From positions 25,996 to 89,995 of the forward strand of contig JAHDEZ010000003.1 in NCBI GenBank assembly GCA_020628425.1: a DNA stretch of 64,000 bases, given 5' to 3'. Numbering within the stretch: the stretch's first letter is position 1; every line of letters begins with the position of its first letter. A program made the position numbers and the translations under genes. The notes under the pieces are model-generated. The model saw only the letters and a list, made by a program, of their open reading frames with translations. It was not told where the DNA came from and made no database searches. This document shows, in pieces, positions 1 to 64,000 of the stretch. This DNA is from Hellea sp. Lineage in GTDB: Bacteria > Pseudomonadota > Alphaproteobacteria > Caulobacterales > Maricaulaceae.

Positions 1-82
1 AAACCCCTCCTTTTTTTATGGCCTTATTGGGTTCGCTTAGGTTTTCTGTGAATTTACATTTATAGGGGAGAGCGGATGCCGT

Positions 83-1591
83 TTATGCTCGGCAATAACG
101 ATCTATAAATGCCTGATGTGTCGGCATTGTTTCGAGGCACTTTTTCCAGGTAAGGCGTAAGTCATCCATGCGCCGTTCAAGTTCCGCGTCTGGCATCATA
201 TAGGCATTAGGATGGATGCGTTTTGGGTAAATCCCTTGACCATGCATAACCGCGAACCAGCTGGTTTCACCGAATAATTCATTATCATGTCGATATAAGC
301 GAGCATTTTCCTGATAAATTTCAAACCGCTGTGACAGACTGTCTGGAATATCCATATATTTGCAATATTTCCAAAATTCGGTGTCCTCTCTCTCAGTTGC
401 CTTGTAGTGCAAAATCAAAAAATCTCTAACCTGTTCAAACTCAGCAGCGGTGCGTTGATTAAAATAGTCTATGTCCGACTGATTAAAAAGTTTGTCGGGA
501 AAATTTGTCATCAGTCGCGCTATGGCAGTTTGAATAAGATGGATTGATGTTGACTCCAATGGTTCCATAAAGCCAGCGGACAGGCCGATCGCTAGTACAT
601 TCTTATTCCAGGTTTTCCTACGAATACCCGTTGTAAATTTTAAGGCGCGAGGGCTACCTAAGGGGGCACTATCCAACCCGTCTAGTAAAGTTTCGGTAGC
701 TTTCTGGTCTGATGTGAAGTCTTTAGAGTAAACGTGCCCGTTTCCGGTTCGGTTTTGTAAAGGAATACGCCATTGCCAGCCAGCAGCTTTAGCTGTGGAT
801 TTCGTATAAGGAATAGGGTCGGCGATTTTTTCACTGGCAACTGTGACGGCACTGTTGCATGGCAAATAATTTGACCAATCATCATATCCCGATTTTAGGG
901 TTTGTTCGATCAAGAGACCATAAAAGCCTGTGCAATCAATGAAAAACTCACCATTGACCAAATCGCCATTTTCCATAACGAGTTGTTCTACAAATCCAGT
1001 TTCCGAATTTTGCTTTACTTCCGTTACCCGTCCCTCTCGTCGCTTGACGCCACGACTTTCTGCAAAGGAGCGCATGAAGCGAGCATAAAGGGTCGCGTCA
1101 AAATGAAAGGCATACTCGATTTTTGACAATGGAGAGTTTCGAATGGATTTGTCGGGTCTTTGGAAACGACCTTCTCTTGCAGCCATAATTTGCAGGTTGT
1201 AATCATCTATGTGGTATGGGTGGCCCATTTCCTTGTGCCGTAAATAGAAATGATGAAACCGCATGCCTTCCATGTGCAGTCCATATTCACCAAATGGGTG
1301 AATATAGGCCTTTCCGATTTTATCCCAGTTCACGAATTCGATGCCGAGCTTAAACGTTGCATTGGTTTTTCGAACGAAATCGTCTTCATTGAGCCCAAGT
1401 AAATCATTAAAATACCGGATGTGCGGTATAGTGGCTTCGCCGACTCCTACAGTTCCAATAGCTTCCGACTCGATGAGTTCGATTTGTATATCCGGGTGAA
1501 CTAGGACCCGAGCGCAGGCTGCTGCCGTCATCCATCCGGCAGTTCCGCCGCCGACAATCACGATTTTTTTAATGTTATGTTCTGAGAGCAT
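83..1591 (-). CDS. Flavin-dependent halogenase-like protein (tryptophan halogenase family), paralogue A
   Basis: 502-aa ORF. It has the Rossmann motif VGGGTAGW, the conserved Lys context ATFKLGIEF, the WxWxIP motif GWQWRIPL and GFMEPLESTSI, all typical of the flavin-dependent Trp-halogenase family. Only 4 nt separate it from the upstream paralogue. Confidence 0.85.
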   Translation of the reverse strand: MLSEHNIKKIVIVGGGTAGWMTAAACARVLVHPDIQIELIESEAIGTVGVGEATIPHIRYFNDLLGLNEDDFVRKTNATFKLGIEFVNWDKIGKAYIHPFGEYGLHMEGMRFHHFYLRHKEMGHPYHIDDYNLQIMAAREGRFQRPDKSIRNSPLSKIEYAFHFDATLYARFMRSFAESRGVKRREGRVTEVKQNSETGFVEQLVMENGDLVNGEFFIDCTGFYGLLIEQTLKSGYDDWSNYLPCNSAVTVASEKIADPIPYTKSTAKAAGWQWRIPLQNRTGNGHVYSKDFTSDQKATETLLDGLDSAPLGSPRALKFTTGIRRKTWNKNVLAIGLSAGFMEPLESTSIHLIQTAIARLMTNFPDKLFNQSDIDYFNQRTAAEFEQVRDFLILHYKATEREDTEFWKYCKYMDIPDSLSQRFEIYQENARLYRHDNELFGETSWFAVMHGQGIYPKRIHPNAYMMPDAELERRMDDLRLTWKKCLETMPTHQAFIDRYCRA

Positions 1592-1595
1592 TTGT

Positions 1596-3110
1596 TTAGT
1601 TTGCCTTGCAGTATTTATTAATGAAGTCAGCGTGAGTTGGCATTTGCGGCACGGCTTTACTCATAGCGTTACGCATAGATGTCAAACTCCGGTCGACCGA
1701 GCTGATGGGTAAGTTCGATACGATTGGGTCGACAGATTTAGGATGAATGTTTTGACCAAAAAGGACGGCCGTCCAACTATTTTTGGAGAACAACTCGTCT
1801 TCATATCTGAAAATCCGTCCAGCTGCCTTAAATAGTTCGAGCTTATGTTTCAGGCTATCTGGTATTTCCATGTTCTTGCAATATGTCCAAAACGGCGTAT
1901 CGTCGCGTTCAGTTGCACAGTAATGAAGAATGATGAAATCGCGGACCTGCGCAAAGAGTAGCTGCATCTGTCTATTATATTCGTCACGAATGACCGGAGA
2001 ATTAGACCCGTCCGGAAATAATGATATAAATTTGCTGATACCCATTTGAATGAGATAGATCGACGTTGATTCAAGCGGTTCCAAAAAGCCAGCAGAAAGC
2101 CCAATGGATATGCAATTTTTTTCCCAGAATGATTGTTGGCAACCGGTTTTGAAGCGCAACTGTTTGGGCGTTCCCAAGGCCGGCCCATCAAGATCCTCTA
2201 GGAGAGAATCATGGGCGTCGCTATCTGAAAGAAACTCACTGGAATAGATATGGCCATTGCCCGTTCGTTTTTGGGTTGGAATTCTCCACTGCCAGCCGGC
2301 TGATTTTGCTGTTGCAATTGTGTAGGGTCGCGAGGGCCCTTGCGCTTCACAAGCTACGGCCTGAGCCGAGTCGCAAGGGAGCCAGTGGGTCCAGTCTGTA
2401 AATCCTACGCCCAGTGTTTTTGACAATAAAAGAGAACGAAAGCCTGTACAGTCAAAGAAAAACTCTCCCGAAATTGCTTTACCGTTTTCAAGTATCAGGT
2501 CGGTGATATTTCCAGTTTCTGTGGCCTGATGTACCGTTTCGACGCGACCCTCAACGCGCTTGACTCCCCGCTTTTCAGAATAGTTCCTGAGATATTGCGC
2601 ATATAGTGTTGCGTCGAAATGATAGGCATAGCTTATCTGGGACATGACAGAGCGCGGATCCTGTACCGGTAATGTGAACTTATTCTGATAAGCACTTCGT
2701 GCGCACAGACTGTAATCGTGATATCGGTGTTCTTGCCCGGATTGTTTAAGGCGTAGCCAGTATTGATGGAAGTCTATGCCTTGCATGTCGGCCCCATGGC
2801 CGCCAAAAGGATGGAAGTAACTGTCACCCAGTTTTCCCCAATTGTTAAACTCAATGCCAAGTTTGAAAGTTGCATTGGTGGCTCTCATAAACTCATCTTC
2901 CGGGATACCCAGAATGCGATTGAAGTTAATGATATCCGGAATCGTCGCTTCGCCAACGCCTACGGTTCCGATCTGCTCTGATTCTACCAAGGTGATTTCC
3001 ACATCATCCGGGTGAAGGAGAGATGACAATGCGGCTGCTGTCATCCATCCCGCGGACCCGCCGCCTAAGATCACAATAGACCGAATGTTGTTTGCTTGGT
3101 TAGGCCCCAT
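1596..3110 (-). CDS. Flavin-dependent halogenase-like protein (tryptophan halogenase family), paralogue B
   Basis: Motifs LGGGSAGW, ATFKLGIEF, GWQWRIPT and GFLEPLESTSI. The ORF track starts at a GTG at 3155. I prefer the ATG at 3110 (MGPNQANNIRSIVILGGG), which gives an N-terminus of paralogue-like length and only an 11-nt overlap with the upstream gene. Confidence 0.8.
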   Translation of the reverse strand: MGPNQANNIRSIVILGGGSAGWMTAAALSSLLHPDDVEITLVESEQIGTVGVGEATIPDIINFNRILGIPEDEFMRATNATFKLGIEFNNWGKLGDSYFHPFGGHGADMQGIDFHQYWLRLKQSGQEHRYHDYSLCARSAYQNKFTLPVQDPRSVMSQISYAYHFDATLYAQYLRNYSEKRGVKRVEGRVETVHQATETGNITDLILENGKAISGEFFFDCTGFRSLLLSKTLGVGFTDWTHWLPCDSAQAVACEAQGPSRPYTIATAKSAGWQWRIPTQKRTGNGHIYSSEFLSDSDAHDSLLEDLDGPALGTPKQLRFKTGCQQSFWEKNCISIGLSAGFLEPLESTSIYLIQMGISKFISLFPDGSNSPVIRDEYNRQMQLLFAQVRDFIILHYCATERDDTPFWTYCKNMEIPDSLKHKLELFKAAGRIFRYEDELFSKNSWTAVLFGQNIHPKSVDPIVSNLPISSVDRSLTSMRNAMSKAVPQMPTHADFINKYCKAN

Positions 3111-4518
3111 GTTTGTTATCCAGATAAGCTTTGAACTTACTGATATATCTATCACCGGGAGGCATTTTTTGCACCATGGTTTCGATATTTGTTTTAAGTG
3201 TCAAAAGCATCTTCTTTATATCATCGTCTGAAATTTGATTAAGGAACACGTCCTGTCTTTGTGGGCGTCGTCCCAGACCGAAATGTTGAATGGCCCAATC
3301 TTCTATTGTGAAGGGCTCAAGATCATATTGTGTCAGATAACCCCGGCTTTCGAATTGCTTTATTTTACGAGCGAGTTTTTCCGGGCACGGTGATGTAAGA
3401 ACGGCTTCCCAGTAGGGACACTCTGGAATAGGCTCAATTTCGAAAAGGTTTCTAGTGAATAGGGCGCAATGATTGCGGTCATCTTCAAACAGTCGATTGT
3501 ATTCACGCGCCTCTACACTCATATCCGTTGTTACAGGGAATAAAGATAAGAGCCTTTCAATATCCCGCTGTAAAAGGATCATTGGAGCCGGGGTTAGGGG
3601 CTCCATTACACATGCGGAATGTCCAATAGCTACCGTGTTCCTATTCCAGGCCTTTTCCAAATGCCCGGTTTCTATATAAAAATCAGGGTCTTTTATATAT
3701 TGAGGTAAGCCAACGGACAAATGGATTTGTTCTTCTTGCAAGCGAACTGTAGATTGCCATCCCATAGCGGCGGCTTTTATGTGTTTAAGTGTAAAGCCCG
3801 GTGTAACCGGCACATGATTGGCCTTAACAGCTAATCGAATTTCAGCATCAAATTCAGCATCAAGAGATGATGAGAGTTGTCGCTGTGTACCAGAGCAATC
3901 GATAAAGAAATCAGCCTCTAAGATTTCTCCTTCGGAGGTTGTTATAGACTTAACTTGGTCTGACTTGGATTGAATAGATTGGACAGTTCCTTTTGAGCGC
4001 CTGAGCTTCGAAGCGGACTTTAGGAGGCTCGAAATCTCGTCCGGCATAAAAACATAACCATATTCTGCCCTAGAAAGTGGGTTGTCTTTTTCCTGCGGAG
4101 GATGGGCAAAGCGCCCGTTCAGCCCCGCAGAACTGCTAATTAAAAATGGGGCCAACGGTGCTCCAACACACGCCGCATAATGGTGAAAAAGCACATTGTT
4201 CCAAACAGGAAAAGGTTGTTGATAGCCCTGAACCCAATTTAGTCGCCCGGCCCAACCTTCAAAAGCTGTTCCATAGGCAAAATTTGTTTGAGTACCTCGA
4301 AGTAATGTTGGCTCATCAAGACCGATTTGGACCAAAAAATTATAGGCCGTCGGTGCTGTAACGTGGCCGTAGAAATCATCGGTATTCTTATCGCGGTCCA
4401 ACTCCATGGCTATAATCGTAATTTTTTCGGGGAGGGCGTTGCGCAAGGCTGCGAGTGTCAGCTCGAAAGCCAGTCCAGAACCACAGACCAATACAGATTT
4501 TACGTCGGTTCCTGTCAT
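3100..4518 (-). CDS. Degenerate halogenase-family paralogue (probable pseudo-enzyme)
   Basis: 472-aa ORF that is colinear with its three neighbours but has eroded motifs. GxGxxG reads CGSGLAF, the catalytic-Lys context reads TNFAYGTAFEGW (Lys replaced by Ala), and WxWxIP reads GWQSTVRL. Its start overlaps the stop of the upstream gene (ATGA at 4515-4518). Confidence 0.75.
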   Translation of the reverse strand: MTGTDVKSVLVCGSGLAFELTLAALRNALPEKITIIAMELDRDKNTDDFYGHVTAPTAYNFLVQIGLDEPTLLRGTQTNFAYGTAFEGWAGRLNWVQGYQQPFPVWNNVLFHHYAACVGAPLAPFLISSSAGLNGRFAHPPQEKDNPLSRAEYGYVFMPDEISSLLKSASKLRRSKGTVQSIQSKSDQVKSITTSEGEILEADFFIDCSGTQRQLSSSLDAEFDAEIRLAVKANHVPVTPGFTLKHIKAAAMGWQSTVRLQEEQIHLSVGLPQYIKDPDFYIETGHLEKAWNRNTVAIGHSACVMEPLTPAPMILLQRDIERLLSLFPVTTDMSVEAREYNRLFEDDRNHCALFTRNLFEIEPIPECPYWEAVLTSPCPEKLARKIKQFESRGYLTQYDLEPFTIEDWAIQHFGLGRRPQRQDVFLNQISDDDIKKMLLTLKTNIETMVQKMPPGDRYISKFKAYLDNKHGA

Positions 4519-6029
4519 CGCTGAGCGCTCGCTGGGATTGCGGCTCCAAACTCAGCAATAAAGCTCTGATGATTTTTCGTGTTTTCAGCGGCAGTCATTA
4601 CTTCCGCGCGCATATCTAAAAGGGTTTTGGCAAGCTCGGTTTCAGACATTTTATCCACGCGGCAGTCATATCTTGCTGGTAGGAGTCTTTGTCCCACCAT
4701 AACTGCTACCCAGCTCGGTGGGAGGAATGCGCCAAACTCATATTTGATGATATGACCACGCGTCTCCCAGGTATTAATTTTTTCGGTCAAGGATTCAGGT
4801 AGCTCCATGTTGCGGAAATATTTCCACATGGGACTGTCATCTCGTTCCGTCGCTACATAGTGCAATAACAGAAAATCTCTTACCCTTTCGAAATAGAGAT
4901 CCATTTTTGCATTATATTCATCAGCGTCAGTCTGTTGGAACGACTTATCCGGGAACAGCTCTAGTAATGCTGTAATGCCTTCTTGAATGAGGTATATGGA
5001 TGTTGACTCCAAGGGTTCTAAAAAGCCGGCGGACAATCCAATAGCAATCACATTTTTATTCCAAAGTTTTCGACGCTTTCCGGTTAGAAAGTAAAGTTGA
5101 TTGGGTTCTGCCAAAGCTTCACCGTCCAGATTTTGAATTAATTCATGCCTGGCTTCGTCATCAGAGATATATTCATTGCAATATACAATTCCATTACCGG
5201 TTCTATGTTGTAATGGAATGTGCCATTGCCATCCAGCTTTGCGGGCCGTAGCACGCGTAAATGGCATGAGTGGTCCGGATGAACGGGTTGGAATGGCGAT
5301 TGCCCGGTTGCAAGGTAACCATCCGCTCCAGTCATCATATCCAGATTTCAGCGCTTGTTCGATCAATATCCCCCGAAATCCGGAACAATCGATGAACAAT
5401 TCTGCTGAAATAACGTCGCCGGCTTCGGTTGTAAGTGAGCTGATATGGCCACTTTCAGGGGCGAATTCTACATTCGTAACTTTGCCTTCAATGCGCATTA
5501 CACCTTTACCTTCGGCGAAAGTTCTGAGGAATTTCGCATAAAGACTGCTGTCAAATTGATAAGCATAGCCAAATGTGGACTCTATTTTGGAATGGTCTTC
5601 GTCCGGCATGCGAAAACGCCCCATTTCTGACGCGATAATTGGATACGAATATGTGTCGAGACGGGTGTCGTCGCCTTGAAGTCTCTGGCGATTCCAGAAG
5701 TGATAAAAAGGGATACCGTTGATAGGTTTGCCGTAATCCCCAAACGGATGAATATATCTGTCGCCGATTTTGCCCCAATCACAAAACTCGATGCCCATTT
5801 TAAAAGTGGCTTTGGTGGCGCGCATGAACTCTGCTTCATCGAAACCCAATGAATTATTGAAATAACGGATGTGGGGCAGGGTAGCTTCTCCTACTCCAAC
5901 AGTCCCAATTTGTTCAGACTCAATGAGGACGATTTCCATATCGCTAGGGGTAAATTTTTGCGCGAGCGCTGCCGCCGTCATCCAGCCCGCCGTGCCACCT
6001 CCTAATATACAAATTTTCTTGAGTTTCAT
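4515..6029 (-). CDS. Flavin-dependent halogenase-like protein (tryptophan halogenase family), paralogue D
   Basis: 504-aa ORF with LGGGTAGW, ATFKMGIEF, GWQWHIPL and GFLEPLESTSI. It is the first gene of the four-gene tandem. Confidence 0.85.
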   Translation of the reverse strand: MKLKKICILGGGTAGWMTAAALAQKFTPSDMEIVLIESEQIGTVGVGEATLPHIRYFNNSLGFDEAEFMRATKATFKMGIEFCDWGKIGDRYIHPFGDYGKPINGIPFYHFWNRQRLQGDDTRLDTYSYPIIASEMGRFRMPDEDHSKIESTFGYAYQFDSSLYAKFLRTFAEGKGVMRIEGKVTNVEFAPESGHISSLTTEAGDVISAELFIDCSGFRGILIEQALKSGYDDWSGWLPCNRAIAIPTRSSGPLMPFTRATARKAGWQWHIPLQHRTGNGIVYCNEYISDDEARHELIQNLDGEALAEPNQLYFLTGKRRKLWNKNVIAIGLSAGFLEPLESTSIYLIQEGITALLELFPDKSFQQTDADEYNAKMDLYFERVRDFLLLHYVATERDDSPMWKYFRNMELPESLTEKINTWETRGHIIKYEFGAFLPPSWVAVMVGQRLLPARYDCRVDKMSETELAKTLLDMRAEVMTAAENTKNHQSFIAEFGAAIPASAQR

Positions 6030-6189
6030 GGGTATGTTTTGCGATGTCCTTGGTCAGTTTATCTCACGGGTGGATAGGCGGTTTCAAGGAAAAACAATAG
6101 AAATTGTTGGGACGAATTGCCTTGCCTTTCCGATTGATTTTTATGTGTTTTTTGTCTTATTCTATCAATAGAGTTTGGGAGGAAAGATT

Positions 6190-7074
6190 GTGAACAGACG
6201 CGAATTTGGATTGGGCGCAATGGCCGGTGCATCGATACTAGCTACAGGTTGTACAGGCGGAGAAACAACGTCGACGAAAACAATCTCCAAGGTCGGCATT
6301 CAGACCTACACACTTAGGTTTTTATTCGAGCAAAATCCGTTGGCCATGTTCGAAATGATTAAGGATGCAGGCTATGACTATGTTGAACTTAACGGCCGTA
6401 ATTTCGAGAAACTTGATATAGCTGAGCTTAAATCAATGATGGATGATACAGGCCTTGCTGCGCCGTCCTCTCACATATCTTTGGATGCTATCAGAGGTGA
6501 TCTTAGCCCATTAGTTGGTATCGCTAAAACATTTAGTATGAAATATTTGGTTGTACCCTATATTGCGGATGATGCCCGTTCTTATGATGATTGGAAATCC
6601 CATGCTGCTTTGATGAATGCGAAGGGAAAAGACCTAGCAAGTGAGGGTATTACTTTGGCCTATCATAATCATCAGTTTGAGTTTGAGGATTTAGGTGGTG
6701 GTACAAATGCCATGGATATTATCTTCGGAGATTGTGACCCTGCTAACCTGGCCATTCAGCTCGACCTTTTTTGGGCATTTTTGGCCGACGCAGACATTCC
6801 TCAACTGTTTAAGGACAATCCAGGTCGCTTCAAACTTTGCCATATCAAAGATATGGGGCCAAACAAACAGGACTTCGTTGACGCATCTTATGAAAAGCTA
6901 AATTCTGAGCTGATGCTGAATGTGGGGGAGGGTGTTATCCCATTTGAAGAGTTGTTCTCTTACAATGATTTGTCAGGCATGGAATACTTTATCGCCGAAC
7001 ATGACAACCCAAAGAAGCCTTATTCTAAAGCTATAAAGACGAGTTTGGACGCTATCAAAAACTTTAAATTTTAA
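6190..7074 (+). CDS. Exported sugar-phosphate isomerase/epimerase (xylose-isomerase-like TIM barrel) with a twin-arginine signal
   Basis: The family resemblance is to xylose-isomerase-like TIM barrels (HNHQFEFE, LDLFW, HIKD motifs). The N-terminus NRREFGLGAMAGASILATGC fits the Tat RRxF motif and is followed by a possible lipobox Cys. I place the start at GTG 6190, 7 nt after GGAGG (6178-6182). The ORF track starts at TTG 6175. Confidence 0.7.
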   Translation: MNRREFGLGAMAGASILATGCTGGETTSTKTISKVGIQTYTLRFLFEQNPLAMFEMIKDAGYDYVELNGRNFEKLDIAELKSMMDDTGLAAPSSHISLDAIRGDLSPLVGIAKTFSMKYLVVPYIADDARSYDDWKSHAALMNAKGKDLASEGITLAYHNHQFEFEDLGGGTNAMDIIFGDCDPANLAIQLDLFWAFLADADIPQLFKDNPGRFKLCHIKDMGPNKQDFVDASYEKLNSELMLNVGEGVIPFEELFSYNDLSGMEYFIAEHDNPKKPYSKAIKTSLDAIKNFKF

Positions 7075-7091
7075 CGTAAAAAACGCCTCAT

Positions 7092-7127
7092 AAAAAAAGC
7101 GGTCATTAGACCGCTTTTTACTTTTTT
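7092..7127. terminator. Bidirectional rho-independent terminator between convergent genes
   Basis: Stem agcggtc (7098-7104), loop atta, stem gaccgct (7109-7115). It is flanked by an A-run upstream and a T-run downstream. Confidence 0.7.
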
Positions 7128-7140
7128 AAGAGGTTGAGCG

Positions 7141-10100
7141 TTACTCTTCCCACCAGTACGGAATTCGTTTGGCGTCACCGGTATATTGTTCATCCATGGT
7201 TTTCGCATCATATAGACGGCCGCCTTGCATAACCATTTCGATCTCATCTGTATTATAGATGTCGTCCAGCGGATTAGCGTTCAGGATAACCAGGTCAGCA
7301 AGTTTACCTTTCTCAAGAGACCCGAGGTCGTTGAAAAACCCAAGGTGTTTGGCTGGGTCGACTGTTGCTGTTTGAAGTGCTTGAACCGGGCTCATTCCGC
7401 CTCGTGCAAAGGACCACATTTCCCAGTGTGCTGCCAAACCTTCGCGTTCACCGTGAGCGCCAATCGTTACCAGTACTCCGCTCTCCATGAGTTTCTTGGC
7501 GACGGCCGCAGCATCATCGTCAGCGTAATCCTCATCTGGAGCCATTTGACGACGAATGGTGTCAGCTTGAAGTTGACGAGGTGGTGCATGCTGTGACAGG
7601 ATTGGGTGTTCCCAGACATTGCTTTGTTGAAGATAGTAGTTCTTCCCGCGAATGCCACCGTAAGTCACTACCAGTGTCGGCACATAGGCTGTTTCTGTCT
7701 GGCTCATCAACTGAATGACGTCATCATAAATCTCTCCGACCGGGAGATTGTGCTCGATGGAGGAGTTTCCGTCCATCACTAAGGACATATCCATGTGGTA
7801 AAGAGAGCCGCCCTCAGGTACGACGAGAATATTTTGTTCCCGAGCGGCGTGAGTCACTTGTTGGCGCTGATCGCGGCGAGGTTGGTTGTAGTTCTTGACC
7901 CCGTGAGCACCTTGCATATGGAGGCGAGTTACGTGCTCCGATGCGTCGTCTTCATTATCGATAGAAGCAAAAAAGCCGGGAGCTTTAGCGCCGTAAATTA
8001 CTTCGCCTGTGGAATAGATGCGTGGAGATAACAGGAGACCTGCTCTTTGCATTTCGGCTGCGGGGAATATGGCACTCGCGCGAGAAGATGGATCAAACAC
8101 AGTCGTTACACCCAGGGCGAGATGCGCTACGGCTTTCCAGTTTTGTTCTGGCGTCATATCACCAACGCCTTGAGGTCCATGTGCATGAGCATCGATAAGG
8201 CCCGGGATAATTGTCCGACCTTCGAGGTCAACGACCTCCAAACCGGCAGGAATTGAGATATCTTCACCAATCGAACGAATGCGATCATTTTCAATTACAA
8301 TGGTTCCGTTTTCAATGACACCACCTTCATCGTCCGTCATCGTAATTATTCGGGCGTTTGTAAGAGCTATCCCCCCTTCAGGTTTGTTAGCCGTAACGGT
8401 TCGGGACAAGCTGGCGATAACTTTTTGTTCGTAATTTTCGTCACTAAAGGCTTCAGGTAAATATCCTTCAAACAAGTCCGGTCCTAATGTCCAATAGATA
8501 GAGCTGCCGTCGTTATTCCAACTTGGATAGGTAGATCCATCTGTTGACATTTTTTTGACCGGCATTGCGTTTGACTTTGGTCCAGCGGCAATATTTTGGG
8601 GACCTAGCAAGGCTGGCATGGCATACAGGTTGTAATTTTCCCGGAAAGCAAAAGTTTTACCGTCCGGTGAAATGTAAAAGTTTTGCGCTAGTTTGGATGA
8701 GGCATGAACGCGCTCGTCGTCACCCAGTAAATTTGTGCTTAACAGCGCTGCGTTTCCGTCTTTATTGCCTGTGAAATAGATACGGTTACTATCAGGGCCA
8801 AAATGCGCACCAAATCCCGACTTTCGAATGAGCTTTGAATCTGTATCGCCTATAGCCAGTATATGCATACCTGTCTCGTTTGACCATTCGTCGGAAGTCA
8901 GGAAACCTCCTGAGGACTTCTCAAATACAACATAGTCACCATCCGGTGTAATCGAAGGTCGCCGATAATGACCGGGCGAGCGGGTAAGGTCACGAATGCC
9001 TCCGCCATTAGCTCCAATTTTATGAATGGTTCCCAATCCCTCGTCACTCCAAGATACGAATACAAGTGAACGGCCGTCACGTGTCCAACTCGGATCAAGT
9101 TCTCGAATGTTTTCTGGAAGACGTGTTAGTCTTTTCGGGCTTCCACCTGCTATGTTTTGAACATAGAGTTTTCCAAGGCTTTCAAAAACTACCTTCTTAC
9201 CATCAGGTGACACCTGTGAATATCGGGGCATGCTGGTTGTGAATTCATTCGGAGCGACCTCTACGTTTGGTCGCGGTACACTGAGAACGTCCCGACTGTC
9301 TTTCACGCGAAATTCTATGATATCGACGTCTCCAGAACTTATATTGATACGATTGATTTTACCGCTGGCCCAAAAATACAGATGACGGGAATCGGGTGAC
9401 CAATCCATATTCGGATACATGCCTTGAACACCCCAAGTTTCCTGCATATCGCGATCGAGATTATCATAAATACGGGTTTCTTTTCCGCTTTCCAAGTCTT
9501 TCAGATACAGCATGGACTGCATGCGTTCCCGCTTTACAAAAGCCAGATACTTACCATCCGGGGACGGGGTTGGGCGGACGGCACCGCCAGCTCCACCTAC
9601 GGCGGTTATGATATCACCTGTTTCCATATCGTAGCGTTTGATCTGGAATAGCTCGGTGTTAGAGTCCTGGGCATAAATGAATGTGCTGCCCGGCGTTGTA
9701 TTCATAGTGTAATAAACAAACTTTCCGTCCGGAGAGAAAATAGGTTCGCCCAATTCTTTCTGGTGACTTTCCGATGGTTTTGCGACGAGCTTCACGCCCG
9801 AACCGCCATCTGGATGGTAGAGCCATATCTCTCCAGTTCCCAAAGAACGTGATGTCGTGAAGTGCTTTTTAGCAGCGATGAATCTTCCGTCTGGGCTCCA
9901 GGTTGCGTTGTTTGTGAGGCGAAATGACTCTTTGGTGACTTGCCGCATGTTTTCACCATCGAGGTCCATGACCCAGATATTGTCACCGCCGGCACGATCA
10001 GAAGTAAACGCAATTTGTTTTCCGTCCGGTGAAAAGCGAGGCTGCATATCCCAGGCCATATCCGATGTCAGATTAGTCGCGGCTCCGCCATTGGACGGCA

Positions 10101-10581
10101 TAGTATATATGTCGCCCAAAAGATCAAAAGCGATTGTCTTTCCGTCGGGACTGACATCAAGACTCATCCAAGTCCCTTCATCAACGTCAATTTTTACAGC
10201 ACGCTTTTCGCCGGGAGGGTTGTTGACATCCCACTTTTCTGGGGTTTTGCCATCTTTGGCATCCGCAGCTGCAACGGCGTCGGCAACTTCTTTCAGAGAC
10301 TTTGGTTTCTGAGTTTTGAAATCTTCGAGAGTAGGCGCTGCGTCAGCTTTTTCCTTATCAGTGGATTTGGGAGGATGCTCCGTCGCCGTATCACTACCAT
10401 AGCTGGTTGCTTCGGCGTCCTTGTCTTCCTTTTTGTCTTTGGGTGGCCAGTTTTTATGGGGGTGTGCGGAAGCCGCCTGAGTTTGGAACGGGCTATCCTT
10501 TGAAGCTGTATACATTCCGAGCGAAAACGCCAAGGCCAGGGCGGTTGTGCCGCCTAAGATTAATTTGCGTGTAGATGTCAT
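7141..10581 (-). CDS. Secreted TolB/PD40 beta-propeller - amidohydrolase fusion protein
   Basis: 1146-aa ORF with a signal peptide (MTSTRKLILGGTTALALAFSLG) and a roughly 100-aa K/D/E-rich linker. Many 'SPDG(K/R)' PD40-type blades follow (SPDGKTIAF, SPDGKQIAF, SPDGRFIA, SPDGKFVY, SPDGKYLAF, SPDGKKVVF, TPDGDYVVF, SPDGKTFAF). The C-terminus is a metal-dependent amidohydrolase domain (PGLIDAHAHG). Confidence 0.8.
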   Translation of the reverse strand: MTSTRKLILGGTTALALAFSLGMYTASKDSPFQTQAASAHPHKNWPPKDKKEDKDAEATSYGSDTATEHPPKSTDKEKADAAPTLEDFKTQKPKSLKEVADAVAAADAKDGKTPEKWDVNNPPGEKRAVKIDVDEGTWMSLDVSPDGKTIAFDLLGDIYTMPSNGGAATNLTSDMAWDMQPRFSPDGKQIAFTSDRAGGDNIWVMDLDGENMRQVTKESFRLTNNATWSPDGRFIAAKKHFTTSRSLGTGEIWLYHPDGGSGVKLVAKPSESHQKELGEPIFSPDGKFVYYTMNTTPGSTFIYAQDSNTELFQIKRYDMETGDIITAVGGAGGAVRPTPSPDGKYLAFVKRERMQSMLYLKDLESGKETRIYDNLDRDMQETWGVQGMYPNMDWSPDSRHLYFWASGKINRINISSGDVDIIEFRVKDSRDVLSVPRPNVEVAPNEFTTSMPRYSQVSPDGKKVVFESLGKLYVQNIAGGSPKRLTRLPENIRELDPSWTRDGRSLVFVSWSDEGLGTIHKIGANGGGIRDLTRSPGHYRRPSITPDGDYVVFEKSSGGFLTSDEWSNETGMHILAIGDTDSKLIRKSGFGAHFGPDSNRIYFTGNKDGNAALLSTNLLGDDERVHASSKLAQNFYISPDGKTFAFRENYNLYAMPALLGPQNIAAGPKSNAMPVKKMSTDGSTYPSWNNDGSSIYWTLGPDLFEGYLPEAFSDENYEQKVIASLSRTVTANKPEGGIALTNARIITMTDDEGGVIENGTIVIENDRIRSIGEDISIPAGLEVVDLEGRTIIPGLIDAHAHGPQGVGDMTPEQNWKAVAHLALGVTTVFDPSSRASAIFPAAEMQRAGLLLSPRIYSTGEVIYGAKAPGFFASIDNEDDASEHVTRLHMQGAHGVKNYNQPRRDQRQQVTHAAREQNILVVPEGGSLYHMDMSLVMDGNSSIEHNLPVGEIYDDVIQLMSQTETAYVPTLVVTYGGIRGKNYYLQQSNVWEHPILSQHAPPRQLQADTIRRQMAPDEDYADDDAAAVAKKLMESGVLVTIGAHGEREGLAAHWEMWSFARGGMSPVQALQTATVDPAKHLGFFNDLGSLEKGKLADLVILNANPLDDIYNTDEIEMVMQGGRLYDAKTMDEQYTGDAKRIPYWWEE

Positions 10582-10672
10582 GGAAACTCTCCCTTTGATT
10601 TGGGTTTATCAAGGTCTTTAATATTGTCATGTGAGTTCGCCTGAGAGGCGAATTCACTTATTGAATGGTTTC

Positions 10673-12040
10673 TTAGAAACGCCCGGCAGGCCCGGGAAAC
10701 ACAACCGGAGTTTCATATCCGTCATGAGATACGGCAGAAACACCGAAATAATAGTTATCAATAACCAGATTTTTGAAAGTCCATTCATTGACTTTGCCGA
10801 TAAATCTGGAGTGGGTCCATTCTGGTTCAGTGGTCAACCGCCAATGTACACGGTAACCGGCCAGGTTGTCAGCATTCTCTGGTGGTTTCCACTCAAGCTT
10901 GGCCGATGGTGTAACTGCGCCGCTGGCTTCAACGTCGGTCGGAAAGGGCGGGGCACCCGCCATGCCTGCCAGAGTGATCGCATTCAGCGCTGTGAGTTTT
11001 GCTGCGTAAACCTTGTCAACACCATCCATCGTATCGCCGAATTCAATTCCGTTCTCCGATCGCAGGTCTTGGTGCTGGCGATCGTAATGTTCATGGGTTT
11101 CCATTATGCGGACCCCGGGGATGCCGACTTCATTGAAAGGACGGTGATGGCCGCCACGACGATATCGGTCGAGACGATACACCATCATAACATCCAGATT
11201 GACCATATATTGGTCGGCCATGGTTTTAACATACCGTGCTAGGTTTCGCGACGGACTATCGACTTCGCCTCCGGTAAATCGTCTAAGACGCGCCTCTTCA
11301 GGTGTTTCAGTCGCGCGGGTTCCTTCTGAAAAAACACGGACGGTAGAATTGTCCACAACGCCGTCAATTCCTGCAATATTGGAAATCATGTCGTTGTTGA
11401 GGACACCTTTGATTTCCCATCCTTGGTTTTGTGCATGGACGGCAACTATTTTACCGCCAAATAATCCCTGCTCCTCACCAGATAATCCTGCATATATAAT
11501 CGAGCCTGCAAATTTCTGTTTGGACAAAATACGTGCTGCCTCGAGAACCCCAGCCATGCCAGATGCATTATCATTGGCACCGGGGCTATCAGACGTTCCA
11601 TCGAGGGGGTCGGTAACTCTGCTGTCAATATCACCGCTCATCATAACATAACGGTTTGGGTCAATCGTGCCCTTTTGAATGGCGATTACACTGACGACAT
11701 TGGTTGGGTCGGGAATGCGCGGCTCTCCTTCGATGACATCAGAGACGTAGACAACTTCCAAGCAACCTCCGCAGTCTTCAGAAATTTTCTTAAATTCAGC
11801 AAATATCCAACGGCGTGCAGCGCCTATACCTTGGGTATCGCTCTTTGTTTCTGATAATGTATGGCGCGTCCCAAAACCCACCAATGTTTCTATATCGCTA
11901 TAGATACGATCGGCAGAGGGCGCTTCGGCGATTTCATAAAGAATTGGAACTTCCGCAGGTGGCGGTATGTCGTGTGACTGTGCTGATCCCGGAAATGTAG
12001 TGCCAAGGATAATAGTGGTAGCGAGCAAAAGTTTTTTCAT
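10673..12040 (-). CDS. Secreted M28-family metallopeptidase with a C-terminal fibronectin-III-like domain
   Basis: Signal peptide MKKLLLATTIILGTTFPGSAQS, starting at ATG 12040 (the ORF track begins at a GTG at 12085). M28-type motifs GANDNASG and SGEEQGLFG are present. The first metal-ligand region reads SGDIDS instead of the more usual HxDS and is worth checking. The C-terminal ~90 aa (LEWKPP...YRVHWR...YYFGVSAV) look FN3-like. Confidence 0.7.
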   Translation of the reverse strand: MKKLLLATTIILGTTFPGSAQSHDIPPPAEVPILYEIAEAPSADRIYSDIETLVGFGTRHTLSETKSDTQGIGAARRWIFAEFKKISEDCGGCLEVVYVSDVIEGEPRIPDPTNVVSVIAIQKGTIDPNRYVMMSGDIDSRVTDPLDGTSDSPGANDNASGMAGVLEAARILSKQKFAGSIIYAGLSGEEQGLFGGKIVAVHAQNQGWEIKGVLNNDMISNIAGIDGVVDNSTVRVFSEGTRATETPEEARLRRFTGGEVDSPSRNLARYVKTMADQYMVNLDVMMVYRLDRYRRGGHHRPFNEVGIPGVRIMETHEHYDRQHQDLRSENGIEFGDTMDGVDKVYAAKLTALNAITLAGMAGAPPFPTDVEASGAVTPSAKLEWKPPENADNLAGYRVHWRLTTEPEWTHSRFIGKVNEWTFKNLVIDNYYFGVSAVSHDGYETPVVFPGPAGRF

Positions 12041-12141
12041 GCGATATGTCCCGATTTTTATACCTGTTTGATGGGGGTTTATCACAATTTAGTCAATTTC
12101 CTACGCGTGACAGGATAATCACATTCGCGTAAGGAAGTTAC

Positions 12142-13563
12142 ATGAGAATCTATCCCTTATCCGCTTTGGCGTTAATCCTGTTAGCTGGTTGCAATGAAAG
12201 CAAAGCTCAAAATGCGCCTGTCATTTATCAGGATTTTTGTGCATCTTGCCACGGAAATAATGGTGAGGGTGGAAGTGCCCCAACATTGTTTGATGATGAT
12301 TGGAGCCACGGGGCTGAGTTAGAATTAATTCGCAAAAATATTGCAGACGGCATTCCAGGTGCGGGCATGCCTGGATTTTCCGGCGGTTTGAGTGAGGCGG
12401 AAATTGATGCTCTGGTAGCGTATGTTAAATCTGGAAAGCCTTCGCAATCGACAGATTTAAACGCTGATGGAGAGACACCCGTTTTGCCGATTTTGGTGCC
12501 GGCGGTCGATCAGGTTGAGAGTATTGAAATCCAAATTCAGGTAGATGATTATATTACAGGCCTGGATGAACCATGGGGCATTCACTTTACAGAAAACTCG
12601 ATTTTAATCACTGAGAAAAAAGGTGTGTTGAAACGGGCCGTCAAGACCAAACAGGGAGCTGGCTGGGAGGTTTCTAAGGTTTCCGGTATTCCTGTCGTTA
12701 ATAATGCAAGACAGGGTGGACTATTAGATATTGCCACCGACCCGGAATTTAAGTCGAATGGCTGGGTCTATATAACATTCTCGCATGCGCTTGAGGGTTC
12801 AAGTGGCCCGTCTATGACAAAACTTATTCGCGGAAAAATAGTCAATAACCAATGGGTCGAAGAAGAAACCTTGTTTCAGGCGCACAGTGAAGATTATCTG
12901 GATACAGGGTACCACTACGGAAGTCGGATTACTTTTGATGATAAGGGGCATTTGTTTTTTTCCATCGGAGATCGTGGTCCCAAAGAGCAAGCCCAAGATC
13001 GCAATCGTCCAAATGGGAAAATTCACCGTATTAATCTCGATGGGTCTACTCCTAATGACAATCCATTTTTAGGAGAGCGTTATCCCTCAACCTACAGCTA
13101 TGGTAATCGAAACCCGCAGGGGCTAATTTGGCATCCGAGAACTGGTGTGTTATGGGAAACCGAACATGGCCCAAAGGGCGGAGATGAGCTCAATGCAATT
13201 ACTGCCGGTACGAACTTCGGTTGGCCTGCTATTTCCTATGGCATTAATTATAATGGAACCGTGCTAACAGAGCATCAGTCTTTGCCAGACATGGCTCAAC
13301 CCATTAGTCAATGGACACCTTCCATAGCGGTCTGTGGTTTGGATGTTTACACAGGTGATTTATTTCCGGAATGGAATGGTCGTTTATTAGCAGGGTCTTT
13401 AGCATTTGAGTCCTTGCGATTGATTGATGTGGAGGGTTCGAGCTATAAAGGCGAGGTTGAAATCCTAAAAAACAAAGGCCGTATCCGCGACGTGACGAAC
13501 GGGCCAGACGGAGCGATTTATGTCGCTTTACCGTCCAAAATTGTCAGATTGAGTCCCAGATAA
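12142..13563 (+). CDS. Cytochrome c - PQQ-dependent sugar (glucose/sorbosone) dehydrogenase fusion, lipoprotein
   Basis: Lipoprotein signal LLAGC and haem c motif CASCHG. This is followed by a soluble PQQ-dehydrogenase (YliI-like) propeller: GGLLDIA, PNGKIHRINLDGSTPNDNPF, GNRNPQGLIWHP, EHGPKGGDELN. Confidence 0.8.
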   Translation: MRIYPLSALALILLAGCNESKAQNAPVIYQDFCASCHGNNGEGGSAPTLFDDDWSHGAELELIRKNIADGIPGAGMPGFSGGLSEAEIDALVAYVKSGKPSQSTDLNADGETPVLPILVPAVDQVESIEIQIQVDDYITGLDEPWGIHFTENSILITEKKGVLKRAVKTKQGAGWEVSKVSGIPVVNNARQGGLLDIATDPEFKSNGWVYITFSHALEGSSGPSMTKLIRGKIVNNQWVEEETLFQAHSEDYLDTGYHYGSRITFDDKGHLFFSIGDRGPKEQAQDRNRPNGKIHRINLDGSTPNDNPFLGERYPSTYSYGNRNPQGLIWHPRTGVLWETEHGPKGGDELNAITAGTNFGWPAISYGINYNGTVLTEHQSLPDMAQPISQWTPSIAVCGLDVYTGDLFPEWNGRLLAGSLAFESLRLIDVEGSSYKGEVEILKNKGRIRDVTNGPDGAIYVALPSKIVRLSPR

Positions 13564-13612
13564 ACATCATTCAGCTATTATGCTGTGCGCAGTTTTGCTT
13601 TAAATAGGCGTA

Positions 13613-15451
13613 ATGTCAGAGATTCCCTCAATACGAAGATTGCCGGCGGAAACGATCAATCGCATTGCGGCTGGTGAAGTTGTCGAACGTCCCGCAAGTG
13701 TGATCAAGGAATTGGCTGAAAATTCTATTGATGCCAACGCCCGACAGATAGATATTCGTTTCGAGGATGGAGGGCGGACTTATATATCCGTTACTGATGA
13801 CGGGAAGGGCATGTCAGCGGAAGAACTGCCTATCGCCATTGAACGTCATGCCACTTCAAAATTAAGGCCAAATGATGAAGGGGAATGGGATCTTTTAAAC
13901 ATCGGAACCATGGGGTTCCGCGGAGAGGCCTTGCCGTCTATTGGCTCAGTCGCACGTTTATCTATCACCTCACAGACAGCCAATGACGATTCCGCATGGC
14001 AAATTCTAATAGAAGGTGGTGATATTAAACCCATTAAGCCCGCCCCCAGGTTTGGATTATCCGGGACAAAAGTTGAAGTGAACGATTTGTTCTACGCCAC
14101 GCCGGCCCGTTTAAAATTTCTGAAATCCGAACGCAGTGAAAGTCTAGCTATCTCAGATACGGTTAAGCGATTAGCTATGGCTAACCCGACGATAGGCTTT
14201 ACGTTAGGTACGTCCGCGCGCATGAGTTTTCGAGTTACGCCGCAAGAAAATTCGGATGAAGGCCATCTCAACAGGTTAGCGGCGGTTCTCGGCCGAGAAT
14301 TTGGAGACAATGCTTTGGCCATTGACGCCGAGCGTGAAGGCATTCGCCTAAGTGGATTTACCGGCTTGCCAACCTATTCAAGGGGTAACAGCCTTCATCA
14401 ATATTTGTTTGTGAATGGTCGTCCGGTCAAAGATCGGCTTTTACACGGAGCTATCAAAGGGGCCTATCAGGACTTTCTCGCCCGAAACCGTTATCCGGTA
14501 GCGGCTCTATTCGTCGATATGCCAATGACCCATGTCGATGTAAACGTTCATCCAGCCAAAACCGAGGTTAGATTTCGCGATCCCAATCTTGTGAGAGGGC
14601 TCATAGTGTCCGCTATTCGACATGCTTTAGCTGGCGCGGGTCACAGAGCCAGTACAACAGTTTCAGATTATGCCCTAGGAAAAATCCAGTCCGGTACCAG
14701 CACCCTGCCACTACAAGGGAATTATTCATCTCGCCCCCCCCTATATCGTCCGCAGCTCCAATCAGACCATAGACCAGATCCGAGTTACCAACCTCTGGTC
14801 GATGGGTTTTCGGCTAAAGTTGAAGAAACTCAATCTCATTATACTTCTGAGACGTCACAGAATATGGTGTCAAATCCGCTCGGCGCAGCGCGAGCACAAG
14901 TTCATGAAACCTATATTGTGGCGCAAACATCCGACGGTATCGTCATTGTTGATCAGCATGCGGCCCATGAAAGACTTGTCTATGAACGCATGAAAGACGC
15001 TATGGCTGGTCAGGGCGTTGAACGGCAGACTTTGCTTATTCCTGATATTGTCGAACTTGGAGAGGCGGACGCTGCCCGGGTGTTATCACGTCAAGATGAA
15101 TTAGCTGAAATGGGGCTATTGATTGAACCTTTCGGCAATGGGGCCATTGCAGTCAGGGAAACGCCGGCAATACTGGGTGAAATGAATGTAAAAGGGCTTT
15201 TACAAGACCTAGCAGATGATTTGAGTGCCTATGACGAGACCTTATCGTTGAAAGAACGATTCGAAGATGTTTGTGGAACCATGGCTTGTCACGGTTCTGT
15301 TCGGGCCGGGAGGCGGTTAAATGCGACAGAAATGAACGCTTTACTGCGAGATATGGAGGCAACCCCCCATAGCGGACAGTGTAATCATGGTCGCCCAACC
15401 TATGTAGAGCTCAAATTAGCCGATATTGAACGCCTATTCGGCCGCAGGTAG
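13613..15451 (+). CDS. mutL: DNA mismatch repair endonuclease MutL
   Basis: GHKL ATPase N-terminus ([27 protein letters not shown]). The C-terminus carries the endonuclease motifs [12 protein letters not shown] and CNHGRPT. Confidence 0.95.
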
Positions 15452-15484
15452 TTGAATAATAAAGTATGCCACAATTTTATTATG

Positions 15485-15502
15485 GTTAATTTTAAAATTA
15501 AC
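15485..15502. promoter_or_regulatory. Perfect 18-nt AT-only palindrome (candidate operator)
   Basis: gttaattttaaaattaac equals its own reverse complement. It lies in the AT-rich spacer after mutL and upstream of the micro-ORF. Confidence 0.3.
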
Positions 15503-15675
15503 AGTTGTAAAGAAAGTGTAAATTCTCTTTCTAGGGTAAAAATGCGCATGAAATCAGTTATTTAATTGATTTATCGTGGGAATTTCATGGTTAATGAATT
15601 GACAACAATGCCGTATTTCATAAACATCTGGACGGGGTGATATTGCCCGAATTTATCCTTTTATGGAGTTGTTCA

Positions 15676-15741
15676 ATGCGTGAACTCACAATGGATGAAG
15701 TAGAAGTAGTTACTGGTGGAATGCCACCTATCACAGAATAA
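15676..15741 (+). CDS. 21-aa peptide with a double-glycine (ColV/bacteriocin/pheromone-type) leader: MRELTMDEVEVVTGG|MPPITE
   Basis: ATG at 15676 is preceded by GGAG (15665-15668) at 7-nt spacing, and the stop is TAA 15739-15741. Residues 1-15 match the double-glycine leader consensus at positions -12 (L), -8 (E), -7 (V), -4 (V), -2 and -1 (GG). A strong terminator follows 8 nt later. The ORF is too short for the ORF track. Confidence 0.5.
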   Translation: MRELTMDEVEVVTGGMPPITE

Positions 15742-15748
15742 CGAATTA

Positions 15749-15777
15749 GCAGCCCGTTTTAACGGGCTGTTTTTTTA
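15749..15777 (+). terminator. Rho-independent terminator after the micro-ORF
   Basis: Stem agcccgtt (15751-15758), loop tt, stem aacgggct (15761-15768), then gttttttt. Confidence 0.75.
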
Positions 15778-15812
15778 ACCAAATCCTTGGACTTAACCAC
15801 TAACAAGTCCAT

Positions 15813-17969
15813 ATGATTCTCTTTCGCGCATTGAAGATTTTTGTACTCATCACTCTTTGTACGTGGAATGAAGCGGACGCGCAGGATGTTAAGGGCTTAA
15901 AAGAACTCGCGCAACATGCCATAGATGCTCATTTTTTCCAGTCTTCTGGTGGAACGAAAACAACTCTTGAAACTGAATTGGATAAACACATTTCCCAATA
16001 TAATTGGCAGGAAATTGACCGAATATTATCTGAAACGGATGGTACGAAGTTTCGTGAGGTTTACAGCAAGACTGGTGCTTTCTTGGCCAAGGAGGTTGAC
16101 AATGTTGAGATGGATTCTCGGCTTTGGTTGGAGAGATGTGTCGACGGTCCTGACAAAGAAATGTCACATAAATGTGCTATTTCTTTGTCGTCCATATCTG
16201 TCTTGGAGAACAATCATATTGCTGCTTTAGACTGGGCCTATCGTGCAAATAAAATTACTGAGGAATTTCCAAATACGCATCCTCGATATTGGTATATGCA
16301 GTATCAAAATAATGCCTTCCTTTTGATTGCCTTTATATATGACGGAAACATTGAAGAGGCCTCAGATTCAGGCAAACGTTATGTTGATGCAGCTCTTAAA
16401 GCCGAAGTGCATTTAGAATCCTTTTTTCTCATCAATAACATTTCGTACCTTGCGCGAAATGAAATTGGACCAGAGGCCGCTCTTGATATTTTGCGGGTTG
16501 CCGAAGCAAATGTAGATGAAATTTCGAAGGAAAATCAGGAAGTCCTTTATTATGCACTGGCAAAAAATTACTCTGCGAATGATCAAAACCTAATTGCGTT
16601 GAGATACTATGAAAAATTTGACTCTGTTAAGTCCAGGGGAGATTTGGAGCGCGCTGCATTAGCAAATCTTGCGCTAATTTTCTCAGAGCTTGAAAGATGG
16701 GACGAGTCTAAAGATGCTTTGAAAAGGGCTAAACCATTATTCGAGGGAGATTTAAATTCAGCTCACGGTATGAACATGTTGTTGGCAGAAAAAAATATCG
16801 CAATCTCAGAAAATCGATTGATGGATGCTTTGGATATCGACGCCAATATAGACAAAATAGATGATCTTTTGGAGGAAAGAGCTATTTCTTCCAACAGGAA
16901 TCGGCTCTCGAAGAATCTTCAAATCGTAGGAGAGCGCCAAAAAAGAGAAACCGACCGTCTCTCCTATGAGGCTCAACTGAGTGAGCAAGAGGCCGCCGCC
17001 AGCCGTCGACAATTCCTGCTAACACTCATTGCACTCTTTTTTGTTCTAGTGTTGGCATCTTGGGTTTACCGAAGCTACCTACGGGAGCAAAAACTTAACA
17101 AAGTTATCAAAGTCAAGAATGATGAGTTGGAAGAATCGAATCAACAATTAGAAGGTGCCAATGACCGATTACAGCGTACCTTTGATGATTTGAAGGTTGC
17201 CCACAAACAGGCCCTTGCTGGGCAAGAAGCCAAAGAGAAATTTATCGGCGTGATAGGTCATGAACTGCGTACGCCACTCAATCCTATTATTAATCTTGCT
17301 GGCGTGCTTGAGGATAAAACAGAAAATCTAAGAGACAGAGCCTTGCTGAAGGCTATCAAGAATGCGGGGAAACGTTTGCATATTATCGTTGAAAATATGC
17401 TCGCAATCTCGGCCAATGATGAGTCGACCAAAGTATATGTCGAGCCCATGGATGTCGTGGAAAACACCACGACAATATTACGTGAGTTTAAGTCAGAAAT
17501 CCAAAGCAAAGTGACGGAGCTTAGGCGAACCGGCGAGAACCTAAAGGTCAATATTTTGAAGGACTCGAATCTTGATGAAAAATATTTCAATAACAAGGTT
17601 ATTTACCGAACCATTGTCAGAAATTTGTTTGACAATGCTTTGAAATTTACCCGAGACGGTGAAATCGCTATCGAGCTCCGACGTAGAAAAAACGGTAATG
17701 GTTTTGTGTTCATTATTCGTGACACTGGAGCAGGGATGGAGCCCAAGAAAATCGATGAATTGGTTGAGCCGTTTCAGCAGGCGGAAATGGACTTAGGACG
17801 CGCTTACGAGGGCGCGGGCCTCGGATTAGCTGTGGTGCAAAAATACTGCGAACAATTGGGTGCCAAATTAGAAATAGATAGCAAAGTCAATATAGGGACG
17901 ACGATAACCATAGATTTTCCGGAGCCTCCTTATCAGCCCGAAACCGGACGATTAATGAAGGTTGCCTAG
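15813..17969 (+). CDS. Orphan sensor histidine kinase with a large periplasmic TPR-like domain
   Basis: The signal/TM1 segment is MILFRALKIFVLITLCTWNEADA. A helical repeat-like periplasmic region of about 370 aa follows, then TM2 (LLTLIALFFVLVLASWVY) and a coiled coil. The kinase core has HisKA H-box IGHELRTPLN, N-box FDNALKFT, G1 IRDTGAGM and G2 GAGLGLAV. There is no receiver domain and no adjacent response regulator. Confidence 0.85.
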   Translation: MILFRALKIFVLITLCTWNEADAQDVKGLKELAQHAIDAHFFQSSGGTKTTLETELDKHISQYNWQEIDRILSETDGTKFREVYSKTGAFLAKEVDNVEMDSRLWLERCVDGPDKEMSHKCAISLSSISVLENNHIAALDWAYRANKITEEFPNTHPRYWYMQYQNNAFLLIAFIYDGNIEEASDSGKRYVDAALKAEVHLESFFLINNISYLARNEIGPEAALDILRVAEANVDEISKENQEVLYYALAKNYSANDQNLIALRYYEKFDSVKSRGDLERAALANLALIFSELERWDESKDALKRAKPLFEGDLNSAHGMNMLLAEKNIAISENRLMDALDIDANIDKIDDLLEERAISSNRNRLSKNLQIVGERQKRETDRLSYEAQLSEQEAAASRRQFLLTLIALFFVLVLASWVYRSYLREQKLNKVIKVKNDELEESNQQLEGANDRLQRTFDDLKVAHKQALAGQEAKEKFIGVIGHELRTPLNPIINLAGVLEDKTENLRDRALLKAIKNAGKRLHIIVENMLAISANDESTKVYVEPMDVVENTTTILREFKSEIQSKVTELRRTGENLKVNILKDSNLDEKYFNNKVIYRTIVRNLFDNALKFTRDGEIAIELRRRKNGNGFVFIIRDTGAGMEPKKIDELVEPFQQAEMDLGRAYEGAGLGLAVVQKYCEQLGAKLEIDSKVNIGTTITIDFPEPPYQPETGRLMKVA

Positions 17970-17970
17970 A

Positions 17971-18537
17971 TCAGCTATCCTTAAGACGCATAAACAGAAC
18001 TTTTGCGGCGCCCCAGACTCGTTCATCCATAACTTCGTAATCGGTTATCTCGGCTATTTCATCACTGGATATTTCCAGAATGATCAAGCTCGACCTATCT
18101 ATCAAGTTTAACTCTGACAGTTTTCGTAAAACAGGTTGCCAAAGGTTTTTATTGTAGGGCGGATCCATAAAAATATGGGAGAAGGTTCCCCGCAGATTAC
18201 CTGGTGCAATTCTCAGTTTTGTTGCATCTTGACGGTGAAGACGGGTGCATCCAAAAAGTCCCATATCTTCTATGTTTTTCCGGATTGCCGCCCGCGCTTT
18301 GGGCTCTGTTTCGACAAATAAACAAAACTCCGCCCCCCGGGAAATTGCTTCAAGACCCAGTGCCCCCGAACCGGCAAAGATATCCGCGACTATGGCCCCC
18401 TCTAAATCAGGTGACCAATCTGCATGAGAGAGAATATTGAACAAAGACTCTCTGGTTTGGTCGCTAGTGGGGCGTGTATTGCGCCCTGAAGGGGTCTCGA
18501 TGTTTCGCCCACGGAGACGACCTGATACAATTCTCAT
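17971..18537 (-). CDS. rsmD: 16S rRNA (guanine966-N2)-methyltransferase RsmD
   Basis: 188 aa. N-terminus MRIVSGRLRGRNIETP, SAM motif FAGSGALGLEAISRGA, and catalytic DPPY. Confidence 0.85.
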   Translation of the reverse strand: MRIVSGRLRGRNIETPSGRNTRPTSDQTRESLFNILSHADWSPDLEGAIVADIFAGSGALGLEAISRGAEFCLFVETEPKARAAIRKNIEDMGLFGCTRLHRQDATKLRIAPGNLRGTFSHIFMDPPYNKNLWQPVLRKLSELNLIDRSSLIILEISSDEIAEITDYEVMDERVWGAAKVLFMRLKDS

Positions 18538-19454
18538 TTACGTCGCCTGTTTTGCTTGCCCGATTGCTTTACTGATTGTTTTCCTAATGAGTTAGCTGGC
18601 CATTTAGCTGGCTGTTTACTTGATGGCTTACCTCCGGACTGACGGGTTTTGTGCGGGGTTCTTTTCTTGAAATTTGCTTTTTTAGCTGTCTTTTGTACGG
18701 GTTCTGGGAAGTCAATCAAATGACCTAACTGATCTCTCAGTACTCGGGACTTGACCTCTTCCACCTTTCCTTTTTCCAGTTTGAGTAACTGAAAAGGCCC
18801 ATACGACAGGCGGATAAGCCGATTGACCTTCAATCCAATGGTCTCCAATGCACGTCGGACCTCCCGATTTTTGCCTTCTCGTATAGAGACCTGGATCCAG
18901 GCATTATCCCTTTGCTGACGTTCCAATACAGCTTCGATGGGACCTGAAGGAATGCCGTCGATAATTATACCGCCTCTGAGGCTATCGAGTGTTTCCTGGT
19001 CAACTTTTCCATATGCGCGAGCTCTGTATCGCCGAGAGAACCCCGTGGCAGGCAATTCGAGAGCGCGGGCCAGTTCTCCATCATTGGTCAGCAATAATAA
19101 TCCTTCTGAATTCATATCCAATCGTCCAACGGATATTACGCGAGGGAGTTCTTTTGGTAAGTTTTCAAAAACTGTAGGGCGCCCTTCAGGATCCTTATTC
19201 GTTGTTAGAAATCCGGTTGGTTTGTGATAACGCCATAAACGTGGCGGTTCCTTAAAAACAGGTTTGCCATCATGGGTTACTTTATCGTTGGGGCCTACTT
19301 TAAAAGCTGGTGTTGTCAACGTTTTGCCGTTGACCGATACCCGTCCGGCTTCGATCAGTTTCTCTGCTTCGCGGCGTGAGGCGATACCAGCACGCGCTAG
19401 ATATTTGGCGATACGTTCACCTTCGAAAGTTTTCTTTTTTTGCATATCCGTCAT
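18534..19454 (-). CDS. rluB: 23S rRNA pseudouridine synthase (RluB-like, RsuA family with S4 domain)
   Basis: S4 domain (RIAKYLARAGIASRREAEKLI), catalytic motif VGRLDMNSEGLLLLTNDG, and a Lys/Arg-rich C-terminal tail. The RluB versus RluF/RsuA subtype is assigned from architecture only. Confidence 0.7.
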   Translation of the reverse strand: MTDMQKKKTFEGERIAKYLARAGIASRREAEKLIEAGRVSVNGKTLTTPAFKVGPNDKVTHDGKPVFKEPPRLWRYHKPTGFLTTNKDPEGRPTVFENLPKELPRVISVGRLDMNSEGLLLLTNDGELARALELPATGFSRRYRARAYGKVDQETLDSLRGGIIIDGIPSGPIEAVLERQQRDNAWIQVSIREGKNREVRRALETIGLKVNRLIRLSYGPFQLLKLEKGKVEEVKSRVLRDQLGHLIDFPEPVQKTAKKANFKKRTPHKTRQSGGKPSSKQPAKWPANSLGKQSVKQSGKQNRRRK

Positions 19455-19491
19455 GACTTGACCCGGCTCACTTATACGTCAAACTGACATT

Positions 19492-19947
19492 ATGACCGAT
19501 GAAGATTACATGCGCGAAGCAATTCTTGAGGCCAAAGCAGCAGCTCGTCGCGGCGAGGTACCTGTTGGGGCCGTATTGGTCAATCCAAAGAGCGGTGAAA
19601 TTATCGGACGCGCAGGCAATGCCCCGATTGCTTTGGACGACCCAACTGCCCATGCTGAGATTTTGTGTTTGCGTGACGGAGGATACGAAACAGGAAATTA
19701 CAGGCTGTCAGGGCTTACGCTCTACGTGACCTTAGAGCCTTGTACAATGTGTGCGGGTGCAATTTCGCATGCGCGGATCGGGCGGGTAGTCTACGGGGCC
19801 GATGATGTTAAAGGCGGGGCTGTAAAAAATGGCATTCGTTTCTTTGAGCAAGCAACCTGTCATCACAAGCCATCTGTAAAAAAAGGCGTTTTATCAAAGA
19901 TATGCGGAGAATTACTTAAGTCGTTTTTCAAGGCTCGTCGCAAGTGA
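19492..19947 (+). CDS. tadA: tRNA adenosine(34) deaminase TadA
   Basis: 151 aa with the CDA zinc motifs HAE (TAHAEILC) and PCTMCAGA. Confidence 0.9.
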   Translation: MTDEDYMREAILEAKAAARRGEVPVGAVLVNPKSGEIIGRAGNAPIALDDPTAHAEILCLRDGGYETGNYRLSGLTLYVTLEPCTMCAGAISHARIGRVVYGADDVKGGAVKNGIRFFEQATCHHKPSVKKGVLSKICGELLKSFFKARRK

Positions 19948-20984
19948 GGCCAACACTCAGGGAATATGTTGCTTCGCAACCTTCCAAAATCCAATTTATG
20001 GACGGTCAAAATTGGGGATATGTTTTTGGTGCTTTAGGAGCTGTCCTGTTTTCGATGAAAGCGATATTCGTCAAACTGGCTTATCAGCCTGTTGATGGGA
20101 TGGTTGCAAATCAGGTGGACGCTATAACGCTCATGGCCCTCAGGCTTGGATTTTCAATGCCTGTATATCTCGGTATATTTTTATTCACTCTTTCAAAAAT
20201 AAGGAACGGAGGTGGAGAGCTGCCGCGACCTATCCATATGCTATTGGCCGGGCTATTGGGTATATTAGGCTATTACGTTTGTGCCTTCTTGGACATTCAG
20301 GGACTGAAATATGTCACAGCGCAATTAGAGCGCCTATTGCTGTTTACGTACCCTGTTTTTGTTCTTTTAATGAGTGTTATTTTCCTCGGGTATCGACCAA
20401 AATTGCTGTCTGTTTTATCCATATTTTTTGGATATGCAGGCATTCTGGTGATCTTCGCGCGCGGTGATATTACAATAGGCGAGAACCTTTGGCTTGGAAC
20501 GGTTATGATCCTTGCTTGCGCTATATTGTTTGCATGTTTTCAACTCTTTGCGAAACCATTGATTTCGCGATTAGGCAGTACCGTTTTCACCTGTTGTGCC
20601 ATGTTTATGGCGGGCGTCATTATATTCACGCACTTGATTACGCAGACTATATGGACAGGAGAAAGCGAATTTTCAAACCTACCAGGTCGGATATGGACAT
20701 TAGGTTTGATACTAGCGGTTTTTTCGACACTGATTCCTTCATTTCTCGTCAATATCGCAATAAACAGGATAGGTGCACAAGCTACTGCAACGCTGGGACT
20801 GCTCTCTCCGGTCGCTACCGTGTTTTTTGCGATTATATGGTTGGGTGAACCTTTTGGAATATACGACGCTCTTGGGACGGCCATGACCTTACTGGGAATT
20901 GGTTTTTACAGCTGGTATTCACGCCGTGAGCAACAAAGTTCTCAAGTTATACCGCCGAAGAACCCGACTGCTCTGAGTAAATAA
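19944..20984 (+). CDS. DMT-superfamily (EamA-like) permease
   Basis: About 10 predicted TM helices arranged as two EamA-like halves. The GTG start overlaps the tadA stop. An alternative ATG at 19998 cannot be excluded. Confidence 0.7.
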   Translation: MRPTLREYVASQPSKIQFMDGQNWGYVFGALGAVLFSMKAIFVKLAYQPVDGMVANQVDAITLMALRLGFSMPVYLGIFLFTLSKIRNGGGELPRPIHMLLAGLLGILGYYVCAFLDIQGLKYVTAQLERLLLFTYPVFVLLMSVIFLGYRPKLLSVLSIFFGYAGILVIFARGDITIGENLWLGTVMILACAILFACFQLFAKPLISRLGSTVFTCCAMFMAGVIIFTHLITQTIWTGESEFSNLPGRIWTLGLILAVFSTLIPSFLVNIAINRIGAQATATLGLLSPVATVFFAIIWLGEPFGIYDALGTAMTLLGIGFYSWYSRREQQSSQVIPPKNPTALSK

Positions 20985-21748
20985 TAAATCCCGATTATGG
21001 TGACGAGATATTTCGTATAGCTCTTGAAGTTAATGTCTGGAATGTGCCTCAGGATTCGAGTTCCAACAAATGTTCCCACGAACACACAAGGGACAACCGA
21101 AACAAAAAACCACCAGGCGGGGAGGTTTTTCAAGCTAGTCGTCGCCATTGTATCGGTCGCATAATAGACGGCCATCCCGTAATAGACGATCTTAACGATG
21201 TGAGAAAAAAACATTGTGATGGCTTTGGTGGCCACAATTTGCTGCCGCGTCATAGCTGTTTTTACGTAAAAGAAATCCAGAGCAGGGCCGGCAACGCCAG
21301 CTAATAGATTGAGCGCTATGACGACCGCCCCGCATATGACTGCGTGGGAGGGTTTCTCGGCGTCTCCTGTCAACCAACCACGTGGCAACCAAAGAAGGAA
21401 AGGCAGCAACCCCAAAGCAATGAATAAAAGCCGTTTGTTTGGGATAAAAGAAACGAATGCGAAAACAAGAATGACAGGCAGTGCCCCTATCAAGTGGTTT
21501 TGTAGCACATCCCATCGTATATCTTGTCGAAGAAAATATGCGCGTGACAGGTTTGATACACTTTGAACCGCACCATGAACGATCATGGACTCTGCCACAC
21601 CGAGGTAAAGCGTGACAACCGCCATGAAAATCATACCGCCGGCCATGCCAAATATACCGGATATGCAGCTCGTAATAGCTGCAGCCAGCAAAAATGTCAG
21701 AATTACAGGCACGGGTTGTAAGCGGTGTGAGTCGCGATAGAAGTCCAT
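20942..21748 (-). CDS. TauE/SafE-family (DUF81) anion exporter membrane protein
   Basis: Polytopic membrane protein with Gly-rich helices (ISGIFGMAGGMIFM) typical of the TauE/SafE family. I prefer the start at ATG 21748 (MDFYRDSHRL) over the track's 21853. The 3' end overlaps the convergent EamA gene by 43 nt. Confidence 0.65.
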   Translation of the reverse strand: MDFYRDSHRLQPVPVILTFLLAAAITSCISGIFGMAGGMIFMAVVTLYLGVAESMIVHGAVQSVSNLSRAYFLRQDIRWDVLQNHLIGALPVILVFAFVSFIPNKRLLFIALGLLPFLLWLPRGWLTGDAEKPSHAVICGAVVIALNLLAGVAGPALDFFYVKTAMTRQQIVATKAITMFFSHIVKIVYYGMAVYYATDTMATTSLKNLPAWWFFVSVVPCVFVGTFVGTRILRHIPDINFKSYTKYLVTIIGIYYLLRAVGFFGGIT

Positions 21749-21883
21749 CAGAAAATTTATCAAAATTTTCACTATAAGAACGGTTTGGAAGTAAAACTGT
21801 CTTTGTGCTCTTTGCGAATCTAAGTAAGCGTTAATCAATAAAACGAGTCGCACAGCGATATTTTAGGTGATTGGGAGGTTCAA

Positions 21884-23143
21884 ATGGGACTTTTTGGTAG
21901 AAATAAAGACGAGCGGGATTTTGACATCCTGACCTCTTATAAGGCGGAAGAGCCCATCAGGGCAGAAATTGAACCCAGAATAGACCCTGTCTTACCAGAT
22001 ATTGATGATCTGGATTATGCTCGAACGGCTATGGAGAACTTTGCAGATGAACTACGTGAGAGTGCAGCAAAGCAGCAATCAGCGATTAAGCGGATTTCGA
22101 CGCTCAATAGTGCAATTTCAAAAATGGAATTGGACCTCAAGGCGCTTCGTCGCGTCCAGGCCGACAACAAAGCATTGGGTAAAAATGTTGCTGAGTTGGA
22201 ATCGAAATTATCCCAAAAGACAAGCTGGGCGAATGAGCTGGACAGCAAACTAAGCGAATTAGAAAAACGGCATGCCGAAACTCGGTCACATCTAGAGGAG
22301 GCGAAAGCAACTTTAGCGGCGGCCCGAGACACCGAAAGTCAAATAACGGCACAGAATGCAAATCATGAGCGGACAATCCGTGCTCTTACCGCGAAGTTTC
22401 AAACAGCCGAAGACAAGATTAATCACAACGATAGTACAATTGATAAGATGCAGGACCGCCTGGATGGTCAAACTGCGGAGCTTGCCCAACGCGAACGGCA
22501 TATTGTTGAGTTGCGAAATACCCTTGAAGAACTCAATGAGAAATACGCTCACAAAGCTGCACATAGCGACCAAACAACCGTGGAACTGAAGAATTTGCGT
22601 GCTGACCACGCCGACTTACGTGGAAAGCATGTAGAAATGACGGGTCAATTGGAGAACGTGAAATACGATCTGTCGACCCAGAAAAATGTTTATGAAGACA
22701 CCATTAAACGCCGAGACGAAGAGAATATGGCGCTTAAGACCCGTATCGATCAGCTTGATACGCAAATTCGCATCAAAGAGAATATGGCCACACATCTGGA
22801 TCAGGAGTTTATCAGCCTTCGTAATGCTCTTGTCAATGAGCGTGACCGAGCCGAAAATCTCGAAGATCGTTTGCGTCAAAAGTCTGAGGAGTATGAGCGG
22901 TCAGCAAAGGCACTTTCCAAGTCCAAGAAAGAGTTCGAGAAGCTCAATGGTAAATTTGCCACGACGCTGGAAGACTTTGATACACTGCGTAAAATTAACC
23001 AACAAATGCGTGAAAAGCTTGAGAAATATGCTTCTATCACTGGCATCAGCTCCGGCCAATCCATCGTACAGTCAGAGATTTTCTCAACAGATAAAGCGGT
23101 TGATGAGAGCGAGAACATCACCCGGATTAAGAAAACAAGCTAA
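21884..23143 (+). CDS. Cytoplasmic all-coiled-coil protein (intermediate-filament-like architecture)
   Basis: 419 aa. A non-helical head of about 45 aa is followed by about 340 aa of uninterrupted heptad-rich, E/K/L/Q-rich sequence and a short tail. There is no TM segment or signal peptide. A GGAGG lies 6 nt upstream of the ATG. Confidence 0.7.
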   Translation: MGLFGRNKDERDFDILTSYKAEEPIRAEIEPRIDPVLPDIDDLDYARTAMENFADELRESAAKQQSAIKRISTLNSAISKMELDLKALRRVQADNKALGKNVAELESKLSQKTSWANELDSKLSELEKRHAETRSHLEEAKATLAAARDTESQITAQNANHERTIRALTAKFQTAEDKINHNDSTIDKMQDRLDGQTAELAQRERHIVELRNTLEELNEKYAHKAAHSDQTTVELKNLRADHADLRGKHVEMTGQLENVKYDLSTQKNVYEDTIKRRDEENMALKTRIDQLDTQIRIKENMATHLDQEFISLRNALVNERDRAENLEDRLRQKSEEYERSAKALSKSKKEFEKLNGKFATTLEDFDTLRKINQQMREKLEKYASITGISSGQSIVQSEIFSTDKAVDESENITRIKKTS

Positions 23144-23171
23144 AATAGTTTACTCACGTCCGAGTAAAAAA

Positions 23172-23210
23172 ATGCCCCGCCGGGTTAGTCCGAGCGGGGT
23201 CTTTTTTTTG
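23172..23210. terminator. Bidirectional rho-independent terminator (coiled-coil gene / tal)
   Basis: Stem gccccgc (23174-23180) pairs with gcggggt (23194-23200). An A-run precedes it and a T-run of 8 (23202-23209) follows. Confidence 0.7.
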
Positions 23211-23250
23211 TTCAAATAATTTTTTGGACCGGTCCATCTAGGGAGGCCGT

Positions 23251-23904
23251 TTACAAGATTGATTGCCCTGTTTTTTCCCAGTCCTTTAGGAATGCAGCAA
23301 GGCCTTTATCTGTAAGCGGATGGTTGGCTAAGTTTTTGATAACACCTGGCGGTGCGGTCATAACATCAGCGCCAATCAAAGCACAATCTTTAACGTGATT
23401 AACACTGCGAATAGAGGCCGCCAGGATTTCTGTCTCATATCCGTAATTGTCATAAATCACGCGGATATCTTCGATAAGTTGAAGGCCGTCCAGTGTGATG
23501 TCGTCCAGTCGCCCGATAAAAGGTGAGATAAAGGTTGCGCCGCATTTAGCAGCCAATAGAGCCTGATTAGGTGAAAAGCATAGTGTGACATTGGTTGGAA
23601 TGCCCACCTTGGAAAGGGCAGAACAGGCCTTTAAACCGTCCATGGTCAAAGGGAGCTTTACGCAAACATTCTCCGCGATTTTGCGAAGTTCCTTGCCTTC
23701 TGCAATCATGGCACCAGCTTCAGTGGCTGTAACCTCTGCGCTGACAGGTCCGTCAACCAGATTGCAGATTTCAGCGATTACTTCTTTAAAAACCCGTCCT
23801 GATTTCGCGATAATGGAAGGATTAGTTGTTACCCCGTCAACGAGGCCAATGTCATTCAGTTCTGCAATTTGTTCTAAATCTGCACTATCGACAAAAAATT
23901 TCAT
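23251..23904 (-). CDS. tal: Short-type transaldolase / fructose-6-phosphate aldolase
   Basis: [31 protein letters not shown] and the Schiff-base Lys context VCVKLPLT. About 217 aa from ATG 23904. The track's longer ORF (to 23979) would overlap priA. Confidence 0.9.
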
Positions 23905-23960
23905 AATGTACTCCGAGAGTTCAGCTGAGTCGCCTTTAAGCCCGAAACCTAACACAGAAT

Positions 23961-26120
23961 ATGCCCGCGAAAAACGCACAAGTCCTGTTTCCAGTCAATG
24001 TAGATGGTCCTTTTGACTATCTCGTGCCTTTTGACGTGGATATCTCAGTGGGCAATTTTGTTTTTGCCCCCATTGGCCAGCAATTCAAATTGGGTGTTGT
24101 TTGGGACCTCGGGGTGGCAGAGGCTGGTCGAGAGCTTAAATCTATCGCTGAGAAGAAACACTGTCCGCGACTTCCCGGACATGTTTTGAAATTTGTCGAC
24201 TGGGTAGCAAAATATAATTGTGCGTCTCCGGGCATGGTGTTGCGTATGGTCTTAAGTGCGCGAAAGGCGCTCGACCCGAGTCCTGTAGTGACCCAATTCA
24301 CGCCCAAGTCTGAAATACAGCCCCGGATAACCCCATCGCGGCGGCTTATCCTCGACAGAGGGGGGCCGTTCCCAGCCCGGGCCAGCATCATTGCAGAGCG
24401 AGCCGGTGTCAGTGCGGGTGTGGTGCGCAGTTTCGCTGATGCGGGCGGATTAGTTACTGAAAGCCTGCCAGTGGATCAGCCATTCGGAGAGCCGGATCCG
24501 GAGCAGGCTGGTCTTGAATTGTCGCCAGGACAAATGGATGCAGCTAAAAAACTAAAGGAATATGTCCGGGCACCTGGTTTTTCTGTAACCTTGCTGGATG
24601 GGGTGACAGGGTCAGGCAAAACGGAGGTTTATTTTGAGGCCGTCGCTGAAGCTTTGCAATTAGGTCATCAGGCGCTGATCTTGGTGCCCGAAATTGCGCT
24701 AACACAAGCGGGGCTAAAACGCTTTGCCAAAAGATTTGGCGCGGAACCAGCCGCTTGGCATTCTCAATTGGGTGAGGCGGAACGGCGCCGGGTCTGGCGT
24801 GAAGTGATCAATGGTCGAGCGCGGCTCATCGTAGGCGCGCGCTCTTCGTTGTTTTTACCATTTCCCAAACTGGGCCTCATCGTCGTCGATGAAGAGCATG
24901 ACACCTCCTATAAACAAGAAGAAGGCGTCATCTATAATGCCCGCGATATGTCGGTCGTGCGGGCCAAGCTGACAGAAGCTAATGTCATCCTGGCGTCTGC
25001 TACGCCGTCACTCGAAAGTCTCGTAAATGCGCGGACGGGGCGGTATCATCACGTTGTCCTGCCCGAGCGCCCAGGTAGTATTACACTCCCCGAAGTGGAG
25101 TTGGTCGATCTTAAGGATAATGTGCCCGAGAAGGGCGACTATATTTCTGCGCCTCTCATTGAGGCCACTTCCGAGGTTTTGGAACGCGGCGAACAAGCTA
25201 TGCTCTATCTGAATCGCCGCGGCTATGCGCCACTCATCATCTGTCGAGCCTGCGGGGAAAAACTGAAAAGCCCGGATACAGATAGCTGGCTGGTCGAACA
25301 CAGGGAAACGGGACGTGCGATTTGTCATCATACGGGATTTTCCATGCGCATGCCAAAGGAATGCCCGAACTGCCACGCGGAAGACAGTCTCACCTCGGTT
25401 GGCCCCGGCGTCGAACGTGTGGCTGAGGAGGCTGCCCGGCATTTTCCTAACGCACGCATCGAAATTCTCTCATCTGACACATCCGGAAGCGCAGATAATA
25501 TTCTAGCTCGCATGCAGAGAATGGAGCGGGGCGAGATTGACATTCTGGTCGGCACGCAAATGGTTGTCAAAGGACATAACTTTCCGGGCCTGACTTTTGT
25601 AGGAGTCGTCGATGGTGATTTGAGTTTGGTAGGCGGTGACCCAAGAGCAGGTGAACGCACTTATCAGACTTTGGTGCAAGTAGCCGGACGGGCGGGACGC
25701 GCCCACAAACCGGGCAGGGCTTTAATACAGACTCACCAACCGGAGCACGAAGCCTTGTTGGCTTTGGCCGACGGCGACCGGGAACGCTTCATCTCAGCTG
25801 AACTTTCCATGCGCGAGATTTTAGGCTTACCGCCTTTCGGGCGTTTATCGGGGGTAATCGTGTCGGGCCCGGAACTTGCCATAACCGAGACCCTTGCCAA
25901 AAAATTCGTATCTCTCGCCCCTAAGGCAGTTGGCATAGAAATTCTGGGCCCGTCGGAACCTCCAATCGGGCGCCTTCGAGGTCGCTTTCGCCGACGCATC
26001 CTGGTTCAGGCAGAGCCATCAGTGAACCTGTCCGCCTATATGTCGAGCTGGCGTAAGCGCATAAAGCTGCCGTCTAAATACCGCCTGCATATCGATATTG
26101 ATCCGCAGAGTTTTATGTAA
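23961..26120 (+). CDS. priA: Primosomal replication-restart helicase PriA
   Basis: 719 aa. Walker [13 protein letters not shown] box (VVDEEHD), a Cys-rich insert and a C-terminal domain. The Cys-rich region is depleted (see findings). Confidence 0.9.
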
Positions 26121-26185
26121 GCTATGCGCCTTTGTCGGTTTAAATCTCATTTACCCTGCACTATATAAAATGTAAGAGAGCGCGT

Positions 26186-27610
26186 ATGGGCCAGCATAAC
26201 TATTCCTTCCGACCTGATCCCGAGTTTAATGACGGGGTGTTTAAGCCTTCCGCGCCGCGCCCTGTCGATGCAGATATGGAAAAGTGGTCCTTTGGTGACA
26301 ACATGGCTTTGATGCGGGCGTTAATCCGTAACCCAATCGAGACAACAGGCATTCTCTCCCGCTCGCAGGAATGCGTTCAGGGGAAACTATTTAATCAAGA
26401 GTTCTTTACGGTTGCCGGGCCGGACTTGATCAAATTTCTTTTTGTGCAAAATCACAATGCGCTAGCGATGAACCATATGCGTCAGCGAATTCTCCGTCCA
26501 CTTATCCGTAGCGGACTTGTTGCGGCCGAAGGTGAGCAGTGGAAACGCATTCGCCATCTCTTAACGCCCATGTTTACGCCGCGCCATATTCGCACCTTTA
26601 GTGAAGGCATGCGCGCGACTATGGAACGGGAAATTCCCAATAGTTTCAAACCGGGCGACGATATCCGGTTTACCCGCGTTATGCTGGATCTGACTTATCA
26701 GATTTTATCGGACGCGCTGTTTTCTGGCGAGATTGATGGCAACCGGGCAGCCCAGGTTAAGGATTTCGAACGGGTCTTGATGACGGCGGGGCGTCCAGAT
26801 CCCATGGATGTGCTGCGCATGCCGGATTTCCTGCCACGCCCGACCAAGCTGCAGGGCATAAGGGCCTTGAAGCGCATTTGGAACCGGGTCGGCGACGCGC
26901 AAAAGCAACGGAAAGCCCGTATGGATCGGGGCGAGTCTGTCCCAACAGATTTCCTGACCATGTTACTTGAAGCGGGGGATGACGAGCATGCCGAATTGAC
27001 GCCTGACGAAATTCAAGATCAGGCAGTGACCTTTATCGGGGCCGGACATGAAACGACCTCTCACGGCATCACCTGGTTGACCTATCTCCTTAGTCAGGAC
27101 CAATCAGCCCGTGAGAAGGTGGAAGCCGAGGTCGATGCGCTAGATATCGATAGTGTCCCGATAGATAAGTGGCCCGAGCATTTGCCTTGGACCATGGCGT
27201 GTTTTGATGAAGCCTTGCGGCTCTATCCGCCAGCGCCTTTTGTTTCGCGCGAACTCAAGGAGGATTTACCTTGGAAAGACCGTCAATTCAAAGCAGGGGA
27301 TCAGGTGCTGCTAAACCTCTGGGCGCTACATAGACATTATGAGCTCTGGGAAGACCCTGACAGCTTTGTACCGGGGCGTTTCGTGGGTGAAAATCGAAAG
27401 AAGATAAACCCGTTCCAATACCTGCCGTTCGGGATTGGTCCGAGAAACTGTATTGGGCAGCGCTTTGCCAAACAGGAAGCCGTAATCATGGCTGTACTCC
27501 TGTTTAAAAACTATCGGTTCGAGTATATTGGCAATGAGCCACCATGGCCGCGGATGCGCATAACCTTACAGGCAGAAAATTCTATGCCCATGCGGGTTTT
27601 GGCGCGTTAA
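26186..27610 (+). CDS. Cytochrome P450
   Basis: I-helix AGHETTS, the ExxR motif (EALRLYPP) and the haem-thiolate loop FGIGPRNCIGQRFA. No ferredoxin or reductase gene is adjacent. Confidence 0.9.
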   Translation: MGQHNYSFRPDPEFNDGVFKPSAPRPVDADMEKWSFGDNMALMRALIRNPIETTGILSRSQECVQGKLFNQEFFTVAGPDLIKFLFVQNHNALAMNHMRQRILRPLIRSGLVAAEGEQWKRIRHLLTPMFTPRHIRTFSEGMRATMEREIPNSFKPGDDIRFTRVMLDLTYQILSDALFSGEIDGNRAAQVKDFERVLMTAGRPDPMDVLRMPDFLPRPTKLQGIRALKRIWNRVGDAQKQRKARMDRGESVPTDFLTMLLEAGDDEHAELTPDEIQDQAVTFIGAGHETTSHGITWLTYLLSQDQSAREKVEAEVDALDIDSVPIDKWPEHLPWTMACFDEALRLYPPAPFVSRELKEDLPWKDRQFKAGDQVLLNLWALHRHYELWEDPDSFVPGRFVGENRKKINPFQYLPFGIGPRNCIGQRFAKQEAVIMAVLLFKNYRFEYIGNEPPWPRMRITLQAENSMPMRVLAR

Positions 27611-27808
27611 TTTTTACCATTAGTTAGGGCTAAAAAGCGGTGCTATTCTGTCGCAGGGGGCTACGGGTTCACTTATAAAAACAACCATGCTAACAGCCCG
27701 CTCGAGTCAGGGGTTTGACAGGTGATCTCTCAGGTCATTTAGACGCCCTATCAATCGGGTTTGAAAACATAATTTTGGACCCAAACGCGTTAAAACGGAT
27801 ACGGATTT

Positions 27809-28366
27809 GTGTCAGAATTAGACCTCATAACCGGCGAAGCCCCCGGACGTTATGCTCAGGCACTCTTGGAGCTGGCTGAAGATACCAAGTCCTTGAAATC
27901 AATAGAAAAAGACGTTTCCAAGCTCAAGAAGATATTCGCGGGAAGTGGACCTCTTCGTGATGCTTTGGCGAACCCGGTTTTTGCTACTGAAGACAAAGTT
28001 GCGGTAGTTCGAAATGTGGCCATGAAAGCCAAGGTGAGCAAATTAATGACCCAATTCGTCGGAACGGCTGCGCAGAATCGGCGTGCCGAAGAAATTCCGG
28101 CCATGTTCACAGCGTTTGAAAAAATGTTGGCATTGAAACGAGGCTCAGAGACTGCCAAGGTTGTTAGCGCTAAAAAGCTCACGGCTGCTGAGCTGACAAA
28201 AATCAAGTCTGAACTTAAGAAATCACTCGGCCGCACGGTCGATGTGGAAACATCTGTTGACCCGGCTCTTCTCGGCGGTTTTGTCGTGAAAATCGGATCC
28301 CAACTTTATGATAGCTCCCTCAAGACCAAGCTTGAGGATCTGAAATTAGCCCTGAAAGAGGTTTAA
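27809..28366 (+). CDS. atpH: F1Fo ATP synthase subunit delta (OSCP)
   Basis: 185 aa with a GTG start. It occupies the OSCP position immediately before atpA, and its C-terminus is LGGFVVKIGSQLYDSSLKTKL. Confidence 0.9.
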   Translation: MSELDLITGEAPGRYAQALLELAEDTKSLKSIEKDVSKLKKIFAGSGPLRDALANPVFATEDKVAVVRNVAMKAKVSKLMTQFVGTAAQNRRAEEIPAMFTAFEKMLALKRGSETAKVVSAKKLTAAELTKIKSELKKSLGRTVDVETSVDPALLGGFVVKIGSQLYDSSLKTKLEDLKLALKEV

Positions 28367-29902
<1,536 letters not shown>

Positions 29903-29924
29903 ATAGCGGGATAGGAGAACGGCA

Positions 29925-30824
29925 ATGCCGTCATTGAAGGATCTCAAAAACCGGATTGGAAGCGTTAAGAATACGCAGAAAATCACGCGCGCTATGCAAA
30001 TGGTCGCGGCGGCAAAGCTCCGTAAAGCACAAGAGGCAGCTGAGAAATCACGTCCGTATTCGGACCGTATTGGCAATGTGATCACCAATCTTGCTGGATC
30101 GATGCAAGGTGCTGGCGACGCTCCGGAACTTTTGGTTGGTAATGGCAAAGAGGATACAGTCCTATTGGTTGTAGCAACAGCTGATAGGGGGTTATGTGGC
30201 GGCTTTAATACAAATATCGTGCGCAAAGCCCGCGAAGAAATCGTCGCTCTGAAGAATGCCGGAAAGACCGTCAAGCTGTTCCTTATTGGTAAAAAAGGCC
30301 ATGAACAACTCGATCGTCTGTACGGTAGTGATGTGGTTGAATACATCTCCTTGAAAGAAGAGAAAAACATCACAGCGGGTATCGCCCAGGGTATTGGTAA
30401 CAAAATTACTGAAATGTTTGAAGCGGGCGAATTTGATGTATGTAAGCTGATTTTTTCTCAGTTTAAAAACGTCATGACGCAGGAACCTGTTGCCAAAACT
30501 ATTATACCGGCTGCCGCCGGTATCGAAGTCAATGAAGACGAAGAGGTTTCAGGCCCGGATCTTAAAGGCGCGATTTATACTTATGAGCCTGATGAGGCAG
30601 GAATTTTGCGCGTACTTCTACCACGCAATATCAACACCCAAATCTTTTCTGCACTTCTAGAGAATGTTGCGGGCGAGATGGGCTCTAAAATGACGGCCAT
30701 GGACAACGCAACACGTAATGCGGGTGATATGATCGACAAGCTGACGCTGACATTTAACCGGACACGTCAGGCACAAATTACATCTGAACTCATTGAAATT
30801 ATTTCAGGCGCAGAAGCGCTTTAA
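29925..30824 (+). CDS. atpG: F1 ATP synthase subunit gamma
   Basis: 299 aa. N-terminus [36 protein letters not shown] and C-terminus [15 protein letters not shown]. Confidence 0.97.
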
Positions 30825-30830
30825 CGCTGA

Positions 30831-32297
<1,467 letters not shown>

Positions 32298-32303
32298 GCG
32301 ACA

Positions 32304-32693
32304 ATGGCTGATAAGCTAAATTTCTCTTTGGTCTCACCGGAAGCCGAACTTTATTCCGGAGAAGTCGATCAAGTTGACCTCCCAGGTACAGAGGGCGATT
32401 TGGGCATTCTGCCTGACCATTCGCCACTCATGGCGGCTATTCGAACAGGCGCGTTATCGGTTTATGAAGACGGAACACAAACATACTTTTTTGTTCAAGG
32501 TGGGTTTGCGGACGTAACGCCAGATGGATTGACCGTATTAGCCGAAAAAGCAATTGCTATGACGGAGCTAGACAAAGATGAACTTCGCGTTCAGCTGGAA
32601 GCTGCGACGGCAGCCATCGAAGAGCTTGAGGGCGAAGCGGCTCTGGCAGCGCAACAAAATATAGATGGTTTGTCCGCTCTAATTGCGGGTTAG
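32304..32693 (+). CDS. atpC: F1 ATP synthase subunit epsilon
   Basis: 129 aa, last gene of atpHAGDC, with a beta-sandwich followed by a helical hairpin pattern. Confidence 0.9.
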   Translation: MADKLNFSLVSPEAELYSGEVDQVDLPGTEGDLGILPDHSPLMAAIRTGALSVYEDGTQTYFFVQGGFADVTPDGLTVLAEKAIAMTELDKDELRVQLEAATAAIEELEGEAALAAQQNIDGLSALIAG

Positions 32694-32716
32694 ACTACCG
32701 TCTTAATCCACTGTAT

Positions 32717-32741
32717 AAACCGGGCCAAGCCCGGTTTTTTC
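32717..32741 (+). terminator. Rho-independent terminator of the atp operon
   Basis: Stem aaccgggc (32718-32725), loop caa, stem gcccggtt (32729-32736), then a T-run. Confidence 0.8.
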
Positions 32742-32780
32742 ATATTGGTTATTCTACAATAATGTAGTAGTGATAGGCGC

Positions 32781-33674
32781 ATGTTGAGAAAGAAATTTAT
32801 AATTCTTATGACACTTGGCGTCGCGTTCGGCTTGGCTTCTACTGCTCATACGCAATCATTGCCGGGTGGGTATGACGAATTTCCAAATCCAGACGATCCA
32901 AAAAAGGGCAAAGAGTTTGAGACGGAATTTCAAAAAACTATCGATGATTTTGTTTCCATTTGCAGTGAGGTCTATATGGATGAGATGACCCAGAGCGATT
33001 GGCACATGGATGAACATGAGACGCTGGGAGAATTGGGTTATCGAAAGTCTGGTCAAGTTTATGAGAAGCGTGAGGATTTGTTTGACTCTCACGAATATAA
33101 AAGCGTGATTTATGTCAACCGGAATTTCGCCGGACTTCCAATATCTTTCAAATTAAAAGAAGACAAGTCGACCGATGACGTCAATCTTCCTCATACTGGC
33201 TGGGCTTGTGCTTTCAAATTTTCCTGGGAAGAAAACGTTGAAAATCTCTGGTTATCCCAATCCTATTTGGGGTCAGGGATTTTTGCTAGTCTCGGGAATA
33301 CAGTTCGGTCAGCGCTTCAAGAACGAAATGCTCCTTACATTGGACGCATCAATAGTATTTTAGATGTACAAACTTCCCATTGTTGGGAGAATTGTCCGTC
33401 CGATAGAAGTGTGGTCGTCAGCTTCTCTGCGACCCAGGAAGAAATAAGTGAGTGGCGCAGCTATAATGACATCCCGAACGGTCTAATTTTCACGCTACGT
33501 GCAGACGGAACGTTGGTTCTCCCTGATGGTAAGGTTCTGGGACGTATAACTCAAAGCGCCGAAATTGTTAACCTTGCCGGGGCGAAGATCGGTCACATCG
33601 ATTTAGGCGATGGGTATGTTTACGATCAAAACGGAAATAACATAGGCTGGACGAACCTTATTTTAAACCGCTGA
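32781..33674 (+). CDS. Secreted protein of unknown function with a C-terminal Gly-rich 'LRADG...GxVxGR...NxAGxxIG' module
   Basis: Signal peptide MLRKKFIILMTLGVAFGLASTAHTQS. I recognise no family for the body. The last ~70 aa share an ungapped 17/36 identity block with the C-terminus of the giant repeat protein at 56236. Confidence 0.6.
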   Translation: MLRKKFIILMTLGVAFGLASTAHTQSLPGGYDEFPNPDDPKKGKEFETEFQKTIDDFVSICSEVYMDEMTQSDWHMDEHETLGELGYRKSGQVYEKREDLFDSHEYKSVIYVNRNFAGLPISFKLKEDKSTDDVNLPHTGWACAFKFSWEENVENLWLSQSYLGSGIFASLGNTVRSALQERNAPYIGRINSILDVQTSHCWENCPSDRSVVVSFSATQEEISEWRSYNDIPNGLIFTLRADGTLVLPDGKVLGRITQSAEIVNLAGAKIGHIDLGDGYVYDQNGNNIGWTNLILNR

Positions 33675-34835
33675 TCCTGCAGCGTAGCCACTGGCCCACG
33701 CCCATTGGAAGTTATGTCCACCTAAATGACCCGTTACATCCACCACTTCGCCGATGAAATAAAGCCCCGGGACTTTCTTGGTTTCCATAGTTTTCGATGA
33801 CAATTCATCCGTATCCACACCGCCTTTGGTAACTTCTGCGGTTCGAAACCCTTCGGTGCCTGCGGGTTTCACCTGCCAGCCATTTATTTGCAGTGCGATA
33901 TTAATGAGCTCTGGGTCACTCATATCAGCAATCCGTAACTTCTTGACATCTTTACAGATTTGTTCCGCGAGCCTGTCTGGCAACAGTTTTGATATGATTG
34001 TTTTGATGTTCTGTCGCGGTGTTTCGGTCCGGGCAGTCTTCAGTATATCAAGTATGTCCAGACCTGCTTGCATATCGACTGTGATTTGCGTTCCGAGTTC
34101 CCAATAAGAAGATATTTGTAATATGGATGGGCCGGATAATCCACGATGTGTGAATAATAAGTCCTCTTCGAAACTTGCATTGAGATTGCTGACTCGGGCT
34201 GGTACACTCAGACCGGACAAAGTCTTTAAGGGCGCTTTGAGCTCATCTGTGAATGTGAAGGGGACAAGAGCAGGTTTCGGTTCAATCAATTTTAAATCAA
34301 ATTGCTCGGCCAATTTATAGCCAAGCCGGGTCGCGCCCATTTTCGGGATAGAAGCACCACCCGTCGCAATAATCAATTTTTCGCAAGTCACGGATTGCCG
34401 ATTGGTCGTAGCGATAAACCCGGTCTCGCCTTTTCTTACATCAAGTATTTCCGTTCCCAGCCATATCTGATTGCCAACTTTTTCGCATTCCGACAGCAGC
34501 ATATCAATAACCTGCTGGGAACGACCATCACAGAAAAGTTGTCCTAAAGTCTTCTCATGCCAGGCAATACCATAGCTTTCGACCAGATCTATGAAGTCAT
34601 AAGGGGTGTAGCGAGAGAGGGCCGACTTACAAAAATGTGGATTTTGTGAAATGAAATTTTCATATGTGCAATGCATATTTGTAAAATTGCAACGCCCGCC
34701 ACCTGAGATACGGATTTTTTCTCCGGCCTTATCGGCATGATCGATTATCAATACTGTTTTATCGCGTTGACCAGCCGTCGCGCCGCACATCATTCCAGCC
34801 GCGCCGGCACCTATGATAATTGTCTCAAAATCCAT
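33663..34835 (-). CDS. HI0933/YhiN-family FAD-dependent oxidoreductase
   Basis: 390 aa. Dinucleotide fold IIIGAGAAGMMCG, ISGGGRCNFTN, and the C-terminal FIGEVVDVTGHLGGHNFQWAWASG typical of this family. The 3' end overlaps the convergent upstream gene by 12 nt. Confidence 0.85.
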   Translation of the reverse strand: MDFETIIIGAGAAGMMCGATAGQRDKTVLIIDHADKAGEKIRISGGGRCNFTNMHCTYENFISQNPHFCKSALSRYTPYDFIDLVESYGIAWHEKTLGQLFCDGRSQQVIDMLLSECEKVGNQIWLGTEILDVRKGETGFIATTNRQSVTCEKLIIATGGASIPKMGATRLGYKLAEQFDLKLIEPKPALVPFTFTDELKAPLKTLSGLSVPARVSNLNASFEEDLLFTHRGLSGPSILQISSYWELGTQITVDMQAGLDILDILKTARTETPRQNIKTIISKLLPDRLAEQICKDVKKLRIADMSDPELINIALQINGWQVKPAGTEGFRTAEVTKGGVDTDELSSKTMETKKVPGLYFIGEVVDVTGHLGGHNFQWAWASGYAAGSAV

Positions 34836-34894
34836 AACCCGGCATATATCTTGAATGGAAGAAAATGAAAGAACTCTTATTAATGTGTAATTAA

Positions 34895-34914
34895 TTTGAC
34901 AGTTTTATGACATT
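34895..34914 (-). promoter_or_regulatory. Pho box (minus-strand reading AATGTCATAAAACTGTCAAA)
   Basis: Two TGTCA cores sit 11 bp apart with an A-rich spacer. This closely matches the E. coli-type consensus CTGTCATA(A/T)A(T/A)CTGTCA(C/T). It lies 60 nt upstream of the YhiN-like start and overlaps the -35 of the divergent micro-ORF promoter. Confidence 0.55.
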
Positions 34915-34925
34915 TGATGTAATAT
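34896..34925 (+). promoter_or_regulatory. Sigma70-like promoter candidate for the small tail-anchored ORF
   Basis: TTGACA (34896-34901), an 18-nt spacer, then TAATAT (34920-34925). The inverted repeat ttatgaca (34905-34912) / tgtcataa (34929-34936) brackets the -10. Confidence 0.35.
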
Positions 34926-34952
34926 ATTTGTCATAAAAGGAAGGAGGTCGTT

Positions 34953-35099
34953 ATGATCGTCTACAAATCAATGATATCCACCTCTCTGAATGAGCGGAGA
35001 AAACCCTTTCCATATCGTACGGATTTTAACAGTAAGTCTCTGATTATAGCGGGTTTATCCTTTTTTTGTCTCATATTGGCTATGATAATCTCGCTCTGA
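34953..35099 (+). CDS. 48-aa tail-anchored small membrane protein (MIVYKSMISTSLNERRKPFPYRTDFNSKSLIIAGLSFFCLILAMIISL)
   Basis: A strong RBS aaggaaggagg ends 5 nt before the ATG. The C-terminal 19 residues form a hydrophobic helix. A terminator follows. The ORF is too short for the ORF track. Confidence 0.5.
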   Translation: MIVYKSMISTSLNERRKPFPYRTDFNSKSLIIAGLSFFCLILAMIISL

Positions 35100-35149
35100 A
35101 TAAATGATGAAGTAATTTGATTGGCCCTTAACTCAGGCCTTCAGATAAT

Positions 35150-35181
35150 AAAAACCACGGTTTATTAAGCCGTGTTTTTTT
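35150..35181 (+). terminator. Rho-independent terminator after the small ORF
   Basis: Stem cacggttt (35156-35163), loop att, stem aagccgtg (35167-35174), then T7. Confidence 0.65.
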
Positions 35182-35196
35182 ATGCCTTGTTGAATT

Positions 35197-35262
35197 TTGT
35201 CATCAAACCGTCACGAAAAGTAAGCAAAAATATCATCAAAGGTCAAAATAGCTGTCACATTT
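35197..35262 (+). promoter_or_regulatory. Array of six 11-bp-phased Pho-box half-sites (three tandem Pho boxes) upstream of the porin-pst operon
   Basis: The six half-sites are TTGTCATCAAA, CCGTCACGAAA, AGTAAGCAAAA, ATATCATCAAA, GGTCAAAATAG and CTGTCACATTT. Each 11-mer has a (C)TGTCA(T/C)-like core plus an A-rich spacer. The first and last pairs are the best matches. The array ends 66 nt before the porin ATG. Confidence 0.65.
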
Positions 35263-35327
35263 CAGGCCCATATGCCGCTTCATAGATGAATTGGAATCGC
35301 GGTGATTCCAAACATTTTGAGGGTAGA

Positions 35328-36509
35328 ATGTTTAAAAAATTAGAGAGAACAGCGGTTCCTGCCGTTGTAATAATGGCTTTGATGGCGGCAGAAACTGCAC
35401 AAGCACAAGAAGTGACAACTAAAGTCAGCGGTCGAGTAATGCTCGATTGGTCGATTGTAGATGCTGAAAATGCGAATATGGAGTGGAATGCGACGGAGCT
35501 CCGTCGACTACGCTTGGGCGTTTCCGGTAAAATAGGCGATACAGTCAAATACAAAGTAGAACTTAACACAAACAGTAGCGAAGATGTAAATGTCGAGGAT
35601 GCCTACCTACAATGGGCCCCTAATGGCGGCAGCTTCAACGTAAAGGTCGGCCAGTTTAAAACCCATAACTCTTTAGACGAACTAACGTCATCGCGTTTTA
35701 TCACGGCATTAGAGCGCTCTGCTTTTACAGACGCATTTGAATTTAATCGCCGTATAGGTATTGCAGTGAATACCAGTGGTGATAATTACACTTTGTCCGC
35801 GGGTGTTTTCGGGGATAATCTGTCTACGACATCTCCGGAAGAGGGACGTGCTGCTTCGGTTCGAGGCACTTTTACGCCCATCAATGATGACGACATCCTG
35901 GTTCATTTGGGGGCGTCTTTACGTTTGCGAAATATCGGCGATACACAGAGCGATATTCGCTATCGTCAGCGTCCAGTTTCTCATATCCCGAGCCGTATAA
36001 TCAGCACGGGACGGATCGCGGAAAAAGATACATTTTACGGTGTTGAAGCTGCTGCTATCGCGGGAAATTTCTGGGCTGCAGGCGAGTACGGTGTAACGGA
36101 TGCTGACTGCACAACTTGTGCATCCGATCCTAGCTTTAACGGCATGTATGTCGAAGCTGGTGCTTTCCTGGGCGGAAGTCGTACCTATAAAGGTGGCAAG
36201 TTTAATCGTCCGAAGGTCGATAATCCTATCACGGATGGCGGTATGGGCGCTTTCTCTATTTTTGCCCGTTATGATACTTTGGATTTGACGGACACGTCCG
36301 TAAATGGTGGGGCAATCGATAGCGTCGTGTTAGGGGTTGATTGGTGGCCAACCAAAAACACCCGCGTTGGGATCAATTATTTCGATACGGACGCAGATTT
36401 GGGGACAAGCACTTCAGGTTTAGACTCAGCGTTTTCTGCTTTGGTGTCAGGCAGTGTTACTGATGAAAATGTTAGCGGCTTTAATATGCGGGTTGGTTTT
36501 GATTTTTAA
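35328..36509 (+). CDS. Phosphate-selective porin (OprO/OprP family)
   Basis: Signal peptide MFKKLERTAVPAVVIMALMAAETAQA, starting at ATG 35328 (the track's ORF starts at 35286). Family-typical segments are RRLRLGVSGKIGD, VEDAYLQW, VKVGQFKTHNSLDELTSSRFITALERS, and a C-terminal F. It sits directly upstream of pstS. Confidence 0.8.
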   Translation: MFKKLERTAVPAVVIMALMAAETAQAQEVTTKVSGRVMLDWSIVDAENANMEWNATELRRLRLGVSGKIGDTVKYKVELNTNSSEDVNVEDAYLQWAPNGGSFNVKVGQFKTHNSLDELTSSRFITALERSAFTDAFEFNRRIGIAVNTSGDNYTLSAGVFGDNLSTTSPEEGRAASVRGTFTPINDDDILVHLGASLRLRNIGDTQSDIRYRQRPVSHIPSRIISTGRIAEKDTFYGVEAAAIAGNFWAAGEYGVTDADCTTCASDPSFNGMYVEAGAFLGGSRTYKGGKFNRPKVDNPITDGGMGAFSIFARYDTLDLTDTSVNGGAIDSVVLGVDWWPTKNTRVGINYFDTDADLGTSTSGLDSAFSALVSGSVTDENVSGFNMRVGFDF

Positions 36510-36555
36510 TTCAATCAATGGGGCCAATGCCCCAGTTACAAGAGAAGGAAATGTC

Positions 36556-37653
36556 ATGAAAAAGATTTTAATGACAGGAATGGCGGCACTCGCTTTGGCG
36601 GCAGGCGGTTGTGGCGGCGGCGATAAGCCGGCCGAAAACACAACGTCGTCTACGGAGAAAACTAAAACAACGACACCTGCTAAACTATCGGAAATCCGCA
36701 TTGTCGGCTCTTCGACCGTTTACCCGTTTTCTACCAAAGTGGCTCAAGAATATAAAAACAAGACCGGGCAAAATGTTGTCGTGGAATCTACGGGTTCTGG
36801 AGGCGGCCACAAGTTGTTCTGTGAAGGCGCCGGTGCATCAACCCCTAATATGACGAACTCATCTCGTCGCCAAAAAAAGAGCGAGTTTGATAAATGCGGT
36901 TCCAATGGTGTCAACGATATCGTCGAGGTCAAGATTGGTTTTGACGGTATTGTTCTGGGTAACGCCCTGGATGCCACTCAGTTAGATTTGACCAGCAAGC
37001 AGATTTTTATGGCTTTTGCGAAAGAGGTCCCAACAAGTGACACTGACTGTACGATGATAGCTAATCCTTATACAAAATGGTCTGAGATTGATGCCTCTTT
37101 GCCAGCAGCAAAGATCGAGGCCTATGGTCCGCCGCCTACTTCTGGTACTCGGGATGCATTCGTGGAAATCGCTATGGAAGGCGGCGCGAAAAAGTTCGCA
37201 TGCCTGGCAGATTTGCGAGGTTCGGATAAATCCGCGTTTAAAGGCATAGCGCATTCGGTCCGCGAAGACGGAAAATGGATTGACTCGGGTGAAAACGACA
37301 ATGCGATTGTCAATACTCTGGTGAATACACCGACGGCGGTCGGCATTTTCGGATATTCGTTCCTAGACCAGAATGGTGACAAAATCAAAGGCGCCAATGT
37401 TGATGGCATCGAGCCAACTTTTGAAAACATTGCTGCAGGTGACTATGCAATTTCCCGGTCTTTGTTTTTCTATATAAAGTCAGCCCATGTAGCAGATAAT
37501 CCAGGTATTCAGGAATTCGCTCTTGAATTTACGTCAGAGGAAGCTTGGGGGCCAGGCGGATATCTAGAAGAGATCGGGTTGGTTCCGCTTCCGGATGCTG
37601 ACCGTGCTAGCTATCGCGCGGCTGTGGAAAAGCTAACCTCATATTCGCAATAA
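36556..37653 (+). CDS. pstS: Phosphate ABC transporter substrate-binding lipoprotein PstS
   Basis: Lipoprotein signal MKKILMTGMAALALAAGGC from ATG 36556 (the track's ORF starts at 36454, inside the porin gene). Motifs GSSTVYPF and STGSGGG are PstS/PBP-like. It is followed by pstCAB. Confidence 0.85.
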   Translation: MKKILMTGMAALALAAGGCGGGDKPAENTTSSTEKTKTTTPAKLSEIRIVGSSTVYPFSTKVAQEYKNKTGQNVVVESTGSGGGHKLFCEGAGASTPNMTNSSRRQKKSEFDKCGSNGVNDIVEVKIGFDGIVLGNALDATQLDLTSKQIFMAFAKEVPTSDTDCTMIANPYTKWSEIDASLPAAKIEAYGPPPTSGTRDAFVEIAMEGGAKKFACLADLRGSDKSAFKGIAHSVREDGKWIDSGENDNAIVNTLVNTPTAVGIFGYSFLDQNGDKIKGANVDGIEPTFENIAAGDYAISRSLFFYIKSAHVADNPGIQEFALEFTSEEAWGPGGYLEEIGLVPLPDADRASYRAAVEKLTSYSQ

Positions 37654-37714
37654 GCGACTTGCATAATGGAGCATTAGGCGGATAAATGACGCCTAAGTCT
37701 CACTGGGGTATTAG

Positions 37715-38932
37715 GTGAATACGATACCGATTTTAGTATTAGTTGTCGCTGCCTTAACGGCAGCGTCATTCTATTTTGGGCGCCGCAAAGCTGCGGCCCA
37801 GATAGAAGGAATCGGGAAGGGTGCTGGTCTTGGTTTTCATTCCCAGCCCGGTTATCACGGCTGGTTTTCAGCCATTATAACGGGACTCAGCGCTTTTCTC
37901 GTTCTTATAGTCGGTGTGAGCGCCGGTCTTAGATTACCAATCATCTTAATCGGCATGGTAGTGCTTGCCCTTATCGGTAGCTATCTGGCAACCACGCGCA
38001 TATCCAAAGATTTTAAAGCCCGCACCTATGTGGAATATTTTATCAAGTCCATTCTGGTGTTGTGCTCGATTATTGCAGTTTTCACGACATTAGGGATTAT
38101 TCTGTCGCTCTTGTTTGAGAGCATGCGCTTTTTTAACAAGGTCTCTTTTGTCGACTTTTTGACAGGGCTGCAATGGTCCCCTCAAATGGCTATGAGAGAT
38201 GACCAAGTGGCCTCGGAAGGGGCATTTGGCGCCATACCAGTTTTTACCGGTACCTTCCTGATTATGGCTATCGCTATCTTTGTGGCCGCCCCCATAGGTC
38301 TTTTAATTGCTGTCTATCTCTCGGAATATGCCAGCAAACGTACCCGAAAGGTCATTAAGCCAATAATCGAAATTCTGGCGGGTGTCCCTACGGTTGTATA
38401 TGGGTTTTTCGCTTTATTGACGGTCGGCCCGGTGATTAGGGCTTTCGCAGAAAGTTTGGGCTATTCCGTACCAACACAAAGCGCCATCACAGCAGGTCTA
38501 GTGATGGGGATTATGATTATACCGTTTGTTTCGTCCTTATCAGATGACGTTATCAATGCCGTGCCGCAAAGCATGCGCGACGGGTCTTATGCTTTGGGGG
38601 CAACCAAATCGGAAACTATGACAAAGGTGGTCTTTGCCGGTGCGCTGCCCGGTATTATAGGCGCCTTATTGCTGGCCATTAGCCGAGCTATCGGTGAGAC
38701 TATGATTGTGGTTATGGCTGCTGGTAAAGCTGCCAATCTGACGGGTAATCCCTTTGAGGCCGTTACAACGGTTACGGTTCAAATTGTTGCTTTACTGACT
38801 GGTGATCAAGAATTTGATAGTCCAAAAACACTGGCGGCCTTTGCACTGGGACTGATGCTTTTCCTTATAACGCTCATGTTAAATTTTATCGCATTAATGA
38901 TCGTTCGGCGTTACCGTGCGAGGTATGAATGA
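37715..38932 (+). CDS. pstC: Phosphate ABC transporter permease PstC
   Basis: 405 aa, multi-TM, with the EAA-type loop (ALGATKSETMTKVVF). It occupies the pstC position in the operon. Confidence 0.9.
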   Translation: MNTIPILVLVVAALTAASFYFGRRKAAAQIEGIGKGAGLGFHSQPGYHGWFSAIITGLSAFLVLIVGVSAGLRLPIILIGMVVLALIGSYLATTRISKDFKARTYVEYFIKSILVLCSIIAVFTTLGIILSLLFESMRFFNKVSFVDFLTGLQWSPQMAMRDDQVASEGAFGAIPVFTGTFLIMAIAIFVAAPIGLLIAVYLSEYASKRTRKVIKPIIEILAGVPTVVYGFFALLTVGPVIRAFAESLGYSVPTQSAITAGLVMGIMIIPFVSSLSDDVINAVPQSMRDGSYALGATKSETMTKVVFAGALPGIIGALLLAISRAIGETMIVVMAAGKAANLTGNPFEAVTTVTVQIVALLTGDQEFDSPKTLAAFALGLMLFLITLMLNFIALMIVRRYRARYE

Positions 38933-40227
38933 TGTCTTCTGAAACTTCAATACACGCCAGCGAATTCGCGCTTAAGCGCCTGAAGAAACGTCATGCGCGA
39001 GAACGCCGCTTCAAGCTAATGGGGCTATCAGCTATCGCCGTAGCCGTATTAGCGCTCATCTGGTTACTCTACAGCGTTGTCGGTACAGGTTATAAGGCGT
39101 TTTATCAGTATGATATGACCATTGATGTCGAATTGACCGAATCCGTTCTTGATCCAACAGGCGCGCGAGATCCCGAAGCACTGCGGCGGGCAAACTATCG
39201 TAAAATTGTTCAAGACTCACTCTATAAACGCTTTCCAAGTGTGACAGACCGTAAGGCTAAGCGAGAGCTTTTTGATGTGGTTTCAACGTCCGGCGCGCCC
39301 AATCAAATCAGACAAATGGTGTTTCAAAATCCGGATCTTGTTGGAAGTTCCCTGATATTGCGGGTTCCCACTTCTGATGATGTGGATCAGTTGTTGAAAG
39401 GTAACATTGACAGAAATGTTGATGAGAGCCGTCGTAAGATTTCCAATCAACAAATCATGTGGATTGATGAACTGGTCGAGAGCGGAGAAATCCGCTCGGC
39501 TTTTAATACGGGCTTTTTTACGAATACAGATAGTCGTGACGCAGAATTAGCCGGGATAGGTGGGGCTTTTATTGGATCTCTTATGACCTTGTTTGTAACC
39601 GCGCTTTTGGCGATTCCTGTCGGTATTGGAGCAGCTATTTGGCTAGATGAGTTTGCGCCCAAAAATAGGTTTGTTGATTTCATTGAGATCAATATCAATA
39701 ACCTCGCAGCAGTTCCGTCGATTATTTTCGGCGTATTAGGGTTGGCGATTTTTATAAATTTCGTGGGTATGCCACGGTCAGCACCAATTGTTGGCGGACT
39801 GGTTTTGGGACTGCGCGCACTGCCGACCATAATTATCGCAACCCGAGCGACATTAATGGCTGTGCCGCAATCAATTCGTGATGGAGCATTAAGTGTCGGT
39901 GCGTCTCACGTCCAAGCCGTTTTTCATCACAAACTGCCGCAGGCAGGGCCGGGGATTTTGACTGGGTCGATTATTGCGATGGCACAGGCATTGGGCGAAA
40001 CAGCGCCGCTCTTGATGATTGGTATGGTCGCTTTCTTGACGGAAACTCCCAAAGGCATAACCGAGCCGGCCACTGTCCTGCCGGTCCAAATATATTTGTG
40101 GTCCGGAAATGCTGAACGGGCTTGGGTCGAAAAAACTTCGGCGGCCATTATGGTGTTATTGTTAGTGCTAATATTAATGAACGGGTTTGCCATTTGGCTC
40201 AGAAACCGTCTGGAAAAACGCTGGTAG
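38929..40227 (+). CDS. pstA: Phosphate ABC transporter permease PstA
   Basis: 432 aa with a long periplasmic loop after TM1 and the motif SVGASHVQAVFHHKLP. Its start overlaps the pstC stop (ATGA). Confidence 0.9.
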   Translation: MMSSETSIHASEFALKRLKKRHARERRFKLMGLSAIAVAVLALIWLLYSVVGTGYKAFYQYDMTIDVELTESVLDPTGARDPEALRRANYRKIVQDSLYKRFPSVTDRKAKRELFDVVSTSGAPNQIRQMVFQNPDLVGSSLILRVPTSDDVDQLLKGNIDRNVDESRRKISNQQIMWIDELVESGEIRSAFNTGFFTNTDSRDAELAGIGGAFIGSLMTLFVTALLAIPVGIGAAIWLDEFAPKNRFVDFIEININNLAAVPSIIFGVLGLAIFINFVGMPRSAPIVGGLVLGLRALPTIIIATRATLMAVPQSIRDGALSVGASHVQAVFHHKLPQAGPGILTGSIIAMAQALGETAPLLMIGMVAFLTETPKGITEPATVLPVQIYLWSGNAERAWVEKTSAAIMVLLLVLILMNGFAIWLRNRLEKRW

Positions 40228-40237
40228 GTAGAGAACT

Positions 40238-40999
40238 ATGTCAAAAATTAAGTTCAGCTGTCGTGACGTCCGGGTCGCTTATTCAGGCAAGGAGGCATTG
40301 CACGGCATTGATATCGAGATTGAAGACCGGGGTGTAACTGCTTTTATTGGACCCTCTGGATGTGGAAAGTCCTCATTCTTGCGAGTGTTTAATCGTATGA
40401 ATGACACGATACCGGGGTGTACGGTTTCCGGACTGGTGGAAATGGACGGGCAGGATATTTATGCACCTAATCTGGATCCGGTTTTGTTGCGGGCCCGGGT
40501 AGGCATGGTTTTTCAAAAGCCAAACCCATTCCCGAAATCAATTTATGACAATGTTGCCTACGGCCCGCGAATTCATGGTCTATCAGCCAATCGAACCGAG
40601 CTCGATGAAATCGTTGAAAGCAGCTTGACCAAGGCTGGTCTTTGGGATGAGGTTAAAGACCGCCTGAAGGAATCTGGAACGGGCTTGTCAGGGGGACAAC
40701 AGCAACGTTTGGTTATAGCTCGCGCTATAGCCGTGAGCCCAGAAGTCATTCTGATGGATGAGCCTGCCTCGGCACTCGACCCAATTGCAACGGCCAAACT
40801 TGAGGAGTTAATTGACGAACTTTCTCAAAAATACTGTATCGTCATAGTCACTCATTCCATGGCACAAGCGGCGCGTATATCGCAACGTACCGCCTTTTTC
40901 CATATGGGTAACCTTGTCGAATATGATTTAACGAGTAATATTTTTACTAATCCGAGGGACAGTCGGACGCAGGATTATATCACGGGACGAACAGGATAG
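40238..40999 (+). CDS. pstB: Phosphate ABC transporter ATP-binding protein PstB
   Basis: Walker [10 protein letters not shown], signature LSGGQQQR and Walker B ILMDEP. Confidence 0.97.
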
Positions 41000-41003
41000 T
41001 GTC

Positions 41004-41726
41004 ATGAGTGAACATATTGTCAGTTCTTTTAGCGAGGATATGGATGGCCTGAAGGGCGAGCTAATCCGCATGGGACATCTGGTCGTAGATCAAATCGACA
41101 GCGCTGTTAAGTCATTAAAAGCCCGAGATACACAAATGGCAAATCGTGTTAACCTGAACGATAAACAGGTGGATGCTATTAATGACGATATTGAGGAGCG
41201 GGTCATGGCAATCCTAGCACTGCGTCACCCCTTTGCTGTTGACTTGCGTGAAACCATTGCTGCTCTAAAGGTTGCGCGCGAGTTGGAACGGATCGGAGAT
41301 CTGGCTAAAAACTGCGCCATGCGCGTCAGTGTTATCGTTGAGGATGACAAGGTCAAAGGCATAAAAAAAATCGTCAAAATGGGTAAACAGGTCTCGGCCA
41401 ATGTAGCCATGGCTATGTCAGCTTTTGAAAACCGAGATGTAGAACAGGCTCTGGATGTATGGTTTGGAGACGAAGCGATAGATGATTTTTGCAACGCGGT
41501 TTTTGAAACTATTTTAACTGGCATGATGGTCGACAACAGTAATGTGAATGCCTGTACGCAGATGACATTTATCGCCAAAAATCTGGAACGCATGGGGGAC
41601 CATGCCACACGGATAGCTTCAGCAACCCATTATGTTGTGACGGCAGAATCCATTCGCGAGAAGCGACCCAAGAGCGACCGTACCAGTACAACGCGATATC
41701 TTCTCGAAGAGGAAGACGAGGAATGA
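41004..41726 (+). CDS. phoU: Phosphate signalling complex protein PhoU
   Basis: 240 aa with two PhoU repeats (ELERIGDLAKN and NLERMGDHATR). It lies directly after pstB. Confidence 0.92.
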   Translation: MSEHIVSSFSEDMDGLKGELIRMGHLVVDQIDSAVKSLKARDTQMANRVNLNDKQVDAINDDIEERVMAILALRHPFAVDLRETIAALKVARELERIGDLAKNCAMRVSVIVEDDKVKGIKKIVKMGKQVSANVAMAMSAFENRDVEQALDVWFGDEAIDDFCNAVFETILTGMMVDNSNVNACTQMTFIAKNLERMGDHATRIASATHYVVTAESIREKRPKSDRTSTTRYLLEEEDEE

Positions 41727-41736
41727 TTCAGAACTT

Positions 41737-41762
41737 AAAGGTGCTTCAGTAACACCTTTTTG
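41737..41762 (+). terminator. Rho-independent terminator after phoU
   Basis: Stem aaaggtg (41737-41743), loop cttcagtaa-a, stem caccttt (41754-41760), then tt. Confidence 0.6.
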
Positions 41763-41807
41763 ATACGCAATATTTGACATGATTTTGATTCATGGCATTA
41801 AAACCTA

Positions 41808-42590
41808 ATGAATTCAGAATCCATTGAACCTTACTTGGAAGCTTATCAGGTCTCGGACGATGCGCCTGAAATTGTACCTGGCGTCCCCAGACGCGACTGG
41901 ATGGACATATTTCAAGACCGGCATCCTTATCGCTGTTTGCCCCTGACTATGGCTAACTCAACGGGTTGGCAATTGCTGTGTCCTTACCGGGTTGATATTA
42001 AGTGGAATGGCGGAAAACGGGCGGAAGACCTCATAATAAGTTCGCCAGATGTCTCTGATCCACATGCTTTCGCCCAAAGTCATTTCCGCGAGGGGATCGT
42101 AACTTTTCACACGAATTATGTATTCCGTACGCCGCCAGGTTGGGCGGTTCAATGCGGAGGTCCACCTAATTGGCCCAAACACGGGGTCTATCCTTTATCC
42201 GGATTGGTTGAAACCGATTGGTTACCGTTTCCTTTCACTATGAATTGGCAAATGACCAAGGCAGGTAAGGTGACTTTTGAAAAAGGGGAGCCCTATTGTT
42301 TTATTGCGCTGACCGAACACAACCGGTTGGAGCAAATAGAGCCCAAACTTAAAACGCTGGCGGCTAATAAGCAGCTCAAAGCCGATTATGATGCCTGGAA
42401 TCATAACCGAGCAGAATTCCTAAAAAGATTGAACTTAAACGAAAAAACTGCGGTGGCCGATGGCTGGCAGAAGAACTACATGAAAGGCGAAAACGACAAG
42501 GGCACAAAGATGAGTGACAGTCACGTAACCTCTCGGCGGATGAAAACCCCGAAGGATTTGCGAGGTAGCGCTGTCTTCCTCAAGTATTAG
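41808..42590 (+). CDS. Conserved hypothetical protein (no family I can name with confidence)
   Basis: 260-aa soluble ORF. The segment RHPYRCLPLTMANSTGWQLLCPY resembles, from memory, the 'ERCxP...AN..GW' signature of an uncharacterised DUF family. This is unverified. Confidence 0.5.
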   Translation: MNSESIEPYLEAYQVSDDAPEIVPGVPRRDWMDIFQDRHPYRCLPLTMANSTGWQLLCPYRVDIKWNGGKRAEDLIISSPDVSDPHAFAQSHFREGIVTFHTNYVFRTPPGWAVQCGGPPNWPKHGVYPLSGLVETDWLPFPFTMNWQMTKAGKVTFEKGEPYCFIALTEHNRLEQIEPKLKTLAANKQLKADYDAWNHNRAEFLKRLNLNEKTAVADGWQKNYMKGENDKGTKMSDSHVTSRRMKTPKDLRGSAVFLKY

Positions 42591-43866
42591 AATCGTTTTT
42601 CGCCGTAGGGAGTTTGCTCGTCCTGTCTGCCTTGTCGGTAACCATGAAGAAACTGACAATCGCGAGCACAGAAATGAACATTGCAGCAAAAAACGGTGCG
42701 CCGGGTTCATAATAGGGGGTATTTTTCTCGGCGAATACCTCAAAGACGGGGCCCATAATGACAGGGCCTGCCATTAGTGCAAGGCCTTGGGCGGCCCCAA
42801 TCGCACCTTGAAGTTCACCTTGTTCGCTGTCCGATACTCTACTCGACATCATATTATTGAGTGCCGGATTATAAAACCCTGCCAAAGCTGCAAATGGTCC
42901 CATGGCATATATCATGGGTCCGGTCGTAGCTAATCCCATGCCTGAATAAGCAATTATGGTTGCGACCATGCCAATAATTGCGCCCCAGAATAACCCGGTT
43001 TTGGGCAAGATTAGGCGGATGAGAAACCCCTGGACGAAAAAGCTCGCAATACCGAATGCCAAAAGGGAATAGCCTACATCTCCGGACGTCCATCCCAACT
43101 TTGTTTCAGTCGAAATTGTATATGTGGTTGGATAAACTGTGTGAGCCGCGGCCAATAGAAACAGAACGAATATCAATCCCTTTGCATTTTTGATGTTTCT
43201 AAGAGCCCTCACAGCGCCAAGAGGGGTTGCGCGCGACCATTTGAATGGGCGCCTATTCATTGGCTTTAGGGTTTCTGGCAGAACCAATAGTCCAAAAGCC
43301 ACATTCAACAATGAAAGAACACCCGCCACGATAAAAGGCAGCCGTGGATTGGCCAGTTCACCCAGGAATTTATCCGGGTCTCCCAGTATACCGCCGATAG
43401 CCGGGCCAATCATAAACCCGACGCCAAAAGCCGCGCCCACAAGCGCGAAGTTCTGCGCCCGTGTTTCCGGCGGGCTAACATCGGCCATATAGGCATTGGC
43501 CGTCGAAAATGTAGCGCCAAACGCCCCTGCTACAGCCCGCCCCAAAAACACGATCGCTATTACAGGTGCAAAAGCCATAATAAAATAATCTATGCCCAGG
43601 CCAAAGAGTGACAATAACATCACTGGACGCCGCCCATAGGCATCAGACAGAGCCCCGATAATTGGCATGAAAATAAATTGCATGACCGCAAATATCAGGG
43701 TCATGCCAGCCATATAGCGACCTAGCTGATGCTCAGGCAGTCCGGGAATAAGTTCACGTACAAGGTCTGGTAGCACAGGTATGATAATGCCAAAACCAAT
43801 AGCATTGATCATCACGGCAATCAGGACGAAGCTCATGGCTCTAATGTTGGTTGCGGATTTCGCCAT
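42580..43866 (-). CDS. MFS transporter (TetA/TCR-like drug:H+ antiporter family)
   Basis: 428 aa, 12 TM helices, and MFS motif A GALSDAYGRRPVML between TM2 and TM3. Confidence 0.85.
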   Translation of the reverse strand: MAKSATNIRAMSFVLIAVMINAIGFGIIIPVLPDLVRELIPGLPEHQLGRYMAGMTLIFAVMQFIFMPIIGALSDAYGRRPVMLLSLFGLGIDYFIMAFAPVIAIVFLGRAVAGAFGATFSTANAYMADVSPPETRAQNFALVGAAFGVGFMIGPAIGGILGDPDKFLGELANPRLPFIVAGVLSLLNVAFGLLVLPETLKPMNRRPFKWSRATPLGAVRALRNIKNAKGLIFVLFLLAAAHTVYPTTYTISTETKLGWTSGDVGYSLLAFGIASFFVQGFLIRLILPKTGLFWGAIIGMVATIIAYSGMGLATTGPMIYAMGPFAALAGFYNPALNNMMSSRVSDSEQGELQGAIGAAQGLALMAGPVIMGPVFEVFAEKNTPYYEPGAPFFAAMFISVLAIVSFFMVTDKADRTSKLPTAKNDSNT

Positions 43867-43880
43867 GTCGGGCGCCTAGG

Positions 43881-44384
43881 CTATTTCACTGGTTTTGCAT
43901 AGGGGCTAAATTCGATGACCAGTTGTTCATAGACTTTGCGTTTAAAAGGGACGATGAGGTTTGGTGTAGAGCTAAGCTCTCCCCATTTCCACTCTGAAAA
44001 CTCTTGAGGGAGATGAGCGCGTAAATTTATCTCTTGGTCAGTGCCCGTAAAACGAACGGCGAACCAGAATTGCTTTTGTCCTTTAAATTTTACGGTTCGG
44101 GGGTTTTTCTGAACATCCGGCGGGTAGTCATAGTAAAGCGGTTTTTGGGCGCGCCCCAATGGCGCCAAGTGTTGAACCGAAATACCTGTTTCTTCTTCAG
44201 TCTCTCTTATTGCGGCTAATTCAGCATCTTCCCCCGGATCGATTCCGCCTTGAGGAAATTGCCATACATAAGGGTTGTTCGAGTTAGGCTGGTTGCGATG
44301 ACCGAGCCAGACTTGACCTTTCGAATTAAAAATAGCCATGCCCACACAAGGGCGGTAAGGCCGCAGATCGTTTGACGATGGCAT
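43881..44384 (-). CDS. rppH: RNA pyrophosphohydrolase RppH (Nudix)
   Basis: 167 aa with the Nudix box GGIDPGEDAELAAIRETEEETG. N-terminus YRPCVGMAIFN and C-terminus EWKW as in RppH. Confidence 0.88.
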   Translation of the reverse strand: MPSSNDLRPYRPCVGMAIFNSKGQVWLGHRNQPNSNNPYVWQFPQGGIDPGEDAELAAIRETEEETGISVQHLAPLGRAQKPLYYDYPPDVQKNPRTVKFKGQKQFWFAVRFTGTDQEINLRAHLPQEFSEWKWGELSSTPNLIVPFKRKVYEQLVIEFSPYAKPVK

Positions 44385-44386
44385 AT

Positions 44387-45640
44387 TTATCTATTTAAAA
44401 CATAGCTGGCGGGTGCGATTTCCATGCCTTTGGCATCCAGCGAGGCGATCCAGCTTTTTACCGCGAGTACAGTTTCGGGCAGAGCGAAGCCTACACCTAT
44501 TTGAGGATTTCCCGTGGATGAGGCCGCTTCCAAACGGGAAAGTTCAGTTTGAATTTGTCCAAACTCAGAAGCCTTATCGATAATTGTATAAGCACTATTA
44601 AAACGAACGCCCGCGTCAGCAGACATCTGCGAAAGAGTTGGACTATCCTGAGACCCATCATAAATGAATCCAACACCCGCATTTCCGATGTGCATCAATA
44701 TTGGGGCCATAGCATTTTGATCGGCGACTAACCGGCCGCCATTATAATTAGTAACGGCAAAGTAGCCTTGAGCTCGACTCATCAGCCAATCCAGATTTCG
44801 TACGTTCACAGCTGGACTTGCTTCCACTTTCAAAGCGCGTCCTGCACCGGGTTCAGTGGGATTAAAATTATGACCTTCCATAGGTAGCTCGATAAGAACT
44901 TCATGTCCCCGGTCACGAGCTTGTTGCACCCAAGTCTGCAGGCCATTGGCATGTGCAGCGAATGATAGCGTGACTTCAGGTGGAAGTTCTCGAATAATCC
45001 GATTAGTCAAATTCCGGTCAATCCCCAAGCCGCCAATGATAACCGAGACTTGCGTTTTACCTACTGTCGGTGTGAAGGGCCGTGCATAACTTTTAACCGC
45101 AGAATTACCTGTAGCGGACATAATTGGGACAGGTCCATATGGGCTATTTCGAACTATATCTGCAAAGGGTGCGCGCGGTAATGCGGCGCCCGAATAATAG
45201 TCGCCGCCGTCAATGGGTTTTCCGTCAATCATAATTGTGCGGGGACCAGTCTCTATTGGCCGCACAGAAGCAATTTGTTCAACGGGTGGTACAGGGTCCG
45301 CTCCTGCCAGAATGTTTTGACCGGTCGGGTTACCTAAAGCGTCTATTTGTTCCGTTGGATTTTCGCCTTCGGCAACAACGCCAACCAGTAAATCAGGCAG
45401 ATCTGTACCATTGCCTGCTAAATTGTCTGACGCAACCGGCAAAGGGGCGCGCTCAATACCGATTTTTCCTTCAGCAATAGCATCGTGTTGATTTCCCATG
45501 ACGGAATATCCGATGCCGAGACAGGCTATCAGAGCCAATGAAAAAATGGACGCATGAATGGCGTGACGCCTTACAGAGGGCAGGTTTGTTTCGCGCCTCC
45601 TAACGTGGGTAATAGAGCCTTCTTGATGTTTGTCCGACAT
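44387..45640 (-). CDS. Divergent polysaccharide deacetylase family protein (YibQ-like)
   Basis: An N-terminal TM anchor and a Pro/Gly-rich linker precede the C-terminal YibQ-type domain (VSVIIGGLG..., LSFAAHANG, LIELPME). It has the conserved position next to ctpA. Confidence 0.75.
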   Translation of the reverse strand: MSDKHQEGSITHVRRRETNLPSVRRHAIHASIFSLALIACLGIGYSVMGNQHDAIAEGKIGIERAPLPVASDNLAGNGTDLPDLLVGVVAEGENPTEQIDALGNPTGQNILAGADPVPPVEQIASVRPIETGPRTIMIDGKPIDGGDYYSGAALPRAPFADIVRNSPYGPVPIMSATGNSAVKSYARPFTPTVGKTQVSVIIGGLGIDRNLTNRIIRELPPEVTLSFAAHANGLQTWVQQARDRGHEVLIELPMEGHNFNPTEPGAGRALKVEASPAVNVRNLDWLMSRAQGYFAVTNYNGGRLVADQNAMAPILMHIGNAGVGFIYDGSQDSPTLSQMSADAGVRFNSAYTIIDKASEFGQIQTELSRLEAASSTGNPQIGVGFALPETVLAVKSWIASLDAKGMEIAPASYVLNR

Positions 45641-45762
45641 ACTTTGGTCGACCTTTATTCGTACCGATTCCTATAATTTATAGTAAATTATTATCCCTAA
45701 CAGGGTGTAAATGCATGTTTCGGGCCACATACCGGAAACTCAATCGGATTTGTTAAATCGAG

Positions 45763-47076
45763 TTAAAATGGAAACTTATTACGGCTTGTCAGGCGCTGTT
45801 TGTGGTCAGGGCTTTTGACCAGACGAATGGCTTGCTGTAATTGATAATCCTCATCATCAGGATGACTGTCTGGTGGGAATAGCATTTCGGAGAAGTTCTC
45901 CTCTACATCGGTTTCAGCGTTACCAAGAGCGTTCTGCAAGTCTGACTCACGAAAACGGCGTCGTGTTTCTTCGCTATCGGGCGTTTGTGATACCAAGACA
46001 TCAGGCATTATGCCCAGTCCCTGAATAGAGCGGCCTGAAGGCGTGTAGTAGCGTTCTGTAGTTAAGCGCAGAGCGCCTTCATTGCCAATTTGAAGAATGG
46101 ATTGCACAGATCCTTTCCCGAAAGACCGACGACCTACAACTAGAGCTCGATTTCTGTCCTGTAACGCACCTGCAATGATTTCTGATGCTGACGCTGATTG
46201 GCTGTTAATCATCACAACAAGTGGTACACTTGGTAAAAGCTCTCCGGCTTCTGCATGGTATCTTCGCGTCATATCTGCCGTACGTCCTCGAGATGAAAAA
46301 ACTTCACCCCCGTCTAGGAAATAGCCCGTAACATTGACGACTTGGTCAACTCGGCCGCCACCATTGCTGCGAACATCAATGATTAAGCCGGGTAGGGTTC
46401 CGCCTGCTTCAGACTTCAAATCTTCAACGGCCGCTTCCACATCTTCGGTGAGACGAGGATGATTAAAGGACTCAATATAGATATATCCAACACCTTCTTC
46501 AATTCTGTGTCGGACGGCGCGACCATAAATGATTTCACGAATAACAGTGACGTCCCGAGAGGTGTTATCGGGAGATAATACTGTGACAGTAATGGGATCG
46601 CCAGCCAAACCTCGCATGCCTTCTACTGCATCATCTAATGATTTCCCCAAGACCTTTTCGCCTTCGACGGCAGTTATGTAGTCACCCCTTTTGATACCCG
46701 CCTTATCAGCAGGACCGCCTGGCAAAGCGTAATTTACAAGTACAAGTCCGGCCTCTGCAGTTATTTCTATCCCCAGTCCGCCATATTCTCTTCGGGCGCT
46801 TTTTTGGCGTTCGGAGTGTTCTTCCTGAGGGACATAACTTGAATGCGGATCAAGTGATTCAAGCGCCCCGTTTAAGGCGCCCTCAATCAAGTCCTCGTCG
46901 GCTGTATCTTCAACGTAGTTGTCTCTGACTACTGAAAACACTTCGGCGAAAAGCTCGAGCTGTCTGATCATTTCTACATCTTCGGCTTTTTGATTGTCCT
47001 GCGCTAACACCGGATGAGAAAAACTCATCAAAGAAATGATGAGTATAATAAAAAAAGCGCGCAATTTTAGATGCAT
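45763..47076 (-). CDS. ctpA: S41 carboxy-terminal processing peptidase (CtpA paralogue 2)
   Basis: Signal peptide, PDZ domain (GGLGIEITAE...GGPADKAGIKRGDYI), catalytic Ser context NSQSASASEIIAGAL and Lys context SFGKGSVQ. Confidence 0.9.
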   Translation of the reverse strand: MHLKLRAFFIILIISLMSFSHPVLAQDNQKAEDVEMIRQLELFAEVFSVVRDNYVEDTADEDLIEGALNGALESLDPHSSYVPQEEHSERQKSARREYGGLGIEITAEAGLVLVNYALPGGPADKAGIKRGDYITAVEGEKVLGKSLDDAVEGMRGLAGDPITVTVLSPDNTSRDVTVIREIIYGRAVRHRIEEGVGYIYIESFNHPRLTEDVEAAVEDLKSEAGGTLPGLIIDVRSNGGGRVDQVVNVTGYFLDGGEVFSSRGRTADMTRRYHAEAGELLPSVPLVVMINSQSASASEIIAGALQDRNRALVVGRRSFGKGSVQSILQIGNEGALRLTTERYYTPSGRSIQGLGIMPDVLVSQTPDSEETRRRFRESDLQNALGNAETDVEENFSEMLFPPDSHPDDEDYQLQQAIRLVKSPDHKQRLTSRNKFPF

Positions 47077-47112
47077 GGATCCTGTGTCTTCCAGTCAGAT
47101 AAGATGGCGATG

Positions 47113-48423
47113 TTATTCCTGACTCGCCTGGGCTAGCTTCGTGCTGTAGCTACCATCCTTTAAAATTTCAATAGCCCGCTTAAGCTGATAATCGTCTTTT
47201 TCATCAAAGCCTGCAGGTGGGTATTCAATTTGGATTTCCACTTCATCTGAGTCGGAGTCCAACTCGTTTTGAATGGAATTTGGTAAGTCAGACTCTGACA
47301 TACGGTTGTTGGTTTCTTCCTCAGACGTCGCGGCAATCGCAATGTCTGGCGTGATACCTGTGGCCTGAATGGAGCGACCTGCTGGTGTATAATAACGCTG
47401 TGTTGTAAGGCGCAGGGCGCCGTCACGACCGCCTCTCAATGGAATAACGGCCTGAACCGACCCTTTCCCGAATGATGTCATTCCGACAACGAGACCTCTA
47501 TCGCGGTCTTGGACAGCGCCGGCTACAATTTCAGAGGCTGAAGCTGAAGCACTATCGATGAGCACGACCAAAGGGACGTCTTTAAGTAACTGTCCTTTTT
47601 CAGCTGAGTAACTGTTGACGTCTTTGGCCTGCCGCCCTCGAGTGGAAACCACTTCACCGCCATCAAGAAACGCACTGCTGACTTTGACAGACTGGTCAAG
47701 TAAACCGCCCGGGTTGCCACGCAGATCTAATACGACTCCAGGAATATTGCCGCCGAATTCTTTTTTCATAGCTGAAACAGCATCTTTCAACGTATCTGTT
47801 GTTTTTTCGTTGAACTGAGGAATTCGGAGATATCCGACACCATCTTTTATCTCCCACTTTGTTGCTCGGGATTTAATAACGGCGCGAACCAAGTCAAATT
47901 CCATGGGATCGTTATCACCACGAATGATAGTGATTGTAATCGGCTCACCTGGTTTACCGCGCATACGTTCAACCGCTTCGTCCAAAGAAACGCCGATTAT
48001 GTTTTCACCGTCAATTTCTGTGATATAATCTCCGGCTTTGATGCCGGCGTCCTTGGCGGGACTGTCATCAATAGGGGCAACAACTTTGACGACTCCAGAT
48101 TGAGACGTCACTTCCATCCCAAGTCCACCATATTCGCCAGCAGTTGTTGTCTGCATGCGTTTCCATTGTTCCGGGTTGATGTAACTGGAGTGCGGATCCA
48201 GTGACTGCAGCATGCCATTCATAGCGCCTTCGATGAGTTCACTATCTTCGACATCGATAACATATTCACCACGTACACGCGCCATAACATCAGCAAACAA
48301 CTCAAGCTGACGGAATGTGTCAGTCCGAGATGTGTCTTTGGCATTGGCCGTATGTGAGACGCTGGAAAAAGCAAAAAGAGCTGTTGCAGTCACTGCGCCT
48401 AATGTGGGTAGAATATATTTCAT
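47113..48423 (-). CDS. ctpA: S41 carboxy-terminal processing peptidase (CtpA paralogue 1)
   Basis: Signal peptide, PDZ domain (GGLGMEVTSQ...DSPAKDAGIKAGDYI), catalytic DSASASASEIVAGAV and SFGKGSVQ. It is colinear with the adjacent paralogue. Confidence 0.9.
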   Translation of the reverse strand: MKYILPTLGAVTATALFAFSSVSHTANAKDTSRTDTFRQLELFADVMARVRGEYVIDVEDSELIEGAMNGMLQSLDPHSSYINPEQWKRMQTTTAGEYGGLGMEVTSQSGVVKVVAPIDDSPAKDAGIKAGDYITEIDGENIIGVSLDEAVERMRGKPGEPITITIIRGDNDPMEFDLVRAVIKSRATKWEIKDGVGYLRIPQFNEKTTDTLKDAVSAMKKEFGGNIPGVVLDLRGNPGGLLDQSVKVSSAFLDGGEVVSTRGRQAKDVNSYSAEKGQLLKDVPLVVLIDSASASASEIVAGAVQDRDRGLVVGMTSFGKGSVQAVIPLRGGRDGALRLTTQRYYTPAGRSIQATGITPDIAIAATSEEETNNRMSESDLPNSIQNELDSDSDEVEIQIEYPPAGFDEKDDYQLKRAIEILKDGSYSTKLAQASQE

Positions 48424-48488
48424 CGCGTTCTCCTTACTGTCAGCTTATCCGTCATCGCTGTTCCATTCCAGCAAAAATGTTAGCCAAA

Positions 48489-49703
48489 TTACCTATGTGC
48501 AAATGTAGTGCCGAACCACGGCACAGGATCCAAGGTAGACCCATTTTTCCTCACTTCTATATACAATTTTTCGTTAGATGCCGAATTAACAGGCATTAAT
48601 GCAAGACTATCGCCAGCCGAAACGTCAGAACCCCCTTGAATGTGCAATTGCCCCAACCCAGTCAAGAGGATGAAATACCCGTCTCCAGCGTTGATAATGA
48701 CGACATTCCCGTAGTTCTTAAAAGCACCTGCAAAATCAATCCGCCCAGCCGCCGGAGCAAACACCTCAGTTGAGCCTTCCGTTTCGATTGTTATACCGGG
48801 ATGGGCCGATGAATACCCCTTAACGAGAGTTCCGGTGACTGGAGAAAAAAGGTTTCCTTTAGATCTGGAGAACCTAATGTCGTCCGAAGAAAGATTGACT
48901 GGACGTGTTTCACGCCGATTGGATATGGCCGGTTGTTCCGATTTGGGCGCGTTAGGATCTGGCTTGATTCGAGGAATGACTTCACGCGAGCTATACTCTA
49001 GTCGATTAATCAACTCCTGGAGGTTCTGAGCTTCGGCAGCCAGAGCTTGCCGCCGCGCTTGAGCTTCGCCGTAGTCTGCGGTGAGACTGCGCTCTAATTG
49101 GTTTTTTTCAGTTACCTGGTTTTGTAAAATAGATTGCTTTGCTTGCAATTTTTGCCGGTTGCTATTTTGTGCAGCTTTCTTGTTAGCAATATCAGCGCGC
49201 AATAATTCTAATTCATCCAATGATGTTTTCAGTCTGGTTACCCGCAGTCCTAGCTGTGAATTAACATTACGCATTAAAAGCCCGGCCCTTACTGAATCAG
49301 CAGCGTCATTAGGGCGGACCGCAAAAGAGGGCGGCGGATTATTTTCAATACGTTGTAATGCCGCCATTATCCTCGTCATCGATGCCTTATCTTTAGTGAT
49401 GATTGCCTCTAGTTCTGACTTTTGAATTTCCAGCTGTGACAATTCTTGAGACATCTCGCTTTCTTGCTGAGATAACCGCGATATCTGACTGGAGGTCTGA
49501 TTGATGTTTGTCTTAAGCGACTTAATCTCAGACAGGACTTGGTCTCGCTTGGCCTTTATCTCATTTTCAATTTGGGCTTCGGCTTCGGTTTGTTTTTGAA
49601 TTTCTTCGAGTTTGTCCGGATCCAGATCTTGCCCATACCCCATTGTTGGCGAGTACAATATAAGCAGCACGCTTACAGCTGATATCCTGATGAACCGTTT
49701 CAT
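48489..49703 (-). CDS. envC: EnvC-like murein hydrolase activator (coiled coil + degenerate LytM/M23 domain)
   Basis: Signal peptide, about 230 aa of coiled coil, and a C-terminal LytM fold. The LytM fold lacks the HxxxD and HxH metal ligands (the region reads SSAHPGITIE...KLYIEVR), as in EnvC-type activators. Confidence 0.75.
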   Translation of the reverse strand: MKRFIRISAVSVLLILYSPTMGYGQDLDPDKLEEIQKQTEAEAQIENEIKAKRDQVLSEIKSLKTNINQTSSQISRLSQQESEMSQELSQLEIQKSELEAIITKDKASMTRIMAALQRIENNPPPSFAVRPNDAADSVRAGLLMRNVNSQLGLRVTRLKTSLDELELLRADIANKKAAQNSNRQKLQAKQSILQNQVTEKNQLERSLTADYGEAQARRQALAAEAQNLQELINRLEYSSREVIPRIKPDPNAPKSEQPAISNRRETRPVNLSSDDIRFSRSKGNLFSPVTGTLVKGYSSAHPGITIETEGSTEVFAPAAGRIDFAGAFKNYGNVVIINAGDGYFILLTGLGQLHIQGGSDVSAGDSLALMPVNSASNEKLYIEVRKNGSTLDPVPWFGTTFAHR

Positions 49704-49709
49704 ATTGAA

Positions 49710-50177
49710 TCAGTCACGATGATAGGGTGTATTTGCCAAAATCGACAAGGCTCGATACATTTGCTCAGCAGCCATAACGCGGACAAGTTTGTGGGGCCAG
49801 GTTTGGGAACCGAAAGACCATTTATGCACCATATTTGGCAAATCAGACGGTTCAAATCCGTCAGCGCCCCCGATAACCAGGCAGATGTCTGTTCCGTCCA
49901 TTTGCCAGACAGACAATGTTTTGGCTATTTGTCGTGAGGTGAGGTTTTCTCCACGTTCATCCAGAGCAATGTACCGGACCGAGCGGTGATGATCATAAAA
50001 TAGCTTTTGCGTTTCTTCACTGCGGCTCTTACACTTTCTGAGGTCAATTTCCTGTTCGCTAACAGAATGAAAGCCACACCTCGACGTCAGACCATTCGCT
50101 CGTTTCAGGTAGTCATCAACGAGCGTGCGTTCTGGTCCGATTCGGACAGTCCCAGCGGCACGGATTATCAGCTTCAT
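49710..50177 (-). CDS. rlmH: 23S rRNA (pseudouridine1915-N3)-methyltransferase RlmH
   Basis: 155 aa of the SPOUT family, with IGGADGF and the C-terminal WPHKLVRVMAAEQMYRA motif. Confidence 0.9.
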   Translation of the reverse strand: MKLIIRAAGTVRIGPERTLVDDYLKRANGLTSRCGFHSVSEQEIDLRKCKSRSEETQKLFYDHHRSVRYIALDERGENLTSRQIAKTLSVWQMDGTDICLVIGGADGFEPSDLPNMVHKWSFGSQTWPHKLVRVMAAEQMYRALSILANTPYHRD

Positions 50178-50632
50178 TCAGCAAAATAGGGGGCTTCACC
50201 GGCCTTTTGAACGGCTTCTGGTAGAGGGACTGACCAAATTTTTTCAAGGTTATAAAAGGCTCGGACCTCAGGTCGGAAAATATGGACAATAACATCTCCG
50301 AGGTCGACTAGAACCCAATCGTTACCTGTCTGCCCTTCAATACCCAGAGGGCGGTGGCCTTTTTCTTTGAGCTCATTGACTACGTAATCTGCTAAAGCTC
50401 CAACATGTCGATTGGAGCGTCCACACGTCACGATCATTATATCAGCCACCGAAGACTTTCCCTTGATGTCGATAGTAATTGTATCTTGTGCTGAGTGTTC
50501 GTTTAGAGTGTTTAAAACGATTTCCTTGATTTCCTTTGTCAGGGCATCTTCGGGAAGTTCGGCAGTCGAACTCGCAGTTTTTGTTTCAGTCAGTTTTGTC
50601 TCCATTGTTACCTGACGGGCCAAGCATAACAT
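50174..50632 (-). CDS. rsfS: Ribosome silencing factor RsfS
   Basis: Motifs ADIMIVTCGRSNRHVGALAD and DWVLVDLGDVIVHIF...R.FYNLEKIW. AAGGA lies 6 nt upstream of ATG 50632. An alternative ATG exists at 50605. Confidence 0.88.
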   Translation of the reverse strand: MLCLARQVTMETKLTETKTASSTAELPEDALTKEIKEIVLNTLNEHSAQDTITIDIKGKSSVADIMIVTCGRSNRHVGALADYVVNELKEKGHRPLGIEGQTGNDWVLVDLGDVIVHIFRPEVRAFYNLEKIWSVPLPEAVQKAGEAPYFAE

Positions 50633-50677
50633 GGTATTTCCTTAAAATCCACTAGCTCTCTAAGGCAATTCTTACGG

Positions 50678-51259
50678 CTAAACATTTTTAGTTCTGATAG
50701 CTGATGAAGAAAGCTTATTAAGAGGAGGGGTGACGTAACACCAGGCAGGGGCTTCGTAATGTTGCAGGCTCCCGGCTTCATATTCTGAAATGCGGGCATA
50801 TCGAAACACGCTGGCCGTTTTTCCGAGGCGGGCTCTCAAGGCTGTATTGTTTTTGCCTGGGCGTGCAATTACCCCTACGGGGACCGTGTTCATAATACCT
50901 TTCCAGTCACGCCATTTAGGGAATTGCAGGAGATTATCCGCCCCCATCAAAAATACGAATCGGGTCGATGGAAATTTTTTACGAGCGGCCTTGAGTGTAT
51001 CGATAGTATATTGCGTGCCAAAGTTCGACTCCATATGAGAAATACGCATTCGGTAGGGTAGCCCGAGTTTCTCTACTGTGGCAACACGAGTCGAATAGCT
51101 TGGTTGTTTTGGTTTTAGCGGGTTTTGTGGGCTAACCATCCACCAGATTTGATCCAGCTGGAATGCTTGTAATCCTTGAGTTGCAACATGCATATGCCCC
51201 GCATGTGCTGGATTAAATGAACCGCCAAATAGCCCTATGGAGAGACCTTCAAAGCTCAT
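50678..51259 (-). CDS. nadD: Nicotinate-nucleotide adenylyltransferase NadD
   Basis: 193 aa with the motif GGSFNPAHAGH (the (H/T)xGH nucleotidyltransferase signature). The start overlaps the proA stop. Confidence 0.9.
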   Translation of the reverse strand: MSFEGLSIGLFGGSFNPAHAGHMHVATQGLQAFQLDQIWWMVSPQNPLKPKQPSYSTRVATVEKLGLPYRMRISHMESNFGTQYTIDTLKAARKKFPSTRFVFLMGADNLLQFPKWRDWKGIMNTVPVGVIARPGKNNTALRARLGKTASVFRYARISEYEAGSLQHYEAPAWCYVTPPLNKLSSSAIRTKNV

Positions 51260-52520
51260 TTTGGACGCGTATGACCTTGGCCATGAACAAGATATTTATA
51301 GGTAGTTAGATGTTCTGCGCCAACCGGACCGCGGGCGTGCAGACGTCCCGTTGAAATTCCGATCTCAGCACCAAAACCAAACTCGCCTCCGTCCGCAAAT
51401 TGCGTTGAAGCGTTATGCATAACGATTGCACTATCCACGGCACATTGAAAGTGGTCTGCTACCAATTGATCGGATGTTATTATGGCATCTGTGTGGCCGC
51501 TTCCATAATGATTGATATGCTCTATAGCTTCGCTCGTATTTTCGACTATCTTGAGATTTAGAATAGGTGCAAGGTGTTCAGTGAAGTAGTCGTCTTCGAC
51601 TGCTAAAGTAATGTTCTCGTTGATGGATTTGGATTTCGCGTCGCCCCTGATTTCACAGCCATTTTCCACAAGAATATCGGTGATTTGTGGCAAAAATTTC
51701 GCGGCGATAATGTCATCAACTAACAAGGTTTCCGTGGATCCACAAACACCGGTCCTGCGCAATTTAGCATTCAGGACGACCTTTGCTGCCATAGCTAAAT
51801 CAGCCTTTTCATGAACATAGGTGTGACATAGTCCTTCTAAGTGGGCGAGGACAGGAATACGGGCATCGCTTTGAACCCGGGCTATCAAGCTTTTTCCGCC
51901 GCGTGGAATAATCATGTCGACATTGCCATGAAGACCACCCAAGAGATGTCCCACTGCAGCACGGTCTGTCGTCGGAATTAATTGGACCGACTGTTCTGGT
52001 AGTTCGGAATCATGCAAAGCTAATCTTATCGCAGCGTATATGGCTTGATTTGAGTGAAAGCTTTCCGAACCGCCTCGTAAAATACAGGCGTTTCCAGATT
52101 TCAGGCATAAAGCGGCAGCGTCAGCCGTAACATTGGGACGGCTTTCATAAATCATACCAATCACTCCAATCGGAATGCTAACCTTGGAAAAGCGCAAACC
52201 ATTAGGGCGCTCCCAAGATTTTAAAATTTTGCCGACTGGGTCATCCATTTTAGCAATTTCAGAGACGCTATTTGCGATAGCGGTGATGCGGGCAGGGGTA
52301 AGCTCAAGCCTATCCAACATAGCACCCGACAGGCCTTTGTCTCGGGCCTTATCCATGTCGGACTGATTAGCTTCAAGAATTTGATTTTTTGACCTAAGGA
52401 TACTGAGACTAATTTTATCGAGAGCCGCGGACTTCTTGACCGCTGAGATAAGCCCCAACGCATGTGCGGATGAACGGGCGTGGGTCCCGATATTAAAAAG
52501 TTTTTGCTCTAGAGTTTCAG

Positions 52521-52524
<4 letters not shown>
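51256..52524 (-). CDS. proA: Glutamate-5-semialdehyde dehydrogenase ProA
   Basis: 422 aa of the aldehyde dehydrogenase fold, with GVCGSTETLLV (catalytic Cys) and HGSGHTDAIIT. Confidence 0.95.
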
Positions 52525-54733
<2,209 letters not shown>

Positions 54734-55315
54734 TTAGGTGGCCTCTATGAGCATGGCAGGTTGTCTTTGCAAGCAATTTACACTTGCTTTTGAAACCTTC
54801 CGTATAAAGCCAATACTTTCTATATGTTTCAGGCGGGCCATTGAGAAATATGGCCCTTCAGAACCGGTGCTTGTAAAACCCAGTTTTTCCAGGACGCGCA
54901 TAGACGCTGGATTGTCTACATAAACGCCCGCAATAAATTGATCCACTCCAAGAGAGGATTGGGCTTCCAGCATCAAAGTTCTTGCGGCCTCGGAGGCATA
55001 GCCTTGCCCCCAAAAAGGACGGCCAACCCAATAGCCGAGCTCATAATCAGCATTTCTATGTCGACGAAATAGATCCATAATTCCAATGATGTCGCCGCCG
55101 TCCAAGGTAATGGCATATGGCAATGCGAGGCCGCGCCGCTTTTGGGACATCATATGCATAATTTTAAATTCAGCAGATATTACCGGAAAAGGATAGGGTA
55201 TACTGCCAGTCATTCGGCAGATATCCCATTCGCTCGCGTAACGTGAAAAAAGCGGTGCATCGGAAAGAGACAATGGTCGTAATGTCAGTCTTTCAGTTTC
55301 AATAATGTTCCGCAT
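54734..55315 (-). CDS. GNAT-family N-acetyltransferase (RimJ/RimL-like)
   Basis: ERLTLRPLSLSD at the N-terminus and the acetyl-CoA motif WGQGYASEAARTL. The start is ATG 55315, preceded by GGAGGCAGAA. The track's longer ORF (to 55477) would overlap rpmA. Confidence 0.8.
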   Translation of the reverse strand: MRNIIETERLTLRPLSLSDAPLFSRYASEWDICRMTGSIPYPFPVISAEFKIMHMMSQKRRGLALPYAITLDGGDIIGIMDLFRRHRNADYELGYWVGRPFWGQGYASEAARTLMLEAQSSLGVDQFIAGVYVDNPASMRVLEKLGFTSTGSEGPYFSMARLKHIESIGFIRKVSKASVNCLQRQPAMLIEAT

Positions 55316-55334
55316 TTCTGCCTCCGAAGGGCAG

Positions 55335-55370
55335 GGAAAAAAGAAGGGAAACCGGCAATCCGATTTCCCT
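55335..55370 (-). terminator. Rho-independent terminator/attenuator between rpmA and the GNAT-obg genes
   Basis: On the minus strand, gggaaatcgg-attg-ccggtttccc (one mismatch) is followed by ttctttttt. Plus-strand coordinates are stem 55346-55355 and 55360-55369. Confidence 0.55.
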
Positions 55371-55412
55371 GCTGTATCAGATCGCCTTTGCGACCTGTCT
55401 ATATGGGGGTCG

Positions 55413-55682
55413 CTATTCTGCTGCGTTTGCGAGCGGTGCCACAGACACGTAAGTTCGCTTATTGCGTTTCGTGGCAAACTCGACCTTACCTTCTGTCAGT
55501 GCAAATAGTGTGTGATCCTTACCCATCCCAACATTATTTCCTGGGAAGAATTTTGTTCCGCGCTGACGTACAATAATATTGCCCGGAATGACGGCCTCGC
55601 CGCCAAATTTCTTTACACCCAGCCGACGGCCAGCACTATCGCGACCGTTATTGGATGAACCACCTGCTTTTTTATGTGCCAT
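55413..55682 (-). CDS. rpmA: 50S ribosomal protein L27
   Basis: [28 protein letters not shown], 89 aa. Confidence 0.98.
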
Positions 55683-55705
55683 ATCTAATCTCCTACCTGT
55701 CCTGA

Positions 55706-56017
55706 TTAGGCCTTGATAGACGTGATTTTAATAACGGTCTCGTTTTGACGATGACCGCGCTTACGGCGATAAGTCTGACGGCGTTTCTTTTTAAACACTA
55801 CGACCTTGTCACCTTTACGCTGCTCAAGAACTTCGCCTTTGACTTCAGCTCCTTTTACCAAGGGCTCACCAATTTTAACTTTGGCGCCTTCGCCACATGC
55901 TAAAACATCTTTAAACGAAACAGTTTTGCCCTCTTCGGCATCGAGCTTTTCAACGATAATTACATCGTCTTTAGCAACTTTATACTGTTTACCGCCTGTC
56001 TGAATGACTGCAAACAT
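55706..56017 (-). CDS. rplU: 50S ribosomal protein L21
   Basis: [14 protein letters not shown]..., 103 aa, directly upstream of rpmA. Confidence 0.98.
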
Positions 56018-56186
56018 TTGTTTATCCTTACTTTTTTGCGTCCCAGTGCCGAGCGCTTTAAAATATTTGAGGCCGCCCGGTAGAGTCGCACTCGCGAGTC
56101 ATGGCGGCCAATTCGACGGTCTATATACAGTGAGCCGAACTAAAGTCAACGTCCCTGTATAACTTCTCGAAAATAGTTTTTCCAAG

Positions 56187-56214
56187 AAAAAACCCGCGCC
56201 TGAGAGCGCGGGCC
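56187..56214 (-). terminator. Rho-independent terminator of the giant repeat-protein gene
   Basis: The minus strand reads ggcccgcgc-tctcag-gcgcggg followed by tttttt. It lies 22 nt after the stop at 56236. Confidence 0.8.
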
Positions 56215-56235
56215 AAATACTATATGGTGTTGGTT

Positions 56236-59200
56236 CTAGCGAACCCAGCGGCCGATGATTTGACCAGCTGAGTTGATGATATTTCCGTTCGCATCCAAGC
56301 GACCGATAACAGCACCTGCCGCGTCAACAATCATACCGTCAGCGCGCAGCGAATAACCGCCGGCTGAACCCATGCTCATTGCACCGCCAGAGGTCATTCC
56401 ACCTGTGGACATGCTGCCGCCGGAAGTCATACCACCAGTAGACATTGAGCCTGTGCTGAAGCTTGAAACGCGGCCCAAAACCTGACCGGAAGATGTCACA
56501 ATATTGCCGCTTCCATCGACGGAACCAATCACGGCACCAGAGCTGTTCATAACCTGACCAGAGCTAGTGATTGTGTAGGTTGCGCCACTGATAGTGACAG
56601 TTTGCGAACCGGTTGTCGTTGTAAAGCCGCTAGAGCCTACGGTACCTGAGAAGGAACCGGAAGAACCGCTAACCATTGAACGCCAGTTTACACCCAGTCT
56701 TTCAACTGTTGTTAGTGTCAGACCACCGGTCGAAAGACCGTTAGCTGCCTGGTAACGTTCAACCGCAGAGTAAGTCTGCTGACCCAAGCGTCCATCAATG
56801 GCGCCTGTGTAGTAGCCCTCTGTCTTCAGCGCACGCTGGATAGCAGAGATAACGGTTGTCGTTGCGTTAGCCTCACAAAGAACCTGACGCCATTCGACTT
56901 TCTCTTGAGACAGAGGTGTCCGCTTCACGATCTCACCGAACTCAGCCGGGATAACAATCGCTTCAGTACGTGCTGGCTCAGCCAGACGTGTAACTTCGAT
57001 TGTATCATAAACAGCTGGGATGACACGGCGTTCCATCCGAGGTGTTCCATCGACCACACGACGTGTGACCTGTTTGGTAACCGCTGGAATGACGCGCTCT
57101 TCTGTCCGTGCTGGCGTTTTCACGACTTGACGTGAAACCTGCTTAGTCACGGCTGGAATGACACGCTCTTGTGTCGTAGCCGGTGTCTTAATCCGACGGC
57201 GTGTCTCAGTCTTAGTGACGGCCGGAATGACCTTCTCGACTGTACGAGCCGGGGTCTTAACGACCCGACGGGATACCTGCTGTGTAACAGCTGGGATAAC
57301 GCGCTCTGTCGTACGAGCCGGATCCTTCACAACGCGGCGACTGACTGTCTTAGTGACGGCCGGAATGACGCGCTCTGTCGTAGCAGCTGGTGTCTTAACG
57401 ACACGACGCTGAACCTGCTGTGTGACGGCCGGAATGACCTTCTCAACAGTCCGGGCAGGGGTCTTCACAACTTGACGTGAAACCTGCTTGGTGACCGCTG
57501 GGATGACACGCTCTTGTGTTTGAGCTGGTGTCCGAACAACACGACGGCTGACCGTTTTTGTCACTGCTGGAACAACCTTCTCGACGGTGCGAGCGGCGTC
57601 CTTAACAACACGACGGCTAACCTGCTTTGTGACGGCTGGGACAACCTTCTCGACAGTGCGAGCAGGTGTCTTAACGACACGGCGAGTTTCCATCTTGGTC
57701 ACAGCTGGGATGACACGCTCAGTTGTAGACGCTGGTGTCTTGACAACACGGCGGGTCTCAACCTTTGTCACAGCCGGTACAACCTTCTCAACAGTCCGGG
57801 CCGGTGTCTTGACGACGCGGCGAGAGACTTGCTGAGTAACAGCTGGAATGACACGCTCGGTAGTCGACGCAGGCGTCTTAACAACACGGCGAGTCAGCTG
57901 CTTTGTGACAGCTGGAATGACACGCTCTGTTGTTGCAGCCGGAGTCTTAATCCGACGACGTGTTTCCTGCTTGGTGATAGCCGGAATGACCTTCTCGACA
58001 GTACGCGCCGGCGTCTTAACAACGCGACGTGAAACCTGCTTAGTCACAGCAGGGATGACGCGTTCAGTTGTCGCCGCTGGTGTTTTAACAACACGACGGG
58101 TTTCCATCTTGGTCACTGCCGGAATGACGCGCTCAGTTGTCCGAGCCGGTGTCTTAACGACGCGGCGGGAAACCTGCTTAGTCACAGCTGGGATGACCCT
58201 CTCCACCGTAGAGGCGGGTGTCTTAACAACACGACGCTGCTCAACTTTTGTGATGGCCGGTACAACACGCTCTTGTGTAGCAGCCGGAGTTTTCACCACG
58301 CGACGAGAGACCTGTTTGGTAACCGCTGGAACAACCTTTTCGACTGTTCTGGCTGGCGTCTTGATGACACGCTGAGTTTCCATTTTGGTCACGGCCGGGA
58401 TGACACGCTCGGTCGTTGCAGCCGGAGACTTAACGATGCGGCGAGAAACCTGCTTCGTAATCGCTGGGATAACTTTCTCAACGGTACGAGCTGGTGTCTT
58501 GATGACGCGACGCTGCTCCATTCTTGTGACGGCCGGGATGACCTTCTCAACTGTTGAAGCTGGCGTCTTCACGACACGGCGTGAAACCTGCTTGGTGACA
58601 GCTGGGATGACCTTCTCGACAGTACGAGCTGGTGTCTTGATCCGACGACGTGTTTCCTGCTTGGTGACAGCCGGGATTGTCCGCTCAGTTGTCCGAGCAG
58701 GGGTCTTCACGACGCGACGTGAAACCTGCTTAGTTACAGCTGGGATGACTTTCTCGACAGTGCGAGCTGGTGTCTTAACAACACGACGCGTTTCCTGCTT
58801 CGTGATAGCCGGATTGACTTTCTCAACAGTTGAAGCCGGTGTCTTAACGACGCGACGGCTAACCTGCTTTGTCACGGCCGGAACTGTACGTTCAGTAGTA
58901 GCCGCTGGCGTTTTAATAACGCGGCGGGTTTCTACCTTAGTAACAGCCGGTATAACACGCTCTGTCGTAGCAGCCGGTGTCTTTACGACACGGCGGGAGA
59001 CCTGCTTGGTGACCGCTGGGACAACGCGCTCGACAGTGCGAGCCGGTGTCTTCACGACGCGGCGGGTTTCCTGCTTGGTAACAGCTGGGATGACTTTCTC
59101 GACAGTGCGAGCTGGCTGGTCAACGACACGACGCGTGATTTGCTTCGTGACGGCCGGAATAGTCCGCTCACGTGTCTGAGCCGGTGTCTTAACAACACGA

Positions 59201-62200
59201 CGCTGACGCATTTGCGTGACGGCCGGAATGACCTTCTCGACGGTGCGAGCTGGCTCTTTAACGACGCGGCGAGAAACCGTTTTTGTTACAGCTGGGATAA
59301 CCTTCTCAACTGTACGGGCCGGGTTCTTGATGCGACGGCGTGTTTCCTGCTTTGTGACGGCTGGAATGACGCGCTCTGTCGTGGCAGCCGGTGTCTTGAC
59401 GACACGACGCTGAACAGTTTGCGTGACGGCCGGAATGACCTTTTCTACTGTACGGGCCGGTGTTTTAACAACACGGCGTGTTTCCTGTTTGGTGACAGCC
59501 GGAATGACCTTTTCACGGGTCTGAGCCGGAGTATCAACGACGCGACGAGTTACCTGCTTCGTTACAGCTGGAATAACCTTCTCAACCGTACGGGCCGGCG
59601 TCTTAACGCGACGACGTGTTTCTGTCTTCGTAACAGCAGGGATAACGCGTTCTGTCGTTGTCGCTGGCTTGTCAACCACACGGCGTGTGATTTGCTTAGT
59701 GACAGCTGGGATAACCTTTTCAACAGTCCGTGCCGGTGTCTTAACAACACGGCGAGAGACCTGCTTGGTCACAGCTGGAACAACGCGCTCGACAACTTTC
59801 GCTTCCTCAGCAACTTCAGTCACCTGGTATGTACCCATGCGCTGGCCAAACTGACCGGACGACGAACCGCCATAAGAACGGCGACCTGTGCCGGCATTGT
59901 TGGCGTCGGCGTCAGCAGCAGAAGCCGCTGAACGAGTCAGGCCGTCACGGTCATCACGACCATCGCCATTTCCGTCAACAAACCCTGAGATAGACCCGCC
60001 GAAACCACCAGCGTCAGAACGAGACACAACACGGGCCGGTGTCTTAACGACGCGGCGTGTGATGGTATCTGTTACGGCTGGAACAGCGATTTCGCGAGTT
60101 GTAGCTTCACGGTCAACCACACGACGTGTGAGTGTCTTGGTGACAGCCGGGATACGCTTTTCGACGGTCCGAGCTTCAGTCTTAACGACCTGCTTGGTGA
60201 TAGTTTTATACTGAGCCGGGATAAGAACACGACAGATAATTTCACCAGTTGGTGAAACAGATGTCTGTGTTGATTCCACGATACGCTCATTTACACCGTC
60301 AAACACTGTAAACTGACCACGTGTGTTTGTGTTCACTGTACCAGAGGCACTAAACTGACCGGCGTTTACAGCCTGAGAGGCTGATTTCCACTCTTCGCGA
60401 GCAGGTGAAATCAGAACGCGCTCAGTGCGAGTCTCATATGTCGCTGGAATAACGTCGATGTCGACTGACTCTGGACGTACAACGACTGTCTCAGTGACAG
60501 TTCTGTAGGTCGCAGGTACAACTTCCAAGCGGGTTGAGGCTTCCTGAACAACAATTGTCTCAGTAACGGTCTCATATGTAGCCGGAATAACAACCAGTTC
60601 TTCGGCTGCATCTTTGGCGATATATGTGCGTTGGCTGGACTGCATCTTAGCGGGTACAGTAACGTACTCGACAGTCTGCGGTTGAACAACAACGGTCTCA
60701 GTGACAGTTTCAAACTCAGCCGGAATGGTGACCAACTCAGTTGTAGCTTCCTGAACAACAACGGTTTCTGTGACTGTCGCATAAGTCGCTGGAACTGCAA
60801 TCAGTTCGCTTGATGCTTCCTGAACAACGATTGTTTCATTGTAAGTCTCATATGTCGCAGGAACTGTCTCATAAGTTACAGACTGCGGCTGAACAACAAC
60901 GGTTTCCGTAACAGTCTTAAATGTTGGCGGAATTGTAACCAGTTCAGTTGAAGCGTCACGAACAACGACTGTTTCAGTAACTGTGTCGTAGACAGCAGGT
61001 ACAGTAACGAGCTCAGTCGAAGCTTCCTGGACAACAACTGTTTCATTCACAGTTTCGTAAACAGCCGGGATAGTGACCAACTCGGTCGTAGCTTCCTGGA
61101 CAACAACAGTTTCTGTGTATGTTTCATACTCAGCAGGAACAGTCACATAGTCCACAGATTGCGGCTGAACAACGATTGTTTCTGTTACAGTCTCGAATGT
61201 GGCTGGAACAGTTACTAGCTCAGTTGAGGCTGCTTGTACAACGACAGGCTCTTCAACAGTTTCAAAGACTGGTGGGATTGTCACCAACTCAGTTGAAGCT
61301 TCCTGAACGACAACAGTTTCAGTAACTGTGTTGTATGTGGCTGGAACAGTAACCAGCTCGGTAGATGCTTCCTGAACGACAACAGTTTCTGTCACAGTTT
61401 CGTAAACCGGTGGAACGGTTTCGTATGTAACAGACTGCGGCTGAACAACAACGGTTTCAGTAACGGTTTCAAACGTTGCCGGGATGGTTACCAACTCAGT
61501 AGAAGCGTCCTGAACAACTACAGTCTCCTGCACAGTTTCATATGTTGCTGGGATGCTAACATATTCAGTCGTAGCAGGCTGAACAACGATTGTCTCGGTG
61601 ACGGTCTCATATGTGGCTGGAACAGTTACCAGCTCAGTTGAGGCTTCCTGAACAACAATTGTCTCGGTGACGTTTTCGTAAACCGGTGGAACGGTTTCGT
61701 AAGTCACAGATTGTGGCTGAACAACAACAGTTTCAGTAACAGTTTCGAATGTAGCCGGAATTGTTACCAATTCAGTAGACGCATCCTGAACGACGATTGT
61801 TTCTGTATAAGTTTCGTACTCAGCAGGAATGGTGACGTAGTCAACGGATTGTGGCTGAACAACGATTGTCTCTGTTACAGTCTCATAAGTGGCTGGAACA
61901 GTGATAAGTTCTGTTGTGGCCGGTTGAATAACAACCGGTTCTTCGACAGTTTCATATGTCGGAGGAATGACCTCATATGTGACACTCTGAGGCTGAACAA
62001 CAACCGTTTCAGTAACTGTTTCGAATACCGGTGGAACGGTAACCAGTTCAGTTGAAGCCTCTTGAACAACAACAGGAATTTGCTGTGTTTCATAAGTCGC
62101 CGGGATTGTCTCATAAGCAACAGACTGAGGCTGAACAACAACAGTTTCAGTAACTGTTTCGAACGTAGCCGGAATCGTTACCAATTCGGTAGACGCTTCT

Positions 62201-64000
62201 TGGACAACAACGGTTTCACTAACAGTCTCATATACTGGCGGTACAACAACGTACTCAACAGATTGAGGCTGCACAACAACAGTTTCCGTGACAGTTTCGA
62301 ATACCGGCGGAACTGTAATTAGTTCCGTAGAAGCCGCTTGTACAATGACAGGCTCCTGAACGGTTTCAAATGTAGCAGGAACAGAGATATACTCGGTTGA
62401 TGCCGGCTGCACGACAACTGTCTCAGTTACAGTGTCGTATACTGGTGGTACTGTAACCAACTCAGTAGATGCTTCCTGAACAACAACAGTTTCTGTGTAT
62501 GTTTCGTACTGTGCCGGCACGACAACATATTCTACTGACTGCGGTTGAACAACAACCGTCTCAGCAACGGTCTCAAACGTTGCAGGGATAGTCACCAATT
62601 CTGTAGCAGCATCCTTAACGACAACTGTTTCAGTCACTGTTTCGAATTCGGCCGGAACAGTAATCAACTCGGTTGTCGCCGGTTGAATAACAACTGTTTC
62701 AGAAACAGTTTCGAATGTTGCAGGAATTGTTACCAACTCAGTAGTAGCTTCCTGAACGACAACAGTCTCTTGAACAGTTTCAAAAGTTGCTGGAATTGTC
62801 TCATAAGTTACAGATTGCGGCTGCACAACGACTGTTTCTGTTACGGTCTCGAACGTAGCAGGTACGGTGACCAACTCAGTTGAGGCATCCTTAACAACAA
62901 CAGTCTCTGTGACAGTTTCGAAAACTGGTGGAATTGTGACCAGCTCAGTAGTTGCTTCCTGAACAACCATTGTCTCGGTAACCGTCTCATAAGTAGCTGG
63001 CACAGTAACCAACTCAGTTGAGGCGTCTTGGACAACAACAGTTTCAGTAACCGTTTCATAAGTAGGCGGCACAGTGACATAGTCGACACTCTGCGGCTGA
63101 ACCACAACGGTTTCGCTAACTGTTTCGTAAGTAGCAGGGATTGTTACGAGCTCTGTCGTTGCATCTTTAACAACAACAGTCTCCGTGACCGTGTCGTAAA
63201 CAGGGGGTACGGTTACGAGCTCGGTTGAGGCTTCCTGAACAACGACTGTTTCGCTGTATGTTTCGTAAGTGGCAGGTACGGTGACATACTCTACTGTCTG
63301 TGGCTTCACGGTTACGGTTTCCGTTACGGTCTCGTAGACTGGTGGGATTGTAACCATTTCTGTGGAGGCTTCTTGCACAACGACAGTCTCTGTGACTGTT
63401 CGGAAGGTAGAGGCCATTGAGCCTGCTGTGCTTCCGCCGGTTGCCGTTACGCGAACCGCATTGGATGCCAGAATAGAGCCGCCAGTGCTAACAACATTTC
63501 CACTTGAGTCGACACGTCCGACAACCATGCCGCCGGCACTCGCAGAAGCAAGGCGAGCCGCGCCGCTAGAATCGATAGTGTAAATGGTGCCGCCGACTGC
63601 AACTGCTGAAGGATAACCACCGCTTGCCAGTCGAGCAACGCCACGTGCGATGACTGAACCGTTTGCGCCAACGATATCACCATTGGCATTCACGCTGCCG
63701 ATTGGAGCGCCACCAGCGCCGCCGCCTGCAGTTGTAACTGTTCCGTCTGGGGAAATATTAAACAGTACACCGCCAATTGTTACTGTTGAAGGATAACGAT
63801 ATCCGCCAACGCCAACTGGAACGAGCTCGTAAGATTCTTCTTTTACGAGGACACGCTCTGGAACTGTTTCATATCGGGCTGGGATTTTTCTCAGCTCGGT
63901 GGATTCCGGTTTGATGACAATCCGCTCGGTTGTCGTTTCATAAGTTGCCGGGACAATCACCCGGGCAAAACATTCGCCCGGCAGCGGATTACCTGGTGGT
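56236..64000 (-). CDS. Giant repeat protein (partial; 5' end beyond the window): acidic 23-aa array + basic 23-aa array + peptidoglycan-binding domain + Gly/Ser-rich tail
   Basis: This is a single open frame. The track starts it at GTG 63960, but the frame stays open to 64000 (...PPGNPLPGECFARVIVPATYETT). The PG_binding_1-like segment ISAIQRALKTEGYYTGAIDGRLGQQTYSAVERYQAANGL lies at about 56690-56860. A terminator follows the stop. Confidence 0.85.
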   Translation of the reverse strand, partial: PPGNPLPGECFARVIVPATYETTTERIVIKPESTELRKIPARYETVPERVLVKEESYELVPVGVGGYRYPSTVTIGGVLFNISPDGTVTTAGGGAGGAPIGSVNANGDIVGANGSVIARGVARLASGGYPSAVAVGGTIYTIDSSGAARLASASAGGMVVGRVDSSGNVVSTGGSILASNAVRVTATGGSTAGSMASTFRTVTETVVVQEASTEMVTIPPVYETVTETVTVKPQTVEYVTVPATYETYSETVVVQEASTELVTVPPVYDTVTETVVVKDATTELVTIPATYETVSETVVVQPQSVDYVTVPPTYETVTETVVVQDASTELVTVPATYETVTETMVVQEATTELVTIPPVFETVTETVVVKDASTELVTVPATFETVTETVVVQPQSVTYETIPATFETVQETVVVQEATTELVTIPATFETVSETVVIQPATTELITVPAEFETVTETVVVKDAATELVTIPATFETVAETVVVQPQSVEYVVVPAQYETYTETVVVQEASTELVTVPPVYDTVTETVVVQPASTEYISVPATFETVQEPVIVQAASTELITVPPVFETVTETVVVQPQSVEYVVVPPVYETVSETVVVQEASTELVTIPATFETVTETVVVQPQSVAYETIPATYETQQIPVVVQEASTELVTVPPVFETVTETVVVQPQSVTYEVIPPTYETVEEPVVIQPATTELITVPATYETVTETIVVQPQSVDYVTIPAEYETYTETIVVQDASTELVTIPATFETVTETVVVQPQSVTYETVPPVYENVTETIVVQEASTELVTVPATYETVTETIVVQPATTEYVSIPATYETVQETVVVQDASTELVTIPATFETVTETVVVQPQSVTYETVPPVYETVTETVVVQEASTELVTVPATYNTVTETVVVQEASTELVTIPPVFETVEEPVVVQAASTELVTVPATFETVTETIVVQPQSVDYVTVPAEYETYTETVVVQEATTELVTIPAVYETVNETVVVQEASTELVTVPAVYDTVTETVVVRDASTELVTIPPTFKTVTETVVVQPQSVTYETVPATYETYNETIVVQEASSELIAVPATYATVTETVVVQEATTELVTIPAEFETVTETVVVQPQTVEYVTVPAKMQSSQRTYIAKDAAEELVVIPATYETVTETIVVQEASTRLEVVPATYRTVTETVVVRPESVDIDVIPATYETRTERVLISPAREEWKSASQAVNAGQFSASGTVNTNTRGQFTVFDGVNERIVESTQTSVSPTGEIICRVLIPAQYKTITKQVVKTEARTVEKRIPAVTKTLTRRVVDREATTREIAVPAVTDTITRRVVKTPARVVSRSDAGGFGGSISGFVDGNGDGRDDRDGLTRSAASAADADANNAGTGRRSYGGSSSGQFGQRMGTYQVTEVAEEAKVVERVVPAVTKQVSRRVVKTPARTVEKVIPAVTKQITRRVVDKPATTTERVIPAVTKTETRRRVKTPARTVEKVIPAVTKQVTRRVVDTPAQTREKVIPAVTKQETRRVVKTPARTVEKVIPAVTQTVQRRVVKTPAATTERVIPAVTKQETRRRIKNPARTVEKVIPAVTKTVSRRVVKEPARTVEKVIPAVTQMRQRRVVKTPAQTRERTIPAVTKQITRRVVDQPARTVEKVIPAVTKQETRRVVKTPARTVERVVPAVTKQVSRRVVKTPAATTERVIPAVTKVETRRVIKTPAATTERTVPAVTKQVSRRVVKTPASTVEKVNPAITKQETRRVVKTPARTVEKVIPAVTKQVSRRVVKTPARTTERTIPAVTKQETRRRIKTPARTVEKVIPAVTKQVSRRVVKTPASTVEKVIPAVTRMEQRRVIKTPARTVEKVIPAITKQVSRRIVKSPAATTERVIPAVTKMETQRVIKTPARTVEKVVPAVTKQVSRRVVKTPAATQERVVPAITKVEQRRVVKTPASTVERVIPAVTKQVSRRVVKTPARTTERVIPAVTKMETRRVVKTPAATTERVIPAVTKQVSRRVVKTPARTVEKVIPAITKQETRRRIKTPAATTERVIPAVTKQLTRRVVKTPASTTERVIPAVTQQVSRRVVKTPARTVEKVVPAVTKVETRRVVKTPASTTERVIPAVTKMETRRVVKTPARTVEKVVPAVTKQVSRRVVKDAARTVEKVVPAVTKTVSRRVVRTPAQTQERVIPAVTKQVSRQVVKTPARTVEKVIPAVTQQVQRRVVKTPAATTERVIPAVTKTVSRRVVKDPARTTERVIPAVTQQVSRRVVKTPARTVEKVIPAVTKTETRRRIKTPATTQERVIPAVTKQVSRQVVKTPARTEERVIPAVTKQVTRRVVDGTPRMERRVIPAVYDTIEVTRLAEPARTEAIVIPAEFGEIVKRTPLSQEKVEWRQVLCEANATTTVISAIQRALKTEGYYTGAIDGRLGQQTYSAVERYQAANGLSTGGLTLTTVERLGVNWRSMVSGSSGSFSGTVGSSGFTTTTGSQTVTISGATYTITSSGQVMNSSGAVIGSVDGSGNIVTSSGQVLGRVSSFSTGSMSTGGMTSGGSMSTGGMTSGGAMSMGSAGGYSLRADGMIVDAAGAVIGRLDANGNIINSAGQIIGRWVR
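56905..59800 (-). repeat. In-frame tandem array of 42 basic 69-nt / 23-aa units (consensus IPAVTKQVSRRVVKTPARTVEKV)
   Basis: The translation has a strict 23-aa period. Each unit carries about 3 Lys, 3 Arg and 1 Glu. Units with KQVSRRVVK and K(Q/M/V)ETRR(V/I)K largely alternate through the central part. Confidence 0.9.
60400..63405 (-). repeat. In-frame tandem array of ~44 acidic 69-nt / 23-aa units (consensus PATYETVTETVVVQEASTELVTV)
   Basis: The translation has a strict 23-aa period. Each unit carries about 4 Glu and no Lys or Arg. 'QPQSVxY' variant units recur every 2-4 units. Confidence 0.9.

Follow-up and report, generated by a model that had tools for sequence, protein, structure and literature searches.

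A short double-glycine-leader peptide gene in front of a rare sensor kinase with a predicted pheromone-receptor-like outer domain points to peptide signalling in Hellea-like marine alphaproteobacteria

The DNA analysed here, hereafter the window, is a stretch of 64,000 nucleotides from Hellea sp. It carries an unannotated open reading frame of 21 codons that is followed by an intrinsic terminator and by the gene of a membrane sensor kinase. The micro-ORF starts with ATG at 15676, ends with TAA at 15739-15741 and translates as MRELTMDEVEVVTGGMPPITE, i.e. a leader MRELTMDEVEVVTGG followed by the hexapeptide MPPITE. The features of the locus are the following.

15482..15489 (-), distal TTAACCAT box, identical to the CtrA half-site sequence
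15587..15605 (+), conserved promoter box ATGGTTAATGAATTGACAA, holding the proximal TTAACCAT on the minus strand (15587-15594) and a -35-like TTGACA (15599-15604)
15633..15649 (+), small hairpin (CGGG ... CCCG) in the 5' untranslated region
15665..15668 (+), Shine-Dalgarno GGAG, within the invariant block GGAGTTGTTCAATG
15676..15720 (+), double-glycine leader of 15 codons, MRELTMDEVEVVTGG
15721..15741 (+), core hexapeptide MPPITE, the predicted mature signal, plus the stop codon
15748..15778 (+), intrinsic terminator (stem 15748-15771, T-run)
15775..15782 (+), TTAACCAA box right after the T-run, one mismatch from TTAACCAT
15789..15810 (+), hairpin ggactt...aagtcc abutting the kinase start codon
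15813..17969 (+), sensor kinase gene, 718 aa
15813..15884 (+), kinase residues 1-24, signal-peptide-like hydrophobic segment ending in ADA|Q
15885..16892 (+), kinase residues 25-360, periplasmic TPR-like solenoid, the predicted peptide-binding sensor
16998..17081 (+), kinase residues 396-423, transmembrane helix continuous with a long stalk helix (336-421 in the model)
17229..17927 (+), cytoplasmic HisKA (residues 473-536) and HATPase_c (residues 598-705) domains, without a receiver domain

The original prediction, which described this micro-ORF with its ribosome-binding site, double-glycine leader and terminator in front of an orphan kinase, is confirmed by our re-examination. The GGAG motif lies 7 nt before the ATG. 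A terminator scan returned a single site with a stem of 10 pairs, 6 of them G-C, which starts 6-9 nt after the stop codon depending on which pairs are counted. The ggactt/aagtcc hairpin (15789-15794 / 15805-15810) is present in the minimum-free-energy fold and ends 2 nt before the kinase ATG at 15813, with no clear Shine-Dalgarno site in front of the kinase gene. This hairpin is not conserved in every locus: among the related loci, which we designate by L numbers, L001 and L002 have a different hairpin (GGCATT...AATGCC) that includes the kinase ATG. Hydropathy scans placed a signal-like segment at the N-terminus of the kinase, also found in most relatives, and one internal transmembrane segment, leaving about 370 residues outside the cytoplasm; cleavage of the signal-like segment is a prediction. 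Pfam scans of all substantial ORFs in the window found no C39-peptidase ABC transporter and no response regulator, as had been stated.

The leader motif is not a chance match. A degenerate leader pattern hits once in the window, against 0 expected from shuffles, and a relaxed double-glycine regular expression hits exactly once in all six frames of each of the ten loci scanned, the window included. A longer reading frame beginning at an in-frame GTG (15637) was rejected since the upstream frame is closed, or lacks a start codon, in relatives. No Rfam family reaches threshold in the region.

Conservation of the reading frame next to related kinases had been proposed beforehand as a test of the prediction, and the micro-ORF passes it. 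All 13 loci that could be read carry a homologous micro-ORF on the same strand, 70-96 nt upstream of the kinase gene. These loci represent 12 distinct kinases from Hellea-like Maricaulales, with sensor domains as little as 22-23% identical, and occupy three different genomic contexts. In the leader, variable sites by codon position are 1/1/6 in close relatives and 2/2/12 in the 10 micro-ORFs analysed, and replacements are conservative (D to E, V to I or L). The leader is therefore under purifying selection, and the possibility of a chance ORF was rejected on these statistics together with the pattern counts given above. The block surrounding the Shine-Dalgarno site is invariant in all close relatives and reads GGGGTGTTCAATG in L033 and L036.

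In contrast to the leader, the core is hypervariable in sequence but stays 5-8 residues long per unit. The cores homologous to MPPITE are NGVIRD, NGTIRD, GAGSILR, KTPIVQ, DGKVIL, SGAVIL, GTVVVL, SLKVEV, SIVVH, GRPVVLND and (RGVVLAE)x4-RGVVLKD. Ile or Val sits at core position 4 in most alleles, at position 5 in L003 and at position 3 in L036. The last allele of the list, carried by L038, is a 21-nt tandem repeat encoding five copies of a heptapeptide, of which the first four differ only synonymously, including cgc/aga for Arg. These observations designate the core as the functional unit.

The leader is of the double-glycine type. Such leaders end in a Gly-Gly (or GA/GS) cleavage motif after about 15-25 residues. 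Gly-Gly lies at residues 14-15 in all 13 homologues read, and L-12, E-8, V-7, V-4 and GG of the window peptide match the PCAT recognition consensus Leu(-12)-X3-Glu(-8)-Leu(-7)...GG, with a hydrophobic residue at -4 (PMC8277102). Leu at -7 is exact in L034 and only L038 departs, with T at this position. The same leader type (RELTxDEVExVxGG) precedes bacteriocin-like cores of 20-70 residues in other Proteobacteria, including Maricaulis and Brevundimonas, and in Brevundimonas HlyD and a Peptidase_C39-ABC transporter lie within 6 kb of such a peptide. Against curated profiles, for which these peptides are very short in terms of HMM statistics, the window peptide has no NCBIfam hit, while the L034 homologue scores 15.1 bits on TIGR01847 bacteriocin_sig (cutoff 15.7) and 18.0 on TIGR03949 (cutoff 21.5).

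A short ORF immediately followed by a terminator also recalls the leader peptides of amino-acid operons (trpL type), and the original prediction had offered, as an alternative, a translated leader or attenuator controlling read-through into the kinase gene. In this reading, translation of the ORF, for example ribosome pausing at Pro-Pro or at the stop codon, would control formation of the downstream terminator and so read-through, and the peptide itself would have no function in trans. The short distance to the kinase gene, the absence of an obvious separate promoter, the proximity of stop codon and stem in the window and weak sub-threshold Rfam hits to leader families spanning the terminator region (Trp_leader at E 0.94, for example) could be taken in its favour. 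However, this alternative is not supported and we consider it very unlikely. The residues nearest the stop codon are the hypervariable ones, Pro-Pro occurs only in the allele of the window and there is no regulatory codon run. A G+C-rich hairpin follows the stop codon in all ten loci folded, and in L036 and L038 by inspection, but its sequence varies, the stop-to-stem distance ranges from 6 to about 33 nt, and no alternative anti-terminator pairing is conserved in the alignment. In addition, the conserved part of the peptide fits an export-leader consensus shared with peptides carrying long cores, the five tandem core copies of L038 are kept under purifying selection, and the hypervariable segment described below joins the core to the periplasmic domain of the kinase.

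The extracytoplasmic part of the kinase was modelled separately, because a fold search with the full-length model returned only kinase cores, with ZraS, RetS and HK853 as top Foldseek matches. The AlphaFold2 model of the roughly 340-residue sensor domain is confident (mean pLDDT 90.8, pTM 0.86) and shows a predicted solenoid of 17 helices. Invariant residues of the sensor are W141, N179, N209 and Y247. Its top Foldseek matches in the PDB are RapJ-PhrC, phage phi3T Rap with 5-7-residue pheromones, RapF-PhrF and NprR; the eleven best matches include nine Rap or NprR chains, most of them bound to 5-7-residue pheromones, with TM-scores of 0.47-0.60. This similarity is at the fold level only (E 4e-5, rmsd 6-7 Å), and long TPR arrays tend to match each other. 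At the sequence level, a profile search of the PDB matched only generic TPR proteins (consensus TPR at E 3e-6) and no homology to Rap, NprR, PlcR, PrgX or Rgg receptors was detected, while several orthologues give sub-threshold Pfam TPR hits.

The peptide core and the sensor domain vary together as one sharply bounded, pherotype-like cassette. Between L033 and L036, nucleotide identity is 73-81% upstream and through the leader, 36-44% from the core to kinase codon ~456, and 71-79% again in most of the catalytic part. Between L004 and L007, identity is 43-56% in the sensor and 73-81% from codon ~391 to the end of the kinase gene. At the protein level, flanking genes are 71-87% identical and the cytoplasmic kinase part 57-89%, whereas the sensor is 32-49% identical, except for the one pair with near-identical cores, NGVIRD and NGTIRD, where it reaches 76%. 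Sensor domains of kinases nevertheless often evolve faster than catalytic cores, and over 8 alleles core similarity and sensor similarity are not significantly correlated (Mantel r 0.12, p 0.24); cores DGKVIL and SGAVIL, for instance, go with sensors only 41% identical. We therefore rely on the boundaries of the cassette rather than on pairwise correlation. The lack of a significant correlation, together with the variety of ligands bound by TPR domains and the presence of LGN/Pins and kinesin light chain among the fold matches, leaves some room for a sensor that binds something else, such as an algal or envelope-derived ligand or a partner protein, with the micro-ORF being linked for another reason, for example as a small regulator of kinase synthesis or stability. 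We regard this as unlikely, since linkage is strict across the three contexts and the hypervariable block starts exactly at the leader/core junction and ends at the membrane, which is hard to explain if the core and the sensor do not interact.

Our preferred explanation, held with moderate confidence, is that the micro-ORF and the kinase form a two-gene peptide-signalling module. In this view, a promoter carrying the conserved box would drive a short mRNA composed of a 5' hairpin, a strong Shine-Dalgarno site, 21 codons and a terminator. A C39-peptidase ABC exporter, inferred to be encoded elsewhere, would cut the propeptide after Gly-Gly and export MPPITE. At sufficient concentration, the peptide would enter the periplasm and bind the groove of the Rap/NprR-like TPR solenoid. 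The signal would then pass down the long stalk and transmembrane helix and change autophosphorylation of the HisKA/HATPase core, and so the phosphorylation of an unlinked, hypothetical response regulator. Kinase transcripts would probably arise by partial read-through of the peptide gene terminator, giving much peptide and little receptor, and the joint diversification of core and sensor as a replaceable cassette would produce mutually private pherotypes among related strains. The sequence analysis itself establishes that the gene is real with a leader under purifying selection, that this leader is of the double-glycine type, that its linkage to the kinase family is strict among the loci read, that the sensor lies outside the cytoplasm and is TPR-like as predicted by the model, and that the hypervariable cassette has sharp boundaries; expression, export, cleavage, binding and signalling are inferred from sequence and structure prediction alone.

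Besides the missing NCBIfam hit of the window peptide, the fold-level nature of the similarity to Rap/NprR, the lack of a significant correlation between cores and sensors and the often faster evolution of sensor domains, two further points weigh against this explanation: no PCAT exporter, HlyD-type adaptor or response regulator lies in the 64-kb window or in any related locus (up to 10 kb on each side), and a hexapeptide would be an unusually small PCAT cargo. The proposal of the original prediction that the peptide and the kinase form a pheromone/receptor pair is thus partly supported: the pairing survives, but the receptor is not of the ComD type that had been invoked, and export, secretion and binding remain inferences. 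Its attribution to alphaproteobacteria fits, a Hellea sp. genome (order Maricaulales) having the same locus, with MutL 85% identical.

Two further readings share part of this evidence. The peptide could be the precursor of an antimicrobial or modified (RiPP-type) product, with the kinase acting as a producer-side sensor for auto-induction or immunity, as NisK is for nisin. The occurrence of the same leader type in front of bacteriocin-like peptides of related orders, the weak HMM similarity to bacteriocin leader models and the hypervariable cores, which also suit antagonism, are compatible with this view. It appears unlikely, since an unmodified peptide of 5-8 residues is far below the size of known double-glycine bacteriocins, no modification enzyme, immunity gene or exporter lies next to it in any of the three contexts, and the cores lack Cys and show no conserved Ser/Thr pattern. 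Even so, the kinase would sense the peptide, and this reading overlaps the preferred one. Alternatively, the peptide could be released only into the producer's own periplasm, by an ABC exporter without an outer-membrane partner, and report on envelope confinement or exporter activity rather than on cell density, or act as a kin-recognition tag. The periplasmic location of the receptor domain and the absence of a linked HlyD/TolC partner agree with such a private loop, and the allele diversity fits kin discrimination as well as quorum sensing. A linear peptide of roughly 650 Da should however pass porins in both directions (an inference), and nothing in the sequence separates this reading from classical quorum sensing; we consider it improbable.

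The module can be compared with several known systems. As in the ComC-ComD(E), BlpC-BlpH and PlnA-PlnB systems of Gram-positive bacteria, a small gene for a double-glycine propeptide lies directly upstream of a membrane histidine kinase gene, the signal is predicted to be linear, unmodified and released after Gly-Gly, and signal and sensor are allelically diverse between conserved flanks. The peptide is however 5-8 residues long rather than about 17-27, and the receptor has one or two membrane passes, a large periplasmic TPR domain and a HisKA-type core, whereas ComD-type kinases (HPK10) have a polytopic membrane sensor of six to seven helices. Furthermore, no ComAB-type exporter and no LytTR regulator is linked, and the host has an outer membrane.

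The RRNPP systems (Rap-Phr, NprR-NprX, PlcR-PapR, AimR-AimP) of Firmicutes and their phages and plasmids also associate a short propeptide gene with an adjacent TPR receptor, and their mature signal is a linear peptide of 5-8 residues from the C-terminal end of the propeptide. Three of the five RRNPP criteria of PMC10075063 are fulfilled here, namely a small propeptide, a TPR receptor (an assignment resting on the sub-threshold Pfam hits, the profile match and the fold match) and adjacency. RRNPP receptors are cytosolic, 250-500 residues long and need peptide import, their propeptides use Sec or PptAB, and their outputs are DNA binding or phosphatase activity. Here, the TPR module is extracytoplasmic and part of a 718-residue histidine kinase, the propeptide has a double-glycine leader and no Sec signal, and the host is an alphaproteobacterium.

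The leader type is that of class II microcins and double-glycine bacteriocins of Proteobacteria (colicin V type), which rely on a CvaB-like PCAT, a HlyD-like adaptor and TolC and occur in Maricaulis, Brevundimonas, Pseudomonadales and Enterobacteriaceae. Their cores are often glycine-rich or hydrophobic and are not next to this kinase; the conserved partner here is a sensor kinase, not an exporter or an immunity gene. Finally, the agr locus of staphylococci shows a similar hypervariable segment (agrB-agrD-agrC) covering the signal peptide and the sensor half of the kinase between conserved flanks, but there is no homology, the agr signal being a thiolactone made by AgrB and its receptor polytopic.

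According to the textbook division, Proteobacteria signal with small molecules and Firmicutes with genetically encoded peptides (restated in PMC10075063), and the carriers here, Hellea-like marine alphaproteobacteria, are a group not known to use peptide-based cell-to-cell signalling. Double-glycine peptides were predicted in silico in Gram-negative bacteria long ago (Dirix et al. 2004), but a cognate receptor has been missing, and our literature searches for a described equivalent of the present locus found nothing. Here, a candidate signal and its candidate receptor sit side by side, the presumed ligand is short enough to be synthesised, the receptor domain is soluble and confidently modelled, and natural allele pairs supply built-in specificity controls, so that the question becomes directly testable. 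A TPR pheromone-receptor fold used outside the cytoplasm as a kinase input would also widen the known ways of sensing peptides. Hellea has been described among macroalgal surface microbiota, and such signals could therefore matter for how seaweed microbiomes assemble. The most far-reaching reading, possible but somewhat less likely than not, is a genuine peptide-pheromone quorum-sensing or kin-recognition system in Alphaproteobacteria, in which a PCAT-processed hexapeptide is read in the periplasm by an RRNPP-like TPR domain recruited as the input module of a histidine kinase, strain-specific pherotype cassettes are exchanged between conserved flanks, and the signal gene sits behind CtrA-type boxes, which would tie signalling to the dimorphic cell cycle. 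It would be the first receptor architecture of this kind and a Gram-negative counterpart of both ComCD and Rap-Phr.

The kinase family is rare. Two word-index searches returned the same seven proteins, and an exhaustive search found eight hits among 1.84 billion representative proteins. Carriers include GCA_013002305.1, GCA_020629545.1 and Hellea sp. MAG-118. A tblastn search with the sensor domain gave no hit among 72,556 plasmids. A scan of metagenome DNA returned only ordinary bacteriocin-like peptides and did not recover two JGI contigs already known, showing that this collection is not exhaustive. In the samples SRR14415273-5 and SRR22878281, short-read contigs break inside the leader. 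An apparently truncated kinase in the Hellea MAG (L014) proved to be an artefact of a masked N-run.

Upstream of the micro-ORF, the box ATGGTTAATGAATTGACAA is invariant in 5 of 5 aligned loci, occurs with one or two changes in L034 and L038, is unique in the window (0.01 matches expected) and lies 75-89 nt before the ATG in seven loci. The two TTAACCAT boxes are the only occurrences of this sequence in the 64-kb window and both lie upstream of the micro-ORF; a second copy is also present in L003. Their identity to the CtrA half-site (PMC3692519) is a match of sequence alone, and the full CtrA site TTAA-N7-TTAAC is absent from the window. A TTAAC motif directly follows the terminator in most loci, L034 having an exact TTAACCAT there, and may represent a second regulated site in front of the kinase gene, which is an inference. 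In the 5' untranslated region, a hairpin of 4-7 bp sits at the same place in 9 of 9 loci with different stem sequences (GTGAGC/GCTCAC, GGGTA/TACCC, GCGGA/TCCGC, GAGCA/TGCTC and TAGCAG-type), which constitutes covariation; a role in stabilising the mRNA 5' end is inferred.

The locus was found as in the original prediction, whose observation therefore holds. The relevant features of the window are as follows.

13613-15451, mutL.
15665-15668, the sequence GGAG preceding the micro-ORF.
15676 (ATG) to 15739-15741 (TAA), the micro-ORF, encoding MRELTMDEVEVVTGGMPPITE.
15748-15771, a G+C-rich hairpin of 10 pairs, followed by a T-run.
15789-15810, a second small hairpin, ending 2 nt before the kinase ATG.
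15813-17969, the gene for a histidine kinase of 718 residues.
17971-18537, rsmD, in convergent orientation.

The locus thus lies between mutL and rsmD, in ordinary chromosomal surroundings that include ATP synthase, pst, priA and obg. None of the substantial ORFs in the window is a C39-peptidase ABC transporter or a response regulator, and no Rfam family reaches threshold at this locus.

The N-terminal 440 residues of the kinase have only seven relatives among 5.8 billion clustered proteins and eight hits among 1.84 billion representatives searched exhaustively. DNA could be retrieved for 12 distinct kinases in 13 loci, designated below by L numbers, and every one of them carries a homologous micro-ORF 70-96 nt upstream of the kinase start and on the same strand. 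Nine loci share the mutL/rsmD context, whereas L033 with L036/L037, and L034/L035, lie in two other contexts. The pair therefore travels as a two-gene module. Hellea belongs to the Robiginitomaculaceae, order Maricaulales, class Alphaproteobacteria, and MutL of the window is 85% identical to that of the Hellea metagenome-assembled genome (MAG).

Table. Leaders and cores of the micro-ORFs upstream of the kinase (locus; leader; core).
window; MRELTMDEVEVVTGG; MPPITE
L001; MRELTTDEVEVVTGG; NGVIRD
L002 (contig starts inside the leader); as L001; NGTIRD
L003; as window; GAGSILR
L004/L005 (contig starts inside the leader); as window; KTPIVQ
L007 (contig starts inside the leader); as window; DGKVIL
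L006; MRELTTDEVEVVAGG; SGAVIL
L014 (Hellea sp. MAG-118); as window; GTVVVL
L033; MRELTTEEIEVVVGG; SLKVEV
L036/L037; as L033; SIVVH
L034/L035; MRELTMEELEVVSGG; GRPVVLND
L038; MRELTMDETKVVVGG; (RGVVLAE)x4-RGVVLKD

The pattern of substitutions indicates that the micro-ORF is translated as a protein and that the short core is the product. In the 13 leader codons shared by the 10 micro-ORFs analyzed, variable sites fall 2/2/12 on codon positions 1/2/3, and in the eight close relatives the split is 1/1/6. The few replacements are conservative (D to E, V to I or L, T to A, S or V). The core differs in almost every allele, yet the stop codon always comes 5-8 codons after Gly-Gly, and Ile or Val occupies core position 4 in most alleles, position 5 in L003 and position 3 in L036. 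In L038, a relative from assembly GCA_013002305.1, a precursor of 50 residues (positions 5772-5924 of that locus) carries a core made of a 21-nt tandem repeat (TRF: 4.2 copies, 91% matches), encoding RGVVLAE four times and then RGVVLKD. The first four copies differ only at synonymous sites, including cgc versus aga for Arg, and the heptapeptide unit itself is therefore under selection. An extra protease would be needed to release single units. Multi-copy cores are typical of precursors of small secreted peptides and make no sense for an attenuator ORF. In L006 (1551-1971), a metagenomic relative, the peptide gene is intact but the kinase gene has an in-frame TAA at about codon 46 of the sensor, which represents either a signal-blind variant or a sequencing error.

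The leader is of the double-glycine export type. It presents L-12, E-8, V-7, V-4 and GG, matching the Leu(-12)-X3-Glu(-8)-Leu(-7)...Gly-Gly signature recognized by C39 domains (PMC8277102). We scanned 596 Gb of species-representative genomes and the JGI metagenome set with a degenerate back-translation of ELTxDEVExVxGG and found the same leader in front of glycine-rich or hydrophobic bacteriocin-like cores of 20-70 residues, in hosts including Pseudomonadales, Enterobacteriaceae, Brevundimonas and Maricaulis. In Brevundimonas, HlyD and a Peptidase_C39 + ABC_membrane + ABC_tran protein lie 3-6 kb away. A Pseudomonadales MAG (L008) carries two tandem, nearly identical double-glycine peptides of 86 residues (1587-1847 and 2359-2619; leader MRELTADEVESVSGG) with identical upstream regions, which look like duplicated bacteriocin-like genes. 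The only hexapeptide-type hit of these scans was the Hellea locus. Curated HMMs are at or below threshold for such short sequences: the L034 peptide scores 15.1 bits on TIGR01847 against a cutoff of 15.7, and the window peptide is not reported. It remains possible, although unlikely, that the peptide is a bacteriocin or RiPP with a sensing kinase, but the core is tiny and no modification or immunity genes are linked to it. The attenuator proposed as an alternative in the original prediction is very unlikely, since it is contradicted by the hypervariable C-terminus, the variable spacing to the terminator, the repeated core of L038 and the match of the leader to an export consensus.

The kinase is predicted to sense outside the cytoplasm, with a TPR solenoid resembling those of Rap and NprR. 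All family members have a short N-terminal signal-like segment, ending ADA|Q in the window, and one transmembrane helix near residue 400-425. The domain between them was modeled with high confidence (residues 25-362, pLDDT 90.8, pTM 0.86, 17 helices in hairpins). The top Foldseek hits of this model against the PDB are peptide-pheromone receptors, ahead of other long TPR proteins such as LGN/Pins: RapJ with PhrC (4gyo, E 4e-5), phage phi3T Rap with SRGHTS, RRGHTAS or RGHTS, RapF with PhrF, and NprR with or without NprX, with TM-scores of 0.47-0.60 over about 300-350 columns. At the sequence level only generic TPR is detectable, as Pfam TPR hits below threshold and as consensus TPR at E 3e-6. 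We therefore claim fold resemblance and a peptide-sized groove, not homology to RRNPP proteins. The cytoplasmic part is a standard HisKA/HATPase core without a receiver domain.

The core and the sensor form one hypervariable cassette. Among the syntenic loci, the flanking proteins (MutL, RsmD, RluB, TadA) are 71-87% identical and the cytoplasmic part of the kinase 57-89%, whereas the sensor is only 32-49% identical, except for 76% between L001 and L002, the one pair with nearly identical cores. The boundaries are sharp. Between L033 and L036, nucleotide identity is 73-81% for 800 nt upstream and through the leader, drops to 36-44% from the core through the terminator, sensor and transmembrane segment (to about kinase codon 456) and then returns to 71-79% over most of the catalytic part, a comparison also made at the protein level. 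Between L004 and L007, it is 43-56% in the sensor and 73-81% from about codon 391 to the end of the kinase gene. This is the pattern of the agr and comCD pherotype loci. However, across eight alleles core similarity does not predict sensor similarity (Mantel r 0.12, p 0.24), and the evidence is therefore co-inheritance within one block rather than residue-level co-variation. A sensor with an unrelated ligand is hard to square with the cassette boundaries and appears improbable. Four independent short-read (Logan) contigs, L002 (1-64), L004 (1-61), L005 and L007 (1-61), begin 2-9 nt into the conserved leader, as would be expected if several alleles sharing the leader coexisted in a sample and broke the assembly graph. 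SRR14415273-5 yield two different alleles (KTPIVQ and DGKVIL) with kinase cores 89% identical.

Upstream of the micro-ORF lie, in order, an invariant box, ATGGTTAAYGAATTGACAA (15587-15605), unique in the window, a small hairpin present in 9 of 9 loci with covarying stems, and the invariant GGAGTTGTTCAATG. ATGGTTAA is the reverse complement of TTAACCAT, the CtrA half-site sequence (PMC3692519). Occurrences of this sequence in the window and its relatives are the following.

Window 15482-15489, distal copy of TTAACCAT.
Window 15587-15594, proximal copy.
Window 15775-15782, a near-copy, of TTAAC type, following the terminator.
Relatives: L001 181-188; L003 3651-3658 and 3706-3713; L006 1313-1320; L014 3624-3631; L034 1241-1248 and 1464-1471.

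The distal and proximal copies are the only two in the 64 kb and both lie upstream of the micro-ORF, the proximal one keeping its position, 75-89 nt before the ATG, in seven loci. This suggests CtrA-type (cell-cycle) control of the peptide gene in these dimorphic bacteria. All ten loci folded have a strong hairpin after the stop codon, as do L036 and L038 by inspection. The gap of 70-96 nt to the kinase gene leaves little room for a separate promoter and we infer terminator read-through, as in many peptide-precursor operons. Hairpins abut or include the kinase start codon (window 15789-15815; L001 about 385-411; L002 about 115-141) and no Shine-Dalgarno site is evident, suggesting that the kinase is translated poorly relative to the peptide, although this hairpin is not conserved in every locus.

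In the mechanism that we consider more likely than not, the propeptide would be cut after Gly-Gly and exported by a PCAT encoded elsewhere, the hexapeptide would reach the periplasm and bind the TPR groove of the adjacent kinase, and the kinase would change the phosphorylation of an unlinked regulator, with alleles defining private channels. The analysis itself establishes the conservation and coding selection of the gene, the type of its leader, the predicted extracytoplasmic TPR-like sensor, the hypervariable cassette and the layout of the transcription unit, whereas export, cleavage, binding and output are inferences. A private periplasmic or kin-tag loop, which we hold to be a doubtful alternative, cannot be told apart from quorum sensing by sequence.

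In this view, the system would work like ComC/ComD, where a double-glycine propeptide is encoded next to a kinase, and like Rap-Phr or NprR-NprX, where a TPR receptor is encoded next to a short propeptide with a C-terminal signal of 5-8 residues, but it is a member of neither. The polytopic sensor of ComD type and the LytTR partner are absent, and the pheromone interpretation of the original prediction is in this respect only partly supported. Likewise, the receptor is not an intracellular protein of 250-500 residues and the propeptide does not fit export by Sec/PptAB, as RRNPP systems require. Literature searches found no description of a double-glycine peptide paired with a TPR sensor kinase, or of peptide quorum sensing in these bacteria, and the combination is of high interest, within the limits set by a small family and by inference from sequence and predicted structure alone, without exporter evidence.

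Elsewhere in the window, four consecutive genes of the tryptophan-halogenase family (PF04820), the third being a weaker, partial match, occupy 83-6029 on the minus strand and form an unusual tandem array of flavin-dependent halogenases. Two tandem paralogous S41 (CtpA/CtpB-like) C-terminal processing peptidases with PDZ domains (45763-48423, minus strand) lie next to an M23 peptidase gene (48489-49703). An ORF of 2574 residues (56236-63960, minus strand) encodes a peptidoglycan-binding domain and DUF3659 / beta-flower-like C-terminal repeats, and part of it lies in the stretch of highest G+C in the window (0.54-0.56 over 56-60 kb). An ORF of 297 residues at 32781-33674 shares the DUF3659-like repeats.

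Follow-up and report, generated by a model that had tools for sequence, protein, structure and literature searches.

A giant two-array repeat protein of Hellea sp. that may fold back on itself as a wall-anchored acid-base beta hairpin

We analysed a 64,000-nt stretch of DNA from Hellea sp. (GCA_020628425.1, contig JAHDEZ010000003.1, forward-strand positions 25,996–89,995; hereafter the window), in which a single giant open reading frame occupies positions 56236–63999 of the minus strand and comprises 2,587 codons plus a stop codon at 56236–56238. The original prediction, a minus-strand frame of more than 2,580 codons that is open to the window edge, was borne out, except that the codon frame ends at 63999 and not at 64000 as had been stated. 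The reading begins PPGNPLPGECFARVIVPATYETT and is cut at its 5' end by the window edge; the 23 absent codons were supplied by orthologues and encode the signal peptide MKRTLLLAASAAVLAAPTIAQEL, with the sequence MKRTLL...AQ(E/D)L directly preceding the window's first residue in 59 of 59 orthologous loci. A search upstream for the true start and a signal peptide had been proposed, and the orthologues added this 23-aa peptide only, which on its sequence is a signal of the Sec type and not a lipobox. The terminator expected after the stop codon corresponds to an intrinsic-terminator-like hairpin and T-run (56191–56214, minus strand; 10-bp stem, 7 G-C pairs). The neighbouring genes are the housekeeping genes rplU-rpmA-obg, with the synteny with rplU conserved among orthologues, and no secretion system or secretion genes adjoin the giant gene.

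The encoded protein could be divided into two arms and a C-terminal region (all coordinates are on the minus strand). Arm 1 starts with a GECFARV landmark (aa 8–14; 63958–63978) that holds Cys10, the motif and its Cys being invariant in 118 of 118 short relatives, and continues with two base units of mixed charge (aa 16–61; 63817–63954) and a Gly-rich insert (aa 62–194; 63418–63816) that is weakly DUF3659-like and is missing from some Robiginitomaculum orthologues. There follow the acidic arm proper, with 40 units of 23 aa and a net charge of -135 (aa 195–1114; 60658–63417), one degenerate unit (aa 1115–1137; 60589–60657) and three tip units ending in an EEW landmark with Trp1204 (aa 1138–1206; 60382–60588). 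A proposed hairpin tip loop (aa 1207–1259; 60223–60381) contains, with Cys1256, the GEIIC/GEIICRV landmark from which arm 2 starts. This second arm consists of three transitional tip units of basic type (aa 1260–1328; 60016–60222), an Asp/Gly-rich bulge whose length differs among orthologues (aa 1329–1383; 59851–60015), a pseudo-unit (aa 1384–1406; 59782–59850) that its register would place opposite the degenerate acidic unit, the basic arm proper, again of 40 units of 23 aa, with a net charge of +157 (aa 1407–2326; 57022–59781), and two base units (aa 2327–2372; 56884–57021), which by extension of the register may pair with aa 16–61. Arm 2 is closed by an EWRQVLCEA(N) landmark (56869–56895) containing Trp2370 and Cys2375, the latter a candidate disulfide partner of Cys10. 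The C-terminal region was anticipated as a PG_binding_1-like domain with a Gly/Ser tail, and both were found: a PG_binding_1 domain (PF01471; aa 2384–2435; 56695–56850; E = 4.6e-10, 40.0 bits against a Pfam cut-off of 23 bits), which is predicted to bind peptidoglycan, and a Gly/Ser-rich tail with DUF3659/Bflower_2-like repeats (aa 2441–2587; 56239–56679). OmpA (PF00691) had no Pfam match in the giant. A Pfam match to UFL1_C (aa 1391–1461, E = 1.2e-11) was rejected as compositional, reflecting Lys/Arg/Glu-rich units, and the alpha-2-macroglobulin-like proteins returned by a whole-protein homology search were likewise compositional matches only.

Tandem Repeats Finder identified 69-nt arrays, with super-periods of 138 and 276 nt, at 57056–59780 and 60683–63285, in agreement with the identical period claimed for both arrays, and the 23-aa register was perfect. 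The acid array as a whole (aa 195–1206; 60382–63417) comprised 44 units, each exactly 23 aa with no indel, and had a net charge of -140 and a pI of 4.05, while the basic array (aa 1407–2349; 56953–59781) comprised 41 units, also with no indel, and had a net charge of +155 and a pI of 11.98; these values supply the charge and pI of each half that the original prediction had left to be computed. Thus, its count of about 44 acidic copies was correct, and its count of about 45 basic copies became 41 plus the three transitional units, which bridge the acid and basic unit types. With the canonical units at each end of the giant (aa 16–61 and 2327–2372) included, each arm has 46 rungs (2 + 40 + 1 + 3), such that near-equality of copy number held. 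Charge per unit was about -3.4 in the acidic and +3.9 in the basic array. The consensus units VPATYETVTETVVVQPASTELVT (acid) and IPAVTKQVTRRVVKTPARTVERV (basic) align gap-free, as had been noted, and profile-profile comparison placed the two unit types in register with E = 1.2e-4. The units, which are beta-prone, are interrupted by Pro-Ala breaks at intervals of 14 and 9 residues, Val and Thr make up 44% of the composition, and the only three Cys residues of the giant (Cys10, Cys1256 and Cys2375) each lie at a family landmark.

A total of 59 orthologous loci were found in Hellea, Litorimonas, Algimonas and Robiginitomaculum, all of which retained the acid-then-base order, and exactly three Cys, located at the family landmarks, occurred in the 2,600–3,000 residues of nearly all giants. 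A search with the N-terminal 73 aa returned 8 short fragments only; the protein libraries searched contain no giant orthologues, and the absence of other giants from them is therefore not evidence. Repeats of this length could be expanded or collapsed in assembly, or could be a non-coding low-complexity tract, and some metagenome-assembled orthologues did have truncated ORFs or deviant unit counts. Such an artefact of assembly or annotation is effectively refuted by an ORF that was intact in at least 35 independent assemblies, complete genomes and isolates included, by units that were merely 61–65% identical at the DNA level (maximum 88%), by the conserved synteny with rplU, and by a dN/dS of 0.03–0.10 relative to orthologues, at which dS was saturated. 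Between units, synonymous sites were saturated (pS ~0.7) with a pN of 0.21–0.26. Taken as a whole, the substitution patterns are those of a protein under strong purifying selection.

Most genera had 54 rungs, compared to 46 in the Hellea group to which the window belongs. The chain counts of 43/42 units in the window recurred in three other independent assemblies, L001 (43/43), L002 and L026, which also speaks against an artefact. Several metagenome-assembled orthologues had unequal chains (49/44, 51/46, 51/48 and 39/37), possibly because of assembly collapse. Rungs marked by Tyr8 and Arg12, counted from the tip, were 6, 10, 24, 38 and 49 in the 51/50 genomes, 6, 10, 20, 30 and 41 in the window group, and 6, 10, 24, 32 and 43 in L037, and in all three patterns their positions were identical in both arms. 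With these marker rungs, the deletions could be placed: rung losses of 4, 4 and 6 struck the same rungs in each arm. Rung number is probably under selection, and removal of a unit from one arm may require that the unit facing it be lost as well.

A profile of the window's units, run in an exhaustive HMMER search, retrieved 1,912 family proteins at E ≤ 1e-3, named merely 'peptidoglycan-binding protein', with the landmark order GxC(Y/F)AxV, array 1 ending in W, CLVExPA (CxVxxPA), array 2, WxxVLCExN and PG_binding_1. The G and C of the first motif were invariant in 118 of 118 short relatives, and the giant carries the corresponding landmarks throughout (GECFARV, EEW with Trp1204, GEIICRV with Cys1256, and EWRQVLCEAN with Trp2370 and Cys2375). 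By these sequence features, the giant belongs, in hyper-expanded form, to a widespread two-array PG_binding_1 family that has yet to be characterised. Short relatives fused to peptidoglycan-binding or OmpA domains and lacking an assigned function had been mentioned in the original prediction, and the unit-profile search and domain matches agree, with P0025 and like relatives carrying both OmpA and PG_binding_1. The survey of copy number and charge that had been suggested for such homologues showed that both arrays of the short relatives have equal unit numbers, with array lengths of 90/88, 113/111, 136/134 and 159/157 aa (r = 0.91; n = 53; variants with an inserted OmpA domain measure longer), and that array 2 was more basic than array 1 in 87% of 53 short members. 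Short members such as WP_190766422.1 of Spongiibacter pelagi and the Hyphomonas johnsonii and Hirschia litorea homologues (P0243 and P0184) have in common with the giant the 23-aa PA-anchored unit, the landmarks, the C-terminal PG_binding_1 domain, equal unit numbers, antiparallel coupling and a usually more basic array 2. They differ in having approximately 4–8 units per array compared to 46, and mild charges (about -0.4 and +1.3 per unit) compared to the strong charges of the giant, which also has added Gly-rich modules and an Asp/Gly bulge. Lipoproteins carrying a coiled-coil leader are frequent among the short members, in contrast to the Sec-type signal of the giant, and the gene neighbourhoods of the giant and of a short Hyphomonas homologue showed no synteny, with purB/VIT1 beside the latter instead of rplU. 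The unit repeats had no Pfam model, a search of the unit profile against the PDB gave no sequence match, and literature searches found nothing about the family or about repeat giants with inverted charge; the original prediction had likewise known of no described charge-inverted bipartite giant.

Mean-field DCA of 118 short relatives placed 15 of the 20 top cross-array couplings on the antidiagonal i+j = 297–304 (1.6 expected), the enrichment among the top 50 couplings had a P value of 6e-12, and no parallel signal was present among the couplings of these relatives. The antidiagonal held with 86 indel-free sequences, and landmarks of a short relative obeyed the same sum (C38+C265 = 303, W133+C167 = 300). 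Since the cross-array contacts lie on one antidiagonal, the arrays would pair antiparallel. In the giants, the sole register that worked was also antiparallel (a+b = nA-5) at all three array sizes. Across 21 genomes, acid Tyr8 and basic Arg12 occurred opposite one another in 91 cases, Tyr8 alone in 0, Arg12 alone in 12 and neither in 854, and in the window the two coincided in 5 of 5 cases (P = 1.7e-6). Similarly, acid Pro/Ala11 and basic Met7 gave counts of 113/16/12/816 (both/first only/second only/neither; 21 genomes) and coincided in 4 of 4 cases in the window (P = 6e-5). Units that had lost the acidic residue at position 6 faced units that had lost the basic residue at position 14: N6, K6 and A6 of the window lie opposite its three D14 (3/0/0/36, P = 1.1e-4), which includes a charge swap from Glu6·Lys14 to Lys6·Asp14. 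Mutual information (MI) between acid position 11 and basic position 7 was 0.55 at the true register compared to 0.10–0.22 at 37 other registers. A per-unit cross-species MI matrix gave both an antidiagonal (z 3.2 at a+b = 45–46) and a diagonal (z 4.4 at b-a = -1), the latter probably being an alias of a period-2 subtype alternation; the register was resolved because the pooled position-specific tests single out a+b = nA-5. Antiparallel pairing in one continuous register, in which Glu6 would stand opposite Lys14 and Glu10 opposite Arg10, is therefore strongly supported by covariation.

The original prediction had offered two readings of the protein, and the mirrored rare substitutions in the window and 20 orthologues, the equal unit numbers, the paired deletions and the antidiagonal couplings of the short relatives support the one in which acidic and basic halves zip unit-for-unit. 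The other, a peptidoglycan-anchored polyelectrolyte fibre or brush, has halves that fold or extend independently and bind cations, anionic polymers or DNA. The extreme pI of each half (4.05 and 11.98) would suit such a fibre, as would a single-sequence AlphaFold model of the tip-spanning segment of the window (aa 1000–1544), in which only the acid units took on beta structure and the basic units remained coil, albeit with low confidence (pLDDT 38.9, pTM 0.36). However, unpaired halves leave unexplained both the mirrored substitutions, charge swap included, at one register in 21 genomes and the paired deletions, and the low dN/dS points to constraint throughout the arrays, which together with a Val+Thr content of 44% is not brush-like; we consider this reading very improbable. 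In an AlphaFold model of a short relative, the strand segments were mirror images under i+j = 300, with confident prediction at the array ends and a pLDDT below 50 in the middle units. A Foldseek search with this model gave a best E of 0.03 and a TM below 0.1, matching only the PG_binding_1 part, and a PDB sequence search with a short relative likewise matched that part only.

Together, these results led us to favour, with somewhat better than even confidence, a Sec-exported, peptidoglycan-binding structural protein whose two arms fold back as one wall-anchored acid-base beta hairpin. After export, the chain would fold back at the tip loop (aa 1207–1259), such that the N- and C-terminal arms run antiparallel in one register over 46 units of 23 residues (~1,050 residues per arm). 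In 40 of the rungs an acidic unit would face a basic unit of complementary charge, and on one face of the long strand Glu6-Lys14 and Glu10-Arg10 pairs would be interleaved with Val-Val contacts. Charge segregation would bar acid-acid and base-base mispairing and drive heterotypic zipping of two similar beta-prone arrays. The hairpin base would gather the N-terminus, a probable Cys10-Cys2375 disulfide, PG_binding_1 and the two Gly-rich modules, and because the base holds PG_binding_1, the rod would be tethered to the cell wall by one end. The beta-ribbon geometry and rod shape are presumed, and a two-stranded ribbon that exposes its Val faces would hardly remain isolated and may take a quaternary or supercoiled form.

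The same antiparallel pairing could instead occur between molecules, the arm of one chain lying on that of another to give dimers, open-ended polymers or a wall-anchored network. A domain swap of this kind fits the covariation and the equal-number rule equally well, net charges of approximately 135–157 per arm would favour any available partner, and the exposed Val-rich faces suggest higher-order association. Pointing the other way, although not decisively, the register keeps a constant position with respect to the tip at three array sizes (c = nA-5), the tip linker of short relatives is only ~30 residues with C38+C265 and W133+C167 closing a hairpin on the antidiagonal, and intramolecular closure would be kinetically favoured. 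We regard intermolecular pairing as unlikely and take the arms to pair probably within one chain.

The signal peptide of the orthologues and the PG_binding_1 domain suggest an envelope or periplasmic location for the hairpin, where it may act as a fixed-length, wall-anchored strut or strap. If the zipper were retained in a cell-surface or extracellular fibre, such as an adhesin or a stalk- or holdfast-associated structure, location and role would differ. The clade is made up of dimorphic, prosthecate bacteria that live as epiphytes on macroalgae, a rod of such contour length cannot span the periplasm, and the Gly-rich DUF3659/Bflower_2-like modules have no known function, all of which would be compatible with a surface fibre. 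Nevertheless, Pfam and NCBIfam searches of the giant found no autotransporter barrel, RTX/T1SS signal, T9SS C-terminal domain or sorting signal, the C-terminal region contains PG_binding_1, the gene lies beside rplU-rpmA-obg with no secretion system, and many short relatives are lipoproteins, and we judge this alternative to be distinctly improbable. The same searches found none of the features of LapA/SiiE/Bap-type adhesins (Ig-like or cadherin-like domains of approximately 90–100 aa and a C-terminal RTX/T1SS signal) in the giant, which differs from such giant adhesins in its 23-aa unit and in a C-terminal region made up of PG_binding_1 and a Gly/Ser tail.

Several known systems resemble the proposed hairpin in part. 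In the antigen I/II adhesins of streptococci (SpaP, SspB), distant repeat arrays with matched repeat numbers pair antiparallel into a long stalk, in which an alpha-helix is wound with a polyproline-II helix; these are Gram-positive LPXTG surface proteins with no acid/base segregation. The giant resembles them in principle only, through antiparallel distant arrays that join the N- and C-terminal regions; there is no sequence or domain similarity, and the giant is Val/Thr-rich with predicted beta strands. SMC/Rad50 coiled-coil hairpins and designed acid/base leucine zippers are alpha-helical; they resemble the giant in fold-back and length matching and in heterotypic charge complementarity, but are cytoplasmic and unrelated in sequence, whereas the units of the giant are beta-prone. 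Lpp, Pal, OmpA-family proteins and LpoA/B are exported, peptidoglycan-attached envelope proteins of tens to hundreds of residues, for some of which length matters, but they have other folds, and in the giant's family the chain ends would share one end of the rod, which suggests a projection and not a bridge. In SasG/Aap E-G5 repeats, OspA single-layer sheets and beta-solenoids (curli, ice-nucleation proteins), repeat number sets length and repeats fold with their sequence neighbours, while a unit of the giant would find its partner on the opposite arm, at a distance of up to ~2,100 residues; neither Pfam nor Foldseek gave a significant match of the giant or the short relative to SasG/Aap, OspA or beta-solenoids. 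We know of no described counterpart of an acid-base beta zipper design.

If correct, the model describes an intramolecular beta pairing longer than any other known to us (~1,050 residues per arm), with a register readable straight from sequence and a natural charge segregation that forces heterotypic pairing of near-identical beta repeats, and it would predict a fold missing from the PDB and Pfam. More speculatively, and with considerable doubt, the family may represent a new fold class, the fold-back beta zipper, with two repeat arrays far apart in the chain joined antiparallel at every residue. In the Robiginitomaculaceae, it would have been expanded to a 46–54-rung peptidoglycan-anchored strap or strut of fixed length (~45–350 nm, depending on compactness) that gauges, like a molecular ruler, some dimension of the envelope such as prostheca girth or internal stalk architecture, with charge inversion making so long a homotypic-repeat zipper foldable. 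Conservation of rung number across the four genera, together with the matching deletions, suggests an envelope element of these stalked marine bacteria that measures length or bears load, and the zipper may be of interest as a design principle for protein nanomaterials. Equal, antiparallel arrays would also provide a structural rule for the approximately 1,900 database clusters labelled 'peptidoglycan-binding protein'.

The minus-strand reading frame was open from 63999 to a stop codon at 56236–56238 (2,587 codons; first residues PPGNPLPGECFARVIVPATYETT), in agreement with the original prediction of more than 2,580 open codons, but it ended at 63999 and not at 64000; the mechanical ORF list placed the gene at 56236–63960, starting at an internal GTG. 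Pro-Ala anchoring defined two runs of units with a spacing of exactly 23 aa and zero indels, and Tandem Repeats Finder detected 69-nt arrays in both halves, with super-periods of 138 and 276 nt. The acid array (aa 195–1206, 44 units) had a net charge of -140 and a pI of 4.05, the three transitional units (aa 1260–1328) had a net charge of +10 and a pI of 11.46, and the basic array (aa 1407–2349, 41 units) had a net charge of +155 and a pI of 11.98. The consensus units, VPATYETVTETVVVQPASTELVT and IPAVTKQVTRRVVKTPARTVERV, aligned to each other without gaps and were in register by profile-profile comparison (E = 1.2e-4). A PG_binding_1 domain (aa 2384–2435, E = 4.6e-10) was followed by a Gly/Ser tail with DUF3659/Bflower_2-like repeats, and a terminator-like hairpin lay 3' of the stop codon. 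The two arrays of near-equal copy number (44 vs 41+3), their gap-free alignment, the binding domain with its tail and the terminator had all been proposed from the sequence alone, together with the computation of charge and pI for each half, and each was recovered here. DNA identity between units was only 61–65% (maximum 88%), and substitution between units was saturated at synonymous sites (pS 0.66–0.72) with low pN (0.21–0.26); the arrays are therefore not an assembly artefact.

HMMER searches with a 46-column profile of the double units against 1.84 billion representative proteins, a survey that the original prediction had suggested, returned 1,912 proteins at E ≤ 1e-3 (226 at E ≤ 1e-30), none of them named more specifically than "peptidoglycan-binding protein" or "hypothetical"; the best 150 of the 1,912 were at most 1,044 aa long. 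Members of this family begin with a signal peptide or a lipoprotein signal, in many cases with a coiled-coil leader behind it, and continue with G-x-C-(Y/F)-A-x-V, a first array of units such as PAxYETVTEQVLVKEASTRLE with Trp at its end, a short linker, C-L-V-E-x-P-A, a second array of units such as IPAxYKTVTRxVVKTPAxTRE, W-x-x-V-L-C-E-x-N and PG_binding_1, with variants in which an OmpA domain is inserted or a CAP domain lies at the C-terminus. All defining features tested were present in the giant, with landmarks GECFARV (Cys10), EEW (Trp1204), GEIICRV (Cys1256) and EWRQVLCEAN (Trp2370, Cys2375), and Cys10, Cys1256 and Cys2375 were the sole cysteines, a pattern shared by nearly all orthologues. 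Because all family landmarks are present, the giant reads as a hyper-expanded member of this two-array peptidoglycan-binding protein family and, by membership, is an extreme new variant of an existing uncharacterised family. No Pfam model for the repeats was found (the short relative P0166 matched PG_binding_1 alone), no PDB chain matched them by sequence, and neither the literature, Pfam nor solved structures yielded the 23-aa repeat or a charge-inverted repeat giant. Adjacent blocks of ~3–4 true acid and ~3–4 true basic units also occurred in other architectures (database proteins P0021, P0024, P0039, P0040, P0057 and P0058), fused to vWA/YfbK_C domains, a TonB plug, an anti-sigma-like N-terminus or a C-terminal domain without assignment; the charge-complementary hairpin thus seems to be a reusable module older than the giant.

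An orthologue scan with the first 200 residues of the giant (one genome per species) returned 59 loci, exclusively in Hellea, Litorimonas, Algimonas, Robiginitomaculum and other Caulobacterales, the nearest being L001, a Hellea MAG. The group of these genera, Robiginitomaculaceae, comprises dimorphic prosthecate marine bacteria (PMC11556061). In every orthologous locus MKRTLLLAASAAVLAAPTIAQ(E/D)L directly preceded the residue matching the first of the window, so the true start and signal peptide, for which upstream sequence had been thought necessary, could be read from orthologues, and the window is predicted to lack only a 23-residue Sec-type signal peptide. Orthology thereby identifies the giant as an exported protein with a predicted wall-binding domain. 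Full-length orthologues measured 2,500–3,090 aa, and 36/36 shared the acid-then-base charge profile; the short-looking ORFs of L005, L032 and L035 left 1.6–2.7 kb before rplU and are therefore truncated calls, not short forms. The giant gene lay immediately 5' of rplU-rpmA in 35/37 loci. Downstream of it on the same strand of the window were rplU, rpmA, a GNAT acetyltransferase gene, obg, proB, proA, nadD, rsfS, rlmH and an M23 peptidase gene (48489–55682 and 55706–56017), the peptidase being EnvC-like with an N-terminal coiled coil. No tRNA or tmRNA gene and no Rfam family at gathering threshold was found anywhere in the 64-kb window. Giant orthologues (~2,500–3,100 aa), including those of RefSeq isolates, were not found in two large protein collections, where they were represented only by N-terminal fragments of 66–120 aa, and surveys of these collections therefore cannot exclude giants beyond this clade.

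Mutual information was pooled over unit pairs from 17 genomes with 51/50 acid/basic units, and all antiparallel and parallel registers were scanned. The summed signal was highest at the antiparallel register a+b = 46 (28.0 vs a background of 20–24), where the top pair, acid position 11 with basic position 7 of the 23-aa unit, reached 0.55 vs 0.10–0.22 at all 37 other registers. The best parallel register, basic index = acid index - 1, gave a pooled sum of 26.4, and z was 4.4 in the cross-species mutual information. This secondary signal came from the period-2 subtype positions (acid 16/19/21 with basic 8) and is probably an alias of their alternation. Three pairs of rare substitutions were then counted genome by genome (both/acid-only/basic-only/neither). 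Acid Tyr8 stood opposite basic Arg12 in 91/0/12/854 pooled pairs (window 5/5, p = 1.7e-6), acid Pro/Ala11 opposite basic Met7 in 113/16/12/816 (window 4/4, p = 6e-5), and acid 6 other than Glu/Asp opposite basic 14 other than Lys/Arg in 82/20/87/768 (window 3/0/0/36, p = 1.1e-4). For Tyr8/Arg12 the best antiparallel register was nA-5 in 21/21 genomes (46, 38 and 40 for three array sizes), and the five such rungs of the window, a rung being one unit of arm 1 opposite one of arm 2, joined units at aa 241/2258, 494/2005, 724/1775, 954/1545 and 1046/1453. Asn6, Lys6 and Ala6 (units at aa 885, 1023 and 1069) faced the only Asp14 units of the paired stretch (aa 1614, 1476 and 1430; a fourth, at aa 2304, had no counted partner), including a true charge swap from Glu6·Lys14 to Lys6·Asp14, and the sole Ile10 acid unit (aa 632) faced the sole Gln10 basic unit (aa 1867). 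Opposed positions of the long strand add up to 20 (6-14, 8-12, 10-10) and short-strand pairs, shifted by one unit, have a phase sum of ~41; both arms are therefore wholly in one continuous antiparallel register. Positions 6, 10 and 14 are symmetric about 10 in this register, which accounts for the earlier observation that Glu in one unit is replaced by Lys or Arg in the other. Covariation across genomes thus demonstrates antiparallel coupling of the two arms at the residue level, with opposed positions that are charge-complementary in sequence.

Under this register the window would form 46 rungs: two base rungs (aa 16–61 with 2327–2372), 40 charged rungs (aa 195–1114, net -135, with 1407–2326, net +157), one degenerate rung (aa 1115–1137 with 1384–1406) and three tip rungs (aa 1138–1206 with 1260–1328). 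A Gly-rich insert (aa 62–194) and an Asp/Gly bulge would be looped out. The bulge ('GFVDGNGDGRDDRDG...', 59851–60015, aa 1329–1383) lies in the basic arm directly after the three tip units and resembles calcium-binding loops; with its adjoining pseudo-unit, this linker spans 78 aa in the window, ~24 aa in L002, L011 and L017, and ~80 aa in most other loci.

Pro-anchored units numbered 51/50 in ~22 genomes from four genera (among them isolates as well as complete or long-read assemblies: L013, L027, L033, L044, L047 and L059), 43/42 in the window, L002 and L026 (Hellea balneolensis DSM 19091), 43/43 in L001 and 45/44 in L037, and some MAG orthologues had unequal arms (49/44, 51/46, 51/48, 39/37). 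Counted from the tip, Tyr8/Arg12 markers lay at rungs 6, 10, 24, 38 and 49 in 51/50 genomes, 6, 10, 20, 30 and 41 in the window and L002, 6, 10, 30 and 41 in L026 (which lacks the rung-20 marker), and 6, 10, 24, 32 and 43 in L037, with identical positions on both arms in every genome group compared. The window lineage has therefore undergone two losses of four rungs, one between markers 10 and 24 and one between 24 and 38, and L037 a loss of six between 24 and 38. In every loss, identical rungs disappeared from both arms, whose coding regions are separated by several kilobases, and four rungs equal 276 nt, the super-period detected above. Paired deletions are a prediction of a unit-for-unit pairing constraint, and together with the mirrored substitutions at one antiparallel register they strongly support the zipper of acidic against basic half put forward in the original prediction. 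The number of rungs is conserved between genomes, and purifying selection on the sequence is strong (dN/dS 0.03–0.10 vs orthologues, dS saturated).

Short relatives exhibited the same symmetry. In 53 canonical members cut at the landmarks, array lengths were nearly equal (90/88 aa in ~25; also 113/111, 136/134 and 159/157; r = 0.91), and in 87% the charge per unit was more basic in array 2 than in array 1 (means +1.29 vs -0.40). For P0166, an alphaproteobacterial 4+4 member, 294 homologues were gathered (Hyphomonas, Hirschia and others) and 118 aligned. In mean-field direct-coupling analysis of this alignment, the antidiagonal i+j = 297–304 contained 15 of the 20 strongest cross-array couplings (1.6 expected) and 22 of the 50 strongest (4.0 expected; p = 6e-12), with z up to 6.1 vs ≤ 2.3 for every diagonal. 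Repeat misalignment would give diagonals rather than an antidiagonal. The signal persisted in the 86 indel-free sequences (10 of the top 20, p = 9e-7). The landmarks fell on the same antidiagonal (Cys38+Cys265 = 303; Trp133+Cys167 = 300), Cys38 and Cys265 being present in 118/118 sequences and Cys167 in 115/118, which suggests that a disulfide may close the open end of the hairpin. The AlphaFold2 model built on this alignment (mean pLDDT 74.8, pTM 0.60) was all-beta in the repeat region with two strands per unit, of high confidence at the two ends of each array and low in the middle units, and its DSSP strands were mirror images under i+j = 300. Foldseek against PDB matched its PG_binding_1 domain to the SleB N-terminal domain and SltB2/3, with no significant match outside this domain. 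AlphaFold without an alignment modelled the basic units of the window's own segment as coil, at a confidence too low to be informative (pLDDT 38.9).

Overall, the arms of the giant almost certainly pair antiparallel. The covariation data are equally compatible with intramolecular and intermolecular pairing; we regard the intramolecular arrangement as probable. The chain would then fold back at aa 1207–1259, forming a single long, two-stranded beta hairpin kinked at Pro-Ala. This hairpin may coil further or assemble, and charge segregation within it would block acid-acid and base-base mispairing and drive zipping. Its base would unite the N-terminus, Cys10-Cys2375, PG_binding_1 and the Gly-rich modules, so that the rod would project from, or lie along, peptidoglycan; we lean towards a periplasmic, wall-anchored location. 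Rough bounds on rod length would be ~350 nm as a flat extended ribbon (1,058 residues x 0.33 nm) and ~45 nm in a compact stack at ~1 nm per rung. A length-defining role is a tentative proposal, the hypothesis being that the giant serves the envelope of these stalked bacteria as a strut, strap or ruler of fixed length. The nearest mechanistic analogues are fold-back stalks (streptococcal antigen I/II), antiparallel coiled coils and designed acid/base zippers; to our knowledge, none is related to the giant and none consists of beta strands, the antigen I/II stalk pairing a helix with polyproline whereas the giant would pair beta strands.

Two Gly-rich modules with similar 'G-x-V-D-x-x-G-N-I-V'-type repeats were also observed, one interrupting arm 1 near the base (63418–63816, aa 62–194; missing from Robiginitomaculum loci L053, L055 and L057) and one forming the C-terminal tail (56239–56679, aa 2441–2587; DUF3659 E = 1.7e-11; Bflower_2 E = 7.9e-09, 35.8 bits, slightly below the 38-bit cut-off). 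The hairpin model would bring both next to PG_binding_1. A match to UFL1_C, a eukaryotic E3 UFM1 ligase domain (59617–59829, aa 1391–1461; 44.9 bits vs a 24-bit cut-off), fell at the start of the basic units and was judged a compositional false positive. Several antisense ORFs of 172–264 aa on the plus strand across the basic array (57514–59931) are most likely stop-free by-products of repeat codon composition, not genes.
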